NCBI GenBank assembly: GCA_035492855.1
Contig: DATJIU010000105.1
Location: forward strand, 20,188-84,187
Length of the DNA: 64,000 nucleotides
Reading direction: 5' to 3'
Source of the DNA: Dongiaceae bacterium
GTDB taxonomy: Bacteria > Verrucomicrobiota > Verrucomicrobiia > Limisphaerales > JAFMIX01
How positions within the stretch are numbered: the stretch's first letter is position 1; every line of letters starts with the position of its first letter. The notes under the pieces were generated by a model that was given only the letters and a program-made list of their open reading frames with translations, searched no databases and was not told where the DNA came from. Both the position numbers and the translations under genes were made by a program. Shown here piece after piece: positions 1 to 64,000 of the stretch.

Positions 1-1
1 G

Positions 2-691
2 ATGCTCAATATCATCAACGAGGAACGCGAGGAGGTTCACCTCATCACCATTGAGGACCCCATCGAATACTACCACAAGCACAAGAAGGGGCTTGTCACC
101 CAGCGCGAAGTGCATGTGGACGTGCCCAACTTCGCCGAGGCGCTGCGCCGCGCACTCCGCCAGGACCCGGACGTGATTCTGGTCGGCGAAATGCGCGATC
201 TGGAAACGATTGAGGCCGCCGTGACCGCCGCGGAAACCGGGCACTTGGTGTTTGGCACCCTGCACACCACCGGCGCGGCCAAGACGATTGACCGCTTGGT
301 GAATGCGTTTCCGGTGAACCAGCAGGAAACCATCCGCATCCAGCTTTCCACCGTGTTGCAGGCGGTGATTTCGCAGTTGCTCATCCCGCGGGTGGACAAA
401 CCCGGCCGGGTGGCCGTGTTTGAGGTGATGGTCAACACGCCGTCCGTGGCGGCGCTCATCCGCGACAACAAGACCTTCCGGCTCAACTCCGACATCCAGA
501 CCGGCGCAAAATTTGGCATGGTGACGCTCGACGGGTTCCTGCTGGAAAAATATGCCGCCGGCATGATCGCCCGCGAAGAAGTCATCACCAAGGCCCAGGA
601 CCCGGTGACCATCCAGCAAAAACTGCAGGAACTGGAACTGGCCATGGCCGTGGGGGAAAAATCCGGGGTTCAGGTGGAGGGAAAGAAATAG
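2..691 (+). CDS. pilT: Type IV pilus retraction ATPase PilT, C-terminal 229 aa (5' end outside window)
   Basis: ORF open to window edge; Asp box [11 protein letters not shown], Walker [13 protein letters not shown], His box [11 protein letters not shown]; stop at 689-691, next gene starts 3 nt later. Confidence 0.9.
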
Positions 692-694
692 CCC

Positions 695-2386
695 ATGTCC
701 GACGCCGCTAACAATCCGTTGCTGATGCTGGTCCGCGAGAACGGACTGATTGACGATTTGCAGTTGGAAGAAGTGATTGCCGAGCAGGGCCGTTCTGGCA
801 AGTCCGTGGCCCAGATTTTGGCCGACCTCGGGTTGGTGGATATCGAGACCCAATTGCAGGTCGTGGCCGATCACCTGGGCACCAAGGTGGTGATCCTGGG
901 CGATACCCTGCCCGAGGAAGTGGTCAAGGCTATTCCGGCCAATGCCGCCCGCGATTACCAGTGCCTTCCGGTGGCCTTGAACGACAACCGGCTGCAACTG
1001 GCCCTCGTGGATCCGCTGACCCCCAGCCACCTCGACGAACTCACGTTCATCATCCGCCGTGAATTCCAAATTGTGGTGGCCGACCCCGTCCAAATTGCCC
1101 GGCTCATTGAAAAGTATTATACCGCTGAAGCTGGCAGCACCATGGACGTTTTGCAGGGCTTGGGCGACGACCCCAATCTTGGCCAGAACGTGGATGTGGA
1201 GGACGAGGCTGAACTGACCGACCTCGCCAACGAGGTGCCGATTGTCCGCTTTGTCAACCTGGTGCTCTCGCAGGCGGTGCAAGACCGGGCGAGCGACATT
1301 CACTTTGAGCCGTTCGAGGACGAGTTCAAAATCCGTTACCGCGTGGACGGGGCGCTCTATGAAATGGCGCCGCCGCCCAAGCATCTGGCCTTGCCGGTGA
1401 TTTCGCGTCTCAAGGTCATGTCCAACCTGAACATTTCCGAACGCCGCCTGCCGCAGGACGGACGCATGACCATTCCCGTGGGCAAGCGTATGATTGACCT
1501 GCGCGTGTCCACCTTGCCCACGCAGTTTGGCGAGTCCATTGTGCTGCGCGTGCTCGACCGTTCCGCGGTGAACCTGGAAATCGAATCGCTGGGCTTTCCG
1601 AAGGATGTATATGACTACGTAACCGAGGTCATCCAGCGGCCCAACGGCATTTTCGTGGTTACCGGCCCCACTGGTTGTGGCAAGACTACTACCTTGTATT
1701 CCTGCCTGCGCCGGGTGAATACCATTGATTCCAAGCTGCTGACGGCTGAAGACCCGGTTGAATTTGATATCGAAGGCATCATGCAGGTGGCCATTAATGA
1801 AGGGGTGGGCATGACCTTCAGCAAGGCGCTCCGCTCTTTTCTGCGTCAGGACCCGGACATCATCATGGTCGGGGAAATGCGCGACTTGGAAACCGCCCAA
1901 ATTTCCATCCAGGCCTCGCTGACCGGTCACTTGGTGCTCAGCACCTTGCACACCAATGACTCCCCTGGGGCCGTGACCCGTCTGGTGGACATGGGGGTCG
2001 AGCCTTTCTTGATTTCTTCCACCCTGGTGGCCGTGCTCGGCCAACGTCTGGTGCGGCGGATCTGCAAAGACTGCCGGTCGCCGTTTGAACCCACGGAGAC
2101 GCAACTGGCATTGCTGAATCTCTCGCCCCATGATTTGGGCGATAAGGTATTCTATTACGGCCGAGGCTGTTCCACCTGCCACGACACTGGTTACAAGGGC
2201 CGGAAGGGCATTTATGAGCTCCTGGCCATGAGTGATCCCATCCGGACGCTGATCAATGACCGCGCACCCACGCTGGTGTTGCGGCAGAAAGCCGTGGAGT
2301 TGGGCATGGTGACCTTGCGGGAGGACGGCTTGCGCAGCATCTTCGATGGTGCTACTACTATAGAAGAAGTCGTCAAATATACGTAA
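695..2386 (+). CDS. pilB: Type IV pilus/T2SS assembly ATPase (PilB/GspE family), 563 aa
   Basis: ATG at 695; N-terminal T2SSE_N-like region, Walker [11 protein letters not shown], Asp box LTAEDPVEF, Walker [13 protein letters not shown], His box [10 protein letters not shown], tetracysteine CKDC...CSTC; sits between pilT and pilC. Confidence 0.9.
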
Positions 2387-2401
2387 GCGAAAGGACCCGC
2401 T

Positions 2402-3724
2402 ATGCCGAAATTTAGTTACGTCGCCATGGATTCGAGGGGCAAGGAAACCAAAGGCACCCTCGAAGTCGCCAGCCAGAATGAAGCCATCGGGCGGGTCAAG
2501 GACATGGGGCTCTTTCCCACCAAAATTGTCGAACTCGACAAGGAAAAGCCCGAAAAGAAAGGCAAAGCCGCCGGCAAACCTGCCGCCAAGGGCAAGACCG
2601 CCAAGGGCAAGAAAAAGGGGGTGGACATCAACATCAACATTCCCTTCCTTAGCGGTCGCGTAAATTCCAAAGTCCTCTGCACCTTTACCCGGCAGTTGGC
2701 CACCCTGGTGGATGCCGGTCTGCCCCTGCTCCGCGGTTTGCGCGTGCTGGAAAAGCAGGAAAAGAACAAGACGCTCAAGGACATCATTGGCAAGCTTTCC
2801 ATCTCCATTGAGGGCGGCAGCACCTTCTCCGAAGGTCTGGCCCAGCATCCCAAGGTGTTTAACAAGCTGTTCGTCAACATGGTGAAGGCCGGCGAACTGG
2901 GTGGTGTGCTCGAAGTAGTGCTCAACCGGTTGGCGCAGTTCATGGAAAAAGCCCAGAAGATCAAGGGCAAGGTCAAGTCCGCCATGTTCTACCCCATCGC
3001 GGTGATGGTGGTGGCTGTGGCCATCGTGGGAGTGCTCATGGTGTACGTGATTCCCAAGTTCAAGGAAGTATTCTCCGGCTTGCTCGATGGCGCCCAGATG
3101 CCCTCCTTCACCCTGCTGGTGCTGAGCATCAGCGATACCATCAAGAACCATTTCCTGATCACCGTGGCTGGCGTGGTTGTGTTTGTGGTCCTCTTCCAGA
3201 TCTTCATCCGCCTCAAGTTTGGCCGGCGGCTTTGGGACAAGTTCAAACTCAAGGTGCCCGCCCTCGGGCCGGTCATCAGCAAGATTGCCATTGGCCGTTT
3301 CACCCGTACCTTGGGCACCCTGGTGAGCAGCGGCGTGCCGATTTTACAGGCCTTGCAGATTGTGAAGGAAACCACCGGCAACGTGATCATTTCCCACGCC
3401 ATTAACGGCGTTCATGAAAGCGTGAAGCAGGGCGAAACCATTACCGCCCCGCTGGAATCCTCCGGCGTTTTCCCGCCCATGGTCATCAGCATGGTGGACG
3501 TCGGCGAACAAACCGGCGCCCTGCCTGAAATGTTGCTCAAGATAGCGGATAACTATGACGAAGAGGTGGACAACGCCGTCTCCGCCATGACCTCCCTGTT
3601 GGAGCCGATTATGATCGTGTTCCTCGGATTGATCGTGGGGAGCATCGTCATCGCCATGTTCCTCCCGCTCGTGGCACTGATCAATGGCGTCGGCGACCCG
3701 GCCGGCAAGGGCGGCGGCGATTAG
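2402..3724 (+). CDS. pilC: Type IV pilus platform protein PilC/GspF family, 440 aa
   Basis: Two T2SSF repeats (FTRQLATLVDAGLPLLRGL and FTRTLGTLVSSGVPILQAL), three hydrophobic TM segments; Lys-rich linker after the N-terminal domain. Confidence 0.9.
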   Translation: MPKFSYVAMDSRGKETKGTLEVASQNEAIGRVKDMGLFPTKIVELDKEKPEKKGKAAGKPAAKGKTAKGKKKGVDININIPFLSGRVNSKVLCTFTRQLATLVDAGLPLLRGLRVLEKQEKNKTLKDIIGKLSISIEGGSTFSEGLAQHPKVFNKLFVNMVKAGELGGVLEVVLNRLAQFMEKAQKIKGKVKSAMFYPIAVMVVAVAIVGVLMVYVIPKFKEVFSGLLDGAQMPSFTLLVLSISDTIKNHFLITVAGVVVFVVLFQIFIRLKFGRRLWDKFKLKVPALGPVISKIAIGRFTRTLGTLVSSGVPILQALQIVKETTGNVIISHAINGVHESVKQGETITAPLESSGVFPPMVISMVDVGEQTGALPEMLLKIADNYDEEVDNAVSAMTSLLEPIMIVFLGLIVGSIVIAMFLPLVALINGVGDPAGKGGGD

Positions 3725-3757
3725 GCCCGAGGTTCGGGCGTTTAGCTTGTGTTTTCA

Positions 3758-3789
3758 CGGCCCGGCATTGCGCCGGGCCGTTTGGTTTT
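3758..3789 (+). terminator. Rho-independent terminator after pilC
   Basis: Perfect 9-bp GC stem CGGCCCGGC/GCCGGGCCG (3758-3766 / 3772-3780), 5-nt loop, then TTTGGTTTT. Confidence 0.7.
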
Positions 3790-3819
3790 GCGGGTAGCGG
3801 CTACAACCTCAGACCGGCT

Positions 3820-4113
3820 TCAATTCGTCCCCCAATTCGGTCCTTGCAAGTCATACACCAACAAATACACGAGCGCCGCACTCAAGAGGAGCAGGCTCAC
3901 TCCTCCCCCCACGCTGGCACAAATCCGCCCCGCCAGCAGATAACCGCTCGCGGGATTCCATTCCTCCTGCCGCCGGCACACCCGCCGGTACTGCCACAGC
4001 GCCAGCAGCGCAGCCGGCAGGCCGAACACCGGGATCAAGCCAAATAGCCCCAAAGTAAAGCAGCGCAGGGAAGCTTGGAGCAATCCGGCCCGGCTTGATG
4101 CCGTCGGCTTCAT
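3820..4113 (-). CDS. Small two-TM membrane protein (97 aa), last gene of the T2SS-like operon
   Basis: Internal ATG at 4113 overlaps stop of upstream ORF (ATGA); two hydrophobic helices (FTLGLFGLIPVFGLPAALLALW, GGGVSLLLLSAALVYLLV); the longer ORF to 4365 has an implausible Arg/Gly/Pro-rich leader. Confidence 0.5.
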   Translation of the reverse strand: MKPTASSRAGLLQASLRCFTLGLFGLIPVFGLPAALLALWQYRRVCRRQEEWNPASGYLLAGRICASVGGGVSLLLLSAALVYLLVYDLQGPNWGTN

Positions 4114-4334
4114 GGCGAAACGAAGGGTGGTGCGTTTGTGGCTGCGAGACTTCCTGCCGCCTGGGTCTGTTTTTTTTCCACCAGTTTCAGCTCCTGATGC
4201 AGCCAGTTGAGTGTGGTCACATTCGCGGCGGACAGCAGCAACAGCAGTCCCAACACGATCATGACCACCAGTACCGCCACCATTCCTGATTGCGATTGGC
4301 GGCAGGCGGAAGCGTGGTTGAGTCGGATCTTCAT
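4110..4334 (-). CDS. 74-aa single-TM protein, pilin-like N-terminus lacking Glu+5
   Basis: ATG 4334 overlaps stop of upstream pseudopilin (ATGA); SQSG|MVAVLVVMIVLGLLLLL hydrophobic helix; stop overlaps next start. Confidence 0.5.
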   Translation of the reverse strand: MKIRLNHASACRQSQSGMVAVLVVMIVLGLLLLLSAANVTTLNWLHQELKLVEKKQTQAAGSLAATNAPPFVSP

Positions 4335-4849
4335 GGCTGGTTTGTGGTTCCGGCCGAGGCCTCAAAGGTGAAGCGCGGGCGCATTTTGGTTTTGGCTTTC
4401 CCCGGTTGCAACTCCAATTCCCAGCGCCAGGCGGAAATCCCGGGACGCGGGTCCGCCCGCATTAGGGAATTCTTTATTCGCGCCAACACCCGCACCCGCG
4501 GGGCAGCGCGGCCAGCCTGGCGGTGTAGTTCGCCTTCCTGCAGATCGTAGAGAATCTCTCCGTGTTTTACGGGGATGTGCAGGAGCGTCACCTGGTCCGC
4601 CGGGTGTTCCTCTCGGATGGGGCCCGTGGCCGTGCGCACATCCGCCCGCCAGCGTTCCCCAGCGTGCAAGGCCTGGACGATGTCGTCGGCGTTGCGGCGG
4701 AGGTCGCGGTGGGCATCCCAGCTCTTGAACAAGACCATCATGCCCACCCCCAGCACCACGGACACCGCGCCCAGGTACACCAGACACTCGAGCAGCGAAA
4801 AACCATGCCGGGGCGCCGGCCGGGAAATGGAGGTCCAGCGGAGTTTCAT
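4331..4849 (-). CDS. Pseudopilin (prepilin-type N-terminal cleavage/methylation domain), 172 aa
   Basis: Start chosen at ATG 4849 (ATGA overlap with upstream stop); RHG|FSLLECLVYLGAVSVVLG has G-1, F+1, E+5 prepilin signature. Confidence 0.7.
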   Translation of the reverse strand: MKLRWTSISRPAPRHGFSLLECLVYLGAVSVVLGVGMMVLFKSWDAHRDLRRNADDIVQALHAGERWRADVRTATGPIREEHPADQVTLLHIPVKHGEILYDLQEGELHRQAGRAAPRVRVLARIKNSLMRADPRPGISAWRWELELQPGKAKTKMRPRFTFEASAGTTNQP

Positions 4850-5235
4850 TTCAAAGTTCCCTCCCGCACGACCGGGCCAATACCCTGCCGTTTGGCGGCC
4901 TGCCATTCCAGGCGTAGATGATTGCCGGTGCGGGTCAGCTCAAACTTGCCCGGCGGCAGGTTGCCGGCCGCGCCGGCGGTGACCGGGTAATTCGTGATGC
5001 CTTCGGGAAACGCCCGCCCCGCGCCGGCCACCAGGAGCTCCAGTTCGCCGTCCACAATTTCCACCGCCACCGCGCGCTGATAGGTGCTGCGCAGCACCCG
5101 GCCCTCCCGCACATACGAGTAACCCAGCGGCAACACGGCGATGGTTAGGATCGCCATGGCAATCACCAGCTCGGTCATCAACAGGCCGCGCTGGGCCCGC
5201 CGGCGGAATCGTGATGGGGCAAGGGCGGTTACCAT
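4846..5235 (-). CDS. Pseudopilin (prepilin-type N-terminal domain), 129 aa
   Basis: QRG|LLMTELVIAMAILTIAVLPLG with Glu at +5 and hydrophobic helix; start overlaps stop of upstream GspF-like gene by 7 nt. Confidence 0.75.
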   Translation of the reverse strand: MVTALAPSRFRRRAQRGLLMTELVIAMAILTIAVLPLGYSYVREGRVLRSTYQRAVAVEIVDGELELLVAGAGRAFPEGITNYPVTAGAAGNLPPGKFELTRTGNHLRLEWQAAKRQGIGPVVREGTLK

Positions 5236-6434
5236 AACACTCCCGCGTTGATGATGGAAATCAGGGCCGCAAAAATGCCGATGCAGACCAGGGCCACCAT
5301 GGTGCCGTTGAACAAAACCAGGGCGCTGGTCACTGCATGGGCGGCCGCCTGCTCCTGCTGAAACGCCCGGGCGTCCAGCGCCTCGTGCCAGCCCGTAAGC
5401 GCCTTCACGAAACCGCCGTGCGCATGTACCGCATTGGCCAGCCGCCAGCGGAATTCGCCCCGGTCATCCAGTGCCGCCAGCGCCTCCGGAAGTAGCGTTC
5501 CTTGGGCGAGGGCGGCGGCGGCCCGTCGGCTGCGCCGCTGAAAAATCTCGTTGGCCGCGCACTTTCCGGCCAGTTCCAGAGCCCCGGCTTCCGGCACGCC
5601 GCCATCGAGCAACACCGCCAGCAGGGCCGAAAAATTGCGCTGCATCCGCTTCCGTTTCCACGGCACGTGCCACGCCACCCAGTCCGTCACCGGCATGGTG
5701 GTAGATTTGAAGCACCGCCCGATGTACGGCCCGCCAATGTAAAGCGCCGCCGCCCCGAGCAACCCCGCAAATATCGTCAGTTGCCCCAGCATCAGCCATC
5801 CCCAGATTTGGTTTACCCATTGGAACAGGGGCGTGGGGGCCACGTCCATCCCCGCCAGCGTTTCCTTGAAACGGGGCAGGATTTGCACGGCCACCACGGC
5901 GAGCACCAACAGGATGGCGGGCGACAGGATGAACGCCAGCACCACCAGATAGCTTGTCGCCCCCCGGACGCTGGATTGGGCGTCATTCAACAATTGGCGG
6001 CAGGCCGGCAGCACCCGACGCAGGTCGCCCAGTTCTTCGCCGGCCAGTAACATATTGTTGAGTTGGGACGGCAAAAAATGCGGTACCTTCTGCAAAGCCG
6101 GCCCCAGCCGCCAGCCATCCTCCAGATACGCGGCCAGCAAATAAAAGTTCATTCCCAGCATGCGATCCCGGCTGTGCGCCAGTTCCACCAGCGTGGGCTC
6201 CACCGGGCGGCCCTGTTTTAAAATCAATTCCAGTAGATCCACAAACAAGCGGGCCCGTTCCTGCCGGCGCAGCGGCAGCGCCAGCAGAAAATAACCCAGC
6301 CATGCCAGCAGCCCGGCGGGCAGCAAAAAAAACAGAGCGTAGCCCAGCAGGTTTAGCAGGACGCCCACCACCTCCCAGCCTGCCGGGCCAGCATTTGCCA
6401 GCAAAGAATTGGAGTATTCAGGTGTCATGATCAT
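5229..6434 (-). CDS. GspF/PilC-family platform protein paralogue 2 (401 aa)
   Basis: Polytopic; two T2SSF-like repeats (LFVDLLELILKQGRPVEPTL... and NFSALLAVLLDGGVPEAGALELA...), extra N-terminal TM. Confidence 0.8.
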   Translation of the reverse strand: MIMTPEYSNSLLANAGPAGWEVVGVLLNLLGYALFFLLPAGLLAWLGYFLLALPLRRQERARLFVDLLELILKQGRPVEPTLVELAHSRDRMLGMNFYLLAAYLEDGWRLGPALQKVPHFLPSQLNNMLLAGEELGDLRRVLPACRQLLNDAQSSVRGATSYLVVLAFILSPAILLVLAVVAVQILPRFKETLAGMDVAPTPLFQWVNQIWGWLMLGQLTIFAGLLGAAALYIGGPYIGRCFKSTTMPVTDWVAWHVPWKRKRMQRNFSALLAVLLDGGVPEAGALELAGKCAANEIFQRRSRRAAAALAQGTLLPEALAALDDRGEFRWRLANAVHAHGGFVKALTGWHEALDARAFQQEQAAAHAVTSALVLFNGTMVALVCIGIFAALISIINAGVLW

Positions 6435-6450
6435 CTGGTCACTCCCTGTG

Positions 6451-7485
6451 CTACCGGCCCCCTGAAGGGTCGCCTATCCCGTTCAAGAACGTAATAAATA
6501 CCAGAAATTCATTGATCAGCAGGCCGCCCTGGCTTAGCACCACCACCGCCAGCAACAGCACCATGAAGGGCAAGGCGGCATACAGCAACACTTCGGCGCG
6601 GTGCACCGCCCGGCCCTGGTAGATTTCCGCCGCATATTGAAATCCCGCCGCCAGGTCCTCCCCCGCGCTCGAAACCAACCAGACAAACAGAGGCGGAAAC
6701 ATCCGGCTCCCGGCCGCCACGGCCGAAAATTTCGCCACCCCCGCCGCCAGATTGCGCGACCATCCCCCCAGTTCCCGCCGGATTTTCGCGTTTGGCTCCA
6801 GTCGCTCTAGCAGGCCCACTGCTTCCGGCAGGGACAGACCGCCTTTCAGCAGCAGTCCCAGCGTGGCGCTGGCATGCGCGAGGCTCGCCTCCCGGAACGC
6901 CGGCAGTTGCCAGCGCGCCTGTTGCCGCCACCCCGGGAGCCAGAGCAGCAACCCGGCGGCTACACACAACAGGCCCAGCAGTGTGGGAAAGATCCAGAGA
7001 TTTTCCATCAATGGCTGGGTGGCCCGGGTGAAGGCCGGCAGTTGGGCTTGATCAATCCAGCCGCCAAAGGTCAGCCCGAAGGTCTTCGTTAACAACCGGC
7101 CCCACATCTCATAAAACAACAGCGACACCCCAAAGGCCGCAAACAGCACGATGACCGGGTATACCATCAGTCCTTGGAGCCGCGTCCAGAGGTTGTGTTG
7201 CCGCTGGTAATAATCGGCCAGTAGGTTCAGCACTCCGGGCATGTCGTTGCCCTTCGCTCCCACAAGTAACAGCCGTTGGTACAGCTCGGGCAGTTGCCGG
7301 TCCGCCAGCGCCTTTTCCAGCGGGGTGCCCATTGCCAGGTCGGCCCCGAGCTTTTCCAGTTCGGTTCGCAAGGGCCCGCGGCGCAGATCCTGGCACAGCC
7401 GGCGGAGTGCGCCCTCCAAGGGAATGCCATCCCGCAACATCGCCGCCAGTTGCTGGTTCAAAAAGGCAAATTCATCCTGTTTCAT
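6451..7485 (-). CDS. GspF/PilC-family platform protein paralogue 1 (344 aa)
   Basis: FLNQQLAAMLRDGIPLEGALRRL and ATLGLLLKGGLSLPEAVGLL T2SSF repeats, TM segments; start overlaps ATPase stop by 4 nt. Confidence 0.85.
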   Translation of the reverse strand: MKQDEFAFLNQQLAAMLRDGIPLEGALRRLCQDLRRGPLRTELEKLGADLAMGTPLEKALADRQLPELYQRLLLVGAKGNDMPGVLNLLADYYQRQHNLWTRLQGLMVYPVIVLFAAFGVSLLFYEMWGRLLTKTFGLTFGGWIDQAQLPAFTRATQPLMENLWIFPTLLGLLCVAAGLLLWLPGWRQQARWQLPAFREASLAHASATLGLLLKGGLSLPEAVGLLERLEPNAKIRRELGGWSRNLAAGVAKFSAVAAGSRMFPPLFVWLVSSAGEDLAAGFQYAAEIYQGRAVHRAEVLLYAALPFMVLLLAVVVLSQGGLLINEFLVFITFLNGIGDPSGGR

Positions 7486-8588
7486 AAGCCAAAAATCCGC
7501 CGGTATTCCGCCTCGTTCGTGCCGCCCGCCTGCACCAGCAATCGCGCCGATTCCTCCAGCGACCGCTGCGGCAGCACCTCGTGCAATTCGTGATTCCGGA
7601 TTTGCGCCCGCAGCCGGTCGTCAGCCCGCAGCCACTCCACCAGCGGCACCCGGCCGCTGTAACCGGTCTGTAGACAGGGGCCGCACCCGGCGCCCCCGCA
7701 AGCCGCGCAAACCTGGCGCATCAGCCGCTGGTTGAGCACCAGCTCCAGCGCCGCGGCAATTGCCGAGCGGTCCGGACACAGCACCTGCAAGCGTTCCAGC
7801 ACGCCCCGGCAGGAACCGGCGTGCAGGGTGGCAATCACCAGATGTCCTGTGAGCGCCGCGCGCAGGGCAATGGTCGCCGTTTCCTCGTCCCGGACCTCCC
7901 CGATTACCAGCACTTGCGGATCCTGACGCAACAGATGCCGCGCCGCCTTGGCAAAATCCAGACCCCGCGCTTCGCACACCTCTGTCTGCATGACGCCGGG
8001 GATGATTTGTTCCGCCGGGTCCTCCACCGTGATAATATGCCGCCCGCCGCTCTCTGCCAAATGGCGCAGGCATGAGTAAATGGTGGTCGTTTTGCCGCTC
8101 CCGGCCGGACCGGTGAGCAGCAACAGCCCGGCGGATTGCCGCAAAAACCATTTCAATTCCGCCACCGCCGGTGCCGGAAACGCGAGTTCCTCCAACTCCC
8201 GCACGCTCCCGGGAGCAAACAGCCGGAGCACTATTTTTTCGCCCGTTACCGTGGGATATGTGGCCACCCGGAGGTCGCTGGCGGCATCCAGCGCGCTGCG
8301 GTCAATCCTTCCGTCCTGCGGCAGGGAATCCTGGTAGGTCTTCAGCCGGGCCAGATATTTGATGCGCCCAAACACCCGCTCCGCCACCGCCGGCGGCAGG
8401 GTCGAATGCGGCACTAGCAAACCATCCAGGCGAAAGGCAATCTCCGCCCCGGCGCCGCGCATTTGCAGGTGGATGTCGCTGGCTCCCGCCTGCCGCGCCT
8501 GGCGCGCCAGGTTTTCCAGGATTTCCGGCGCCGCCGCTTCCAGGAGGGTTCCGGCCGGCAGAATGGTTTGTTGATTCGCGTTGGCCAT
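7482..8588 (-). CDS. Short GspE/PilB-family secretion ATPase (368 aa, no long N-terminal domain)
   Basis: Walker A GPAGSGKTTT, Asp box ITVEDPAEQ, Walker B DPQVLVIGEVRD, His box GHLVIATLHA, compressed Cys cluster CAACGGAGCGPC. Confidence 0.9.
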   Translation of the reverse strand: MANANQQTILPAGTLLEAAAPEILENLARQARQAGASDIHLQMRGAGAEIAFRLDGLLVPHSTLPPAVAERVFGRIKYLARLKTYQDSLPQDGRIDRSALDAASDLRVATYPTVTGEKIVLRLFAPGSVRELEELAFPAPAVAELKWFLRQSAGLLLLTGPAGSGKTTTIYSCLRHLAESGGRHIITVEDPAEQIIPGVMQTEVCEARGLDFAKAARHLLRQDPQVLVIGEVRDEETATIALRAALTGHLVIATLHAGSCRGVLERLQVLCPDRSAIAAALELVLNQRLMRQVCAACGGAGCGPCLQTGYSGRVPLVEWLRADDRLRAQIRNHELHEVLPQRSLEESARLLVQAGGTNEAEYRRIFGL

Positions 8589-8600
8589 AAGACAGGGGCT

Positions 8601-8972
8601 TCAGTTTTGCTCTGTTTCCGCAATCAGAGAGTGCAGGCCGTGCTCGTCCCGCATGAGCCGGTTCAAGTGGCATTTGAGCTGGGCCAGTTGCGCCTGGAAA
8701 TGCCGGTCGGGCTTCTCCCACAGGAACTGGCTGGCCGTCTTTACGGGCTGGGAGTTCCGGCCCCACGCCCCCAGGCTGACAACCAGCGCCGCAAAGGCCA
8801 CACTGCTGGCCCAGGCCAGCCGGGGCAGCCAGGATTCTGTGTCGGCTAGTGGTGTCGCCGCACTTCGGTCAATGTGCCGCCGCACTCTTCCGGGAAATTC
8901 CTCCCAATACGCCGCCGGCCGCTCCGGCACCGGAACGCCCTGCAACTTCGCATTGAGCTCGCCATCATTCAT
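8601..8972 (-). CDS. Putative anti-sigma factor / single-TM membrane protein (123 aa)
   Basis: Start overlaps sigma-factor stop by 8 nt; cytoplasmic N-terminus, one TM (LAWASSVAFAALVVSLGAW), short C-terminal domain; no zinc-binding anti-sigma motif seen, so the call is positional. Confidence 0.45.
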   Translation of the reverse strand: MNDGELNAKLQGVPVPERPAAYWEEFPGRVRRHIDRSAATPLADTESWLPRLAWASSVAFAALVVSLGAWGRNSQPVKTASQFLWEKPDRHFQAQLAQLKCHLNRLMRDEHGLHSLIAETEQN

Positions 8973-9636
8973 GCGCGGGTTTGTCTCCGGTCAGCCATTG
9001 TTTGAGTTTCCGTCGGGCCATGTACACCCGCCACGAAACCGTGGTTTCCGAGCATCCCAGCAGGTGCGCGGCTTCGGCGTGGTTGTGCCCTTCGTAAACG
9101 GTGAGCACGATGGCCGCCCGTTGGGCCGGCGGCAGTCTTAGCAGGGCTTCCTGCACTCGCTGGCAAGTTTCCGCTTCGCCGGAGTTCGCCGCCGGACCGG
9201 CTGGAACATCGTTTAGCGTGTCCACATAGCGGGCTTGCAACTGATTCCGTCGCGCCTCGTCGCGCCGCCAGTTCAGGCACACATTCAGGGCAATCCGGTA
9301 AAACCATGTCGAAAACTGCGCCGCGCCCCGGAAGCTGCGGATTTGCTCGTAAGCCCGCAGGCACGCCTCCTGGGCTAGGTCCTCGGCATCCGCCAGTGAC
9401 CCGGTCATCCGGTAGGTCAGCGCGTGAATCATACGTTGATGGTTGCGTACCAGTTGTTCAAATGCGGCCGCATCCCCTTTTTGGCTTTGTCGCACCAGTT
9501 CAGCATCGGCGGCCACTTCACAACCTTTGTTTCTTACCCCGTCCGACACCCAATCGCGGGAAATCCTTTGATTTATTTTTTCAAAAGTCCGGTCCGGGGC
9601 ATCGCCGGCGCCCGCGCTAAGGGTCATGGCGCTCAT
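8965..9636 (-). CDS. ECF-type RNA polymerase sigma-70 family factor (about 223 aa)
   Basis: Region 2 (DAEDLAQEACLRAYE...FSTWFYRIALN) and region 4 HTH (HAEAAHLLGCSETTVSWRVYMARRKL). Start placed at ATG 9636 (MSAMTLS); the ORF extension to 9939 looks non-coding. Confidence 0.85.
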   Translation of the reverse strand: MSAMTLSAGAGDAPDRTFEKINQRISRDWVSDGVRNKGCEVAADAELVRQSQKGDAAAFEQLVRNHQRMIHALTYRMTGSLADAEDLAQEACLRAYEQIRSFRGAAQFSTWFYRIALNVCLNWRRDEARRNQLQARYVDTLNDVPAGPAANSGEAETCQRVQEALLRLPPAQRAAIVLTVYEGHNHAEAAHLLGCSETTVSWRVYMARRKLKQWLTGDKPAHE

Positions 9637-9868
9637 AAAATCAGGCCATTGGGGGCAAAGGGGTGGTCGAATTGACATGAGGAGGTGAGCGCCCTCGCGA
9701 ACCGGGGCTGGCTGACCCTGCCAGGAACCCGGATGCCGCCGCTGAAGAAAATCCTGTTGCGGGAAAACAACATAGGGCGATGTGACACCCTTCCACGCTT
9801 GGGCGCATCCCGCAACTGCAATGTTATGGTGCAACGCCCCCCAAACCGCTAACCTGCCCCCATAAACC

Positions 9869-10756
9869 GTGACCAGCCAGTCCACCATCAAAGACCTGCT
9901 CCGTTCGCTCGATTTGCGGATTTTAACCGTGCAACGCACTGTTGCCGGCCGCTGGTGGAATTATGAACGCGTGGTCAGCCCGTTCGCCCGGCTCTGGCTC
10001 GGGCGTGAAGGCAGTGCCGCTGTCCGGCACCATGGCCAGGTTTTCAAGTTGAAGCGCGGCATGATCCACCTCGTGCCCGCCTTCACCCCGCATGATTGCG
10101 TCTGCCCGCGGCAGTTCGACCATTTTCACCTCCATTTCATCTCCCGCGTCCCGGCCGGCATTGACCTGTTTTCCCTGCTGGATTGCGACTGGCAGGTGCC
10201 GCATCCCCCCGGGTTTCCCAAGCTGCTCGAACGGCTGGAGAAAATTTATCCCGACCGCAAACTGCCCTGCTTCGACCCTGCCCAGGAAACCTACCGCCGC
10301 CTGCCGGCCACCCTGGATCAGCGAGAAGAACCGACTACCCCCGCCGAATGGCTCGAAGCGCAGGCGTTGCTGCGGCTCTTGCTCACTCCGTTCCTGGCCT
10401 CCGCCCGGTGGCACGAGGGCATGCACGCCCAGGTGGCCCAACGCTTCATCGCCGTGCAGGAACACATCCACCGGCACATGGACCGCCCCATCATGCTGGC
10501 CGACCTCGCCCGGGTGGCCGGACTCCATCCCACCTACTTTTCCGACCAGTTCCAGCGCATTGTCGGTGTGCGACCGCTCGAGTACCTGATGCGCCGTCGC
10601 ATGGAACGGGCGCAATACCTCCTGCTCGCCTCTCGCGCATCCATCAAGGAAATCGCCATGGAAATCGGCCTGCGCGACCCCGCCTACTTCACCCGTGTCT
10701 TTCTCAAATACTGTCAGACCTCCCCTTCCGCCTACCGCTCCGCCCACAACATCTGA
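9869..10756 (+). CDS. AraC-family transcriptional regulator (295 aa, GTG start)
   Basis: C-terminal double HTH ([31 protein letters not shown]...[32 protein letters not shown]); cupin-like N-terminus; immediately upstream of fucI. Confidence 0.85.
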
Positions 10757-10770
10757 TCCACCCCAGCCTC

Positions 10771-10806
10771 CTCATAATCTTAATCTTGCTCATAATCGTA
10801 ATCGCT
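10771..10806 (+). promoter_or_regulatory. Tandem 18-bp AT-rich direct repeat upstream of fucI (candidate operator)
   Basis: CTCATAATCTTAATCTTG / CTCATAATCGTAATCGCT, 14 of 18 positions identical; lies between the araC-like stop and fucI start; related words recur inverted at 47407-47442. Confidence 0.35.
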
Positions 10807-10958
10807 CGCGTTTCGCCTCCTCCTCCTCCTCAGCCACAGCTAACTGTGATAAATCCAAGCTTTCTTGCCATTCTCCATTTCGCGAATGTCCGGCTGTTTG
10901 CTATTGTTTTGTCGCAGCCCAGACGGAACCACCGCCCGGCGCCCAATTTATTTGTCCT

Positions 10959-12761
10959 ATGAAGTCCAATCCGCCGGTAAACCGGCTAATCGGTGACCTG
11001 CCCAAAGTGGGCCTCCGCCCCGCCATTGACGGCCGCCTGCAGGGCGTTCGCGAGTCATTGGAAACCACCACCATGAACCAGGCGAAAAATGTCGCCCGCC
11101 TGATTTCCAGCACCTTGCGCCACTCCAACGGCCTCCCGGTGGAATGCGTCATTGCCGATACCTGCATTGGCGGGGTGGCCGAGGCGGCGGCGGCGGCCGA
11201 GAAATTCCGGCGCGAAGGCGTGGGCGTTTCTCTCACCGTCACCCCCTGCTGGTGTTACGGGTCCGAGACCATGGACATGGACCCCGTCACGCCCAAGGCC
11301 ATCTGGGGCTTTAACGGCACTGAACGCCCCGGGGCCGTGTATCTCGCCGCCGTCAACGCCGGCCACACTCAAAAAGGCCTGCCGGCTTTCACCATTTACG
11401 GCCGCGACGTGCAGGACATTGGCGACGGCAAAATCCCCGCCGACGTGCGCGAGAAAATCCTCGGCTTCGTCAAGGCCGGGCTGGCCGTGGCCACCATGCG
11501 CGGCAAATCCTATCTCTCCATCGGCGGTGTCTCCATGGGCATCGCCGGGTCCATCGTCAATCAGGACCTGTTTGAGGAATATTTCGGCATGCGCGTGGAA
11601 TGTGTCGACATGACCGAACTCGTTCGCCGCATCGAGGAAAAGATTTTCGACGAGGCGGAGTTTCAGCGCGCCCTGGCCTGGGTGAAGCAAAACTGCCCCG
11701 AGGGCCGCGACTATAACGGACGGCCTCGCAGCCGCCAGCGCAAGAACCACGAATGGGAACTGGTGGTGAAATGCGCCATGATTGTGCGCGACCTGATGAT
11801 CGGCAATCCGCGCCTGCGCCGGCTTGGTTTTGGCGAAGAAGCCCACGGACACAACGCCATTCTGGCCGGCTTCCAGGGCCAGCGGCATTGGACTGACCAT
11901 TACCCCAACGGTGATTTTCTCGAAGCCATCCTGAATTCCTCCTTCGACTGGAACGGCATCCGCGAACCGCTGCTCGTTGCCACCGAAAATGATTCGCTCA
12001 ATGGCGTGGGCATGCTGCTCGGTCATCTGCTTACCGACACCGCCCAGATTTTTGCCGACGTGCGGACTTATTGGAGTCCTGACGCGGTCCGCCGCGTCAC
12101 CGGGCAGACGCTCACCAGCGCCGCCGCCGGCGGCCTGCTGCATCTTATCAATTCCGGCGCCGCCGCACTGGATGGCTGCGGCAAGCAGACCCGCAACGGC
12201 CAGCCCGCCATGAAACCGTTCTGGGAAATCACCCCCGCCGAGGCGCAGGCATGTTTGCAAGCCACCACCTGGCCGCCGGCCATTTATGAATACTTCCGCG
12301 GCGGCGGCTTTTCCTCCTGTTACGGCACCCGGGCCGACATGCCGGCCACCATGTTCCGGCTCAATATGGTCAAGGGCCTTGGTCCGGCATTGCAAATCGC
12401 CGAAGGCCAATTCGTGGATTTGCCCCGCGAAATCTATTCCGTCCTCGAGGAACGCACCAATCCCACGTGGCCGTCGCACTGGTTTGCGCCGCGGCTTGCC
12501 GGCGCCGGCGTGTTCCGCGATGTTTATTCGGTGATGAACGCCTGGGGCGCCAACCACGGCGTCATCAGTTGCGGGCACATCGGGGCGGACCTCATCACGT
12601 TGGCGGCCATGCTGCGCATCCCGGTGTACATGCACAATGTGGCCGACGAGAAAGTGTTCCGGCCCGGCGCCTGGACGCCCTTCGGCACCGCCGATCTGGA
12701 GGGCGCCGATTTCCGCGCCTGCGCCAACTTCGGTCCGCTGTACGGCCGCAACCGGCGGTGA
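10959..12761 (+). CDS. fucI: L-fucose isomerase (600 aa)
   Basis: Start placed at ATG 10959 ([26 protein letters not shown]...), giving a length typical of FucI; strong resemblance throughout; followed by fucU and fucP. Confidence 0.92.
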
Positions 12762-12769
12762 TTTGAATT

Positions 12770-13213
12770 ATGCTCAAAGGTATCGCTCCCTGCCTCAGCC
12801 CGGAACTGCTCCAGGTGCTCGCCGCCATGGGGCACGGCGATGAACTCGTGCTCGCCGACGCGCATTTTCCCGGCCACACGCTCAATTCGCGCGTGCTGCG
12901 GGCCGACGGTCTGCGCATTCCCACACTGCTGGACGGCATCCTGCCGTTGTGGGAACTGGACACCTACGACCCTCCGCTGGTGATGATGGCCCCCAGCGTC
13001 GGCGACGCCCTGGACCCTGCCGTGGAAGCCGGTTATCTAGCGGTCATCCGCCGCCACGCCCCGCAGGCGCCCGTGCCGCAACGGATCGAACGCTTCGCCT
13101 TCTACGAGCGTGCCCGCGACGCCTTTGCCGTGGTGCTGACCGGTGAAACCGCCAAGTACGGCAATCTTATTCTGAAAAAAGGAGTTATTGGACAACCGAC
13201 GCCCCAAACCTGA
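12770..13213 (+). CDS. fucU: L-fucose mutarotase (RbsD/FucU family), 147 aa
   Basis: [34 protein letters not shown]...ADGL...FAFYERA...[11 protein letters not shown] closely parallels E. coli FucU. Confidence 0.9.
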
Positions 13214-13271
13214 TTGCCGGCCAAATCCCACACCGTTCGTCACCCAACCCACCACCAACCGTCAAAACAAT

Positions 13272-14618
13272 ATGAGCGCTCCCAGCAAAGGCATGTTTGT
13301 CACCCCCGACGGCAAGAATGTGATCGTCACCTTCCTCCTGGTCAGTTCGTTGTTCCTGCTTTGGGGGTTTTGCAACGGGATGATTGACGTGATGGACAAA
13401 CATTTTCAGCAGGAGTTGCATTTGACCCTGGCGCAATCTGCCTGGGTACAGTTTGCTCACTACCTGGGCTACTTTTTGATGGCCCTGCCGGCCGGCTGGC
13501 TGGCCACCAAATTGGGGTACCGGGGCGGCATCATTACCGGCCTTTTGATGGTGGCGGTAGGGGGATTCTGGTTTATTCCAGCGACGAAGATTGCGGCTTT
13601 TTGGGCATTTCTGTTAGGGGTATGCTTGGTGGCGGCGGGGCTGACGTTTCTGGAAACCATTGCCAATCCCTATACCACGGTACTGGGGGATCCGCAGTAT
13701 GGCGCTACCCGCATCAACCTGGCCCAATCCTGCAACGGCGTAGGCTGGATTTTTGGGCCCATCGCAGGCGGGATGTTTTTTTATTCCAAGGATGCCGCCG
13801 GCAACAGTACCGGCAGCCAGACGCTGTGGATTCCTTACGCCGCCGTGGCGGTGGTAGTGGTCATTCTCGCGGTAATCTTCTTCTTCGCCAACGTGCCCGA
13901 CATTAAGACGCGGGATGATTATCATCTGGATGATACCGCTGCCGCCGGCTCCCATTCCATCTGGAGCCATCCACATTTCGTGATGGCGGTGGTGGCGCAA
14001 TTTTTTTATGTGGCCGCGCAGGCGGGCATCTTCAGCTTTTTCATCAACTACATGACCTCGCAGGTGCCCGCCATCCCGGCGGGTTGGGGTTCCGGGCTGC
14101 TGAAAAGCTGGTTTGAACCGGGCGCCGCCGGGGCGTTGCACATCAGCGACCAGGGCGCGGCCACCCTGGCTTCGGTTGGATTCATTTGTTTCCTGTTGGG
14201 CCGGGTTTCCGGTGCGCTGCTGCTCAAACAGTATGCCGCGCACAAGGTGCTGGGCTGGTACGGGCTGTTGAACGTGATGGTGTGCCTGCTGGTGTTTTGC
14301 AAACTGGGCTGGCTCTCGGTGGCTTGCGTGTTTCTGAGCTATTTCTTCATGTCCATCATGTTCCCCACCATTTTTGCCCTGGGAATTTTTGGCCTGGGAG
14401 CGCGGGCCAAGAAGGCCTCGGGTTTCATTGTCATGGCCATCATGGGCGGGGCCATTCTGCCCAAACTCATGGGTGCGGTCGCGGACCATTCGGACATTTC
14501 GCGCGGTTTCATTGTGCCGCTGTTTTGTTTTGCGATTGTTGCATGTTACGGGTTTTACTGGACGAAACTGAGCAAAGCCGAAGGCCTGCGCGGTTTGCCA
14601 ACCTCCGGCGGCCATTGA
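13272..14618 (+). CDS. fucP: L-fucose:H+ symporter permease (MFS), 448 aa
   Basis: ATG 13272; 12-TM MFS, FucP-like blocks (LLWGFCNGMIDVMDKHFQ, GLTFLETIANPYTTVLG, RINLAQSCNGVG, MSIMFPTIFALG). Confidence 0.9.
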   Translation: MSAPSKGMFVTPDGKNVIVTFLLVSSLFLLWGFCNGMIDVMDKHFQQELHLTLAQSAWVQFAHYLGYFLMALPAGWLATKLGYRGGIITGLLMVAVGGFWFIPATKIAAFWAFLLGVCLVAAGLTFLETIANPYTTVLGDPQYGATRINLAQSCNGVGWIFGPIAGGMFFYSKDAAGNSTGSQTLWIPYAAVAVVVVILAVIFFFANVPDIKTRDDYHLDDTAAAGSHSIWSHPHFVMAVVAQFFYVAAQAGIFSFFINYMTSQVPAIPAGWGSGLLKSWFEPGAAGALHISDQGAATLASVGFICFLLGRVSGALLLKQYAAHKVLGWYGLLNVMVCLLVFCKLGWLSVACVFLSYFFMSIMFPTIFALGIFGLGARAKKASGFIVMAIMGGAILPKLMGAVADHSDISRGFIVPLFCFAIVACYGFYWTKLSKAEGLRGLPTSGGH

Positions 14619-14759
14619 TTCGGCGGGGAATTGTTTATGCCCCGAATAATCGGGCCGGTTGGCGCGTCTCAAACTGACGCTTTTGGGAATGGCGCCGGGA
14701 ACTGCCCGCCGCCGTTGGGCACTGATGCAGTGACCATTTTTTGAAAACAATCTGGTAAT

Positions 14760-17336
14760 ATGAAATTGAAATACCCGCTCGTCTGCGGCCTGCTGCTGGC
14801 CTGCGCCGTATGGCCTTCTGCCCGGGCCGACACGGTGGAATTATCCACGCTGGACCTCAAGCAAATGACCTCCGGTTGGAGCAATGCCAAAAAGGACGAG
14901 GCCATCGCGGGCGGCCCGTTGAGCATTCACGGGGTCAAGTTCGCCTCCGGCATCGGCACTCACGCCATCAGCCGTATGCGGGTGGATGTGGGCGGGCAGG
15001 CCAAACAGTTCACCGCGCAGGTGGGCGTGAATGACAGCGCCGGCACCCAGGGCAGCATGGAGTTTCAGGTCTGGGGCGATGGCCGCGAGCTGTGGCACAG
15101 CGGCGTGCTCAAGGGTGGGGATGCTGCCCAGCCTGTGACGGAGGATTTAACCGGAGTCAAAATCATGGAACTGCGTGTGACCGACGGCGGCGATGGTGAG
15201 GGCAACGACCACGCCGACTGGGCCGAGGCCCGGGTGGAGATGAATCCTGGCGCGCCGGCGCCCGTGGCTCTGCCGCCTTACGAAATCATCAGCCTCAAAA
15301 CTAAAACGTTCGTCGTGAATTTCCAGGTGGGCGATGATGGTCGGTTGTATCAACGTCCGCTCGGTGGTGTGGCTGACGGCAAGCTCAAACGCGACGAGGA
15401 ATTTTATCCGCAGGCCGGCGACGGCTACGTGTGGGAGCCCGCCCTGCAAGTGGTCCATGCTGATGGCAATACCAGCACCGCGCTCATGTTTGCTGGCGTC
15501 ACCCGCACCAACGAAGCACCCGGCCGCGAGGTGACGCGCATTGCGTTGCGCGACCCGGCTTATCCCTTCACCGCCACGCTCTGCTTCCGCGCATATTACG
15601 ACCGCGACCTCATTGAGCAGTGGGTGGAAATTCGGCATCAGGAATCCGGTTCCGTGACACTGCAACGCATGGCTTCCACGTCGTTGCTGTTTGCTCCCAT
15701 CCATCTCTACCTCACCCATTTTTTTGGTGACTGGGCCGATGAAATGCAGCCCTTCACCGAACTCATCACTCCGGGCACCAAGGTGCTCGATTCCAAACTC
15801 GGCGTCCGCGCCGACCAGTTTCGCAATCCGTCGTTTCTGCTGTCGCTCGGCGCCCCCGCCACTGAAACGCAGGGGCAAGTGCTGGCCGGTTCGCTGGAAT
15901 GGTCCGGCAGTTTTCAGTGCGCGTTTGATGCCAATGCCACCGGCGTGCATGCGCTCGTGGGCGTGAATCCCTTTGCCTCCGCCTATCATCTGGAGCCGAA
16001 TCAGACCTTCACGCCGCCCAAGATGATCTGGGTGTGGAGCGCCAATGGCCTGGGCGAACTGAGCCGCAAATTCCACGCCTGGGCGCGCGACTTCGGCTTG
16101 CGCGACGGCCATCAAACCCGCGCCGTGTTGCTGAACAACTGGGAGGCCACCGGGTTTGATTTCGACTTCAACCGCATCGTCGGCCTGTACGATCCCGCCA
16201 AAAAAATCGGCACCGAGCTGTTCCTGCTGGATGATGGCTGGTTCGGCAACAAGTATCCGCGCGTGAACGACCAGGCCGGGCTTGGCGACTGGCAGCCCAA
16301 CCGGTCCCGCCTGCCGGACGGCCTGGCGCCGCTCGCCACCGAGGCCGAAAAACGCGGTCTGCGTTTCGGCATCTGGATCGAGCCGGAAATGGTGAATCCC
16401 AAGAGCGAGCTTTTTGAAAAACACCCGGACTGGGTAATCCGCCAGCCTAAACGCGAATTGGAACTTCAGCGCAACCAGATGGTGCTCGACCTGACGCGGC
16501 CCGAAGTGCAGCAGTTCGAGTGGCAGACTATTCATGACATCCTGAGCGTGCCCGGCATCAGCTATGCAAAATGGGATTGCAACCGGTATCTCACCCAGCC
16601 GGGTTCATCCTATCTGGCCCCGGACCGGCAGTCGCATCTGTGGATTGACTATGTGAACGCGCTGTATGCCCTGATGGACAAAACCGCCACGGCATTTCCG
16701 CACACCGAACTCATGCTGTGCTCCGGCGGTGGCGGCCGGGTGGATTATGGCGCGCTGAAATACTTCCACGAATTTTGGCCCAGCGATAACACTGATCCGG
16801 TGCGCCGCGTGAAGATGCAATGGAATTATTCGTATTTCTTCCCGCCGCTCGCCATCGCCAGTCATGTGACTCATTGGGGCCACCGGCCGATGCACTTTGC
16901 GTGCAGTGTGGCCATGAGCGCACGGTTCGGCATGGACCTGGATCTCACCAAGCTGTCGGCGGAGGACCAGTCCGTGTGCGCCGGGGCCATCAGCGCATAT
17001 AAAAGCATTCGCGACGTGACGCAACTCGGCGATTTGTACCGGCTGGAAAATCCGTACGAGGGATTCCGGGGGGCTTTGAATTTTGTGGCGCCGGATCGCA
17101 CCCGGGCGGTGGTCTTTGTGTTCCAGTTGCAGGATGGCGCGAATCTGGTGGTGCGCCCGCAGGGATTAAATCCGGAGGCCCATTATCAAATTCACGAACT
17201 GAATCCGGCGCCGGGTCGGGCGGTCCTGGCGGCAGAAGGAGCCACCCACACCGGCGCGGAACTCATGCGCGATGGCTTCCTGCCTTCCTGCACGAAAGCG
17301 TTGGAGGCCAGCGTCGTTGAGTTGCGCCCGCAGTAA
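14760..17336 (+). CDS. Secreted alpha-galactosidase, GH36, with N-terminal NPCBM-type carbohydrate-binding domain (858 aa)
   Basis: Signal peptide; NPCBM-like region (GIGTHA...FTAQVGVND...MEFQVWGDG...NDHADWAEA); GH36 blocks LLDDGWF, YAKWDCNR, CSGGGGRVD. Confidence 0.88.
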   Translation: MKLKYPLVCGLLLACAVWPSARADTVELSTLDLKQMTSGWSNAKKDEAIAGGPLSIHGVKFASGIGTHAISRMRVDVGGQAKQFTAQVGVNDSAGTQGSMEFQVWGDGRELWHSGVLKGGDAAQPVTEDLTGVKIMELRVTDGGDGEGNDHADWAEARVEMNPGAPAPVALPPYEIISLKTKTFVVNFQVGDDGRLYQRPLGGVADGKLKRDEEFYPQAGDGYVWEPALQVVHADGNTSTALMFAGVTRTNEAPGREVTRIALRDPAYPFTATLCFRAYYDRDLIEQWVEIRHQESGSVTLQRMASTSLLFAPIHLYLTHFFGDWADEMQPFTELITPGTKVLDSKLGVRADQFRNPSFLLSLGAPATETQGQVLAGSLEWSGSFQCAFDANATGVHALVGVNPFASAYHLEPNQTFTPPKMIWVWSANGLGELSRKFHAWARDFGLRDGHQTRAVLLNNWEATGFDFDFNRIVGLYDPAKKIGTELFLLDDGWFGNKYPRVNDQAGLGDWQPNRSRLPDGLAPLATEAEKRGLRFGIWIEPEMVNPKSELFEKHPDWVIRQPKRELELQRNQMVLDLTRPEVQQFEWQTIHDILSVPGISYAKWDCNRYLTQPGSSYLAPDRQSHLWIDYVNALYALMDKTATAFPHTELMLCSGGGGRVDYGALKYFHEFWPSDNTDPVRRVKMQWNYSYFFPPLAIASHVTHWGHRPMHFACSVAMSARFGMDLDLTKLSAEDQSVCAGAISAYKSIRDVTQLGDLYRLENPYEGFRGALNFVAPDRTRAVVFVFQLQDGANLVVRPQGLNPEAHYQIHELNPAPGRAVLAAEGATHTGAELMRDGFLPSCTKALEASVVELRPQ

Positions 17337-17379
17337 TTGCATTCCGGATCAAGGTCTGTTTTGCTAAACATTCTTAAAT

Positions 17380-19650
17380 ATGAAAAAACATTGGTTGGTT
17401 TTGGCGACGGGAGTCGCGCTCTCCTCCTGCCCGGTTAAGGCAGCCGACCTGGCGCAATACGTCAATCCGTTCATCGGCACGGTGGTGGGCTCGGGCAATA
17501 CCTATCCCGGATCGCAGGTGCCGTTTGGCATGATTTCCTGGAGCCCGCAGAGTGGAGACTTCGGATCGAGCCCCGGCGGTTACAGCTACAAAAACGACCA
17601 GATCAATGGCTTTGGCCTGGTGCATCTGAGCGGCGCCGGTTGCAACGCTGCGTGCGATCTGCCGTTTATGCCCTGCACCGGCGAGTTGAAGGATTCGCCG
17701 GCCACGCATCGCAATGCCTACAGTTCGGCGTTTTTCCACACCAACGAAGTGGCCACGCCCGGCTATTATTCCGTGCTGCTTTCCACGTGGAACATTGCCT
17801 TTGAGAACACGGTCACGCCGCGCGCGGGCATCGCGCACATTGATTATCCTGCCACCGGCACGCCGAACCTGATTTTAAATCCCACCGCCGACGGCACGGG
17901 TTTGAAGGATGGTCTGATTGCCATTGATCCGGCGCATCGCACCATTTCCGGTTGGGCCAAGAGCGGCAGCTTTTGCGGCATCAATGGCTGCGACTACACC
18001 GTGTATTTCGTGGCCAAATTTGACCGCCCGTTCGCGGCCTACGGCACGTGGCAAAAGGATGACCAGCATCCGGGCGCCACGGTGGTGAGCGGTCCCGGAC
18101 CGGCCAGTTATGTGACGTTTGACACCGCGGCCGGCCGCCGGGTGACCATGAAGGTAGGCATGTCCTTTGTCAGCGCGGCCAACGCCGAACGCAATTTGGA
18201 CGCGGAAATTCCCGGCTGGGATTTTGCCGCCGTCAAGACCGCTGCCCGCAAGGAGTGGAACCGTTGCCTCGACCGCATCCAGGTTTCCGGTGGCAATGCG
18301 GATGACATGGTGGTGTTCTATACCGCGCTGTATCACGCCCTGCTGCTGCCGTCCATTTACGAGGACGTGAACGGTGAATACCGTGGCATGGATGACGCCG
18401 TGCATAACGTGAAACCGGGGCATCATTTTCTGGCGACCTTCTCCGGCTGGGATACCTATCGCACGCAGGCGCAGTTGTGGGGGCTGCTGTATCCCGACAT
18501 GGCCAGCGACTTTTGCTCCTCCTTCCTGGCCATGGCCCGGGAAACGCAGCACAACGGCGGTGGCGGTTTGCCGTTGTGGAGCATGTTCAACGACGAGACG
18601 CTCGTGATGGCCGGTTATCCGGCAGACCCCTACATCGCCAGTGCCTATGCCTTTGGCGCCACCAATTTTGACCTCGCGGCGTTGAAGGCTGTGATGGTGG
18701 ACTCGGGCCTGCACCAACGCTGGTGCGGGCGCAATCTCAATTACACCTGGGAGCGGTTGCCCGAGTATGAACTCTACGGCTATTGCCCGGCAGATGTCAT
18801 GGGCTCGGCCTGCTCGCGCAACGTGGAGTATTCCGTGGCCGATTTCTCCATCGCCGAAATTTGCCGCCAGACTGGCGATATGGAGAATTACCGCTATTTC
18901 CTGAAACGCTCGCAAAACATTTTCAATCTCTTCAATTCCGCGACCGGTTATCTGCAGCAGAAAAAGCGCGATGGCAGTTGGGTCGAGCCCTTCGACCGTT
19001 TTTCCGGCGACGGTTTCATGGAAGGCAATTCGGCGCAGTACACCTGGACCATCCCGCATAGTCTGAACAAGCTGATCAGTCTGGCTGGCGGCAAGGACAA
19101 GGTGGAGGCGCGGATTGACGAACTGACCGCCCAACTCGCGCAAGGCTACGATTACCAGAGCAAGCACTACGAGGCGGGCAATGAGCCGTGCTTCGGCATC
19201 ATGCCGGTGTACAACTGGCTGCAAAAGCCCTGGAAGGCACAGGCCAAGTTCCGCACCGTGATGGAGACGCAGTTCCGCAACACGCCCGACGGTATTCCCG
19301 GCGATGACGACAGCGGCGCGATGTCCGCGTGGTTCATCTTCGGCGCATTGGGAATGTATCCCGAAATTCCGGGCGTGGGCGGAGTCACAGTGTTGAGCCC
19401 GTTGTTTCCCCAGGCGGTGCTGCATCTGCCAAACGGCAAAACGGTCACCATCAACGCGCAGAATGCCGCGCGCGAAGCGAAGTACATCCAGAGCATGAAA
19501 ATCAACGGCGCGCCCAATTCCAAACTGTGGCTGCCGGTGGCCACTTTGCAGGCGGGAGCGGCGCTGGATTTCACCATGGGTGCCGCGCCTAACCCCGAAT
19601 GGGGCGCCGCAGCGGCCGATGCGCCGCCGTCCTTCGAGCCGGTCAACTGA
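17380..19650 (+). CDS. GH92 family alpha-mannosidase (756 aa)
   Basis: Signal peptide; VNPFIGT...GNTYPGSQVPFGMISWSP N-terminal block and GDDDSGAMSAWFIFGALGMYP block typical of GH92. Confidence 0.88.
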   Translation: MKKHWLVLATGVALSSCPVKAADLAQYVNPFIGTVVGSGNTYPGSQVPFGMISWSPQSGDFGSSPGGYSYKNDQINGFGLVHLSGAGCNAACDLPFMPCTGELKDSPATHRNAYSSAFFHTNEVATPGYYSVLLSTWNIAFENTVTPRAGIAHIDYPATGTPNLILNPTADGTGLKDGLIAIDPAHRTISGWAKSGSFCGINGCDYTVYFVAKFDRPFAAYGTWQKDDQHPGATVVSGPGPASYVTFDTAAGRRVTMKVGMSFVSAANAERNLDAEIPGWDFAAVKTAARKEWNRCLDRIQVSGGNADDMVVFYTALYHALLLPSIYEDVNGEYRGMDDAVHNVKPGHHFLATFSGWDTYRTQAQLWGLLYPDMASDFCSSFLAMARETQHNGGGGLPLWSMFNDETLVMAGYPADPYIASAYAFGATNFDLAALKAVMVDSGLHQRWCGRNLNYTWERLPEYELYGYCPADVMGSACSRNVEYSVADFSIAEICRQTGDMENYRYFLKRSQNIFNLFNSATGYLQQKKRDGSWVEPFDRFSGDGFMEGNSAQYTWTIPHSLNKLISLAGGKDKVEARIDELTAQLAQGYDYQSKHYEAGNEPCFGIMPVYNWLQKPWKAQAKFRTVMETQFRNTPDGIPGDDDSGAMSAWFIFGALGMYPEIPGVGGVTVLSPLFPQAVLHLPNGKTVTINAQNAAREAKYIQSMKINGAPNSKLWLPVATLQAGAALDFTMGAAPNPEWGAAAADAPPSFEPVN

Positions 19651-19659
19651 AGTATCGTG

Positions 19660-21576
19660 ATGCGGTGGCTTGGCAAATTAGCGGTGGTGGCGCTCGCTGT
19701 GGCTAGTCTGGCATCGGGATGTCTCCGGGCGGCAGACTCCTGGTCGCTGACTTCGCCTGATGGCCAGTGCGAGATTCGGGTGACACTCAATGCTGCCGGC
19801 CATCTGACCTACCAGGTTTCCCGGGCCGGCAAAACCGCGCTCCGGCCGGCGCCGCTCGGGTTACGTTGCAACGACCAGGAATTCACCGGCGGTTTGCGGC
19901 TGGAACAGGCGGCAGCCGCAACCGCGCGGCCGGAACGCTATGAACTGCTGGCCGGCCCCGTGCCGCACGTGAACCACGAATTGAATCTCCGGCAGCTCAA
20001 ATTTCGCAACTTGGCCGGCGCCCCGCTCGTGGTGGAACTGGCTGCGGCCAACGAAGGCGTGGCCTTCCGGTACGTTTTCCCGGATACCAATGCCGCCGGG
20101 CGCATTGTGGAATCCGAGCAAACCGGCTTTGCCCTGCCGCCGGATGCGTCCGGCTGGTTGCAGCCGTTTCATGCCGCCGGACCGTACACGCCGGCGTATG
20201 AGGATTTCTATTTTTTCGTGACGCCCGGTACCCCGCCGCCGGATTCCCGGGCGCGAGCGATTGGCTGGGCCTTTCCCGCGTTGTTCCAGGTGCCGCAAGC
20301 CGATGCCTGGGTGCTGCTCACCGAGTCCGGCACGGATGGCGGCTATTGCGCGTGCCATCTGGGACCGGATTCCGCTGGCGGTTTGTATCACATCGCCTTT
20401 CCTGCGGCGGATGAAACCACCCAAGGCTGGACCAACCGCTTTGGCCCCGAGCCGCGGATAACCTCGCCCGCGAGCCTGCCCTGGCGGGTCATCGTGCTGG
20501 GGCGTTCGGCAGGTGATATTGCCCTGGCCACGCTGGTCACTGATTTGGCGCCGCCGACACAGGTTGCAGACACTTCCTGGATCAAGCCGGGCCGCGCCTC
20601 GTGGATGTGGTGGTCCTATCCCGACGGCCCGGCCACGGCCGCGCGGTTTGATGAATTTACCGATCTGGCCGCCCGGATGGGCTGGGAATATACACTGTTT
20701 GATGCGGGCTGGTGGCAGCCGGGCCTCGAAAAAATTTCGCGCTACGCGCAGTTCCGGAACGTGATGCCGCTGGCGTGGCTGCACGCGGCGGACTTTTATG
20801 ACCCGGCCCGCCGGGCAAAGAAGCTGGATGAAATGGTGGCGGCGGGGATTCGCGGGGTGAAGGTGGATTTCTGGTGCTCGGACCGGCAGGAGGCCATGGC
20901 CGCCATGCAGGGGCTCTTTCGTGACGCCGCGGCGCGCAAATTGTTGGTGAACCTGCACGGCTGCACCATTCCGCGCGGCTGGCAGCGGACCTGGCCGAAT
21001 TTCCTCACCGCCGAAGCCGTGCTCGGTTCGGAGTCATATTTTTATGAGCCGAGCTACACGGAAAAGGCCGCGGAACTGGACACTGTTCTGCCGTTCACGC
21101 GCAATGCCGTGGGGCCGATGGATGTCACGCCGGTGGCGTGCTCGCCCAAAAAATACCCCCGCACCACCACGGCGGCGCATCAACTGGCGGCGGCGCTGGT
21201 GTTCACTTCCGGGCTGGTGCATTACGCCGATTCGCCGGAATTTTTTGCAACGCTGCCGGCAGCCATGCAGCAGGTGCTGCGCGATGCTCCGGCGCGCTGG
21301 GATGAAACCCGGTGGCTCACGGCGGAACCCGGACGCGAAGTGATCTTCGCCCGGCGCGCGGGAAACAGTTGGTTCATCGCCGGATTGAACGGAACGGCCG
21401 CGGCCCGGCCGGTGGACTTGGATCTGACGGCGTTCGCGGGCTTTCCGCACCGGGTGGAGATTGTGGATGGCCCCAATGCCCTCATGGAAGTAACCGCCAC
21501 GAACTTGCCCATAGCCTCGCGCTGGCAGCATGAAATGCCGGCGCGCGGCGGGTTCATTTTGCGGTTGGACAAATAG
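19660..21576 (+). CDS. GH97 family glycoside hydrolase (alpha-glucosidase/alpha-galactosidase type), 638 aa
   Basis: ATG 19660 (track start 19657 is GTG); signal peptide; GH97-like N-terminus SPDGQCEIRVTLNAAGHLTYQVSRAGKTALRPAPLGL; GVKVDFW block. Confidence 0.8.
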   Translation: MRWLGKLAVVALAVASLASGCLRAADSWSLTSPDGQCEIRVTLNAAGHLTYQVSRAGKTALRPAPLGLRCNDQEFTGGLRLEQAAAATARPERYELLAGPVPHVNHELNLRQLKFRNLAGAPLVVELAAANEGVAFRYVFPDTNAAGRIVESEQTGFALPPDASGWLQPFHAAGPYTPAYEDFYFFVTPGTPPPDSRARAIGWAFPALFQVPQADAWVLLTESGTDGGYCACHLGPDSAGGLYHIAFPAADETTQGWTNRFGPEPRITSPASLPWRVIVLGRSAGDIALATLVTDLAPPTQVADTSWIKPGRASWMWWSYPDGPATAARFDEFTDLAARMGWEYTLFDAGWWQPGLEKISRYAQFRNVMPLAWLHAADFYDPARRAKKLDEMVAAGIRGVKVDFWCSDRQEAMAAMQGLFRDAAARKLLVNLHGCTIPRGWQRTWPNFLTAEAVLGSESYFYEPSYTEKAAELDTVLPFTRNAVGPMDVTPVACSPKKYPRTTTAAHQLAAALVFTSGLVHYADSPEFFATLPAAMQQVLRDAPARWDETRWLTAEPGREVIFARRAGNSWFIAGLNGTAAARPVDLDLTAFAGFPHRVEIVDGPNALMEVTATNLPIASRWQHEMPARGGFILRLDK

Positions 21577-21669
21577 AACGTAAAATCATCTGCTGCGGTC
21601 CAATGTTTGAAATCATGCGCCGCAGCATTCTGCAAGCGCTATGGCGGAGGATTTTTTAGACTGCGAAAT

Positions 21670-24072
21670 ATGAAAGCTCCCTGGTGTTATCGCGCAAGCT
21701 GGCTGGCCCTGGCTGTCGTGTTATGCGGCGGACGGATGGTTGGCGCCGCTGAGGCCCGGTTTTTTGATCCGGAAACTACCATCTGGTTTGATACACCCGC
21801 GAAGAACTTCACGGAGTCCGCGCCGCTGGGCAACGGCCGGCTCGGCGCGATGATGTTTGGCGACGTTGCGGAGGAGCGCATTGTGCTCAACGAAAGTTCG
21901 GTGTGGTCGGGTTCGCGCCAGAATGCGGACCGGCCGGAGGCCTACAAGGCGCTGCCGGAAATCCGTCGCCTGCTGCTGGCGGGCAAGAACACCGAGGCCG
22001 AGGCGTTAGTGAACGCCAACTTTACCTGTCAGGGGCCCGGTTCCGGCGGTGGCCAGTACGGCTGCTATCAGGTACTCGGCAATTTGCATCTCAGCTTTGC
22101 CGGCAACACCAATGCCCCGGTGACCGATTATCGGCGGGAACTGGATTTGAACGACGCCACGGCGCGATTGCACTACGCCCGGGACGGCGTCACCTACCGG
22201 CGGGAAATGTTTGTGAGTGCGCCGGACCAGGTAATGGTGTTGCGGTTGACCGCCGACGCCCGCAAGCACATTTCCTTCAGTCTGCGGCTCGACCGCCCCG
22301 AACGGTTTGAAACGCACGCCCTCAGTGCCAACGAACTGTTGATGACCGGCCAGTTGGACAATGGCGTGGATGGCAAGGGCTTGAAATACGTGGCGCGCGT
22401 GCGGGTCTTGAACCGGGGCGGCGCCGTCATTGCCGATGGCAATACGTTGGTGGTAAATGGCGCGGACGAGGTGGTAGTGCTGATCGGGGCGGGCACGGAT
22501 TACGTGGGCTTTGCCGGCCGGCAAACACCGGATCCCATGGCCGCCGTGCAAAGTGACCTGGACCATGCGGCTGCGAAATCTTACGCGGCGTTGCACCGGG
22601 CGCACGTGGCGGATTTTCAAAAATACTTCCAGCGGGTTTCGCTCTGGTTGCCGCCCGCCGACGTGACCGCCGCCTTCCAGCCCACGCCCCGGCGCCTTGA
22701 GCAGGCCAAGCTGGCCGCCGGCGATCCGAATCTCGCCGCGCTGTATTTCAACTTCGGCCGCTATCTCCTGATTTCCTCGTCCCGGCCCGGCGGCTTTCCC
22801 GCCAACTTGCAAGGCATCTGGGCGGAGGAAATTCACACCCCGTGGACCGGCGACTGGCATCTCGATGTGAACGTGCAGATGAATTACTGGCCGGCCGAGG
22901 TGTGCAATCTGCCGGAACTGGCCCAGCCGCTCTTTGCCCTCATCGCTTCACTGCAAGAGCCCGGCGCGAAAACCGCGCAAGCCTATTACCACGCACGCGG
23001 CTGGGTGGCGCACGTCATCACCAACCCGTGGGGTTTTACCTCGCCGGGCGAATCGGCCTCGTGGGGCGCTTCCACCTGCGGCTCGGCGTGGCTGGGCCAG
23101 CATTTGTGGGATCACTGGCGGTTCACGCGCGACCGCAACTACCTGGCTTGGGCGTATCCCATTTTGAAAGGCTCGGCGCTGTTTTATTCCGACATGCTCA
23201 TCGAGGAGCCCAAACATCATTACCTGGTGGTGGCGCCCGCGAACTCGCCGGAAAACCATTTCATCAAGCCGGACGGCCAGCAGGCGGCCATTTCGGCGGG
23301 CACCACGATGTACGACCAGATGTTGCGCTACCTGTTCGGCGCGTGCATTGAGGCTTCGCGCATTCTTAACACCGACGCAGATTTCCGGAATGAACTCATC
23401 GCCAAGCGCGCGCGGCTGGCGCCCACGCCCATCGGAGCGGACGGGCGTATCATGGAATGGCCGGAGGAATATGCCGAGCCCGACCTGCACCACCGGCACG
23501 TCTCGCATTTGTGGGGACTGTACCCCGGCGATGAAATTTCGCCGGCCACCACGCCGACGCTGGCCCAAGCCGCAGTGAAGTCGCTCGACGTGCGGGGTGA
23601 TGATGGGGTGGGTTGGTCGCTGGCCTACAAGGCGGCGTTGTGGGCGCGGCTAAACGACGGCGACCATGCGTGGAAGCTGGTGCGCCAGGCGATGCAGCCA
23701 GCGTACGGCATGGACATCCGTTACGACGGCGGCGGCGGCGTGTATCCAAATTTGTTCGATGCGTGCCCGCCGTTTCAAATTGACGGCAACTTCGGCGTTA
23801 CTGCCGCCATCGCGGAAATGCTGATGCAAAGCCAGGATGGCACCATCCGGCTATTGCCGGCGCTGCCGGAGGCCTGGCCGGACGGATCGGTGTCGGGGCT
23901 GTGCGCGCGGGGCGATTTTGTGGTGGACATCGCGTGGCAACATGGACGGCTGACGCATGCTACGATAACGTCCCGCGCAAGCCAGCCCTGCCGGGTGAGT
24001 TATGCGGGCCGGACGGTGGAGTTGAAACTCCAACCCGGACAACACGTGACGCTTGATGGAAATTTGAAGTGA
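21670..24072 (+). CDS. GH95 family alpha-L-fucosidase (800 aa)
   Basis: ATG 21670 gives signal peptide MKAPWCYRASWLALAVVL; GH95 N-terminal block WFDTPA...APLGNGRLGAMMFG...ERIVLNESSVWSG and long (alpha/alpha)6 region. Confidence 0.88.
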   Translation: MKAPWCYRASWLALAVVLCGGRMVGAAEARFFDPETTIWFDTPAKNFTESAPLGNGRLGAMMFGDVAEERIVLNESSVWSGSRQNADRPEAYKALPEIRRLLLAGKNTEAEALVNANFTCQGPGSGGGQYGCYQVLGNLHLSFAGNTNAPVTDYRRELDLNDATARLHYARDGVTYRREMFVSAPDQVMVLRLTADARKHISFSLRLDRPERFETHALSANELLMTGQLDNGVDGKGLKYVARVRVLNRGGAVIADGNTLVVNGADEVVVLIGAGTDYVGFAGRQTPDPMAAVQSDLDHAAAKSYAALHRAHVADFQKYFQRVSLWLPPADVTAAFQPTPRRLEQAKLAAGDPNLAALYFNFGRYLLISSSRPGGFPANLQGIWAEEIHTPWTGDWHLDVNVQMNYWPAEVCNLPELAQPLFALIASLQEPGAKTAQAYYHARGWVAHVITNPWGFTSPGESASWGASTCGSAWLGQHLWDHWRFTRDRNYLAWAYPILKGSALFYSDMLIEEPKHHYLVVAPANSPENHFIKPDGQQAAISAGTTMYDQMLRYLFGACIEASRILNTDADFRNELIAKRARLAPTPIGADGRIMEWPEEYAEPDLHHRHVSHLWGLYPGDEISPATTPTLAQAAVKSLDVRGDDGVGWSLAYKAALWARLNDGDHAWKLVRQAMQPAYGMDIRYDGGGGVYPNLFDACPPFQIDGNFGVTAAIAEMLMQSQDGTIRLLPALPEAWPDGSVSGLCARGDFVVDIAWQHGRLTHATITSRASQPCRVSYAGRTVELKLQPGQHVTLDGNLK

Positions 24073-24081
24073 GCTTTGCGT

Positions 24082-24123
24082 CGCCGCCACGTTCATATGT
24101 TACCATAGTGCGGCGGTTTCTCT
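24082..24123 (+). terminator. Possible intrinsic terminator after GH95 gene
   Basis: CGCCGCCAC ... GTGCGGCGG stem (8 bp with one bulged C), 17-nt loop, followed by TTTCTCT. Confidence 0.35.
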
Positions 24124-24496
24124 GCTGGCGGGACACCTCTCAGCCGGAGTTCCGGGCGCCTCCTTTTCGCAGACCCTTCCGGCGAAAACTTTTCCGAAGC
24201 AACCCGCTGCGAATTTTTGCGGCGTCTCATCCGGCACTGATGTGAATCAGGCCGATGGAACCGCGTTGGAGGCAAGGTGAGGTGGATAAATTTTGTTCAA
24301 TATTCTTCACTGAATGGAATTGCAAGATTATGCGCGGGGTTGGCGGTAGAGTAGCGCAGAATCACCGAGGTATCAGGTCGCCCAACCACCATGGCAGCGT
24401 TGCTGCCGGTGTCGGGGGCGTTTTGTTCCCGGTGCGATGACAACCGCAACCCGTACCAAACCGAACCCAACAGCAACCAACCGCATCCTAACCCCT

Positions 24497-25195
24497 ATGA
24501 AGACCGCGCTACTCTGCGTCGCCGTTACAGGCGCCCTCGCCGCCGGCGCCTCCGCCGCCGACGTGACCTGGCAGGCTCCGCATACCATTACCGGCCCTTC
24601 CGACGTGTACAATCTGGGCACCGGAAAAGGCACGTGGGCACCGTACAATTTTGACGCCTTCTCCGGCATTCCTGTGAATGGCGTCTCGTTCAACGCCTTC
24701 ACCGACATTGCCAACTTTGACAACAGCGGCATCGGGTTTGTGGATGGCGGGGCCTATTTTAATGCGACCACCAGCGATGCGAATTACAACCTGGTGATCC
24801 GCTCAGGCGGTTACGGCGGCAGCAATCCCGGCACGCTCAGCCTGAGCGGCCTGACCGCCGGCGACACCTACCTGGTTCAGTTTTGGGTGAACGACGGCCG
24901 GAACATCGGGCAGACCCGGTGGGAGACTTTCACCGGCGGGGCCAACACTTCGTCCGGCGTCTATTACGGTTCTGATGGCAGCGGCCTGGGGCAGTATGTC
25001 ATTGGCACCTTTGTGGCCGATGGCAGCGGCAACCAGTCGTTTACGGTGACGCCCTTTGCGCTCGATCAGAGCAGCATCCAGCTTAATGCGTTTCAGTTGC
25101 GGGATGTGACCGGCGTCCCCGAGCCCGCCACGCTGGCGATGCTGGGCGTCGGGCTGGCCGCGATGGGCTGGGCTTTCCGCCGGAAGGCCGTGTAA
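24497..25195 (+). CDS. PEP-CTERM-anchored secreted protein (232 aa)
   Basis: ATG 24497 gives signal peptide MKTALLCVAVTGALAAGASAA; C-terminus VPEPATLAMLGVGLAAMGWAFRRKAV = PEP motif + TM + basic tail. Confidence 0.8.
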   Translation: MKTALLCVAVTGALAAGASAADVTWQAPHTITGPSDVYNLGTGKGTWAPYNFDAFSGIPVNGVSFNAFTDIANFDNSGIGFVDGGAYFNATTSDANYNLVIRSGGYGGSNPGTLSLSGLTAGDTYLVQFWVNDGRNIGQTRWETFTGGANTSSGVYYGSDGSGLGQYVIGTFVADGSGNQSFTVTPFALDQSSIQLNAFQLRDVTGVPEPATLAMLGVGLAAMGWAFRRKAV

Positions 25196-25310
25196 GAAAA
25201 TGAGAAGTTTCCATCGTTCCCCGCCCGGGTGGAATGATGGTCTGGCAAGTGGATGGGTGTAGGGGGTGGCAAATCCCGGGCAGTTTCATCATTTCAATTC
25301 GTAGCGCAAA

Positions 25311-26204
25311 ATGTTGTACCGTTCATTGTCTCTCCGGCGCCGTCAGGGCCGGTCCTGTGCCGGCGGCTTTACCTTGATCGAACTGCTCGTCGTGGTGGCG
25401 ATCATTGCCATTCTGGCCGGGCTGCTGTTGCCTGCCCTGAGCAAGGCCAAATTGAAGGCCATGACCGCCGCCTGCCTGAGCAACCAGAAACAACTCTGCA
25501 TTGCCTGGACCATGTACGTGGACGACAACCAGGGCCGCATCGTCAATTTCGACACCGCCCGCAACGCCACTGGTGACACCCCGTGGCTGTTTGCCACGCC
25601 CAATCCCGTTCCCGTCATTCCGCCAGGGTCCTCCCCGGAAGACAAGGACACCCTGTTCCTCCAGCAAGGCTTCAAACAGGGTGCATTGTGGCAATATGCA
25701 CCCAACGTGGGCGTGCTGCATTGTCCCGCCGATGCGCGGGGCAAGAAGGCCTTCGTGGTCAACCCTGCGGGACCGCCCGGCTCGTTTGCCTACGGCAGCT
25801 ACGCCGGCGTGGGTGGTTTGAACGGCGCCCTGTATGCTCCCAATACGCCCATCTCCAAACAGTCCGGCATCACCCATCCCAGCGAGCGTTATCTCTGGGT
25901 GGAGGAGAACGACCCGCGCGGCGAGAACCGCAGTTCTTGGGTGATGGCGCCGGGCACGGCACCCACGTTCACCGATTCGGCGTTCGTGGATTCCGTGGCG
26001 AGCTGGCATGGCGCCACCAGCACTTTTAGTTGGGCCGACGGCCATGCGGAGAGTCATCACTGGCTGGACCCGGCCACCATCAAGTACGCCTTGAGTGACA
26101 ACCCCAACAAATATTTTGGCGGTGCGGTGGTGCCCAGCTATGCCCAGTCGCCCCGCGACCTGCTTTTTCTTGCCCGGGGTTATGCCACCCAGCAAAACCC
26201 GTGA
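25311..26204 (+). CDS. Prepilin-type N-terminal cleavage/methylation protein with H-X9-DG motif (297 aa)
   Basis: AGG|FTLIELLVVVAIIAILAGLLLPAL prepilin signature (F+1, E+5); C-terminal WHGATSTFSWADGH fits H-X9-DG. Confidence 0.85.
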   Translation: MLYRSLSLRRRQGRSCAGGFTLIELLVVVAIIAILAGLLLPALSKAKLKAMTAACLSNQKQLCIAWTMYVDDNQGRIVNFDTARNATGDTPWLFATPNPVPVIPPGSSPEDKDTLFLQQGFKQGALWQYAPNVGVLHCPADARGKKAFVVNPAGPPGSFAYGSYAGVGGLNGALYAPNTPISKQSGITHPSERYLWVEENDPRGENRSSWVMAPGTAPTFTDSAFVDSVASWHGATSTFSWADGHAESHHWLDPATIKYALSDNPNKYFGGAVVPSYAQSPRDLLFLARGYATQQNP

Positions 26205-26235
26205 CCCTTTGTCTCCTCAACCCCCGAACCCCCCT

Positions 26236-29175
26236 ATGAACATGAAAACCAAAGTCTCCCTTCGCCGTTGCGGCTTCGGTCTGGCCGGGGTCGCGCTCTT
26301 GCTTGGCGCGGCCGTCTGCCGGGCTGATTACCAAAGCACCGTGCTGGCTGACAGTCCGCAGGCTTATTATCCGCTCAATCTGGATGCCGATGGCGGCACC
26401 GCGGCCACGGATGTGACCGGCAACGGCAACAACGGCACCTATGTGAACATCTACGCCGGCTTCAATAATGCGGTGGGGCCGTCCGCATTCATCACCAATG
26501 CTGTCAGCTTCGACGGCCTCTCCACGTATGTGGACCTGAGCGGCGGCGGCAATCCCTCCCTGCTGAATTTCAGCGGCCCCATCACCCTGGAAGCCTGGGT
26601 GCAGCCCAGCGCCGGCAACGTGTATGGCAACATCATCGCCAAGGGCTACGACAGCAGCGTGGACTATAACGAAGTCACACTGCGCGCCAACAACGGGAAT
26701 TATTATGGCGGCACCTATTCTGACACCAACAATGTGCAGGGCGCCAGCGGCGGCCAGGAATCGGCCAACTGGGTGCATCTGGCGCTGACTCACGACGGCG
26801 CCAACTGGCGGCTGTATGTGAACAGCGTGCTCGTGCAGAGCAATCCGGACGCGGTGGGCGCCATCAACTGGCCCGCGCCGTGGCGGATTGGCACCGGCAG
26901 CGCCGATGGCGCCAGCCGGCTGTTCTCGGGGAACATCAGCCAGGTGGCCATTTACAATTACGGCCTGACGGCAGACCAGGTGCTGAACCATTTCACCGAG
27001 GGCATGCAGGGTGTGGCGCCGGCGGCAGCCGTGCCGATCATCATCGCCCCGCCCCAGGCGCAGTCCAATTACCTGGGCGGCACCGTGACCTTCAGCGTGA
27101 GCGTGGTGAGCGTTTCGCCCACCACCAACCAATGGTTCAAGGGCGCCACCGCCCTGACCGGCCAGACCAATGCCACGTTGACTCTCACCAATGTGAGCGG
27201 GGCGGACGAAGCGGATTACAGTGTGGTGGTGGGGAATGACAACGGCACCGCCACCAGTGCCACCGCAAGCTTTACCCTGCTGACTTCGGGCGCGAACCTG
27301 CGGTGGAGCGCCACCGGTGACGGCGCCAGTTGGGACACCGCCGGCTCGACCAGTTGGACCGACCTGGGCAACAACCAGACGGCATCCTTCAATGACGGCG
27401 ACAAGGTGACGTTCGACGACACCGTGGGCGTGACCACCAACGTGCAGGTGTCTGGCACGGTTTCGCCGAGCCTGATCACGGTCAATTCCAGCACCAACAA
27501 TTTCACGTTCAACAACAACTCCGGCACGTTGAGCGGGGCGGGCGGCCTGACCAAGAAAGGCACCAGCACGCTGACCGTTCTGAGCGCCGGCAATTTCACC
27601 GGGCCGGTGAACCTCCAGGGCGGCGTGATTTATGCCGGCAACAATTCCTTCGCCTCCGTGTCCGGCATCACGATTACCAATGGAAGCTCGCTGGACCTGG
27701 GTGGCGGCACGTTCCATAACAACAAGCCCATCAGCGTCTCCGGCAGCGGCGCCAACGGACTCGGCGCCATTGACAACACTTACGACGATTATCCGGCGCA
27801 GTCGGTGAACCTCACCCTGACGGGCGACACGCGGCTCGGCACCAACAAGCGCTGGGACCTCGCCGGCGGTTCCCAAATCAGCGGGCCGCATCTGTTGACG
27901 TTAAACCTCGTCGGGGCGGGTTACACTGAGTGGAATTCCCCCGTCATTGGTGCGGACCTGACGGGCATCGTGCTGACCAACGGCAATTTCGGCGCGAAGG
28001 GCATGGATAACAGTTTCCAGAATCCTGCCACTATGCTCACGGTGGGCACCAACCTTCAGGTAACTTTCTGGAGCGGCGGCTGGAACGGCAGCATGCACCT
28101 GCTGTCAGGCAGCCAGGTCAATCTGTGGACGGCGCCGGCGGCCATCTCCGGCAGCACCATCATCCTCGAAGAAGGCAGTCAGTGGGGCAGTTGGTACAAC
28201 TCGGGCGACGAGCCGGTCAATAACGCCATGGTGTTCAACGGCGTGGCGCACCTGCCCATGGGGGACCACAACATGATTTACACCAACCTGCTGAGTGGTC
28301 CGGGCGGGTTTGTCATGGACATCTGGAACCACGCCATGGTGTTGTCCGCCTCCAACACCTACAGCGGTCCGACCATCATCGGCGACGGTCCGCAAATCTC
28401 CCTGATGGGTGAAGGTTCCATCTCGCACAGCGCGCTGATCTTTTTCGGCGGCGCCAATTCCAATTCCGTCCACATCACCGCGACTGGCCGGCCCGATCAA
28501 ACCCTCAAGCTTGCGGCGGGGCAGACGCTGGCCGGCATCGGCGCGGTGGATGGCAAGCTGGTGGTGTCTCCCGGGGCCACCCTCGCTCCCGCGGGCACCA
28601 ACACCACCCTCAACATCACGACCGGCGCCAATGCCATTGGGATGATCGAGGCCATTGACAGCATTACGCTGGGCGGCACCACCACCATCAAGCTGAACGG
28701 CTCGGGAGTCTGCGACATGGTGCAATCCGTGGCCGCCGACATCACCTACGGCGGTACGCTTAATCTGGTCAACCTCAGCGGCACCCCGCTGGCCGCGGGC
28801 GATAGTTTCCCGATCTTTTCGGCCACCGGGTTCTCCGGCAACTTCGCCAACTTTGTGCCCACCACGCCCGGGGCCGGTCTGGCCTGGGACACCAACTCGC
28901 TCAGCAGCGGCATCCTCGGCGTCAAAACCGCTTCCGCCTCCGGCCAGCCTGTCATCACGGGCATCACGGTGTCTGGCGGCAGCTTGATCGTCAGTGGCAA
29001 CAACGGCACGGCCAGCGGCAGCTATGTGGTGCTGACCTCCACGAACGTGGCGGCACCGCTGAATGCGTGGATTCCGGTGGCCACCAATTCGTTTGATGGC
29101 ACCGGGGCGTTTGGCTTCACCAACACCATCAGTGCGAACGTGCCGGAACTGTTCTACCGGTTGCAGGTGCAGTGA
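26236..29175 (+). CDS. Large secreted LamG-like / Ig-like / autotransporter-associated beta-strand-repeat (PATR) protein (979 aa)
   Basis: ATG 26236 gives signal peptide; LamG-type block (FDG...ITLEAWVQP...WVHLALTHDGANWRLYVN...FSGNISQVAIYNYGL), Ig-like block (YSVVVGNDNGTATS), repeated GxLTKxGxGTLTL-like PATR units; C-terminal approx 75-aa domain ending ELFYRLQVQ. Confidence 0.8.
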   Translation: MNMKTKVSLRRCGFGLAGVALLLGAAVCRADYQSTVLADSPQAYYPLNLDADGGTAATDVTGNGNNGTYVNIYAGFNNAVGPSAFITNAVSFDGLSTYVDLSGGGNPSLLNFSGPITLEAWVQPSAGNVYGNIIAKGYDSSVDYNEVTLRANNGNYYGGTYSDTNNVQGASGGQESANWVHLALTHDGANWRLYVNSVLVQSNPDAVGAINWPAPWRIGTGSADGASRLFSGNISQVAIYNYGLTADQVLNHFTEGMQGVAPAAAVPIIIAPPQAQSNYLGGTVTFSVSVVSVSPTTNQWFKGATALTGQTNATLTLTNVSGADEADYSVVVGNDNGTATSATASFTLLTSGANLRWSATGDGASWDTAGSTSWTDLGNNQTASFNDGDKVTFDDTVGVTTNVQVSGTVSPSLITVNSSTNNFTFNNNSGTLSGAGGLTKKGTSTLTVLSAGNFTGPVNLQGGVIYAGNNSFASVSGITITNGSSLDLGGGTFHNNKPISVSGSGANGLGAIDNTYDDYPAQSVNLTLTGDTRLGTNKRWDLAGGSQISGPHLLTLNLVGAGYTEWNSPVIGADLTGIVLTNGNFGAKGMDNSFQNPATMLTVGTNLQVTFWSGGWNGSMHLLSGSQVNLWTAPAAISGSTIILEEGSQWGSWYNSGDEPVNNAMVFNGVAHLPMGDHNMIYTNLLSGPGGFVMDIWNHAMVLSASNTYSGPTIIGDGPQISLMGEGSISHSALIFFGGANSNSVHITATGRPDQTLKLAAGQTLAGIGAVDGKLVVSPGATLAPAGTNTTLNITTGANAIGMIEAIDSITLGGTTTIKLNGSGVCDMVQSVAADITYGGTLNLVNLSGTPLAAGDSFPIFSATGFSGNFANFVPTTPGAGLAWDTNSLSSGILGVKTASASGQPVITGITVSGGSLIVSGNNGTASGSYVVLTSTNVAAPLNAWIPVATNSFDGTGAFGFTNTISANVPELFYRLQVQ

Positions 29176-29204
29176 TATTACCGGCATTGACATAACCCCA
29201 TCAG

Positions 29205-29238
29205 CCGCCGGACCATTCGCCTGGTCCGGCGGTTTTAT
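29205..29238 (+). terminator. Rho-independent terminator after the LamG/PATR gene
   Basis: 10-bp stem CCGCCGGACC/GGTCCGGCGG, 8-nt loop, then TTTTAT. Confidence 0.65.
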
Positions 29239-29311
29239 GACTGCTATCGGAGGGTTTCCCCAAATTTGATTCCGTTAAATTTTAGTAAAATTCCATCCTG
29301 AAACTGAATTG

Positions 29312-30010
29312 ATGATGAAACTTAATCTGCTTCTTTGCCTGGCAGCCTTGGGACTGGGCGGATGTGTTGCGGCCCCCAAACAAACGCCGGTGGCCGTGGC
29401 GGCGCCGGCGGACCGCGAATCCATCGAGTGGTGCGATATCTGGATTTCGCACGCCAACGAAACCAACCTGCCGCGGGTGTTGCTGATCGGCGATTCCATC
29501 ACGCGCGATTATTATCCCGACGTGGAAAAACATCTGGAAGGCCGCGCGTACGTGGGCCGGCTGTCCACCTCGCGGTTCATTTCCGATCCGGTGCTGCTGC
29601 GCGAGCTGGCGCTGGTGCTGGATGAATTTGATTTCTCCGTGGTGCATTTCAACAACGGCATGCACGGCTGGCAGCACAGCGAGGCGGAATATCGCGCCGC
29701 CTTTCCGGCGTTCTTCGCCACCATCCGCGCCCATGCGCCCCACGCCAAACTCGTGTGGGCCACCACCACGCCATTGAAGGTCTCGCCGGCCCAACCCCGG
29801 CCGGACGAAGCCACCGACACCCGCGTGGCGGCGCGCAACGCCATCGCCGCCGAACTGCTGCAACCCCAGGGCGTGGCCGTGGATGACTTGAATACGCTGG
29901 TGGCGGGGCATCCGGAATATCACAGCGACAACGTGCATTTCAACCGCCAGGGGATCGAACTCGAAGCCCAACAGGTGGCGGCGAGCATCGCCCCGTTGTT
30001 GCCGCGCTGA
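29312..30010 (+). CDS. SGNH/GDSL-family hydrolase lipoprotein (232 aa)
   Basis: ATG 29312 (track start 29309 is TTG); lipobox LGLGGC; block I LLIGDSITRDY, block III NNGMHG, block V DNVHFN. Confidence 0.8.
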   Translation: MMKLNLLLCLAALGLGGCVAAPKQTPVAVAAPADRESIEWCDIWISHANETNLPRVLLIGDSITRDYYPDVEKHLEGRAYVGRLSTSRFISDPVLLRELALVLDEFDFSVVHFNNGMHGWQHSEAEYRAAFPAFFATIRAHAPHAKLVWATTTPLKVSPAQPRPDEATDTRVAARNAIAAELLQPQGVAVDDLNTLVAGHPEYHSDNVHFNRQGIELEAQQVAASIAPLLPR

Positions 30011-30156
30011 GCCTGGTGGCGCGGAGCCGCCTGCGGTCGGGGAGACATGCCATGCCGTCGGAGTGCGCCCGACCTTGGACGCACCCCGACGTAAGTTCTG
30101 AGATGGGCTCTGGCATCCGCAGCCAGCCCGGGGTAATCTTTTGTTACCAAACTCAA

Positions 30157-32337
30157 ATGAAAATTGCCCTGGCCCTCACCCTGTCCGGCCTCTTCCTGGC
30201 TTCACTGGCCCGCGCGGTGGAAACCAACCCGCCCGCGCTGTACCTGGACCTCACCCAACCCGTGGACCGGCGGGTGGCGGATTTGATTTCGCGGCTGACG
30301 CTCGAGGAAAAGGCCATCCTGTTGAACCATCGCGGGCCGACCATCGAGCGGTTTCACATTCGCGCGGACCAGTGGAATCAATGTCTCAATGGCGTACAAT
30401 GGAACCGGCCCACCACGCTCTTTCCCAGTTGCATCGGCATGGCCGCCACGTGGGACACGAATCTCGTGCATGAGGTCGCCACCGCGTTATCCGACGAGGC
30501 CCGCGCCATTTACAACGGTTGGCATCTCGACCCCAACGCGCCCGGTCAGCACAAGGGGCTGATTTATCGCGACCCGGTCATCAATATCGGGCGCAACCCC
30601 TATTGGGGCCGCAACCACGAGGCGTGGGGTGAAGACCCGTTTCTCACCGGGAGCATGGCGGTGAGTTACGTGCAGGGCTTGCAGGGCGACGACCCGCACT
30701 ATCTGAAAATTGCGGCCACGCTGAAACATTACGCGGTCAACAACGTGGAGACGGACCGGCAGAAGCTGAACGCCGTGGTGTCCGAGCGCATGCTGCATGA
30801 ATACTGGCTGCCGCACTTTCGCGCGGGCGTGGTGGTGGGTGGCGCGAGTTCCTTGATGGCCAGCTACAACGCCATCAACGGCACGCCCAACAATATCAAC
30901 CACTGGCTGCTGACCGAGGTGTTGAAACAGGATTGGGGCTTTCAGGGCTTTGTGGTTTCAGATTTGGGCGGCGTCCGCACCATGGTGGAAGGGCACGAGA
31001 ACAAGCAGATGAGTTTGGAAGATGCCGTGGCGCGCAGCCTCATGGCGGGTTGCGATTTTTCCGACCGGGAATTTCAGGATTATATTCCCGCCGCCGTGCG
31101 CGATGGCAAGCTCACCGAAGCGAGGTTGGATGATGCCCTGACCCGCGTGTTGCGCGTACGGTTCCGCCTGGGCGAATTTGATCCTTTTACCGCTGTGCCA
31201 TACGGCAAGATTCCGCTCTCCGTCATCAACAGCCCCGCGCACCGGGAGCTGGCCTTGCAGGCGGCGCGGGAATCGCTCGTGCTGTTGCAGAACCGCGGGG
31301 GATTGCTGCCGCTGGACGCAAAAGCCATCAAAAGCATCGCCGTGCTGGGGCCGCTGGCGGACCAGATTGTGCTCAACAATTACAACGGCAAGGTGGGCGC
31401 GACGGTTACCGGGTTGCAGGGCATCCGCGATCGCGTGGGTTCCGGGGTGAAAGTGCTTTCCGCTGTTGGGGCCACGGTGGGCGGCGACCCGAATGCCGAA
31501 AAGAAAGAGCCGGCGGCGGCGGATCCGGCGGCAGCCCGGCAACAGGCCGTGGCGCTGGCCCGCCAGGCGGATGTGGCCATTGTTTTCGTGGGCACCACGG
31601 CGGCGGTGGAGCAGGAAGGCCGCGACCGTCAGACGTTGGGATTGACCGGTACGCAGGAGCAGTTGGTGGAAGCCGTTTGCGCCGCCAATCCGCGCACCAT
31701 CGTCGTGGAAATTAGCGCCGGGCCGTTGACCGTGCCCTGGATTGCCACTCACGCTCCGGCATTGCTCCAGGCCTGGTGGCCGGGCGAAGCCGGCGGACAG
31801 GCGATTGCCGAGGTGCTGTTCGGCGACGTGAATCCCGCCGGCCGCCTGCCGCACACGGTGTATGCCTCCGAAGCGCAGGTGCCGCCGGTGGAGGAGTACG
31901 ACATTACCAAGGGATTCACCTACATGTACGTGCAGGGCGCGCCGCTGTTTCCCTTTGGCCACGGACTGAGTTACACGACATTTCGCTATGATGATTTAAA
32001 ATTATCGGCGGCCCAAATAAAACCGGATGGCGCCCTCACGGCGAGTGTGGCGGTAAAAAATACCGGCGCGCGCGCCGGCGACGAAGTGGTGCAGCTCTAC
32101 GTGCATCAGGAACAAAGCCGGGTGAAACGTCCGGAGAAGGAATTGGAAGGCTTTGCGCGCATCCACTTGGAGCCGGGCGAAACGAAAACCGTCACCTTCT
32201 CCCTGACCGCGCCGCAACTGGCCTATTGGGATGAAACCGTCCATCACTTCGTTGTACCACCCGGGAAGTACGACGTGATGATCGGCGCTTCCTCGGCGGA
32301 CATCCGGGCGCAGGGCCAGTTGGAAGTGACGGAATAA
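30157..32337 (+). CDS. GH3 family beta-glycosidase (beta-glucosidase/xylosidase type), 726 aa
   Basis: ATG 30157 gives signal peptide MKIALALTLSGLFLASLARA; GH3 blocks KHYAVNN, GFVVSDLGGV, C-terminal fibronectin-like domain (VQLYV...RPEKELEGFARIHLEPGE). Confidence 0.88.
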   Translation: MKIALALTLSGLFLASLARAVETNPPALYLDLTQPVDRRVADLISRLTLEEKAILLNHRGPTIERFHIRADQWNQCLNGVQWNRPTTLFPSCIGMAATWDTNLVHEVATALSDEARAIYNGWHLDPNAPGQHKGLIYRDPVINIGRNPYWGRNHEAWGEDPFLTGSMAVSYVQGLQGDDPHYLKIAATLKHYAVNNVETDRQKLNAVVSERMLHEYWLPHFRAGVVVGGASSLMASYNAINGTPNNINHWLLTEVLKQDWGFQGFVVSDLGGVRTMVEGHENKQMSLEDAVARSLMAGCDFSDREFQDYIPAAVRDGKLTEARLDDALTRVLRVRFRLGEFDPFTAVPYGKIPLSVINSPAHRELALQAARESLVLLQNRGGLLPLDAKAIKSIAVLGPLADQIVLNNYNGKVGATVTGLQGIRDRVGSGVKVLSAVGATVGGDPNAEKKEPAAADPAAARQQAVALARQADVAIVFVGTTAAVEQEGRDRQTLGLTGTQEQLVEAVCAANPRTIVVEISAGPLTVPWIATHAPALLQAWWPGEAGGQAIAEVLFGDVNPAGRLPHTVYASEAQVPPVEEYDITKGFTYMYVQGAPLFPFGHGLSYTTFRYDDLKLSAAQIKPDGALTASVAVKNTGARAGDEVVQLYVHQEQSRVKRPEKELEGFARIHLEPGETKTVTFSLTAPQLAYWDETVHHFVVPPGKYDVMIGASSADIRAQGQLEVTE

Positions 32338-32396
32338 TTTGGCGGCCCGATTCTTCCGCACCCCGGGAAGATTCTGGCGCAAGTGCTACATTAAGG

Positions 32397-32570
32397 CCCC
32401 TCACCTCTTTCCCTGTTTGGCGGGGTGAGGAGGATCAATGATGCGCTCACTGCGCATGCGACGACCCGTTGATAGCGGCGTTGCTTTACACAAATTCGGA
32501 GAAATTTCAGGACGCCAATTTGTGCTCCCTCTCCTCGCCAAAACGAGAAGAGGGTGGGGTGAGGAGGGCT
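32397..32570. repeat. Cluster of dyad symmetries plus a 12-nt direct repeat in a convergent intergenic region
   Basis: Hairpins CCTCACC..GGTGAGG (32399-32430), ATGCGC/GCGCAT (32441-32457), CACAAATT/AATTTGTG (about 32489-32523), CCCTCTCCTCG/CGAGAAGAGGG (32528-32553); GGGGTGAGGAGG occurs at 32422-32433 and 32556-32567. Confidence 0.5.
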
Positions 32571-32638
32571 CATGTCTCAGCGCCGCCTGACCCGGGTTAA
32601 ACCTCGGCGCGGCGAGACCGGCAGCCCGTTACGCCTGC

Positions 32639-33637
32639 CTATTTCACCGAATCCAGCTTGATGTTGATGTCCTGGTGTATTTTGGTGGTGACCGATTGCG
32701 GTTGCTCGGATTTTCCGCGCGAACGGTTGGGCATGGTCACCACCATCGTGATTTCCTGGTTCACGGCGGTGTCAATGATGAGGCCCAGTTCCGGGTCAAA
32801 CCAGGAGGTGCCGGAAGTTGTGCCGTCCTGGATCTCCATGCCCAGGCCGAGCGATTTGGTGGCGGTGCCGGTTTCGGTCTTTACCGTGCCGGAAAATTCC
32901 AGCCGGGCGCATTCGCGCGGGCCGTGTTTCTCCCAGCCCTGGAAGTGGAAGGTGTAATCCAGCACCAGCGTGCCGAGCATGTCCATGGGATATTTCAACT
33001 GCACCGGCCAGGAATCCCCCGGGGCCACCGGGTGATCCGGCAGAAACTTGCTGCTGTCCATGAGTTGTTTGAAATAGCCCTCGCCGAACATGCTCTTGAG
33101 CGGGGCCGCGACCATGGCTGGCTGCCCCTTCATCAGCTTGTCCGTCAGTTCGGTGACGCCCTGGATCGCGGTGACATTATTGCTGGCATCCAGTTCGTAT
33201 TTGATCTTGGAACCCACGATTTTCCCGAAGAAGCCGGCAACGGGATTGGTTTTTTCGTCGCCCGCTGCTTGGGTGGAATCATAGTCCATCAATTTTCGGC
33301 CGCCCATTTCCATGGCCATGCGGGCGCTGAGAAATTCCATTTCCACTTCGTGGCCGCCGCCGGGAGTTTCCTTCACCACTTTCAGCGAATATTTCTGCCC
33401 CATGCTCATGTCCTGCTGCATGGTCTGGTTCTGCCCGGGCATGGAGATGTCGGTGAGGGTCTTCATGTCCATGCGCTGCACCACGCTTTCGCCGGGCGTC
33501 CATTTGATCGCCAGGGTCATGGGCCCGGCAGGAGGCTGAAACGTGGAGGTTTGGGACAGTTTTTCGGCCTTTTTGCAACCGGCCACAGCCAGGGCCAGGG
33601 CCAGGCCGACCAGCGGAAGCAACGTTTTGGAATTCAT
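32639..33637 (-). CDS. Met-rich lipoprotein of unknown function (332 aa)
   Basis: Lipobox LAVAGC after signal peptide; about 22 Met residues counted, clustered (MDMKTLTDISM, TMQQDMSMGQ, MEFLSARMAMEMGG); no catalytic motif recognised. Confidence 0.7.
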   Translation of the reverse strand: MNSKTLLPLVGLALALAVAGCKKAEKLSQTSTFQPPAGPMTLAIKWTPGESVVQRMDMKTLTDISMPGQNQTMQQDMSMGQKYSLKVVKETPGGGHEVEMEFLSARMAMEMGGRKLMDYDSTQAAGDEKTNPVAGFFGKIVGSKIKYELDASNNVTAIQGVTELTDKLMKGQPAMVAAPLKSMFGEGYFKQLMDSSKFLPDHPVAPGDSWPVQLKYPMDMLGTLVLDYTFHFQGWEKHGPRECARLEFSGTVKTETGTATKSLGLGMEIQDGTTSGTSWFDPELGLIIDTAVNQEITMVVTMPNRSRGKSEQPQSVTTKIHQDINIKLDSVK

Positions 33638-33811
33638 AATATATTAGATTACAGTTGGGATTTGGGCCTGATGAACAAAGGCAGTTTATGCCAATGGCCG
33701 GGGTTGGCCATTACATTATTAAGCCGAATTTATCACTCCCGCCGGGGATAAGGCAGGGCCGCTCCGGGCGAAAATCGGGGCGGGGCGGCGAATGAATCTG
33801 CGGTGCCGGGT

Positions 33812-34432
33812 TTACTTCGGCAGCAACGCGGCGAGGTCGTCGTGCGGGCGGGCGATGACGTGGGCGGCGATGAGCTTGCCCAGCGAGCCGACGGCCTGGC
33901 GGCCGGCTTCCACGGCGGCGGTTACGGCGGCCACGTCGCCCCGCACCATGACGGTCACGTAGGCGGCGCCGATCTTTTCCTTGCCCACGAGCGTCACGTT
34001 GGCGGACTTGAGCATGGCGTCGGTGGCTTCGAGCACGGCGGTCAATCCCTGGGTTTCGAGGATGCCCAGGGCTTCAGGTTTGGAGGTCATAATCTTTTCA
34101 GCAGGTTGCGGATGATCGGCGGGCAGGAACTGGTCGCGCCCGCCGTACAGCGCGTTGATGGAGTTGGGAAAATTCAGGAGCGGGTTGAGCCCGGCCTCGG
34201 GCCGCGCCAGGCAATGCGTCACCGCCGTGGCGCCGAGTTCGCGCACGCGGGCCTCCACGGCGGCCAGCGCGGCGGTCACCGCCGCCACGTCGCCCTCCAG
34301 CCGGATCATCAAGGATTCGTTGCCGGTGGTCTCGATGCCCGCCAGGCGCACGTCCGCCGCCTTCACCGCGGTATCGGCGGCGATGGCGGTGAGGCTCAGA
34401 AATGGCACTTCGGCCAGACCCAGGGCGTTCAT
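33812..34432 (-). CDS. Bacterial microcompartment shell protein with two BMC (PF00936-like) domains (206 aa)
   Basis: C-terminal canonical BMC-H-like domain [57 protein letters not shown]...HVIARPH; diverged N-terminal copy [54 protein letters not shown]; ATG overlaps aldolase stop (ATGA 34429-34432). An internal start (MTSKPE) giving a 93-aa BMC-H cannot be excluded. Confidence 0.85.
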
Positions 34433-35448
34433 GAGGAGTGCGGCCGCAATTTGCCCAGCACCTCGCGGACGACGCGTTCCACGTCCACCCGGGCCGGGGT
34501 GTTGGTGGTGGCGGCGGCGCGGGAACGTTCACAGGCGCTGGCCGCCTCGGCAAAACCGGCGTCTGCCAGCACGCACGCCAGCCGCCCGCGCAGGGATTCC
34601 AAAATGGTCTGTTCGCCGGCCGAAAGCGGAAACCGCGCGTGCCCGACATTAAAGCCGCGCAATTCATAACCGGCGCGGAAGCCCTCCGGGAAATTTGGCG
34701 CGCCGACCATGAGCGAAAACAGGTCGAGCAATTTGAACTGCAGCCGCTTGGCCTCCGTCCAGTTGCCGGCGCGGGCCTCGTGGTACAGCTTCATCACCAC
34801 CTCCGGCGCCACGCCCGCGGTGGACAGCGTGCCGCCGTCCGCGCCGAGGAACAGCGCCGAGCATAGCAATTCCTCCCAGCCAATGAGCACGCCGAAATCG
34901 GGCCGCTGGCTTTTGATTTCGTGCAGCGTGAGCTGGAAGCGGCAAAGGTCCTTGGAAGTGTCCTTGGTGCCAACGATGCGCGGGCAGTCGAGCGCCAGCC
35001 GCTTGAGCACCGGCAGCGAAATTTCGTTCGCGAACGCCGGGATGTTGTACACCACAATGTCAATCGGCGACCGCGCGGCAAGTTCGCGGAAATAGGCTTC
35101 GATGCTCTCCTGCGTGAGCTTGTAATAATACGGGCCGGTGATGGACACCGCGCGGCAGCCGAGGTCAGCGCAATAGCGGCACATCTCCAGCACCAGATCC
35201 ACGTTCGGCTCGGCGGCGCCCGCGAGGATGGGCCGGCCCCCGGCCTCCTCCACCACGATTTTCAGCACGCGCTTCCGCTCCTCGTAACTGAGCCGGATAA
35301 ATTCGCCCATGCTGCCGTTGGGGTAATAACCGGTCACGCCCTTCTCGCCCAGCCAGCGGATGATGCGGCGCAGCTCGTCCTCGTTAATGCGGCCGGAGGC
35401 CTCGTAAGGAACGATGTTCGGAACAAATATGCCGGAAAGCGGCGTCAT
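34429..35448 (-). CDS. DHDPS/NAL-family class I aldolase, probable 2-keto-3-deoxy-L-fuconate aldolase, with C-terminal extension (339 aa)
   Basis: Family blocks [18 protein letters not shown], Schiff-base Lys in RIVGTKDTS; operon context with fuconate dehydratase and lactonase; approx 35-40 extra C-terminal residues ([31 protein letters not shown]). Confidence 0.8.
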
Positions 35449-35451
35449 GTT

Positions 35452-36285
35452 TCAGATACGGTAAAGGGTTTCGGCGTTTTTGCGAAAGAGTTTTTCCTGC
35501 TCCGCCGGAGAACACCCGGCAAACAGTTTGCGGGTGGCATTGACCCAGGATTGCAAGTCCGCAGCCAGGGTGCAGACCGGCCAGTCGCCGCCCCAGAGCA
35601 GACGGTCAAAACCGAACTGCGCCACCACCACGTCAATCCACGGACGCAACGTCGCGGGTGTCCAGCCGCGCCCGGCCACGGTGACCAGGCCGCTGACCTT
35701 GCAGGCCACATTGGGGTGCGCGGCCAGTTGGGCGATGCCGGTTTTCCAGGCCGGGAGGCCTTCCGGCGTCAGACCCGAGAGCCCGCAATGATCGAGCACG
35801 AACCGTACGTCGGGACATTGCCGCACCAGCCGGAGCGCCAGCGGCAGTTGCCGGGCCAGCACGCAGAGATCAAACGTGAGGTGATGCGGCGCGAGCCGGC
35901 GGACATTCTCCACAAACCGGAGCTCCTGCGAAACCGCATCTGGCACCACGTGCAAGACCCGGCGCACCCCGCGCACCTGCGGCAAAGCGAGCAACTGCTC
36001 CAGTTGGACGGGGAAATCCGCATGTTCGGGACGGCAGGCGGCCACGATACCGGCAATGAGCGGATTCGCGGCCGCCAGCGTTTGCACGTGCCGGGCTTCC
36101 GCCAGCATGTGTGGTTCGTCCACGTCGCATTCCACAAAGACAGTGCGGGTAATGCCGGTGTCGCGGGCGGCGGCCTGATAATCAGCGAGGCGGAACGGCC
36201 GGTTCAGTTCCGGAATGCCCGCGCACCAGGAATACGGGAACTGGCCCGGGTCCCAGAGGTGTTGATGCGTGTCAATGAGGGTCAT
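35452..36285 (-). CDS. Amidohydrolase-2 family lactonase, probable L-fucono-1,5-lactonase (277 aa)
   Basis: ATG 36285 (MTLIDTHQHLWDP...) overlaps dehydratase stop; metal-ligand-type HxH start motif and later VLDHCG block typical of the family. Confidence 0.8.
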   Translation of the reverse strand: MTLIDTHQHLWDPGQFPYSWCAGIPELNRPFRLADYQAAARDTGITRTVFVECDVDEPHMLAEARHVQTLAAANPLIAGIVAACRPEHADFPVQLEQLLALPQVRGVRRVLHVVPDAVSQELRFVENVRRLAPHHLTFDLCVLARQLPLALRLVRQCPDVRFVLDHCGLSGLTPEGLPAWKTGIAQLAAHPNVACKVSGLVTVAGRGWTPATLRPWIDVVVAQFGFDRLLWGGDWPVCTLAADLQSWVNATRKLFAGCSPAEQEKLFRKNAETLYRI

Positions 36286-37508
36286 GCGGGCTTCAAATCG
36301 CAGCTCGCGCCGGCTTCCTGCGGGGTTTGATACACCCCCCCGGTCACGCAACATGGGTGCACAAAATGTTCGCGCAGGTGCGGGATGTGTTCGAGAAAGA
36401 CCACCTCATGGCCGAGCGCGATGTGGTTGCAGAGCACGAGATGCTGATGCAACTGGCCCATGTCGCCCACATGCGGGACGACCGGCACGCCGAACTTGCG
36501 ACAGAGCAGGCTCACCGCCAGAAATTCGCTCACGCCCGCCACGCGCACGGCATCCACCTGGATGAACCCGGCGCATTTGGCCTGGAGATAATTTTTGAAA
36601 ACGATGCGGTTGGGCACGTGTTCGCCCAGCGCCAGCCGCGTGGGCGCGATGGCGGCGGCGAGCTGCTGATGGCCGCGCACGTCGTCGGGATGCGTGGGCT
36701 CTTCAATCCAGAACGGGTCCATGGCCTGCAAGCGCGGGCAAATGGCGAGCGCCTGCGGGAGCGTCCACTGCTGGTTGGCATCCACCATCACGCGGGCCTT
36801 TGGCCCGGCGGCTTCGCGCACGATGGCCGCCCGGCGCAGATCCCGTTCCGGGTCGCGCGACCCCACCTTCAGTTTCATGGCGGTGAACCCGGCAGCCACG
36901 GCCCGGCGACAGTTCTCCCGCACCTGGTCATCGTCGTAATTGAACCAGCCCACGGAGGTGTCGTAACCGGGATAACCCGTTTTCAGGATGCCTTCGCGAC
37001 TGCTGCGCGTGGGTTGGTGGGCGCGCAAAATTTCCAGCGCGGCGGAGGACGTGAGTTCGTCCTCGAGATAGGAAAAGTCGAGCGTGGCGACCAGTTGTTC
37101 CGGCGTGAGGTCGAGCAGCAGTTTCCACAACGGCACGCCCCGGGTCTTGGCCCACAAATCCCAGCACGCATTGGTGACCGAGGCCAGTGCGAGCTGCACC
37201 ACGCCCTTGTGTGGCCCCAGCCAGCGGAATTGCTGTTCATCGGCCATCCGGCGCTGCCACGCGCCAAAGTCGGCCATGATTTCCTCAATGTCCCGGCCGG
37301 CGAGTTCGCGGGCGTAAAAGGCGGCGGCAGCGCAAACGAGTTCATTGCCGGCGCCCAGCGTGAAGGCCAGGCCCGTGCCGGTGTGACCCCGATCATCCTG
37401 CAACAACGTGGCCGCGTAGGAATAAATCGGGTCGCGGTGGATGGCGTCGCTGCCGTGACCGGAGCCGATGGCATAGCGCGCATCGCGGGTGGAAATGTGC
37501 CGGATCAT
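36282..37508 (-). CDS. fucD: L-fuconate dehydratase (enolase superfamily, MR subgroup), 408 aa
   Basis: ATG 37508 (MIRHISTRDARYAIGSGHGSDA...); FRWLGPHKGV, MVDANQQW, WIEEPT, LALGEH blocks parallel characterised FucD; the ORF's 5' extension to 37970 overlaps the SDR gene and is rejected. Confidence 0.88.
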   Translation of the reverse strand: MIRHISTRDARYAIGSGHGSDAIHRDPIYSYAATLLQDDRGHTGTGLAFTLGAGNELVCAAAAFYARELAGRDIEEIMADFGAWQRRMADEQQFRWLGPHKGVVQLALASVTNACWDLWAKTRGVPLWKLLLDLTPEQLVATLDFSYLEDELTSSAALEILRAHQPTRSSREGILKTGYPGYDTSVGWFNYDDDQVRENCRRAVAAGFTAMKLKVGSRDPERDLRRAAIVREAAGPKARVMVDANQQWTLPQALAICPRLQAMDPFWIEEPTHPDDVRGHQQLAAAIAPTRLALGEHVPNRIVFKNYLQAKCAGFIQVDAVRVAGVSEFLAVSLLCRKFGVPVVPHVGDMGQLHQHLVLCNHIALGHEVVFLEHIPHLREHFVHPCCVTGGVYQTPQEAGASCDLKPA

Positions 37509-38287
37509 AGGCTGGACGTGCGCCGGTAACCGAGTTCCGCGCCGCCGCTGACGTGCAGGAGGTGGCCGGTGATGAAGCGCGCCTTGTCCGAAAGCAGAAA
37601 CACGCACGCATCGGCCACGCTGTCGCCTTCCGGGCAATAACCGAGCGCGTGGATGTCGTTGAGATAATGCTCCACGGCGGCGGGATTGGGCTGTTCGGTA
37701 CACCACTGGCGGAGCATGGGCGTCCAGACACCGGCGGGGCACACGGCATTCACCCGGATACCGTAGCGGGCGTAATCCAGCGCCATGGATTTGGTGAGCG
37801 TGTTCATGCCGCCCTTGGTGGCCGTGTAGGCGGCGTGAATTTCCTGGCCGATCACCCCCACCAAACTGGACGTGCTGAGAATGGCCCCCTTGGCGGCCTG
37901 GAGGGCGGCGAAGGCGTGGCGCGTGGTGTGCAGGATGCTTTTCAAATTGGTGTTGAACAGCGCGTCCCACTCCGCATCGGTGGTCTCATGGAGCGGCTTG
38001 CTCGGCGAACTGATACCGGCGTTGTTATGGACGGCATCCAGCCGGCCATAGCGGGCGAGTGTTTTTTCCACGGCCTGTCGCACCTGTTCGTCATTGGCCA
38101 CATCGCACACGAGGCCGAGATGCGCCGCGCCCAGTTCGGCGGCGGTGCGGGCCACGGCGGTGGCGTCGCGCGCGACAATCACCACGCGCGCGCCTTCCGC
38201 AACGTAAGCCTTGGCGCATTCGCGGCCAATGCCGCACGAACCGCCTGTTACCAAAATGACCTTGTCCTGAAGCAATGGGGTACTCAT
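37505..38287 (-). CDS. Short-chain dehydrogenase/reductase, probable L-fucose 1-dehydrogenase (260 aa)
   Basis: ATG 38287; cofactor motif TGGSCGIG, NNAG, catalytic YTATK; substrate inferred only from operon context. Confidence 0.8.
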   Translation of the reverse strand: MSTPLLQDKVILVTGGSCGIGRECAKAYVAEGARVVIVARDATAVARTAAELGAAHLGLVCDVANDEQVRQAVEKTLARYGRLDAVHNNAGISSPSKPLHETTDAEWDALFNTNLKSILHTTRHAFAALQAAKGAILSTSSLVGVIGQEIHAAYTATKGGMNTLTKSMALDYARYGIRVNAVCPAGVWTPMLRQWCTEQPNPAAVEHYLNDIHALGYCPEGDSVADACVFLLSDKARFITGHLLHVSGGAELGYRRTSSL

Positions 38288-38700
38288 GGCTGAAAGAAAA
38301 TTTCCTTGGTGTCCGACCAGATTTTGCCCTTGGCGGCGGCATCGGGCAGCGGGGACTGGCAGGGGTCGGTTTCCTTCCACCACCGCTGCGTCTCCGGGTC
38401 GGCGGCCATGCGCGCCATGTCGGCGTCGTAATTCGTCCCGGTGTATTCCAGGTAGGCGAACAGGTACGTTTTGCCGTCAATGGTGCATTCGTGGATGGAG
38501 AAATTCTGAATGTGGCAGTCCTTGATGGTCTTCAGCACGCCAGGCCAGGGATGGGCGTGGAGTTCGTGGTAATACGCCGCCTTGTCGGGCTTGAGGCCGG
38601 TGACCCAGGCCAGGCGTTGCGGGGCGGGCCGGGTGGCGCAGCCGGCGAACAGGCCGGCAGCGAGCAGCCCTACCAAAGGAATGAGAGTTCGAGGTTTCAT
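38284..38700 (-). CDS. L-rhamnose-mutarotase-family (RhaM/YiiL-like) protein with lipoprotein signal peptide (138 aa)
   Basis: N-terminus MKPRTLIPLVGLLAAGLFAGC (lipobox); mature part YHELHAHPWPGVLKTIKDCHIQNFSIH...LFAYLEY...ETQRWWKETDPCQ parallels RhaM. Confidence 0.75.
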   Translation of the reverse strand: MKPRTLIPLVGLLAAGLFAGCATRPAPQRLAWVTGLKPDKAAYYHELHAHPWPGVLKTIKDCHIQNFSIHECTIDGKTYLFAYLEYTGTNYDADMARMAADPETQRWWKETDPCQSPLPDAAAKGKIWSDTKEIFFQP

Positions 38701-38703
38701 AAG

Positions 38704-40419
38704 TTAACGAAAGCAGAAATAGAGCACCACAAACACCGCCAGCACCGTGCCGGCGATGACCCGGTAATCCGTCAGCGCCACGCGGGCCAGGGGGCCGCGC
38801 ACGGGCGCGCGCCAGTCTTCCCAGATGAGCAGGCGGGCTTCGGGTTTCAACGGATCCGGAAACAAGAAGGTGGTGATCACCATGAGAACGAGGCACGCCA
38901 CCAGAAGCAGAAACGCGATGAGCATGAAGTCGCCGCGGTAAATATTGTTCCAGTCCAGGTAAAAGGTCACGCCGCCCAGGGCCATGCCCGCAATCAGCGT
39001 GATGAACGCGGAACGCCCGGAGGCCCGCCGCCAGAATACTCCGAGCAGAAACACCGCCGTGATGGGTGGCGCCACGTAGGAGATGAGTTTGTTGATGCCC
39101 TCAAAAATCGTGGTGTAGTGACCGAACAACGGCGAGGCGACTATGGCCACGACCGTGCCGACAACGGTGGTGATTTTCCCGATGGTGACCAGTTGATGGT
39201 CTTTGATTTCCGGGCGGTGGCGCTTGAACAAATCGTAGGCCACGAGCGTGGCGGTGGAGTTGAGGGCGGCGGAGCAGGTTTGCATGGCGGCGGCCAGCAT
39301 GGCGGCGGCGACCAGGCCCTTGAGGCCGACCGGCAGCAGATGGGTGATGAGAAAGGTGTAGGTGTCGGCGGCAGTTTCCGGCGCGGCGCCACCAAAGGCA
39401 TTTTTTTGCACCAGCGCCACACAGATGACGCCGGGCAGCACAAAGAGAAACACCGGCCAGATTTTCAGGAACGCGCAAAACAGGGGGCCGAGCCGGGCAT
39501 TCCGTTCATCCTTGGCGGCAAGCACGCGTTGCACGATGGTCTGGTCGCAGCACCAGTACCAGATGCCGAGCACGGGATAGCCGAGCAGGATGGAATACCA
39601 CGGCAGACCGCTGGGATCGTGGGCGTCGCGGGCCATGCTGAGAAAGTTGCCCGTGCCCCAGGTGACCTGGCTGCCGGCCCCGGCGGCCAGCGGATGCGGA
39701 TGCGTGGCGAGGGTATGGGCGAGTTCATGCCAGCCGCCGATTTTCAGGTACCCGGTGACGGTGATGACCACCGCGCCCACGAGCAGCAGGACGGTTTGCA
39801 CGCTTTCGGTCCACACCACCGCGAGCAGGCCGCCCAGCATGGTGTAAACGCCGGTGAGCAGTCCCAGCACCGTGATGAATAGCAGGAGCGCATCCACGCC
39901 CAGAAGCGTGGCCCCCGGTTCGAGACCAAGAATGCCGCGCAACACCCACGCGGCGGTGTAGAGCGCCACGCCCATGTGAATGACCAATGCCGAGAACAGC
40001 GAGATGACCGACAGCACATCGCGGCAGCCACGGTTGAAGCGGCGCTCCAGGAAGTCCGGCAGCGTGGCCACGCGCGAGCGCAGATACAGCGGGGCGAAAA
40101 AGAGCGCGAGCAGAATGAGGGTGAAGCCCGCCATCCATTCAAAATTGCCGAACACAATTCCGTACTTGTAGGCCGCTTCCGCCAGGCTGACGAGGTGGAC
40201 GGTGGAGATGTTGGCGGCGAACATGGCCAGCCCGATGACCGGCCAGGCAAGGGTGTTGCCGGCCAGGAAATAATGCCCGCCTTCGCCGCCGCGTTCCCCC
40301 GAACGCCGCCGCAAGCCCGCACCCACGCCCAGCCCCACCACGGCGAGCAGATAAATGACGATGATGGTCCAGTCAACGTGGCTCATGGATTGATCGAGAA
40401 TGGATCTTGTCGGAGCCAT
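38704..40419 (-). CDS. Sodium:solute symporter family (SSS/SGLT-like) transporter (571 aa)
   Basis: ATG 40419; 13-14 hydrophobic segments, SSS-like N-terminal block YFLAGNTLAWPVIGLAMFAANISTVHLVSLAEAAYKYG; 3-nt gap to next gene. Confidence 0.88.
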   Translation of the reverse strand: MAPTRSILDQSMSHVDWTIIVIYLLAVVGLGVGAGLRRRSGERGGEGGHYFLAGNTLAWPVIGLAMFAANISTVHLVSLAEAAYKYGIVFGNFEWMAGFTLILLALFFAPLYLRSRVATLPDFLERRFNRGCRDVLSVISLFSALVIHMGVALYTAAWVLRGILGLEPGATLLGVDALLLFITVLGLLTGVYTMLGGLLAVVWTESVQTVLLLVGAVVITVTGYLKIGGWHELAHTLATHPHPLAAGAGSQVTWGTGNFLSMARDAHDPSGLPWYSILLGYPVLGIWYWCCDQTIVQRVLAAKDERNARLGPLFCAFLKIWPVFLFVLPGVICVALVQKNAFGGAAPETAADTYTFLITHLLPVGLKGLVAAAMLAAAMQTCSAALNSTATLVAYDLFKRHRPEIKDHQLVTIGKITTVVGTVVAIVASPLFGHYTTIFEGINKLISYVAPPITAVFLLGVFWRRASGRSAFITLIAGMALGGVTFYLDWNNIYRGDFMLIAFLLLVACLVLMVITTFLFPDPLKPEARLLIWEDWRAPVRGPLARVALTDYRVIAGTVLAVFVVLYFCFR

Positions 40420-40440
40420 GATGGTTTGCCTTTACGGCCA

Positions 40441-42567
40441 TTATCTGTTGGCATAGTCAACGCCCGATGTTCCCGCACTGATGGTGAATCGTTTGCCCCG
40501 GGCGCACACCTTCAGCAACTTGCCGGTGAAAGGTCGTGGCGTCTTCGGATCTGCCAGAAGTATTTTTCCGTCCAGCGATGGCGCGAAACCGAAGAACGTG
40601 TTTACCACAACATCCGCAAACGCCGCGCCACTGATGCATTCCTTCATGCAGCCTTCGCGCTCGGCGATTCGCACCGGCGCATCATATTGTTCCCGGTGCG
40701 GCCCATAAAATTCCCGCGCCTGCGCGAACGGCCCTTCCTGGGTCACCTCTGCCGTCCGGCAGTATAAATCAAACGCTTCGTCCGGGAATCCCAGGCGCCA
40801 CATCGTGCCGACCGCCAGTGCCGGCCAGCCGTCGTACGCCCCCATCGGGCCGTGGTCGGGGCGGTCGGAAACGGCCGCGGCGGCGTCCTTTAGGCTCATG
40901 GCGCGCATCCAGTCGCGCGTGAGCAGTTCGCGTTTGACGAAATCCGTCATTTCCCGGCGCATGTCAGGGGTCAGGTCAGGGGCCAGCGCATTACCGACAT
41001 AGATGTAGTCAACGCAATGCCGCAGCTCGACGCGCCGGCCATCCAGGTGCAAGCCGGACCACACCCCGGCGCCGGGTTGGTAAAGCGCCAGCACGGCGGG
41101 CAAAAGTTTTTCCGCGGCGGCGCGAAGTTCCCGGGCGCGGGCCGCATGGCCTTTCAATTCCTGAAGGTCGGCATCCTGGCGCATCATCCAGACATCTTGC
41201 GCATTACAAGAAGCGACGCGGTGGATGTAGGCGGGCGCGCATTCGAGCAGGTTTCCGTTCTCGCCGTAATCGGCCAGCGGGCTGTCGGGCCGGACCAGTG
41301 TTTTCCAGTCCGTGGCCATATCGTCCATGCGTTGCAGCACGGTTTTACCGTCCTCCAATTTTTCATCGAGAAAGGCCCGATCGCCGGTGACGCGCAAATA
41401 ATCCAGCGCGGTTTTGAAAATCGTGCAGGCGTTGAATGCGTAGCCGGTGATTCGGTCGTGAGCTTTGGCGTCAAAACCGTTGGTTTCGGTGAGATAAATG
41501 ACCTGCCCGCTGCGGACGTTTTGCGCCAGCCAGCGGCGCAACGCAGCCTTCATCCCGGCGGGTTCGAGCAGGGCCCAGACGGTGCCCTGCATGGAGGCGT
41601 CCCAATAAAATTGCGTGCCGGGCGCGCGTTCGCCGCTGGTAATGAAGGATCGCGGATGCACCGGAAACTGCGTGCGCTCCAGTTCCAGCAGCGTGACGAT
41701 GCCCATGTAATAATTCCGCTTCAGCGCCGCGTTGTCCGTGACGAGCACCGGCAGGCTGCCGGAAAAATGTGAGTTGCCCGGCGTAAATGCATCCGCCCAG
41801 CGTTGCTGCCAACAATGCTTAAAGCCGTCGAATTCGGCCGAAAAATGTTTGCGCCACTGCGTCACATCCGCTTGCACCTGCGGCGCATCCGCCTCCCGTC
41901 CGTCACCGGCGACAAATCCAATTTCCGTTTTGCCGCCGGCGGACAGCGGGATTTTCCATTGCCAGCGCACGATGCCATTGTCGTTCGTCAGCGAGTCGGG
42001 CTTCATCGTGGGACAAATCACCGTGGCAAAACCCGGACGCTGATTGGTGTTAAGCACGGAAATTCCGTCCGGCTGCAATGCGCCTGAAACCGACAGCGCC
42101 AGTTCCACATTGGTTTTGGTCGTGGCGGGATTGGTGATCTGCACGCGGACGAGCCCGGCGCGCTGCTCGTTGATCATCCGCGTGTCCGTTTCGACCGCCA
42201 GCCCGCCGCAATTGGAATTGCGGCGCAGGGCGCGATACGGATACCAGCGGCATTCCGTCGCCGGATATTCTTTGCCGGCGATCGTCAGGGTGACCAGGGG
42301 ATAGCCCGCCCGCCACTTTCCGTCTCCCCAGCCCCATAACCAATCGTCGGGATTGCAGAAAAACGAAGTCAGATCCCGGTTGATTATCAGCATGTCGTGA
42401 AAATTATTCACGTCCGGCGGATTGGCCACATCCGGCATCGGCAGCCAATCACCAGCCAGCTCATCGAGCGGCGGCACGCCAGCCGGCGGCGTTTGCGCCC
42501 AAATGGGGAAGGCCAGAAAAGCCAGGACCGTGGCCAGTCCGAAGCCCGATGATGGATTCAACTTCAT
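40441..42567 (-). CDS. Secreted 708-aa protein of unassigned family (possible glycoside hydrolase)
   Basis: Signal peptide MKLNPSSGFGLATVLAFLAFPIWAQ; long uninterrupted ORF packed between a GH29 gene and the symporter (13- and 21-nt gaps); no family motif recognised by eye. Confidence 0.7.
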   Translation of the reverse strand: MKLNPSSGFGLATVLAFLAFPIWAQTPPAGVPPLDELAGDWLPMPDVANPPDVNNFHDMLIINRDLTSFFCNPDDWLWGWGDGKWRAGYPLVTLTIAGKEYPATECRWYPYRALRRNSNCGGLAVETDTRMINEQRAGLVRVQITNPATTKTNVELALSVSGALQPDGISVLNTNQRPGFATVICPTMKPDSLTNDNGIVRWQWKIPLSAGGKTEIGFVAGDGREADAPQVQADVTQWRKHFSAEFDGFKHCWQQRWADAFTPGNSHFSGSLPVLVTDNAALKRNYYMGIVTLLELERTQFPVHPRSFITSGERAPGTQFYWDASMQGTVWALLEPAGMKAALRRWLAQNVRSGQVIYLTETNGFDAKAHDRITGYAFNACTIFKTALDYLRVTGDRAFLDEKLEDGKTVLQRMDDMATDWKTLVRPDSPLADYGENGNLLECAPAYIHRVASCNAQDVWMMRQDADLQELKGHAARARELRAAAEKLLPAVLALYQPGAGVWSGLHLDGRRVELRHCVDYIYVGNALAPDLTPDMRREMTDFVKRELLTRDWMRAMSLKDAAAAVSDRPDHGPMGAYDGWPALAVGTMWRLGFPDEAFDLYCRTAEVTQEGPFAQAREFYGPHREQYDAPVRIAEREGCMKECISGAAFADVVVNTFFGFAPSLDGKILLADPKTPRPFTGKLLKVCARGKRFTISAGTSGVDYANR

Positions 42568-42580
42568 CTGGTTGATTCGG

Positions 42581-44398
42581 TCAGTTCAGCAATTCAATTT
42601 CGCTGAGGGTGGGACCCTGGGTGGCATCGAGAATTTCCAGCCGGAATTCCCGCGCCGTCACGGGATCGAACTTTTGCTCGAAATGTTCGCCCAGCGTGGT
42701 GCCGCTGAAAATGGTTTTCCATGCGGCGCCGTCGCGATACTGAAATGCAAACTTTTGCACACGCCCGGCATAGGCCTCCGCCACGCGCAGGCCGCGGATG
42801 GTTTGCGCCGTTTCCCAACTGGCGGTGATCCAGGCCTGCCGGGTTTCGTCGTCCGTGGCCCAGCGGGTTTCCCGGTCGGAATCAAAGGCGAGCTGCGGGC
42901 CGTAACCGGTGTCCTGGTGCTGGTAAATGTTGGAGGCGGTCGTTTTGATTTCCGGGCCGGGATCAATGGCCGGCGCGCCTTGGAATTGCAACACCACGGT
43001 GGTGGAAATGGGATCGGCGGCTTCCGCCGGCAATGCTACGGTGACACCGGCGGCATCGGCTTGCACTGCCAGCGCGGTTTGCTTGGGGTCCGCCAGCAGA
43101 TAGGCCCGGTCAATTTTGCTGTGCAATCCGGGCACCAGCAGTTGGCCGGCGGCGGGCCAGTCCAGCACATGCAGGTACAGCGTGGTGGTCGTGCCGGTGC
43201 GCCGCTGGGTGCAGCGGCCCCAGGTCAAACGGCGGGCAAAGGGGCTGGCGGTGGTGCCGTAAATCGCTTCGCCGTTAACCGCCATCCAGACCCCAATGTC
43301 ATGCAGGCGCTCCAAACTCGAGGCGGGGATCAGTCCGGCGCTGGTCGGCCCGACGTTCAGCAGATAGTTGCCGCCCTTGCTGGCACAATCAATCAGGTTG
43401 CGGACCAGGGTCTGCGCCGACTTCCAGTGCGTGTCGTTTTTGTTGTAACCCCAGTGGTCGTTCATGGTCATGCAGGATTCCCAGTCCACTCCCGGACCAA
43501 AACCCGAGGGCGGGATGTTTTGTTCGGGCGTGCCATAATCGCCAATCTTTTCCGCGCCGGTGTCCATGCCGGCCATGCCATCGCGGGCCTTGCCGACCCG
43601 GTTGTTGACAATGATCTCCGGTTGCAGGCGGCGCACGTAATGATAGAGGTCGGCGCCGCGGGCGCCCGTCCACGGGCTCTCCCATTCGCCGTCAAACCAC
43701 AAAATCCCAATCGGGCCGTAGCGCGTGAGCAGTTCCTTGAGTTGGCCTTTCATGAAGGCGACATAGCGGTCCATGTCGGGCGGGCCGGCGGTGGCGGCGA
43801 GGTCGTTCCACGCCCGGCGGGTGCCCCAGTCGGGGTGATGCCAGTCCATGATGGAATAGTAGAGACAAAACCGGATGCCGGCGGTTTTGCAGGCGGCGGC
43901 CAGTTCCTGCAGGGGATCGCGCTGGAACGGCGTGCGCCGAATGCCCCAGTCATTCAGGTCGGACCGGAACATGGCAAAGCCGTCATGATGTTTGCTGGTG
44001 ATGACGATGTATTTTACTCCCGCCGCCTTGGCCGCCGCCACCCAGGCGGTCGCATCAAATTTCACCGGGTTGAATTCCGACGCATACTTTTCGTACTGGC
44101 TCACCGGCATGTGGGTTTCTTCCAGAAACCATTCGGCGTAGTTGGTCTGCCCCTGCCATTCACCGGCCGGCACGGAATAGACTCCCCAATGGATAAACAG
44201 GCCGAAGCGGGCCTCCCGGAACCATTTCATCCGCGCGTCTTTTTGCGCGGCGGTTTCGGTAACGGAAGCCGGCGGCGGTGCGGCGGTTTCCTGGGCGGAT
44301 GCGGCGGGGAGAAACCGGCCGGCAAGGCCGAGGGTGACTCCTAGCATGAGCTGCAGGGATTTTGACCGGAACATTCTTGGCAGAGGGATTTTTTTCAT
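42581..44398 (-). CDS. GH29 alpha-L-fucosidase with C-terminal F5/8 type C (discoidin) domain (605 aa)
   Basis: Start at ATG 44398 (MKKIPLPRMF...; alternative at 44431); GH29 blocks RFGLFIHWGVYS, YIVITSKHHDGFAMF; C-terminal discoidin block RWATDD...FDPVTAREFRLEILDATQGPTLSEIELL. Confidence 0.9.
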   Translation of the reverse strand: MKKIPLPRMFRSKSLQLMLGVTLGLAGRFLPAASAQETAAPPPASVTETAAQKDARMKWFREARFGLFIHWGVYSVPAGEWQGQTNYAEWFLEETHMPVSQYEKYASEFNPVKFDATAWVAAAKAAGVKYIVITSKHHDGFAMFRSDLNDWGIRRTPFQRDPLQELAAACKTAGIRFCLYYSIMDWHHPDWGTRRAWNDLAATAGPPDMDRYVAFMKGQLKELLTRYGPIGILWFDGEWESPWTGARGADLYHYVRRLQPEIIVNNRVGKARDGMAGMDTGAEKIGDYGTPEQNIPPSGFGPGVDWESCMTMNDHWGYNKNDTHWKSAQTLVRNLIDCASKGGNYLLNVGPTSAGLIPASSLERLHDIGVWMAVNGEAIYGTTASPFARRLTWGRCTQRRTGTTTTLYLHVLDWPAAGQLLVPGLHSKIDRAYLLADPKQTALAVQADAAGVTVALPAEAADPISTTVVLQFQGAPAIDPGPEIKTTASNIYQHQDTGYGPQLAFDSDRETRWATDDETRQAWITASWETAQTIRGLRVAEAYAGRVQKFAFQYRDGAAWKTIFSGTTLGEHFEQKFDPVTAREFRLEILDATQGPTLSEIELLN

Positions 44399-44411
44399 GG
44401 GGGCGGTGAGG

Positions 44412-44621
44412 TTAATGGTCCCGCACTTCAATTTGGCCCAAGGTTGGACCAGGGGATGCGGCGGGGATCTTCGGCCGAAATTCCCGGGCTGTCACTGGTT
44501 TAATTTCCGGAGCAAAATCCGCGACCGGAGCGGGACCGGGGCAACGAGTGTCTGAGCTGGCGCGCAGCCCCGCCATTGCCGGGCGGGAGCCCGGGAGGAG
44601 CAGCGTTTGCCACGGGTTCAT
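44412..44621 (-). pseudogene. Decayed remnant of a discoidin-domain 3' end between the two GH29 genes
   Basis: Minus-strand translation ...FAPEIKPVTAREFRPKIPAASPGPTLGQIEVRDH parallels the true C-termini FDPVTAREFRLEILDATQGPTLSEIELLN and FDPVTAQRFRLNILDATEGPTIKEIELF; nucleotide similarity to 42581-42680 visible by eye; no upstream catalytic domain. Confidence 0.5.
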
Positions 44622-44644
44622 ATCAAGTTTCCCGACCGGACGGC

Positions 44645-46348
44645 TCAGAACAGTTCGATTTCCTTGATCGTGGGACCTTCGGTGGCGTCCAGAATGTTCA
44701 GGCGGAAGCGCTGCGCCGTCACCGGATCAAACTGCTGTTCAAAGTGCGCGCCCAACGTGGTGCCGCGGATGAGGGTTTTCCATTCGCTGCCGGCCAGGCA
44801 TTGAAATTCAAACTGCTGCACGCGCCCGGCGAAGGCTTCCTGAATGCGCACGCCGTGGGCGGTTTGGGGGCGGTCCAGGTCCACGGCCACCCAGGCGTGT
44901 TTGGTGCCGTCGTTGGTGGCCCAGCGGGTGTCGGGGTCGCCGTCGAAGGCAAACTCCGCGCCGTATTCGGCGGTGTCGTGGTGATACACGTTCGAGGCGG
45001 TGGCATGGATGCTGGATGGAATTTCCAGCGCGGCCAGGGACATTACGGAATCGGCAGCATCCAACTGGATGATGGTATCCATGGGCTGGCGCAGGGCGGC
45101 AGGCACGGTGAGCACGAGCTGGCCGTCCTTTTGCGCAAAAGCCACCTGGGGTCCGTGCAGCACGGTGGCGTTGGTGAGGGCGACGGCGAGCGCGGGCAAC
45201 GTGATGGTGTCGCCCTTGGCCGCGAGGAGATGCAAATAAATGGTGTTGCCGTGGCGGGTGCTGGCCAGGCCGTGGCCGGGTTTCCACGGGCCGCCGCGGG
45301 TGTTGTAGATGCTCACGCCGTAGCGGTCCATCCAGGCGCCGATTTCCTGCAACCGCGCAACCTGCCGGGGTTCGATTTCACCGGTGGGCATGGGGCCGAC
45401 ATTGAAGAGCAGGTTACCATCGCCGCCGGCGCACCGGACGAGCGTGGTAATGCACTCATCCAGTGATTTCATGACGTCATCGGGTTTCCAGGACCATTGG
45501 GTGCAGATGGTCATGCAGGTCTCCCAGGGCCGGTTGTCCTGGTACTTGCCGACGTATTGCTCGGGGGTATCGTAATCGCCGCCGTCGCCGGTGCGGTTGT
45601 TGATGAGGATGTTGGGCTGGAGCGCGCGCACCAGTTGGATGGTGCGGTAGCCGCGGCCTTTGAAGTATTGCGGGATGTCGTTCCAGATGGTGAGGAGCGG
45701 GCCGTAGTTGGTGATGAGTTCAGAGACCTGGTGCAGGAGGTATTCGTTGTAGGCGTCGAGATTGCTGGTCTCGCGCTTCACCGTGCCGCCGGGGCTGGTG
45801 ACGGGAAAGTTGGTATTCCACCAGTCGCAGGTGGAATAGTAGGCGCCGAACTCAATGTGCTGCCGGCGGCAGGCGTCGGAGAGTTCGCGGACGATGTCGC
45901 GTTTGAATGGCGTGTGAGTGATGTTATAATCACTGTACTTGGTATCCCAAAGGCAGAAGCCGTCATGGTGTTTGGTGGTGAGCACGATGTATTTCATGCC
46001 GGCGGCCTTGGCAATGCTCACCCAGGTGTCGGCGTTGAAATTGGTGGGATCGAACCGCTTGTAGAGATTGTCATAGACGGCAATGGGGGTTTCGTCGCCG
46101 CGCGACCAGCCGATCTCCTTGCCGGTGAGACTGACGGGCCCAAAATGAATAAACATGCCAAACCGCAGCGATTGCCAGTGCGCCACGGCGGCGGGGTCGG
46201 CGGCGGGCCAGGCGGGCGCATTGGTCTGGGCGGCAACGGGATGGCTGCCGGCCCCGCAGGTTATAAGCAGGCCCAAAACGAGGGCCCAGCGGACAAGGAC
46301 GGTTTTCACAACGGTATTCTGCCCGAAAAGCACAAGAGCGGCTTGCAA
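44645..46348 (-). CDS. GH29 alpha-L-fucosidase with C-terminal F5/8 type C domain (up to 567 aa)
   Basis: GH29 blocks RFGMFIHFGPVS, YIVLTTKHHDGFCLW; discoidin C-terminus; start uncertain (TTG 46348, GTG 46333 or GTG 46309, the last giving MKTVLVRWALVLGLL signal peptide). Confidence 0.88.
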   Translation of the reverse strand: MQAALVLFGQNTVVKTVLVRWALVLGLLITCGAGSHPVAAQTNAPAWPAADPAAVAHWQSLRFGMFIHFGPVSLTGKEIGWSRGDETPIAVYDNLYKRFDPTNFNADTWVSIAKAAGMKYIVLTTKHHDGFCLWDTKYSDYNITHTPFKRDIVRELSDACRRQHIEFGAYYSTCDWWNTNFPVTSPGGTVKRETSNLDAYNEYLLHQVSELITNYGPLLTIWNDIPQYFKGRGYRTIQLVRALQPNILINNRTGDGGDYDTPEQYVGKYQDNRPWETCMTICTQWSWKPDDVMKSLDECITTLVRCAGGDGNLLFNVGPMPTGEIEPRQVARLQEIGAWMDRYGVSIYNTRGGPWKPGHGLASTRHGNTIYLHLLAAKGDTITLPALAVALTNATVLHGPQVAFAQKDGQLVLTVPAALRQPMDTIIQLDAADSVMSLAALEIPSSIHATASNVYHHDTAEYGAEFAFDGDPDTRWATNDGTKHAWVAVDLDRPQTAHGVRIQEAFAGRVQQFEFQCLAGSEWKTLIRGTTLGAHFEQQFDPVTAQRFRLNILDATEGPTIKEIELF

Positions 46349-46356
46349 TATATTGC
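46345..46356. promoter_or_regulatory. Perfect 12-bp palindrome in the GH29/araC divergent spacer
   Basis: GCAATATATTGC is its own reverse complement; AT-rich core in a GC-rich context, 22 nt upstream of the AraC-family ATG (46378). Confidence 0.25.
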
Positions 46357-46377
46357 GGCGAAGAATATTTAACGTTC

Positions 46378-47385
46378 ATGTCCATTCAGCCGACTTATCA
46401 GGCTCGTAACGAACGCTACGGCATTGACCGTTGCGAGCCGCAGAAGCGCGCGGTCAGCGAGGGCAAGATCGAGTTTCACGCGCTGACCAAGGGACATTAC
46501 CCCGGCCGGCCCGTGCCGCGCAACGTGTTGCCCGGCCTGAACAGCATCGGTTACTGGAGCGCCGGCGCCATGCAGGATTGGGGCGAGGATCCCCACCGGA
46601 ACGAGGGCATGGAAATCCTGTTCCTGGAAACGGGCTCCATTGATTTCACCGCCGACCAGAAGACGCATCACCTGCACGCGGGACATTTCACCATCACCCG
46701 CCCGTGGCAGTTGCACAAGCTTGGCGCGCCGAACATCGGGCCCGGCCGCCTGCACTGGCTCATCCTCGATGTGGGTGTGCGCCGGCCGCACCAGGAATGG
46801 ACCTGGCCCAAGTGGGTGGTGCTCACCCGCAACGACCTGGCGCGGCTGACGCGCAAGTTGCGGCACAACGAAAATCCGGTGTGGACGAGCACGCCGCCCA
46901 TTGCGGCGTCGTTCCGCGAAATTGCGCGGTGCGTGGAGGCGTGGGACCAGCCGCACGCCATTTCGCGCCTGGCGGTTTCGTTGAATCAGTTGCTCATTGG
47001 CATCCTCGACGCGTTGGTGGAACAGCAGACGCAGGAAAATGAACAGCTCACCTCGCGCAAGCGCGCGGTGGAGATGTTCCTGCGTGATCTCGAGGCCGGC
47101 CGCGCCAACGTGGGCGAAGCCTGGACGCTCAACCGTATGGCCGCGCATTGCAGCATGGGCGTGACGGCGTTTTCCAAATACTGCCGCGAGCTGGTGAACA
47201 TCGGGCCGATGGAATATCTGAACCGCTGCCGGCTGGACCTGGCGGCGCGGCGGTTGCGGGAGGACAAGAGCCGGTCCATCACGGAAATCGCCTTCGATTG
47301 CGGCTTCAACTCCAGCCAGTATTTTTCCACGCGTTTCCGCCAGCGGTTTCACCAGTCGCCCCGGCGGTTTGTGAGTAAGGATTGA
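46378..47385 (+). CDS. AraC-family transcriptional regulator (335 aa)
   Basis: Cupin-like N-terminus; C-terminal double HTH (LNRMAAHCSMGVTAFSKYCRELVNIGPMEYL...ITEIAFDCGFNSSQYFSTRFRQRFHQSPRRF); divergent from the fucosidase/fucose array. Confidence 0.85.
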   Translation: MSIQPTYQARNERYGIDRCEPQKRAVSEGKIEFHALTKGHYPGRPVPRNVLPGLNSIGYWSAGAMQDWGEDPHRNEGMEILFLETGSIDFTADQKTHHLHAGHFTITRPWQLHKLGAPNIGPGRLHWLILDVGVRRPHQEWTWPKWVVLTRNDLARLTRKLRHNENPVWTSTPPIAASFREIARCVEAWDQPHAISRLAVSLNQLLIGILDALVEQQTQENEQLTSRKRAVEMFLRDLEAGRANVGEAWTLNRMAAHCSMGVTAFSKYCRELVNIGPMEYLNRCRLDLAARRLREDKSRSITEIAFDCGFNSSQYFSTRFRQRFHQSPRRFVSKD

Positions 47386-47406
47386 GAACAGGTTTGGAGC
47401 GAATGG

Positions 47407-47442
47407 CGATTAAGATTAGAATTACGATTTAGATTAAGACCG
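47407..47442. repeat. AT-rich GATTA-type repeat related to the fucI-upstream repeat (inverted orientation)
   Basis: GCGATTAAGATTAGAATTACGATTTAGATTAAGACC; its reverse complement shares AATCTTAATC and AATCGTAAT with 10771-10806. Confidence 0.35.
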
Positions 47443-47463
47443 CGATGGAGAAGACGGCTGGAG

Positions 47464-47497
47464 AAAACGCTGTAAAATGATGCAAGCGTTTTATTTA
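47464..47497. terminator. Bidirectional-looking intrinsic terminator between araC-like and exbD genes
   Basis: 8-bp stem AAAACGCT/AGCGTTTT (47464-47471 / 47485-47492), 13-nt loop, T-rich 3' flank on the plus strand; A/T-run arms give U-tracts in both orientations. Confidence 0.55.
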
Positions 47498-47557
47498 CAA
47501 TGACATATACGTAAATCACGCCCACTGACGTTTAAGACTCTTAAGGGATTTTCCGAT

Positions 47558-47968
47558 TTACTGCGTTGTGGCGGTGGCCAGACCCACCTTGGTGATGTCG
47601 GCCTGTTGCACCAGGTCCAACACGCTGATGACGTGCTGGTAGTCCACATCGGCCGCGCCGAGCACCACCACGCTGGTCTCGGGATCGGCGGTCTTCAGGT
47701 CCACCAACGTCTGCTTGAGCGCCGCCAGTTCGATGGGGGCGTCGTTGAGCCAGATGTGCCCGGCGGTGTCCACATTGATGCGGTTGATCTTGGGCGGAGG
47801 AGTGGGCGGCTTTTGCTTCTGCGGCGTGGGCAGGTTCATCTCCAGGTCATTGGACAACTGGGGCGTGGTGATGATGAAGATCACCAGCAGCACAAACGCC
47901 AGATCCAGCAGCGGCGTGATGTTCAGCTCGTTGAGCGAACTGTGATGCGCCTTGGAGGTCTTTTTCAC
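47558..47968 (-). CDS. exbD: ExbD/TolR-family biopolymer transport protein (136 aa)
   Basis: LNELNITPLLDLAFVLLVIFIITTP signature TM; periplasmic domain; 4-nt overlap with tonB-like gene. Confidence 0.88.
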   Translation of the reverse strand: MKKTSKAHHSSLNELNITPLLDLAFVLLVIFIITTPQLSNDLEMNLPTPQKQKPPTPPPKINRINVDTAGHIWLNDAPIELAALKQTLVDLKTADPETSVVVLGAADVDYQHVISVLDLVQQADITKVGLATATTQ

Positions 47969-48648
47969 TGGCCCCCCACTTGCAGGGAGTTTTCCATGGG
48001 CACCATGGCGACGTCGAACCGCACAATGAACTTTTCCGGGAAACCCTTGGGTGGCGGCTGGCTGAGGGCGGGCGTTTCGGCCAGCGCGGATTTGATGGAG
48101 TTGTCCCAGCGCTGATTGCCCGAACCGCTGACCCAGCGGGTGCCGTTGATCCGGCCCTTGGGGTCCACATCCAGTTCCACCTCGGCGGCCAGGGTGCTGT
48201 CGTCAATGTCCTCGGGCCGGTTCCAACGGGAGCGAATGGACGACTCGATTAGCGCCTTGTACAGGTCAACGGGATTCGAAATGCTCTGCACCTCGTGGGC
48301 GCCGTCGCTGAATTGGAAGGACGGCAGGACCACTTGTTCCGGCGCCGCGGCAGGCGCGGCATCGGGCGGCGGCGCGGTGGATTCCACCTTGGGCGGCGCC
48401 ATGTTGGGCTTGGGCGTGGTGGCGACCTTGGGCTCCTCCACCTTGGGTTCCTCGGGCTTGGCCTTGGGCGGCTCGGCCTTTTTCTCCTTGGGCACGAGGG
48501 TGGCGGTCAGGGCCTGCATCTTTTTGCCGACGAGCCCTTCCCGCGCGGCGAAGAAGAACACCACGGCCAGCAGCACGCTGTGGAAAATGATGGAAAAGGT
48601 GAGGTTAACCTTTGAGGAGGGGCGCTTGCGCCGCGGATGTTCGTCCAT
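47965..48648 (-). CDS. tonB: TonB-family energy transducer (227 aa)
   Basis: N-terminal TM anchor, Pro/Lys/Glu-rich spacer (KPEEPKVEEPKV), C-terminal TonB-like domain; embedded between exbD genes. Confidence 0.8.
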   Translation of the reverse strand: MDEHPRRKRPSSKVNLTFSIIFHSVLLAVVFFFAAREGLVGKKMQALTATLVPKEKKAEPPKAKPEEPKVEEPKVATTPKPNMAPPKVESTAPPPDAAPAAAPEQVVLPSFQFSDGAHEVQSISNPVDLYKALIESSIRSRWNRPEDIDDSTLAAEVELDVDPKGRINGTRWVSGSGNQRWDNSIKSALAETPALSQPPPKGFPEKFIVRFDVAMVPMENSLQVGGQ

Positions 48649-48651
48649 AAT

Positions 48652-49086
48652 CTACTCCTTGTCCTTTTTGGCGCCACCTTCGGCAAACGGCTCGGTGGCG
48701 AGATTCACCTTGCCCACGTTGGCCTGTTGCAACGCATCCATCACATTGACGATGTTCTGGTATTTGGTCTTGGCCGAACCACGGATGATGATGTTGAGGT
48801 CCGGATTGTCCAGGCGCAGGCCGGCCACCTTTTCCTGCAACTCACTTGCCGCGACCTCCTGCTGGTTCAGGTAGATTTTGCCGGCGTTGTCCACCGTCAC
48901 ATAATTGAGCTTGGGCTTGGCTTCCTTGGGGCGCGTGGCGGCGTGGGGCAGTTGCACATCCAGGTCATTCACCACCGGCGTGGTGGTGATGATGAAAATC
49001 ACCAGCAGCACAAACGCCAGGTCCAGCAGCGGCGTGATGTTCATTTCCGCCAGCGCGTGGTGATGGGATGAGGAACACTTTTTCAT
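48652..49086 (-). CDS. exbD: ExbD/TolR-family protein, second copy (144 aa)
   Basis: LAEMNITPLLDLAFVLLVIFIITT signature TM; paralogue of 47558-47968. Confidence 0.88.
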   Translation of the reverse strand: MKKCSSSHHHALAEMNITPLLDLAFVLLVIFIITTTPVVNDLDVQLPHAATRPKEAKPKLNYVTVDNAGKIYLNQQEVAASELQEKVAGLRLDNPDLNIIIRGSAKTKYQNIVNVMDALQQANVGKVNLATEPFAEGGAKKDKE

Positions 49087-49103
49087 GCCGGGCGCCGGTC
49101 AGT

Positions 49104-50030
49104 TCAGGAATGCGCGCCGTCCATGGCCGGCAATGCGGGCGGAATTTTGGGGGCCACCGCCGGACGACCCGAGGTGCCGGCACCGGGCAGCAGGCCTTCG
49201 AGTGAGGTGCGGATTTCCTCGGCCAGCGAGCGATTGTCCACGTATTTGTGTTCCAGCGCGGTGGCATATTCGCTGGCAAAGCCGTCCAGTTCCTGCGTGA
49301 TGGCGCGGATGGTGGTGACCATGTAGTTGTAGGCAAACATGGCGGGGATGGCGACGGAGAGACCGGCCACCGTGGCCAGCAGCGCCGCGGCCACACCGGG
49401 CGCCATGGCGTTCAAGCTGGCGGCGTTGGCAATGCCGATGCCGGAGAAGGTTTCCATGACGCCCCAGACCGTGCCGAACAGCCCGATGAACGGGCCGCCG
49501 GCCACCGCCGTGGAAAGAATAATCATCCCCTTTTCCAATCCCAACGCTTCCGCGCCTGCCTGGCGTTCGAGGGTGAGGCGCACCGACTCAAACGAGGACA
49601 GGGTGATCTTGGTGGTGATTTCGCGCGCGAGGGTGTCGGTGTAACCGCTGCCGGCCGGGTTGTTTGGATCCGCGGACAGACGCTTGATCTGGGTGACATG
49701 CACCGGGTTGTTCTTCAACTGATATTCCAATTCCTCGGCGCCGCCGTGGTAAATCTCATAGGCCGGGGCGCCATCAAATTCCTCGCCGCGCCGAAAGATG
49801 CCGAGGGGATCGCGGTTTTCCCGGTAGGCGGCGGCGAATTTCCGCCCCACCTTGCGGGCGCGGTACAACTGCCGCGCCTTGGTGAAGATCACCGTCCAAC
49901 TGAAAATGGAAACGATGAACAGGGCGAAAATGGTGCACATGCCTTCCGGGGTGAGATGCTTCCAGGCGAAGCTCAGGGCATGGCTTTCCACCCCGACGGC
50001 GAAAATTGGTGAAAGGGCAACGGAATTCAT
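49104..50030 (-). CDS. exbB: MotA/TolQ/ExbB-family proton channel (308 aa)
   Basis: Three TMs; blocks LSTAVAGGPFIGLFGTVWGVMETF and VAAALLATVAGLSVAIPAMFAYN. Confidence 0.88.
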   Translation of the reverse strand: MNSVALSPIFAVGVESHALSFAWKHLTPEGMCTIFALFIVSIFSWTVIFTKARQLYRARKVGRKFAAAYRENRDPLGIFRRGEEFDGAPAYEIYHGGAEELEYQLKNNPVHVTQIKRLSADPNNPAGSGYTDTLAREITTKITLSSFESVRLTLERQAGAEALGLEKGMIILSTAVAGGPFIGLFGTVWGVMETFSGIGIANAASLNAMAPGVAAALLATVAGLSVAIPAMFAYNYMVTTIRAITQELDGFASEYATALEHKYVDNRSLAEEIRTSLEGLLPGAGTSGRPAVAPKIPPALPAMDGAHS

Positions 50031-50316
50031 AATTTGATTGCAGTCATTGAATGGAATCGGGGTGGTTGTCCTGACAGGGGTCCCGCACTGGCCCGGCCAG
50101 CGGATTCAAAGCCGGTCGGACGACCCGGCCCCAAAGGCGCCGGCGGGGTGTTGCCAATGCTTCGGACCGGCAGCCTCAAGACCCGTCCCTTTTTCCCAAA
50201 AGTATGTTTTGATATGGCGGGGAACAAAAGCAACGAAGTGTGAAATTGGTGTGGCGGCAATGTAACGGGCGTGTGACGGCAGGGAGGTTCACCGCCTGAG
50301 ACCGGGGGCTGGCTCA

Positions 50317-51276
50317 TTACCAACCCTTGGTTTCCAGCCCGGCCACCAGCGCGCGGCGGTTGCGGGCCGGTGACAGAATGGGGCGCTGGCTGGAGAGCTT
50401 GGCCGGGGCTTTGCCGCTTTTCTGCCGCCAGCGGCCCGGGCTCATGCCAAACCGCCGGGTGAACATGAGGTTGAACAGGCTGAGCGACTGGTAGCCGCTT
50501 TCCAACGCAATATCCACCACTTTGGATTCGGTGGTGGCCAGCAGTTTGCAGGCGCGCATGAGCCGGAGTTCCGCCTGTTTTTCGCGGAAGGACATGCCCA
50601 CCACCCCGCGAAAAATCCGCCCGAAATGGCGCGGCGTGCAGCGCGTTATCTGCACCAGGTCGGCGAAATTGAGGTGCAACAGTTCGGCCGTGGGGGTCTG
50701 TTTGAGAAAGGTCCAGAGCCGTTCCCGCGCATCGGAATTGGATTCGCCGGAAGGCTCTGGTTCCGGCTTGGGCTCAAACACCCGGAGAAACAGGTGCAGT
50801 AACTGGAGCCGCTGCAGGGCCCCGCCGGGACCGGCATTCAATTCGCGCAGTTCCGCGGCAATGGGACTGGAGGGCGGCAAAATGGGCGGCAGGGCATCCT
50901 GGCGCAGGGCGGCCGTTTCAAAGTAACGCTGCTCCCCCAGAGTCAGCATTTCAATCAGACGTTCCGGGCAGACTCGGAAGAAATGCAGCGTCAGTTCCCC
51001 CATCTGGCTGGCGCGGATGCTGCCCACAACTTGCGGCGTGGCGGCAATCACCGTGCCTGTTTCCAGCGCCCGGCAGTTTTCCGGATGCAGCCAGTAGCCG
51101 CTGCCGGAGGTGATTTGCAAAATGATCCAGGCGGGAAAGTGCGGCGCCCATTCGCCGCCCGGCGGCAAGGTCAATTGCCGTACCGTCAGGTGCGGTTCGT
51201 ATGAATGGTTGAGTTTCGCCACGGTTTTTAATTTTGCCAGCGCGGAAGCAGTTCCTGCGGCGCTCCGGTCCGGCAT
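50317..51276 (-). CDS. AraC-family transcriptional regulator (319 aa)
   Basis: C-terminal double HTH (LVQITRCTPRHFGRIFRGVVGMSFREKQAELRL...VVDIALESGYQSLSLFNLMFTRRFGMSPGRWR). Confidence 0.85.
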   Translation of the reverse strand: MPDRSAAGTASALAKLKTVAKLNHSYEPHLTVRQLTLPPGGEWAPHFPAWIILQITSGSGYWLHPENCRALETGTVIAATPQVVGSIRASQMGELTLHFFRVCPERLIEMLTLGEQRYFETAALRQDALPPILPPSSPIAAELRELNAGPGGALQRLQLLHLFLRVFEPKPEPEPSGESNSDARERLWTFLKQTPTAELLHLNFADLVQITRCTPRHFGRIFRGVVGMSFREKQAELRLMRACKLLATTESKVVDIALESGYQSLSLFNLMFTRRFGMSPGRWRQKSGKAPAKLSSQRPILSPARNRRALVAGLETKGW

Positions 51277-51801
51277 TGTCAGGCCGGCATTTCCGCCGGG
51301 GTCCTGATTGAATCGGACGCCGAAGCTAGCGGACAGTTGTTACAAACGCGCTGCAACCGGGAAACAGTTTGGAAAACAAAAAACGGCGGGCGCGCCAATT
51401 TCCGGACCGAAGGGGGGCCGGAGTTACGCCGGAATGCCCGGTCAGCGGAACCTGCGTGCGGACAACCGGACGCGGGGTTTTCGTTTCCAGCTTATCACAA
51501 TCCCGACATCGCGTTGTAACAAAGATTGCCCACCTTCGTCCGACGCCCGCCCGCAGGGTGCGGCGGTGTTTATTTGAACTGTGGTGCAATCACAAAATCA
51601 GAATCAACCGGAAGAACCATGGAGTGCGGGCCCCTGTTTTATCCGCCCCGGTTTGGGCTGGCGGCGCCAGGAATATCCGCCGGCGGCGGCCGAGCCGATC
51701 CAAGTGAAGCCGCCCCATCCCGCTGGAAACCGCGCCGGGAGCCGATTTCCCAGCTACGTGAAAGCGTTTCAAATCCAGCGCCGTAATCGGGATCTGGCAG
51801 C

Positions 51802-54108
51802 ATGAGGCCGCCGCAAGCAATGTCAGTTTACAGGTGGTGGTTTTCCCGGTCCGGGGCTCCGGCTTTGCGCGCCATGCTGCGGTTCGGCTGGGTGGTTTGC
51901 ATGGGGTTGTTGTTGTGGCCTCGGGTTGGCGCCGCCGCGCCGGCCACCAATGCCCCCACCGCGGAAGCTGCCCCGCATTTTGATGTCCGGGAATATGCCG
52001 TCCAAGGCGGACCAACACTGGCTACCAATACGCTGGCCGCCATTTTTTCCAAGTACACCGGCACGAATGTGGCCCTGCCGGACCTGGTGCGCGCCGCCTC
52101 TGATTTGGAAGCCGAGTATCAGGCGCTCGGCCAAACCAATCTCACCGTCACTTTCGCGCAGAAGAAAATTACGGACGGCCTCGTGACCTTCAACGTTTTC
52201 CAGAGCCGTTATCCGCACATTTTGGTTTCGGGTATCAGCTATGTGTACCCCAACGATGGTACGATGCTGACCACCAATCTCACGCCGGAATTGCTGGCCA
52301 GCACCACGGCCACCAACGCACCCGAACGCGCGGCTACGAATGCCGGACCGCGCTTTGTGGTGAAAGCTTATGAGATCAAAGGCGACACGCTCCTGAGCAC
52401 AGACACTTTGATGGCCATCTTTGCCAAGCATACGGGCACTAACGTGGGGGTGGCCGACATCGTGAAGGCCAGTTCGGAATTGCAGATGGAATATCGCGAC
52501 CGGGGCTATCCCACCGTCAACGTCACCCTCCCGCCGCAGCAAATCACGAACGGCTTTGTGAAAATTCAGGTGTTTGAAGGCCGGTTGGCCAGCATCCTGG
52601 TGGAACACAACCGTTATTTCAGTTCCAACAACGTCATGCGGGCCCTGCCCAGCCTGCATACCAATGAACTGCTGCGCAGTCCGATTTTTCAGGCCGAAGT
52701 GGACCGCGCCAATGCCAACCAGGACCGGCAGATTTATCCCCAAATCGCCCCCGGTCCGGTGGAGAACACCAGCACGCTCATTTTGGAAGTGAAGGACCGG
52801 TTGCCATTGCACGGCAAGGTGGAACTGAACAACCAGGCCTCGCCGGGCACGCCGGATTTGCGGATCAATACTTCCGCTGCCTACAACAATCTCTGGCAGC
52901 ATGAGCATTCGCTGGGCGTGCAGTACAGTTTTTCGCCGGAAAAGCTCAAGGGCGGAACGGACTGGGATTTTTACGACCAGCCGCTGGTGGCCAATTACAG
53001 TGGTTATTACCGGTTCAACCTGGGCAATCCGGAATCTATTTCCCAAAATCTGGCCAGCCAGTCTGGCGGTTTCGGTTACAACGAGGCCACCCGCAGATTT
53101 GACCTGCCGCCGCCGACCGGCCGGCCCGAACTGACCCTGTTTGCCAGCCGCTCCACCATTGATACCGGCGTCAACGACTCCAACAAGAAGACGCTGCTGA
53201 ACATTCCCGGCGTGCGCAACATTACCCAGCAGGACGCGCAGCAGGATATCACGGTGAATGAGGATTTGGGCGCCCGGCTCACCGACCCGCTGCCCGAAAT
53301 GCGGGGGTGGAACACCAGTTGGTCGCTCGGCACGGATTTCAAGAGCTACCGGCTGGACAGCTACAAAACCAACATTGTGGTCATCACGGAAACCACGGTG
53401 AATGAAAACAACCAGCCCAATCCGCCGACCATCAGCACGATTTCTTCCTCCCCCTCCACGAATGGGCCGTTGCGCAAACCGCTGGAATACGTGCCCGTGG
53501 CGGTGCATTTCGACGCGAGCCGCAGCGAGTCCTGGGGGCAGACGACGCTGGGGCTCGGACTCAGCGTAAATGCCTGGTACTCGGGTTCGGCCAACAACCT
53601 GCAAGCCATTTCCGGCTCCACCAATTCTTCCGGCACCTGGGTGGTGCTGACCCCGAGCTTCTCGCAGGATATTTTCATCCATACCAACTGGGTCATGACC
53701 CTGCGCGCTGACGGCCAGTGGGCGAGTGAACCGCTCATTTCCAACGAGCAATTTGGCGGCGGCGGCGTCAATAGCGTGCGCGGTTATCGCGAAGGTGAAG
53801 TGTTTGGCGACACCGGCTGGCATGTTTCGTGGGAACAGAAAACCCCCGGCCATTTGATCGGTCCGGTATTTGCCGGCAAGCCGCTCATTGTGCGGGGCAC
53901 GCTGTTCATGGATTATGCGGAGACCTACCTGCTGGACCCGCAGGGCCGGGATTCGCGGGTGCCGTTGTGGGGCACGGGTTTCGGATTTGTGGCCTCGGTG
54001 GGCTCGGCGTGGGAAGCGCGGTTCCTGTTTTCCTTCCCGCTGTTGAGCACCGCCACCACGGTGGCGGGGCAGCCGTTTTTCAACTTCGCCCTGACGGCAC
54101 AATTTTAA
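51802..54108 (+). CDS. Two-partner-secretion outer-membrane transporter (ShlB/FhaC/TpsB family), up to 768 aa
   Basis: POTRA-type repeats followed by a long beta-barrel region ending in aromatic terminal residue (LTAQF); directly upstream of a TPS-domain exoprotein; start uncertain (51802, 51820 or 51874). Confidence 0.82.
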   Translation: MRPPQAMSVYRWWFSRSGAPALRAMLRFGWVVCMGLLLWPRVGAAAPATNAPTAEAAPHFDVREYAVQGGPTLATNTLAAIFSKYTGTNVALPDLVRAASDLEAEYQALGQTNLTVTFAQKKITDGLVTFNVFQSRYPHILVSGISYVYPNDGTMLTTNLTPELLASTTATNAPERAATNAGPRFVVKAYEIKGDTLLSTDTLMAIFAKHTGTNVGVADIVKASSELQMEYRDRGYPTVNVTLPPQQITNGFVKIQVFEGRLASILVEHNRYFSSNNVMRALPSLHTNELLRSPIFQAEVDRANANQDRQIYPQIAPGPVENTSTLILEVKDRLPLHGKVELNNQASPGTPDLRINTSAAYNNLWQHEHSLGVQYSFSPEKLKGGTDWDFYDQPLVANYSGYYRFNLGNPESISQNLASQSGGFGYNEATRRFDLPPPTGRPELTLFASRSTIDTGVNDSNKKTLLNIPGVRNITQQDAQQDITVNEDLGARLTDPLPEMRGWNTSWSLGTDFKSYRLDSYKTNIVVITETTVNENNQPNPPTISTISSSPSTNGPLRKPLEYVPVAVHFDASRSESWGQTTLGLGLSVNAWYSGSANNLQAISGSTNSSGTWVVLTPSFSQDIFIHTNWVMTLRADGQWASEPLISNEQFGGGGVNSVRGYREGEVFGDTGWHVSWEQKTPGHLIGPVFAGKPLIVRGTLFMDYAETYLLDPQGRDSRVPLWGTGFGFVASVGSAWEARFLFSFPLLSTATTVAGQPFFNFALTAQF

Positions 54109-54171
54109 CCTAAATGTCACCTGGGGCGGGTTCGCCACGGGTTTTTGAAATGATACAGTGGAGCTAAACGG

Positions 54172-57100
54172 ATGCACACTTTGATCCATCGGCCGCCAGA
54201 CTGGCTGCAACGCGTGATCGCCGGGAGTCTATTCCTGGCGGCGTGGGGCGGCGCGGCGCTGCCCCGGCTCCAGGCCAATCCCACCGGCGGCACGGTGGCC
54301 CAGGGCACGGCCACCTTTTCCAGTTCCGGCGCGCACCTGACCATCCAGACCTCCGACCGGGCGTTCATCAACTGGAAGAGTTTCAACATTGGCGTGGGCG
54401 AAACCACCACTTTCGTGCAGCCGTCGGCCTCGTCACTGGTGTGGAACAGCATCCATGACGCCAATCCCTCCCAGATTCTGGGCAACCTGAACGCCAACGG
54501 TTATGTCATTCTGCAAAACCAGAATGGCTTTTACATCGGCGGCCAGGCGTTGATCAACGCCCATGGGCTGGTGCTGACCACCTCACCCACCCCCATGCCG
54601 GACCTCGCCGGCAGCGGTGCCTGGCAGTTCAACAATCCGCCACCGGCCGCCCGCATCGTCAATTACGGCAACATCAATGTAGATTCCGGCGGCGCGGCCT
54701 ATCTGATTGCCTACAACATTGAGAACCACGGCACCATCACCGCCCCCCAGGGGGATGTGGGATTGCACGCTGCCGACTCGGTGTTGATCTCCGAACGGCC
54801 GGATGGCCGTGGCTTGAGCGCCCAGGTGACGTTGCCCGCCGGGTCGGTGGACAACTCGGGCAAGGTGATTGCCGATGCGGGGACCATTGCCATGCACGCC
54901 CAGGTGGTCAACCAGGGCGGATTGCTCCAGGCCAACTCGGTGCGCGAAGTCAACGGCGTCATCGAACTTGTTGCCAGCGATGCGATCAATTTGGGCGCCC
55001 ATTCCACGCTGTCCGCCCGGGGTGACACCACGGGTATCAGTGCCGGTGGTTCGGTCATTGTCAAATCCGCCGGCACCTTTTCCGACCAGGTCGGATCCGG
55101 CATCAACATTGCCGGCGGTACGGCCGGGGGCGACGCCGGCTCGGTGGAACTTTCCGCGGCCAACCTCTCTGCGCCGCAATCGCAGATTGAAGCCCATGCG
55201 GCCAGCGGTTATCGCGGCGGCCGGCTGTTGCTGGATCCCACGGACCTGACGCTGGACAGTGCGTATGTCAGCACCCTCAACAGCCAGATCAGCGGCGGGC
55301 TCTCGCAAATTGATTTGCAGGCCGACCACAACATCACTGTCAGCGCCGCGTGGTCGCTGGCCAACCAGACTGCGGCCGCGTCGTTGAGTCTGACCGCCGG
55401 GAACAGCATCATTCTCAACAACAATGCCTATATCAAGGGCGGCAACAACTGGAGCCTGAGCCTCACTGCCGGCCCGCTGGACCTGGCAGTGAAGCCCATC
55501 ACCGCGCGCACGGCGGGCATTTATCTGGATGGCAGCGCCTATTTGCAAACCGCCAATGGTGACATTACTGCGTGGGCCGCGAATGAATTGCTGATTAATG
55601 CCAACACCGTCACGGCCGGCGTGGATGGCATCCGCACGTTGGGTGGCGGTAACATCAGCGTCACCGCCAAGCTGGGCAACGTGAATACGGGCGGCAACAA
55701 CCAAGGTTACCAGTTCAAGGTGCTGGCGCCTTATTATTCCGTCTCCAGCACCGTGGGCGGCATCAGCACGGCGGGAGGAGGCAATGTCAACATTACCGCC
55801 GGCGGGGACGTGACCAGTTTCCTGCCCAAGACCAGCAGCGGTTCGGGCGATGCCGGAGCGGGGGCCTTTGGGGCCAACCCCGGCAATGTCACCATCACCG
55901 CGGGCGGCAGCGTTTATGGCCATTATGTGGTGGCCAACGGCCGGGGGACCATCACCGCCGGCCAGGACATTGGCAACAGCGCGGGCGATGTGGCGCTGAG
56001 CCTTATCAAGGGCAATTGGAATCTGGTGGCCCAGACCGGCAGCATTTCCTTGCAGGAAGTGCGCGACCCCAACGCGGTTTACAACGACTTCAGCGGCGGC
56101 TCGAACCTGGGAAGACACTTTGTGGATTATGATTCCCTGGCTTCCGTGAGCCTGGAAGCCAAACAAGGCGGGGTCGCTCTGACCGGCGCGAACATTCCCC
56201 GGCCCAATGGCGGTATCTCCATCATTTATCCGCCTTCGCTCGAAATTGCCGCCGGCTCGGGCGGGGTGTTGTTGAACAAAACCATCAGCCTGTTTCCTTC
56301 CGATAACCAGAACCTGAATATTACCACCACCGCTGGCGGCGATTTGGTGGCGCCGCAGGCCGACCCCACCGTGCCCCCGACGGAACTCATCATGTCGGAC
56401 AGCGACTCGACCCGCTGGCTGGGGTCCACCAGTTTCGGCTCGGATGATCACGGCGCCAAGGTCTACGGCTTGAATAGTCCGGACCCGGTAATCCTGGACA
56501 TTGACGGCGACATCAAAAACCTGATTTTGCAGGTGACCAAGCAGGCGCAAATTGATATCGGCGGCGACCTCATTAATTCCAGTTTCTCCGGCCAGAATTT
56601 GCATGCCTCCGACGTGACCTCCATCAAGGTGGGCGGCCAGATTTTCAACCGCAGTCCGTATTCCTTCACCTACCTCGATACCGGAATTGGCAACGTGCCC
56701 ATTCAGGATTTGCCGATCAATGCCGGCTCCAGTTGGGAAACCATCTTCACCGTGGCATTGAATGCGGATGCCATTGCCAACCTGGTGATCCCCTCCGGAT
56801 TGCAACCCAGCCAATGGGCGGCTTACGTGGCGCAGCAGGCCTCGCTGTTCCCCGGCGGCAATCCCGGCTTCGTTTATAATGCGAGTACCCGTCGGCTCGG
56901 TTTCGTGGGGGACATGTCTTCCGTGCTCTCGGCCCAGCAATTGGCCGTGCTGCAGGGCGGGGCGGGCTTTACCGTCCTGCGGTATGACCCCACCACCGGG
57001 TTGCCCGCGGTGTACACAGGGGCCGATGGCAAACAGCATTTCCAAACCGATACCGTCTCCTGGACGGATCCGGCCAAGGTCACCCAACTCTACACCGCGA

Positions 57101-58395
57101 GCTTGGGCGCGCCGACGGCCAAGGATTCCACCCAGTTTGGTTACCGCGTGGGCGGTCCGGGAACATTCGACGTGGAGGCCGGGTCCATTTCGCTGGGCAA
57201 CTCGCTCGGCATTCTGTCCTCCGGAGTGGGGCAGCCACCGGGCGGTCACGCGCTTTACTCCAAATTGGCCCCCTACACCGATTCCGGGGCGAACTTGAAC
57301 GTGGTGGTGCATGGAAACCTGGACATGCTCAGTTCCACCATCGCGGTGCTGGGTGGGGGTAACCTGAGCGTCAGCGTGGATGGTACCATCGATCTGGGTT
57401 CGCCGGAATTGTCCGGGGCGCGGTCGGATCCCGGCTCGCTGGCTTTCGGTATCTTCAATACCAGTCCGTTGCTGCAGGATGATGCCGGGAATCACATCAG
57501 TGGCGATGTGAACGTGATTGCCGGTGGCGACATTGACATCAACGGTTCGCGCATTGCGGCCTACAACGGCGGGGCGGTCGCCATCAAATCCTTGACCGGG
57601 AATGTGGATGCCGGTGCCGGTGGTGCGGTGCAGGCCAACATCTACTATTACTTTGTGGATCCGCTCACCGGGCTGGTGGGCCGGTTGCTGGGCGGGGTGT
57701 ATGGGAGCGGCATTCTGGCCACCACGCTGCCGTTGGCGGCCGGGGCCATCGCTCCGCCGAGCGCTGCTACCCAGCCCGGGGACATTACCGTGTTGACTCC
57801 GCAAGGCAGCATTTTTGCCAGCCAGGGGGGGATTTTGCAGGAAGCGTTGAACGGTAATGTCGCGCCCGGCCCGACGGTAACCTTGAAGGCGGGCACGGAT
57901 CCGAGCGAAGGCAATCCGGGTTATCAGGGGGACATTGATCTGGGCAATGGCGGCGTCATCGGCGGCACGGTTAATGTCTCCGCCAACGGTGATGTGAAGG
58001 GTCTGGTCATTTCCCGGCAGGATTCCTCGGTGCAGGCGGCGCAGAATTTCAGCGGCACGGTCATTTCAGGCGGCTCAGCCAATCTGTCCGCCGGTGGTAG
58101 CATCGTGGGTACGGTGTTTGGTGTGGGCGGGGTCAAAGCCTCCGGCGATGTGTCCGGGGCAACTCTGCTGGGGCAGAACGTTTCCGCCAATGGCGGGCAG
58201 TCGCAATCCACCTTGGGCACCACCGCCACGGCCAGTGCCGCGGCCTCGGCGGCCTCGGCCCAGGCCGGCACCGATGCCAAGGAACAGGTGGCCGGCAACA
58301 ACGGCACGAGTGACGACGACGACAAGAAGAAAAAGAAGAAACAGCCCTTGCTGCAGCGGGTGGGCCGGGTCACCGTCATTCTGCCAAAAGCCTGA
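54172..58395 (+). CDS. Filamentous-haemagglutinin-type TpsA exoprotein (1407 aa)
   Basis: N-terminal TPS (haemagglutination activity) domain NPTGGTVAQGTATF...INWKSFNIGVGETTTFVQPSASSLVWNSI...ILGNLNANGYVILQNQNGFYIG; Gly/Asn/Ser-rich beta-helix repeats; unusual tail DDDDKKKKKKQPLLQRVGRVTVILPKA. Confidence 0.85.
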   Translation: MHTLIHRPPDWLQRVIAGSLFLAAWGGAALPRLQANPTGGTVAQGTATFSSSGAHLTIQTSDRAFINWKSFNIGVGETTTFVQPSASSLVWNSIHDANPSQILGNLNANGYVILQNQNGFYIGGQALINAHGLVLTTSPTPMPDLAGSGAWQFNNPPPAARIVNYGNINVDSGGAAYLIAYNIENHGTITAPQGDVGLHAADSVLISERPDGRGLSAQVTLPAGSVDNSGKVIADAGTIAMHAQVVNQGGLLQANSVREVNGVIELVASDAINLGAHSTLSARGDTTGISAGGSVIVKSAGTFSDQVGSGINIAGGTAGGDAGSVELSAANLSAPQSQIEAHAASGYRGGRLLLDPTDLTLDSAYVSTLNSQISGGLSQIDLQADHNITVSAAWSLANQTAAASLSLTAGNSIILNNNAYIKGGNNWSLSLTAGPLDLAVKPITARTAGIYLDGSAYLQTANGDITAWAANELLINANTVTAGVDGIRTLGGGNISVTAKLGNVNTGGNNQGYQFKVLAPYYSVSSTVGGISTAGGGNVNITAGGDVTSFLPKTSSGSGDAGAGAFGANPGNVTITAGGSVYGHYVVANGRGTITAGQDIGNSAGDVALSLIKGNWNLVAQTGSISLQEVRDPNAVYNDFSGGSNLGRHFVDYDSLASVSLEAKQGGVALTGANIPRPNGGISIIYPPSLEIAAGSGGVLLNKTISLFPSDNQNLNITTTAGGDLVAPQADPTVPPTELIMSDSDSTRWLGSTSFGSDDHGAKVYGLNSPDPVILDIDGDIKNLILQVTKQAQIDIGGDLINSSFSGQNLHASDVTSIKVGGQIFNRSPYSFTYLDTGIGNVPIQDLPINAGSSWETIFTVALNADAIANLVIPSGLQPSQWAAYVAQQASLFPGGNPGFVYNASTRRLGFVGDMSSVLSAQQLAVLQGGAGFTVLRYDPTTGLPAVYTGADGKQHFQTDTVSWTDPAKVTQLYTASLGAPTAKDSTQFGYRVGGPGTFDVEAGSISLGNSLGILSSGVGQPPGGHALYSKLAPYTDSGANLNVVVHGNLDMLSSTIAVLGGGNLSVSVDGTIDLGSPELSGARSDPGSLAFGIFNTSPLLQDDAGNHISGDVNVIAGGDIDINGSRIAAYNGGAVAIKSLTGNVDAGAGGAVQANIYYYFVDPLTGLVGRLLGGVYGSGILATTLPLAAGAIAPPSAATQPGDITVLTPQGSIFASQGGILQEALNGNVAPGPTVTLKAGTDPSEGNPGYQGDIDLGNGGVIGGTVNVSANGDVKGLVISRQDSSVQAAQNFSGTVISGGSANLSAGGSIVGTVFGVGGVKASGDVSGATLLGQNVSANGGQSQSTLGTTATASAAASAASAQAGTDAKEQVAGNNGTSDDDDKKKKKKQPLLQRVGRVTVILPKA

Positions 58396-58406
58396 ACCGG
58401 AACTTT

Positions 58407-59075
58407 ATGAACTGGCACCATTTTACCCTGCTGACCTTGCTGGGTTGCAGCCTGCGGTTGCCGGCCGCTGACGCCACCGGCCTGGAACTGACGGGCATAG
58501 TGGCCGTGGGCGATCTCCGCATGGCCTGCCTGAAAGTTCAGCCCGGCGGCCAGGGACTTGTGGTGCGCGAAGGCCAGACTGTGGCAGGCATTACCTTGAG
58601 CAAACTGGACGCCCAAACTGGCGCGGTGCTGGTAACTCAAGGCACGAACCTGGTTCAATTGCATCTGAGCAATCACGCTTCCGAAGGCACCGCCCTGGCG
58701 GAAGCCCGGGCGCGATTGTTACAGCGCCGCGCTGCCCTGCAGGCGGCGGAAAAGCAGCTTGTGTCAGCGGTAACTGCGCCAGACGATGTGGTTGCCACCA
58801 CGCTGAACCGACATTTTCCCACTGCTGGAATAGAACCCTCCGCTGGAACGGAGAAGACCGCTGCTACGGGAGCATCCTCTGCCTCGCCGGCCGTCGCTGC
58901 TTCTGCCGTTTCTGCCGCGAGCCCGGTCGACACCACCACCGGGCGCCAACTGCTTCATATCAAAACCGTGGACGACCCGGAAGGGGACCGGGTTCGCGGG
59001 TTGCTGGGCACCCAGGCTTTTTTGGTCTGGGACCTGGCTCATGCCGACCGGTGGCAGCAAAAGCCCGCTCAATAG
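58407..59075 (+). CDS. Secreted 222-aa protein with PilP/GspC-HR-like N-terminal beta domain
   Basis: ATG 11 nt after tpsA stop; signal peptide; LELTGIVAVGDLRMACLKVQPGGQGLVVREGQTVAGITLSKLDAQTGAVLVTQGTNLVQLHL resembles the small beta-domain pattern of PilP/GspC; Ala/Ser/Thr-rich linker; function unknown. Confidence 0.55.
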   Translation: MNWHHFTLLTLLGCSLRLPAADATGLELTGIVAVGDLRMACLKVQPGGQGLVVREGQTVAGITLSKLDAQTGAVLVTQGTNLVQLHLSNHASEGTALAEARARLLQRRAALQAAEKQLVSAVTAPDDVVATTLNRHFPTAGIEPSAGTEKTAATGASSASPAVAASAVSAASPVDTTTGRQLLHIKTVDDPEGDRVRGLLGTQAFLVWDLAHADRWQQKPAQ

Positions 59076-59168
59076 TTGCTGGCTGGCTGCCAGGACACTG
59101 CCAGCGCATTATACTTCGCACTCTTCCATCCGGGTGGATTACTTGTCCGCCATCCGTATTCCGCATCC

Positions 59169-59202
59169 GCAAACAAAAAAGCCGACCGGTTTCCCGGTCG
59201 GC
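59169..59202 (-). terminator. Rho-independent terminator for the minus-strand gene 59225-60271
   Basis: 9-bp stem GCCGACCGG/CCGGTCGGC (59181-59189 / 59194-59202), 4-nt loop; A-run 59171-59180 gives TTTTTTGTTT on the minus strand. Confidence 0.7.
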
Positions 59203-59224
59203 CAGGCGTTCCCCTTCCCCAAGA

Positions 59225-60271
59225 TTATTGCGCTCCGACCCGGTAATACCGGTCGGATTCGGTGGTCGTATCGCTCAGGCTGTTGGTATTGCCATTCCCG
59301 GCAACCGTACCGGGCGCTGCCGCCCAACTGGTGACCGGCTGGCCAATGCCGAAGTGATTGGTGTAATACAACGTGTAAATGGCGCCATTCGTGGTGGTGA
59401 AGTAAATCGTGGACGTGGTGTTGAACCGCGTAATTTTTACCACCTGCGGCGCGGGCGGCGTGGGTACAACCGTTGAAGCCCGGGTGAAGGTCAGGGTGCC
59501 ATCAGGATTCAATTGAAAGTAGCCCACATAGTAGGCCGGCCCGGCATTCGTGCCGGTGTCCGGGTCCAGATTTCCCGTCGGCCGGGCCCGGTAAAAGTCC
59601 GACCGCGCCGCCGCGGCGAACGGATCGGGCGTAACATTTTCCACGGTATTCGGGAGTCCGAACGAACCCACGGGTCCCACTCCAATATTATCAATGAAAT
59701 AGCTCAGGTCATTGCGCGACTGGCTCTGGCCGTCCCAGACCGGTTCTCGTACAAGAAACGGGGTGTTGTTGGCATTGCTGGCCCCCAGCGAGCCGGAGAT
59801 GGTCACGGCACCGGTGCCCACGCCCAACATGTCATTCTTATTGCTGCCCTGCGCGGAAGCCGAGGCCCGTTGCGGGGCCGTGGTGCGCGTGTTGGCATCC
59901 ATGCGGGGCAGCGTGTACCAGAGGGTCAACGCGGGATAACCGCCCCAAGGGCTGATGACGCTTTTGAGGCTGGTGCTGACCGACCAGTTCAAGCTGCCGA
60001 AGCCGTCCGGGAACGCCGCCGTAAGCTGGGCGGGCGAAAAGTTGTTCAACGCTACGGTGGTTCCGGCCACCATGTTTTCCAAATTGGTGACGTTGCCGAG
60101 GTTGACCACCAGCTCATAACTGCCCAAACCCGGCTTCCGGAACCCGGCCAGCAGGTCGCCATTCTGGGAATATTGAAATTGTCCGGCGGCGGAGGTCCGG
60201 TTGGCCAGGGCCAGAATCCCGGCCGCAATGCCGCCGGCCAGTAAGCGCGTGAGGTTCTTGTTCATAATCAT
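59225..60271 (-). CDS. Secreted protein of unknown function with C-terminal [FY]YR[LV]-ending beta-domain (348 aa)
   Basis: Signal peptide MIMNKNLTRLLAGGIAAGILALANRTSAA; core shares blocks with PEP-CTERM protein 63058-63810; C-terminal approx 75 aa resemble the C-terminus of 26236-29175 (ends DRYYRVGAQ). Confidence 0.72.
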   Translation of the reverse strand: MIMNKNLTRLLAGGIAAGILALANRTSAAGQFQYSQNGDLLAGFRKPGLGSYELVVNLGNVTNLENMVAGTTVALNNFSPAQLTAAFPDGFGSLNWSVSTSLKSVISPWGGYPALTLWYTLPRMDANTRTTAPQRASASAQGSNKNDMLGVGTGAVTISGSLGASNANNTPFLVREPVWDGQSQSRNDLSYFIDNIGVGPVGSFGLPNTVENVTPDPFAAAARSDFYRARPTGNLDPDTGTNAGPAYYVGYFQLNPDGTLTFTRASTVVPTPPAPQVVKITRFNTTSTIYFTTTNGAIYTLYYTNHFGIGQPVTSWAAAPGTVAGNGNTNSLSDTTTESDRYYRVGAQ

Positions 60272-60523
60272 GATTCCAGTGCAAACTAAAGTGGCAATTT
60301 AGAGTTCAGCGGTGGGTCCTGCCACCTGTTCCCAGACATGGAAATCCTGTTAGGCGACATGCTCAAAAAAGGCCGGAAACGGCAACTATATGCGGGTTTT
60401 TGGGCCGGAGGAATCCGACTGCCCCCGGCAACGGGAAGATTCTGCGCGGTTTTGTAACAATCGCCTCCGAATTGTAAGAATTGATTGCTTGAGTCCACCT
60501 TCCCGGTTGGGCATGGAAGGGTC

Positions 60524-61465
60524 ATGACAATGAAACGGTTTGGCCGTGCCGGAACTGCCGGGATGTTTGCGGGGGCATGCCTTGGGGCATGGCTGTTCGT
60601 CGGCCCCTTGCAGGCGGAGGATTATACGGTGGTCACCGCCACCGCCGCTGCCGCCGCTGGCAAAGCCGACGCCCAATATTTTCTCGCCAAGTGTTATGCC
60701 CATGGGACCGGGGTGACCCAGGACTATGTCCACGCTGCCACCTGCCTCCAGCAGGCGGCGGAACAGGGTTTCATTTACGCCCAGACCGATCTGGCAGGTC
60801 TCTACGCCGATGGCAAGGGCGTCAAACAGGACTGGAGCGAAGCCTGCAAGTGGTACCGCAAGGCAGCCGAGCAAGGGGATCCGCTCGCGCAGTACGGCTT
60901 GGGTATTTGCTATGCCGAGGGTCGGGGAGTGACCCAGGATCTGGCGACCGCCCGGGAATGGTACTTGAAGGCCGCCCAGCAAAACCAGGTCGCCGCCCAA
61001 TGCGCACTGGGGCAGCTTTACTTCCAGAGCGCCACAAGAAGTGCCGCCCAAAGCGACACGAATTACCTCGCCGATTACCGGAACGCCGCCCAATGGCTGG
61101 GCCGGGCGGCCGAGAAGGGATACGTGCCGGCAATGAACAACCTCGGATTTCTTTATGAAAACGGCTCCGGCGTGGAAAAGAACTACGCCACCGCCGCCCG
61201 CTGGTATCGGGCTGCTGCCGAACAGGGCGATGCCAAGGCACAGGGAAATTTGGGCACTTTATATGAGGAAGGTAACGGCGTGCCGCATGATTTTGTGCAG
61301 GCCTTCAAATGGTTTCAACTGAGCGCCCGCCAGGGCGATCCCATTGGCCGGCGGTATGTGGAAGACTATCTGGCCCATCGCCGGCTGACCCCGGAGCAGC
61401 AGCAGGAGGCCGAACGGATGGCCCGGGATTTCCTGACGCAACAGGCCGCCAAGAAATCGAAGTAG
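60524..61465 (+). CDS. Sel1-like repeat (SLR/TPR-like) secreted protein (313 aa)
   Basis: ATG 60524 (track start 60485 is TTG); signal peptide; about seven repeats of the form A.YxLGxxYxxGxGVxQDxxxAxxWYxKAAEQG. Confidence 0.85.
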   Translation: MTMKRFGRAGTAGMFAGACLGAWLFVGPLQAEDYTVVTATAAAAAGKADAQYFLAKCYAHGTGVTQDYVHAATCLQQAAEQGFIYAQTDLAGLYADGKGVKQDWSEACKWYRKAAEQGDPLAQYGLGICYAEGRGVTQDLATAREWYLKAAQQNQVAAQCALGQLYFQSATRSAAQSDTNYLADYRNAAQWLGRAAEKGYVPAMNNLGFLYENGSGVEKNYATAARWYRAAAEQGDAKAQGNLGTLYEEGNGVPHDFVQAFKWFQLSARQGDPIGRRYVEDYLAHRRLTPEQQQEAERMARDFLTQQAAKKSK

Positions 61466-61698
61466 TCTCGCTGCGACGCCAGGTTTGCAAGCATGTCCCT
61501 TGGGGGCGGGATGCCCGCGCTGAAGGAGGGCAGGCCATATGCCGGGCATATTTCCAAGGCCAGGCAGGGGCCAGCTTCCTTTCCGCGAGTGGCGTTGCCT
61601 CTCGTGCAAATTATTTTGCCGGGCGCTCCGATCAACAGGTTTCTTCCCGTTAATCAGGACTTGGGCCGGGTGACGCGGCGCCATCTTGTAACGTGACT

Positions 61699-61733
61699 GA
61701 AAACAAAAACCCGCGCGGAATTTTCCGCGCGGG
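61699..61733 (-). terminator. Rho-independent terminator for minus-strand gene 61757-63010
   Basis: Palindromic hairpin CCCGCGCGGAA/TTCCGCGCGGG (61710-61733); preceding A-run gives TTTTTGTTTT on the minus strand. Confidence 0.7.
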
Positions 61734-61756
61734 TGTGGAAGCACTGGCCGTAAGGA

Positions 61757-63010
61757 TTACAGACGGGTGGGCGCCGCCAGGTCGGTTTCCTTGGAGGCGT
61801 GCATGTAACTCAGATTGATGCCGCCGCTGTGGGCCGCCGGGTCGCTGCCCCCGAGAGAGCTGGCCACCAAACTCCGGAAAGCCACGCCGAAATCCAGCTT
61901 ATAGCCGGAGATGCCGTTGGCTCCGTAGAGGTGCTCGTTGCCCCACATGGAGTACTGGCCTTCTTCAATGGCGCCGTCAGATTCCATCACCCCATTCAAC
62001 GCCAGCCAATTGTTGGCCACGGTGAGCGCGCCGAGGTTGTTGCCGGCATCCGCGCTTGCAATGGCATCGCCCGTGCCCAGGTAACCCACGGCGATGTAGC
62101 CGGTGCCGCCGAGCAGGTCGGTCGCGGTCTGGGTGCCGTCCACGCGCAGAGCCTTGGCCACGTCGCCGCCGCTTTCATAACCGTTGTTGTCCACTTCGGT
62201 CAGGGTGCTGGCGTCGCCCACTCCGGAGAACGGAATGCCGTTGATGGAAAACTGCACCACCGGCTTGGTGATGCCGTAGCCGCAATCCGCGAGGGTGTTC
62301 ACGCGCGTGCCGGAACCCTTGTTGCGGCCAATCGGGAAAACGTTGTTGGTATCGCCCGTATTGCCGGTGAAGAACGCGGCCACCTGCGGGAAGCCGAGCA
62401 GCACCCGGATTTGTTCATGGGTGATATTGGTCAGGTGGTTCCAAGCGGTCAGCGGGGTGGATTGGTAATTCTTGACCCAGGTGAACGGAACGATGCCCAC
62501 TTTGCCGAAATCATGGAGAGTGAAAGCCGAACTGAGTGAGACATCCTTGGAGGTGTCGGCCATAGACAGGTCGGCATTGCGGCTGGTGGCTTCCAGTTCC
62601 GCGCCGGAGGGATTGCTGGACGAAACGGTGTAGCTCACCGTGCCGTCGGTCTTCATGAACGTGGCCGGGGCGCCAGGCAGGGGGGAACCGTCGTTGTCAA
62701 TGTTGTTGCCGGCCACGGAGGCAATGCCGGCTTCGGAACCGCTCCAGTAGCAGGAGACAAAGGTTTCCGTGCCGCCGATGTTGCCATGGAACAGCATGTA
62801 GCTGGCTTTGGAGGCGGTGCTGCTGCCGCGGATGGCCATGTCCGGTGCGGCATCCCACGGGCCGGTGGGCGCGGCGGCGGCGAGCACGTTGTAGCAGTTG
62901 CCGCGGAAAGCGCTGGAACCGGTGAGGTAGATGGTGTTGGCCGCGTCGGCAGAGACGATTCCCGCCGCTATGAGCGCTGCAGTGAGGAGCAATTTCTGGT
63001 TCATTTTCAT
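61757..63010 (-). CDS. Secreted PstS-like (type 2 periplasmic-binding-fold) protein of unknown ligand (417 aa)
   Basis: ATG 63010 gives signal peptide MKMNQKLLLTAALIAAGIVSADA; blocks IYLTGSSAFR, WSGSEAG, ADLSMADTS, GRNKGSGTR are reminiscent of PstS/PBP-like-2 proteins; assignment tentative. Confidence 0.6.
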   Translation of the reverse strand: MKMNQKLLLTAALIAAGIVSADAANTIYLTGSSAFRGNCYNVLAAAAPTGPWDAAPDMAIRGSSTASKASYMLFHGNIGGTETFVSCYWSGSEAGIASVAGNNIDNDGSPLPGAPATFMKTDGTVSYTVSSSNPSGAELEATSRNADLSMADTSKDVSLSSAFTLHDFGKVGIVPFTWVKNYQSTPLTAWNHLTNITHEQIRVLLGFPQVAAFFTGNTGDTNNVFPIGRNKGSGTRVNTLADCGYGITKPVVQFSINGIPFSGVGDASTLTEVDNNGYESGGDVAKALRVDGTQTATDLLGGTGYIAVGYLGTGDAIASADAGNNLGALTVANNWLALNGVMESDGAIEEGQYSMWGNEHLYGANGISGYKLDFGVAFRSLVASSLGGSDPAAHSGGINLSYMHASKETDLAAPTRL

Positions 63011-63057
63011 GTCAGAGTAGGTTTGTGGTTTGTTGGTTATTGGTTGCGAAAAGGAGA

Positions 63058-63810
63058 TTATTTGGCTGCGGCGGCAAACTTCCGGCGGATGCCCCAAGCC
63101 AGCAAACCGGCGCCGGCGACCAGGCTCAGCGTGGCAGGTTCGGGTACCGCCTGCGGGGTGAAGGTGAGGGTGTTGTTGTTAAAATCCATGGTGAAGTAAC
63201 CGGCGTAGGAGTAACTGTCGCTGCTGCCGGACTGGCTGGTCATGTAGAGGTCGGCAAACGCCATGCCGCTGCCCACCGTGCTGCCCACGTTGATGCCCTG
63301 CTGGCCCAGCAAACCGCTACCGCCATAAATTGCCGAGCTGAAGCTGGAGGCATCGCTGGCCAATGGCGTGGCTGAACCGCCGGCCAGTGACAGGCTGGCG
63401 TAACCGCTGAGCACCTGGTTGAAATCCGCCGCCCGGGCGCTGGCATTGGAGAGCGTCTGATCCGCCGGGGTGCTGGAACCCGCCACGCTGGGCGTGCCCA
63501 GGCTGCTGCGCGTCTGGGTCAGGTACACGGAAGGGGTGAGGCCGGACTTGCCGCCGCCGATGCCCATCACCGTGCCGTTCGCGCCGGAGGTGAAGATGCT
63601 GTCAAAGGTGCTGCGCGTGAAGTCGGTGCTCAGATTGACCACCGTGGAGCTGCCGACCAGCGATGAAGCCTGTCCCAGATTGATGATGTAGTCGTTCGCG
63701 GCGCCATTGCCGGTGAAACCGAGGACCAAATCATTGTTTGCAGCGTGCGCGGCCTGGGCCACCAGGGCCGCACCCACCGCAATCATTGCTGTCTTGGTGA
63801 ATTCATTCAT
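63058..63810 (-). CDS. PEP-CTERM-anchored secreted protein (250 aa)
   Basis: ATG 63810 gives signal peptide MNEFTKTAMIAVGAALVAQAAHA; C-terminus VPEPATLSLVAGAGLLAWGIRRKFAAAAK; Ser/Gly/Thr-rich core paralogous to 59225-60271. Confidence 0.8.
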   Translation of the reverse strand: MNEFTKTAMIAVGAALVAQAAHAANNDLVLGFTGNGAANDYIINLGQASSLVGSSTVVNLSTDFTRSTFDSIFTSGANGTVMGIGGGKSGLTPSVYLTQTRSSLGTPSVAGSSTPADQTLSNASARAADFNQVLSGYASLSLAGGSATPLASDASSFSSAIYGGSGLLGQQGINVGSTVGSGMAFADLYMTSQSGSSDSYSYAGYFTMDFNNNTLTFTPQAVPEPATLSLVAGAGLLAWGIRRKFAAAAK

Positions 63811-64000
63811 AGATAGTTTCCTAGTAGTATTCCGTTGGTTCGTTGTGTCTGCACCTAGTGGTTCAGCGCGGATAAAACTACTTGACCCACCGAAGATTTG
63901 CGTCATGTAGAAGGACACAGGAGTTCTGTTTTAAGACCTGACTTTCGATATTGTAACGCGCTAAAAGAAAGCGCTTTATAAATTTGCTTTTTGACCGGGA

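Follow-up and report, generated by a model that had tools for sequence, protein, structure and literature searches.

A tandem-BMC shell gene coupled to a tailed DHDPS-family aldolase in an L-fucose-type operon: a putative satellite module of PVM-type microcompartments

Gene content of the operon and its surroundings

At the end of a long run of reverse-strand genes in the window, by which we mean the whole 64-kb stretch of DNA analyzed here, lie the genes for a 339-residue class I aldolase of the DHDPS/NAL family (34429..35448) and a 206-residue BMC shell protein (33812..34432). Both ORFs are present as a preliminary description of this DNA had placed them, and direct reading of the sequence confirms that the stop codon of the aldolase gene overlaps the start codon of the shell gene in an ATGA at 34429-34432 on the reverse strand. 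Upstream of the aldolase gene, on the same strand, is a gene for an Amidohydrolase_2 protein resembling L-fucono-1,5-lactonases (35452..36285; PF04909, E=1.2e-52), which scores 115 bits against the NCBIfam FuconLaconase model, under its cutoff of 400. It is preceded by a gene for an enolase-superfamily acid-sugar dehydratase of the L-fuconate dehydratase-like type (36282..37508; MR_MLE_C, E=1.2e-53), whose best NCBIfam model, also under cutoff, is that for L-talarate/galactarate dehydratase. The SDR encoded next (37505..38287), which is sugar 1-dehydrogenase-like by its NCBIfam matches and a candidate L-fucose dehydrogenase, passes the glucose 1-dehydrogenase subfamily model (217.3 versus a cutoff of 215) and reaches 168.7 against the L-fucose dehydrogenase model, under the cutoff of 300. 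Further upstream are genes for a RhaM-family mutarotase with a lipoprotein-type signal (38284..38700; PF05336, E=8.2e-25), a sodium:solute symporter (38704..40419; PF00474, E=2.4e-66), a 708-residue protein with no Pfam or NCBIfam match (40441..42567) and two GH29 alpha-L-fucosidases (42581-44431 and 44645-46348, together spanning 42581..46348; PF01120, E=4.3e-98 and 3.2e-80). A divergently transcribed gene on the forward strand (46378..47385) encodes an AraC-family regulator with HTH_18, AraC_binding and Cupin_2 matches, and such a gene also flanks the module in six related loci (L001, L002, L038, L063, L071 and L073).

The GH29, mutarotase, SDR, FucD/TalrD-like dehydratase and fuconolactonase-like amidohydrolase matches together support the earlier assignment of this gene set to a probably non-phosphorylative, L-fucose-type operon. 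The shell gene is the last conserved gene of the run, as had been claimed, but a consensus terminator scan 3' of it found none, so that its place as the closing gene is set solely by its being the last conserved one. Also encoded in the window are FucI, FucU and an MFS transporter, which together make up the first half of the phosphorylative route, the one that PVM compartments serve. None of the gene products in the window is a BMC-H, a BMC-P, an aldehyde dehydrogenase (AldDH) or a phosphotransacylase (PTAC), in agreement with the preliminary description as to the last three. With one PF00936 gene and no PF03319 gene, the window has the composition expected of a satellite locus, namely one without a BMC-H and BMC-P pair.

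The shell protein and the tailed aldolase

Sequence and structure models identify the product of ORF 33812-34432 as a non-permuted tandem-BMC (BMC-T^s) shell protein. It matches PF00936 over two stretches (E=3.9e-39; 132.9 bits versus a cutoff of 24.5), and the NCBIfam CcmO model covers it end to end with a score below the model cutoff. The AF2 model of the single chain has two non-permuted BMC domains at residues 3-86 and 120-203 (pLDDT 83.8), both with the secondary structure E-H-E-E-H-E(-H); its pTM is 0.44 because the orientation of the two domains is undefined in the single chain. Its best fold matches in the PDB are PduT, HO BMC-T1 and a fused BMC-H tandem. The domain topology in the model and the PDB matches rules out a permuted BMC-T^sp or BMC-T^dp, and the pore loop, which is without cysteine, rules out a PduT-like Fe-S shell protein.

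The two BMC repeats of the preliminary description, the N-terminal one diverged and the C-terminal one canonical, are thus recovered by both Pfam and AF2. The N-terminal domain (34175..34426, reverse strand) has the edge motifs VKAAD and ARPE. The C-terminal domain (33824..34075, reverse strand), with LKSAN and ARPH edges and the pore loop KEKIGAAY, holds the best Pfam stretch (residues 121-196), shares 53-62% identity with PduA, PduJ, EutM and CcmK2, and is invariant or nearly so from K151 to T160 among 121 sequences. Two edge elements serve tile-tile contacts, namely a Lys within a KAAN-type motif and a motif of the (A/P)RPH type (PMC8217296). In the family alignment these tiling residues are kept: K24 and P78 in the N-terminal domain and K142, R195 and P196 in the C-terminal one are invariant, and H197 is nearly so. 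Between the domains lies a segment (residues 87-119; 34076..34174, reverse strand) for which the earlier length of about 45 residues was too long, the low-confidence segment in AF2 comprising about 33 residues with pLDDT below 50 at residues 89-102. It bears a family-invariant motif, in which N90, N93, L95, G98, D100, Q101, L103 and D106 are the same in all 121 sequences.

The aldolase matches PF00701 over residues 4-286 (E=5.4e-50; 170 bits) and has the DHDPS/NAL sequence blocks that had been noted, with K162 (in GTKDTS), Y134 (in VYNIP) and G45-S46-x-G48-E49-F50 (in GSMGEF) invariant in 121 homologues. Among proteins of solved structure, its nearest relatives are YagE and a KDG/KDPG aldolase (4uxd). 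A true DapA or NanA, against which it had been proposed to compare the protein, is ruled out by scores below the NCBIfam equivalog cutoffs (dapA 129.8 versus 206.15; nanA 127.9 versus 382), PRK04147 likewise giving 148.1 versus 281; no NCBIfam equivalog model is passed by this protein. From the operon context we infer that its substrate is 2-keto-3-deoxy-L-fuconate (KDF), and it is accordingly a predicted KDF aldolase.

The solved relatives are 289-343 residues long, their alignments ending by about query residue 290, and in the AF2 model (pLDDT 84.5, pTM 0.82) the fold extends to about residue 305 of 339. Beyond it, as the preliminary description had maintained, comes a tail, consisting of a low-complexity linker (residues 306-320; 34489..34533, reverse strand) with poorly conserved alignment columns and low pLDDT, followed by a helix resembling an encapsulation peptide (EP; residues 321-334; 34447..34488, reverse strand). 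AF2 renders residues 309-321 as disordered (pLDDT below 50) and 323-333 as a helix. The hydrophobic moment of the latter is 0.59, in keeping with the amphipathic character claimed for it and comparable to the 0.61 of the EutC EP. The linker varies in length among homologues, the aldolases being 326-366 residues long, while the tail core V-E-x-I-V-R-x-V-[ML] is present in 118 of 120 of them. Against a PSSM built from 104 unique tails, with 17,342 windows as background, the aldolase scores 32.5 bits, the best background window 1.4, E. coli EutC 34.0, EutE 11.3 and the N-terminus of an AldDH from a related locus (L045, see below) 13.2. The same search found no other EP-bearing protein in the 64-kb window, where the best non-aldolase score is 1.4 bits.

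An EP is defined as an amphipathic helix of 15-20 residues together with a poorly conserved linker, and residues 1-19 of EutC have been shown experimentally to target GFP to Eut shells (PMC4594438). These published features, an amphipathic helix and a poorly conserved linker separating it from the catalytic domain, are found on the aldolase in the AF2 model and the alignment. The EPs of EutC (IEEIVRSVMASM) and EutE (IEQVVKAVLLKM) of the E. coli and Salmonella EUT systems have nearly the same core as the tail consensus VE.IVR.V[ML]..[LM] and likewise combine a helix with an Ala/Pro/Ser-rich linker; they differ in being N-terminal, whereas the present tail is C-terminal, belongs to an unrelated enzyme family and is predicted from sequence to target. 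Among the 50%-identity representatives, a genuine tail occurs only on the closest (P0241, 54% identity), and full-length relatives at 41-47% identity are 303-321 residues long without it. In both layout and sequence, the C-terminal extension of the aldolase is of the encapsulation-peptide kind, and a targeting role is predicted for it.

Conservation of the pair and its relation to PVM-type loci

Relatives of the shell protein occur in at least 531 GTDB species-representative genomes, mostly of Verrucomicrobiota, making this a common module. A tailed DHDPS gene lies directly upstream of the shell gene in 71 of the 76 assessable species-level loci; counted over all 80 loci, a DHDPS gene is directly upstream in 68, and in three others it is truncated at a contig edge or has a frameshift. 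In the 68 related loci, the gap between the aldolase and shell genes ranges from -13 to +359 nt, with a median of 6. The adjacency is far beyond chance, and the two genes form a conserved module. The tailed pair is also found in a Latescibacteria MAG (L120), to which two metagenome contigs (L121 and L088) are related, in an Isosphaeraceae MAG of the planctomycetes (L124), whose shell-protein homologue has 213 residues, 42% identity and the same aldolase partner, and in another lineage (L122 and L123).

The survey of tails against BMC genes that the preliminary description had envisaged, run here as one of locus adjacency, gave 71 aldolases with both tail and adjacent BMC gene, six with the tail only, two with adjacency only and 22 with neither; as the positive and negative locus sets were picked by different queries, this two-by-two table is not an unbiased sample. 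Five of the six tailed, non-adjacent aldolases still share a locus with a BMC-T, the other (L089) having no BMC gene within 6 kb, and the two that adjoin a BMC-T in the absence of a proper tail (L067 and L081) have degraded tails. One negative control recorded as tail-less (P0246) may be a truncated entry, since its closest metagenomic relative, the contig L088, has both a tail and a BMC-T. The remaining 30 control loci have distant DHDPS genes with neither a tail nor a BMC gene nearby.

The aldolases fall into two subgroups. In most subgroup A loci the module sits among genes for GH29 fucosidases, a fuconolactonase-like amidohydrolase and a FucD/TalrD-like dehydratase, whereas the context of subgroup B modules is one of PQQ dehydrogenases and SMP-30 lactonases, not fucosidases, and the aldehyde made there may thus differ. 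For 64 of 73 shell proteins the nearest neighbor falls in the same aldolase subgroup, and this clustering of shell proteins with their own aldolases argues for cognate pairing. No positions of the shell protein that discriminate between the two subgroups or module types were found in the alignment.

A direct link to PVM-type compartments comes from L045, where a full PVM-type locus, starting within 1.2 kb, is contiguous with the pair and encodes a PTAC, three BMC-H, an AldDH, two BMC-P and a class II aldolase. This AldDH passes the BMC-type model PRK15398 and carries an N-terminal EP. In a second locus (L048), a PTAC and a BMC-H adjoin the pair. These are the only two of the 80 related loci with main-locus genes within 10 kb.

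Proposed role, alternatives and comparable systems

The PVM microcompartment is central to the use of fucose- and rhamnose-rich algal and plant polysaccharides by Verrucomicrobiota and Planctomycetota. Descriptions of it assign it a single signature enzyme, namely the class II aldolase that the phosphorylative route feeds. The preliminary description had left two readings of the pair, a satellite locus or a scaffold. We favor the satellite locus because the pair is contiguous with PVM-type genes in L045 and L048, and because a related BMC-T^s clade is entered as 'PVM (sat)' in the parts of the 2021 catalogue covered here. We posit, with a probability of about 0.7, that the pair serves as a satellite module, a 'plug-in', to a PVM-type metabolosome whose main locus the source genome would also encode. 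Judging by homology and context, the GH29 fucosidases would free L-fucose, which would enter the non-phosphorylative route and be converted by the mutarotase, the sugar-1-dehydrogenase, the lactonase and then the dehydratase to KDF. The DHDPS-family class I aldolase would cleave KDF into pyruvate and L-lactaldehyde, and its C-terminal encapsulation peptide, borne on a flexible linker, would put it in the microcompartment lumen; we therefore propose that the lactaldehyde is released in the lumen and consumed there by the acylating aldehyde dehydrogenase and by PTAC, both from the main locus. The BMC-T^s, translationally coupled to the aldolase, would be co-made with it and inserted as a pseudohexameric tile in the facets of the same shell. 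There it would most likely act as a conduit (KDF in, pyruvate out), as a dedicated docking tile for the aldolase, or as both, the pore or conduit role being frankly speculative.

A shell-independent scaffold, in which the BMC-T^s would form sheets, tubes or a small assembly with the aldolase docked by its tail and no complete BMC, with KDF or lactaldehyde being channelled, for example, to cytosolic enzymes, fits with the lack of other shell genes in the window and within 10 kb in 78 of the 80 related loci. It also fits with enzyme and tile being tightly coupled in translation at 1:1, with the co-diversification of shell proteins and aldolases, and with orphan BMC-T copies in unrelated contexts (L024 and L059). 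We nevertheless regard it as rather improbable, given that the complete PVM-type locus of L045 is contiguous with the pair, that the tail resembles the EPs of known or predicted luminal enzymes, including the AldDH of that locus, that both edge motifs for tiling with other hexamers are invariant, and that related BMC-T^s are listed, in the part of the catalogue covered here, as satellites of genomes with PVM main loci. That the C-terminal helix is instead an oligomerization or regulatory element of this aldolase clade, its BMC adjacency reflecting co-regulation only, strikes us as very hard to believe. In some DHDPS proteins of normal length, the usual final helix does score moderately against the PSSM (12.1 bits for P0287 and 8.1 for P0310), and the amphipathicity of the present helix is modestly above that of shuffled sequences, 7% of which reach it. 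Yet this helix is carried past the end of the fold by a disordered linker of variable length, its core is nearly identical to the validated EutC EP, and it recurs in the BMC-T-adjacent aldolase clade across at least three phyla at a core identity of only 47-51%.

The satellite architecture might also serve a different chemistry. In that case the aldolase would be not (only) L-KDF-specific and would cleave some other sugar acid of the 2-keto-3-deoxy type, for instance the rhamnose-derived L-KDR or a pentonate or hexonate of this type, releasing a different aldehyde, e.g. glycolaldehyde. Pointing this way are the kinship of the aldolase with the promiscuous KDG/KDPG aldolase and YagE, its lack of an equivalog match, the RhaM affinity of the mutarotase, a RhaT transporter in L001 and the location of subgroup B modules near genes for PQQ dehydrogenases and SMP-30 lactonases. 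We consider this possible but unlikely, as the window and most subgroup A loci have GH29 fucosidases, a fuconolactonase-like amidohydrolase and a FucD/TalrD-like dehydratase, and the PVM compartment has been characterized for the lactaldehyde derived from fucose and rhamnose (PMC4207490).

If the satellite reading is correct, a class I aldolase joins the PVM organelle as a second signature enzyme, unrelated in mechanism to the first, the lactaldehyde of the so-called cytosolic non-phosphorylative route also enters the compartment, and the DHDPS family is added to the few enzymes known to bear EPs. The module would then bear on a question posed in the literature, that of why cells choose BMC-based as against cytosolic catabolism of fucose (PMC8857213). 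As a natural, compact combination of a cargo and its cognate shell tile, it could also be useful for engineering compartments that accept new pathways. Going further, and tentatively, the pair might be a self-contained, transferable 'adapter cassette', in which the BMC-T^s is both receptor for the aldolase tail and substrate gate, such that two genes could retrofit any PVM-like metabolosome with an additional pathway that generates an aldehyde; doubtful as this extension is, under it a single organelle would receive different sugar acids through the versions from subgroups A and B, Latescibacteria and Planctomycetes, and a cognate shell tile would for the first time be seen to evolve and move together with its cargo.

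A close functional counterpart in the same host phyla is PvmN, the class II aldolase (PF00596) that is the PVM signature enzyme. It, too, releases L-lactaldehyde from a fucose- or rhamnose-derived intermediate and bears a C-terminal EP on a variable linker (PMC4594438), and the L045 locus has both aldolases. PvmN is metal-dependent and yields DHAP as the co-product, whereas the aldolase in the window is a class I, Schiff-base TIM barrel (PF00701) expected to yield pyruvate from a non-phosphorylated keto-deoxy acid; the two are unrelated in fold and mechanism, and the window aldolase is encoded in a distal sugar operon, beside a BMC-T^s of its own. FucH, the L-KDF aldolase of the non-phosphorylating route 1 (Watanabe 2020, via PMC11199699), has a Schiff-base lysine and, going by operon context, the same pathway position, cleaving KDF to pyruvate and L-lactaldehyde once mutarotase, dehydrogenase, lactonase and dehydratase have acted; as far as the portion of that source covered here goes, it differs in being described as cytosolic, from anaerobes and with no BMC link, an EP tail or BMC-T partner going unmentioned.

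The preliminary description had taken the pairing of aldolase and shell protein to be undescribed. This appears to hold for the aldolase partner and its tail, of which we found no description in the literature on microcompartments, DHDPS, fucose and Verrucomicrobia, with the proviso that the PVM-satellite figure of the catalogue may already draw the aldolase gene; PF00701 is not in the 2021 catalogue's table of BMC-associated families, and the only PVM-labelled EP HMM in its EP-HMM file, within the material covered, is that of the flavoprotein PvmL. It does not appear to hold for the shell protein, to which a clade already known as a PVM satellite from those parts of the catalogue is related. 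The clade in question, Ts_mud or 'T_pvm', comprises non-permuted tandem-BMC proteins of 202-233 residues whose genes stand apart from the main PVM locus; most are from Planctomycetes. The likeness of the window protein to it is one of description, the members covered including no Verrucomicrobia; the catalogue text covered mentions no adjacent enzyme, whereas the window protein adjoins the aldolase.

A similar logic is seen in the 'EUT modules' (EutABC plus an EutL-type BMC-T^sp) of HO, SPU3 and SPU6 BMCs, which are described as satellites that let a main BMC handle a further substrate (Sutter et al., 2021). In them, too, a signature enzyme that generates an aldehyde goes with a single trimeric shell protein of its own, the BMC-T being the proposed entry, and they differ in having a B12-dependent lyase and a permuted T^sp, as opposed to the class I aldolase and non-permuted T^s seen here, and in the BMC type of the host; the genes for enzyme and tile in the window are, moreover, translationally coupled. 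PduS and PduT offer another instance of an enzyme gene habitually paired with that for a cognate BMC-T^s, often as a satellite, but PduT has a pore cysteine for an Fe-S cluster and functions in electron transfer, whereas the window protein has the pore loop KEKIGAAY and an aldolase as its partner.

The aldolase and its partner shell protein

Two overlapping genes on the reverse strand, located exactly where the preliminary description had placed them, encode a 339-aa DHDPS-family aldolase (34429-35448) and a 206-aa shell protein (33812-34432), with the aldolase stop and the shell-gene start sharing an ATGA at 34429-34432. The two BMC repeats claimed for the shell protein are borne out by PF00936, which matches it in two stretches (E = 3.9e-39), and the tandem-BMC CcmO model aligns to its full length with a score below the equivalog cutoff of that model. 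Its AlphaFold2 model (121 homologues; pLDDT 83.8) displays two non-permuted BMC domains, spanning residues 3-86 and 120-203, with a low-confidence segment of about 33 residues between them. The matching folds in a Foldseek comparison with the PDB are those of non-permuted BMC-T^s proteins, namely PduT, Haliangium BMC-T1 and an engineered fused BMC-H. At 53-62% identity, the C-terminal domain resembles PduA, PduJ, EutM and CcmK. The lysine and RP(H/E) edge motifs are retained in both domains, and the pore loop does not vary within Verrucomicrobiota. The inter-domain segment (aa 87-119; 34076-34174, reverse strand) contains a motif that is invariant in 121 verrucomicrobial homologues and, despite this, is predicted to be disordered; across phyla its L and P columns alone are retained. 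This motif may constitute a binding site.

The aldolase matches PF00701 over residues 4-286 and scores under the DapA and NanA equivalog cutoffs. The nearest solved structures, the Picrophilus KDG/KDPG aldolase (4uxd) and E. coli YagE, belong to aldolases of 2-keto-3-deoxy sugar acids, and their alignments end by about query residue 290. In the model of the enzyme (pLDDT 84.5, pTM 0.82), the barrel with its C-terminal helices extends to about residue 305; residues 309-321 are disordered, and residues 323-333 form a helix on their own.

The C-terminal tail as a predicted encapsulation peptide

Encapsulation peptides (EPs) are defined as terminal amphipathic helices of 15-20 aa joined by a poorly conserved linker, which BMC-associated orthologues carry and other orthologues lack (PMC4594438). 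Alignment, model and hydrophobic moment concur in revealing both the amphipathic helix and the poorly conserved linker in the aldolase tail. The core V-E-x-I-V-R-x-V-[ML]-x-x-[LM] is found in 118 of 120 aldolase homologues, and the two exceptions look truncated. Among representatives of the whole DHDPS family clustered at 50% identity, a genuine tail occurs only in the nearest (54% identity to the window's aldolase, 342 aa); the full-length relatives that are 41-47% identical have lengths of 303-321 aa. On a 14-column matrix derived from 104 unique tails, the window's own tail scores 32.5 bits and the N-terminus of EutC from E. coli K-12 (MDQKQIEEIVRSVMASM), experimentally shown to target GFP to Eut shells (PMC4594438), scores 34.0 bits. 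The aldehyde dehydrogenase N-terminus from a PVM-type (Planctomycetes/Verrucomicrobia microcompartment) locus, L045, reaches 13.2 bits and that of K-12 EutE 11.3 bits, against a background maximum of 1.4 bits among 17,342 windows from the other proteins of the window. The helix past the fold, the EutC-like score and the near-universal core thus uphold the earlier claim of an EP-like tail.

When all DHDPS genes in the fetched loci are tabulated, 71 tailed genes adjoin a BMC-T gene and 6 do not, and the corresponding counts for tailless genes are 2 and 22, in a sample biased by its origin as two locus sets from different queries. Two of the six tailed, non-adjacent cases (L021, L062) are ORF-calling artefacts and truly adjacent, three (L027, L034, L055) have the BMC-T gene 6 kb away in the same locus, and around the sixth (L089) no BMC gene lies closer than 6 kb. 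The tails of the two tailless, adjacent aldolases (L067, L081) are degraded. By every criterion applied, the tail is a predicted encapsulation peptide.

Conservation and diversification of the pair

The shell proteins form a tight family, with lengths of 205-210 aa and over 70% identity among the best 120 matches. At least 531 relatives emerged when one genome was scanned for each GTDB species, and the best 80 of these come nearly all from Verrucomicrobiota MAGs, including Opitutaceae, Akkermansiaceae, Luteolibacter, Limisphaerales, Chthoniobacterales and subdivision 3. The shell gene is immediately preceded by a DHDPS gene in 68 of these 80 loci (gap -13 to +359 nt, median 6). The remaining neighbors vary freely between loci, which leaves the two genes themselves as the conserved unit. 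Among the 12 exceptions, tailed aldolases are interrupted by a contig edge (L041, L072) or a frameshift (L056), the shell gene is at a contig edge and uninformative (L070) or truncated (L083), and transposase/IS ORFs are inserted upstream of it (L016, L022). Three Akkermansiaceae/Luteolibacter loci (L027, L034, L055) have an 809-aa protein without a Pfam match in place of the aldolase, immediately upstream of the BMC-T gene (7556-9985 in each). Their EP-tailed DHDPS is found 6 kb further downstream, within one sugar-acid cluster that also contains two MR_MLE dehydratases, an SDR, a CoA-transferase and a thiolase. The last two (L024, 3972-6899, and L059, 6064-8953) place the shell gene in a different setting, as an orphan without an aldolase whose next gene encodes a SpoIIE-like protein (about 718 aa). 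Ten Verrucomicrobia-like contigs (L010, L012, L014, L017, L020, L026, L029, L044, L068, L080) bear GenBank titles naming Bifidobacteriaceae, Bifidobacterium, Akkermansia, Bacteroidota, Omnitrophota or Hydrogenedentota, and are probably mislabelled or chimeric bins.

The pair extends to other phyla. A metagenome scan designed as a negative control surfaced a locus (L088) with an MR_MLE dehydratase, an SDR, a 342-aa DHDPS with the C-terminus ...TEQIGKIVAEVIRQMQGNR and, 36 nt downstream of the latter, a 205-aa tandem-BMC protein 39% identical to the window's. Homologues of this shell protein have a DHDPS of about 338-340 aa directly upstream in several lineages, including a Latescibacteria MAG (L120) and a related metagenome contig (L121), an Isosphaeraceae (Planctomycetes) MAG (L124) and a further lineage (L122, L123). 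Despite sharing only 47-51% identity with the window's enzyme, these cross-phylum aldolases all terminate in a linker and amphipathic helix (TEIQAIVAEVVRQM, DRIEQVVLEVMDAL, DRVSQIVTSVVHEL).

The aldolase homologues split into subgroup A (72-84% identity to the window enzyme), found in fucose-type contexts, and subgroup B (54-64%), with longer linkers and with PQQ dehydrogenases and SMP-30 lactonases in the neighborhood. The shell proteins mostly group accordingly, the nearest neighbor belonging to the same subgroup for 64 of 73; a search for shell-protein residues separating the two module types found none. One MAG, LacPavin_0818_WC55_MAG_61_14 (L046 and L067), has a module of each subgroup, with shell proteins only 56% identical and a degraded tail on the subgroup B aldolase. 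Extra DHDPS-like paralogues lie by subgroup B modules in L045 (4926-6065), L005 (13784-14842) and L019 (5150-6265 and 14053-15159). Those of L045 and L005 have TAT-type signal peptides (RREFLQ), the L005 paralogue that was scored is without an EP tail, and PQQ/cytochrome c dehydrogenases are nearby in L005 and L019. The TAT-type paralogues together with these dehydrogenases hint at a periplasmic sugar-oxidation branch.

Metabolic setting and proposed relation to the PVM compartment

The pair comes last in a reverse-strand operon that begins with two GH29 alpha-L-fucosidases, a 708-aa protein (40441-42567) with no match in Pfam or NCBIfam, though the operon is otherwise well annotated, and a sodium:solute symporter. 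These are followed by a RhaM-family mutarotase (38284-38700), an SDR accepted by a glucose-1-dehydrogenase subfamily model and similar to that for L-fucose dehydrogenase, an enolase-superfamily dehydratase (nearest to L-talarate/galactarate dehydratase) and an amidohydrolase_2 protein (nearest to L-fucono-1,5-lactonase); an AraC regulator is divergently transcribed. The SDR is the single one, and an FAH-type hydrolase is absent from the operon. From homology and context, with no equivalog cutoff passed, we infer a non-phosphorylative L-fucose-type route. ATGA overlaps at four junctions (36282-38287, 34429-34432), namely rhaM/SDR, SDR/dehydratase, dehydratase/lactonase (provided that the lactonase starts at an internal Met, MTLIDTHQHLWD) and aldolase/BMC-T, imply tight translational coupling along the whole pathway. 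A lipoprotein-type signal peptide (MKPRTLIPLVGLLAAGLFAGC) on the mutarotase suggests its export; the L001 orthologue (112 aa) is without such a signal.

As the preliminary description had it, the 64-kb window encodes no BMC-P, acylating aldehyde dehydrogenase or phosphotransacylase (PTAC), and BMC-H is also absent. In a Verrucomicrobiota MAG (SPRUCE 434; L045), the published gene complement of PVM loci (PMC4207490; PMC8217296) comes within 1.2 kb after the tailed aldolase and BMC-T^s: PTAC, three BMC-H, an aldehyde dehydrogenase passing the BMC-type model PRK15398 (N-terminus MSAVNETLVRDIVSEVLGRL), two BMC-P and a PF00596 class II aldolase. PTAC and BMC-H also adjoin the pair in L048. The remaining 78 of 80 loci have no main-locus gene within 10 kb of the pair, indicating that the module is normally distal and hence a satellite in the sense of the catalogue of BMC loci (Sutter et al., 2021).

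We posit that the tail would take the aldolase into the lumen of a PVM-type metabolosome, such that the lactaldehyde of the non-phosphorylative route would be released beside the acylating dehydrogenase. The co-translated BMC-T^s, with edge motifs kept in both domains, would tile into the same shell and might serve as a conduit for 2-keto-3-deoxy-L-fuconate and pyruvate, as a docking tile for the aldolase, or both. Such a role is supported by the co-diversification of tile and enzyme, and by the precedent of the catalogue's ‘EUT modules’, which combine EutABC with an EutL-type BMC-T.

Satellite BMC-T^s of PVM compartments are already listed in the catalogue, with a Ts_mud / T_pvm clade drawn mostly from Planctomycetes. 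We found no description of the aldolase partner in full-text literature, mainly non-subscription, or in the catalogue apart from its satellite-locus drawing; this partner appears to be the new element within a known type of organelle. PF00701 is not in the catalogue's table of BMC-associated enzyme families, and appears once in its supplement, for an unrelated feature of MUF2 loci. In the 2015 EP survey the signature enzyme of PVM compartments is a class II aldolase, and the authors were aware of no further EP-bearing BMC proteins (PMC4594438). We propose that the pair supplies a second, class I, signature aldolase for this organelle as a coupled enzyme-plus-tile cassette.

On the forward strand, FucI, FucU and an MFS transporter (10695-14618), which make up the initial part of phosphorylative fucose catabolism, are encoded 20 kb away from the non-phosphorylative operon, and the source organism appears to run both routes. 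The adjoining forward-strand stretch (14760-32337) has a run of glycoside hydrolases (GH36 with NPCBM, GH92, GH97, GH95 and GH3) together with a PEP-CTERM protein, a 1026-aa LamG/Ig protein and a GDSL esterase, and looks like a polysaccharide-utilisation region beside the fucose operon. Further along the same strand (51802-58395) is a two-partner secretion pair unrelated to the module, comprising a ShlB/FhaC-type transporter and a 1407-aa TPS-domain exoprotein.
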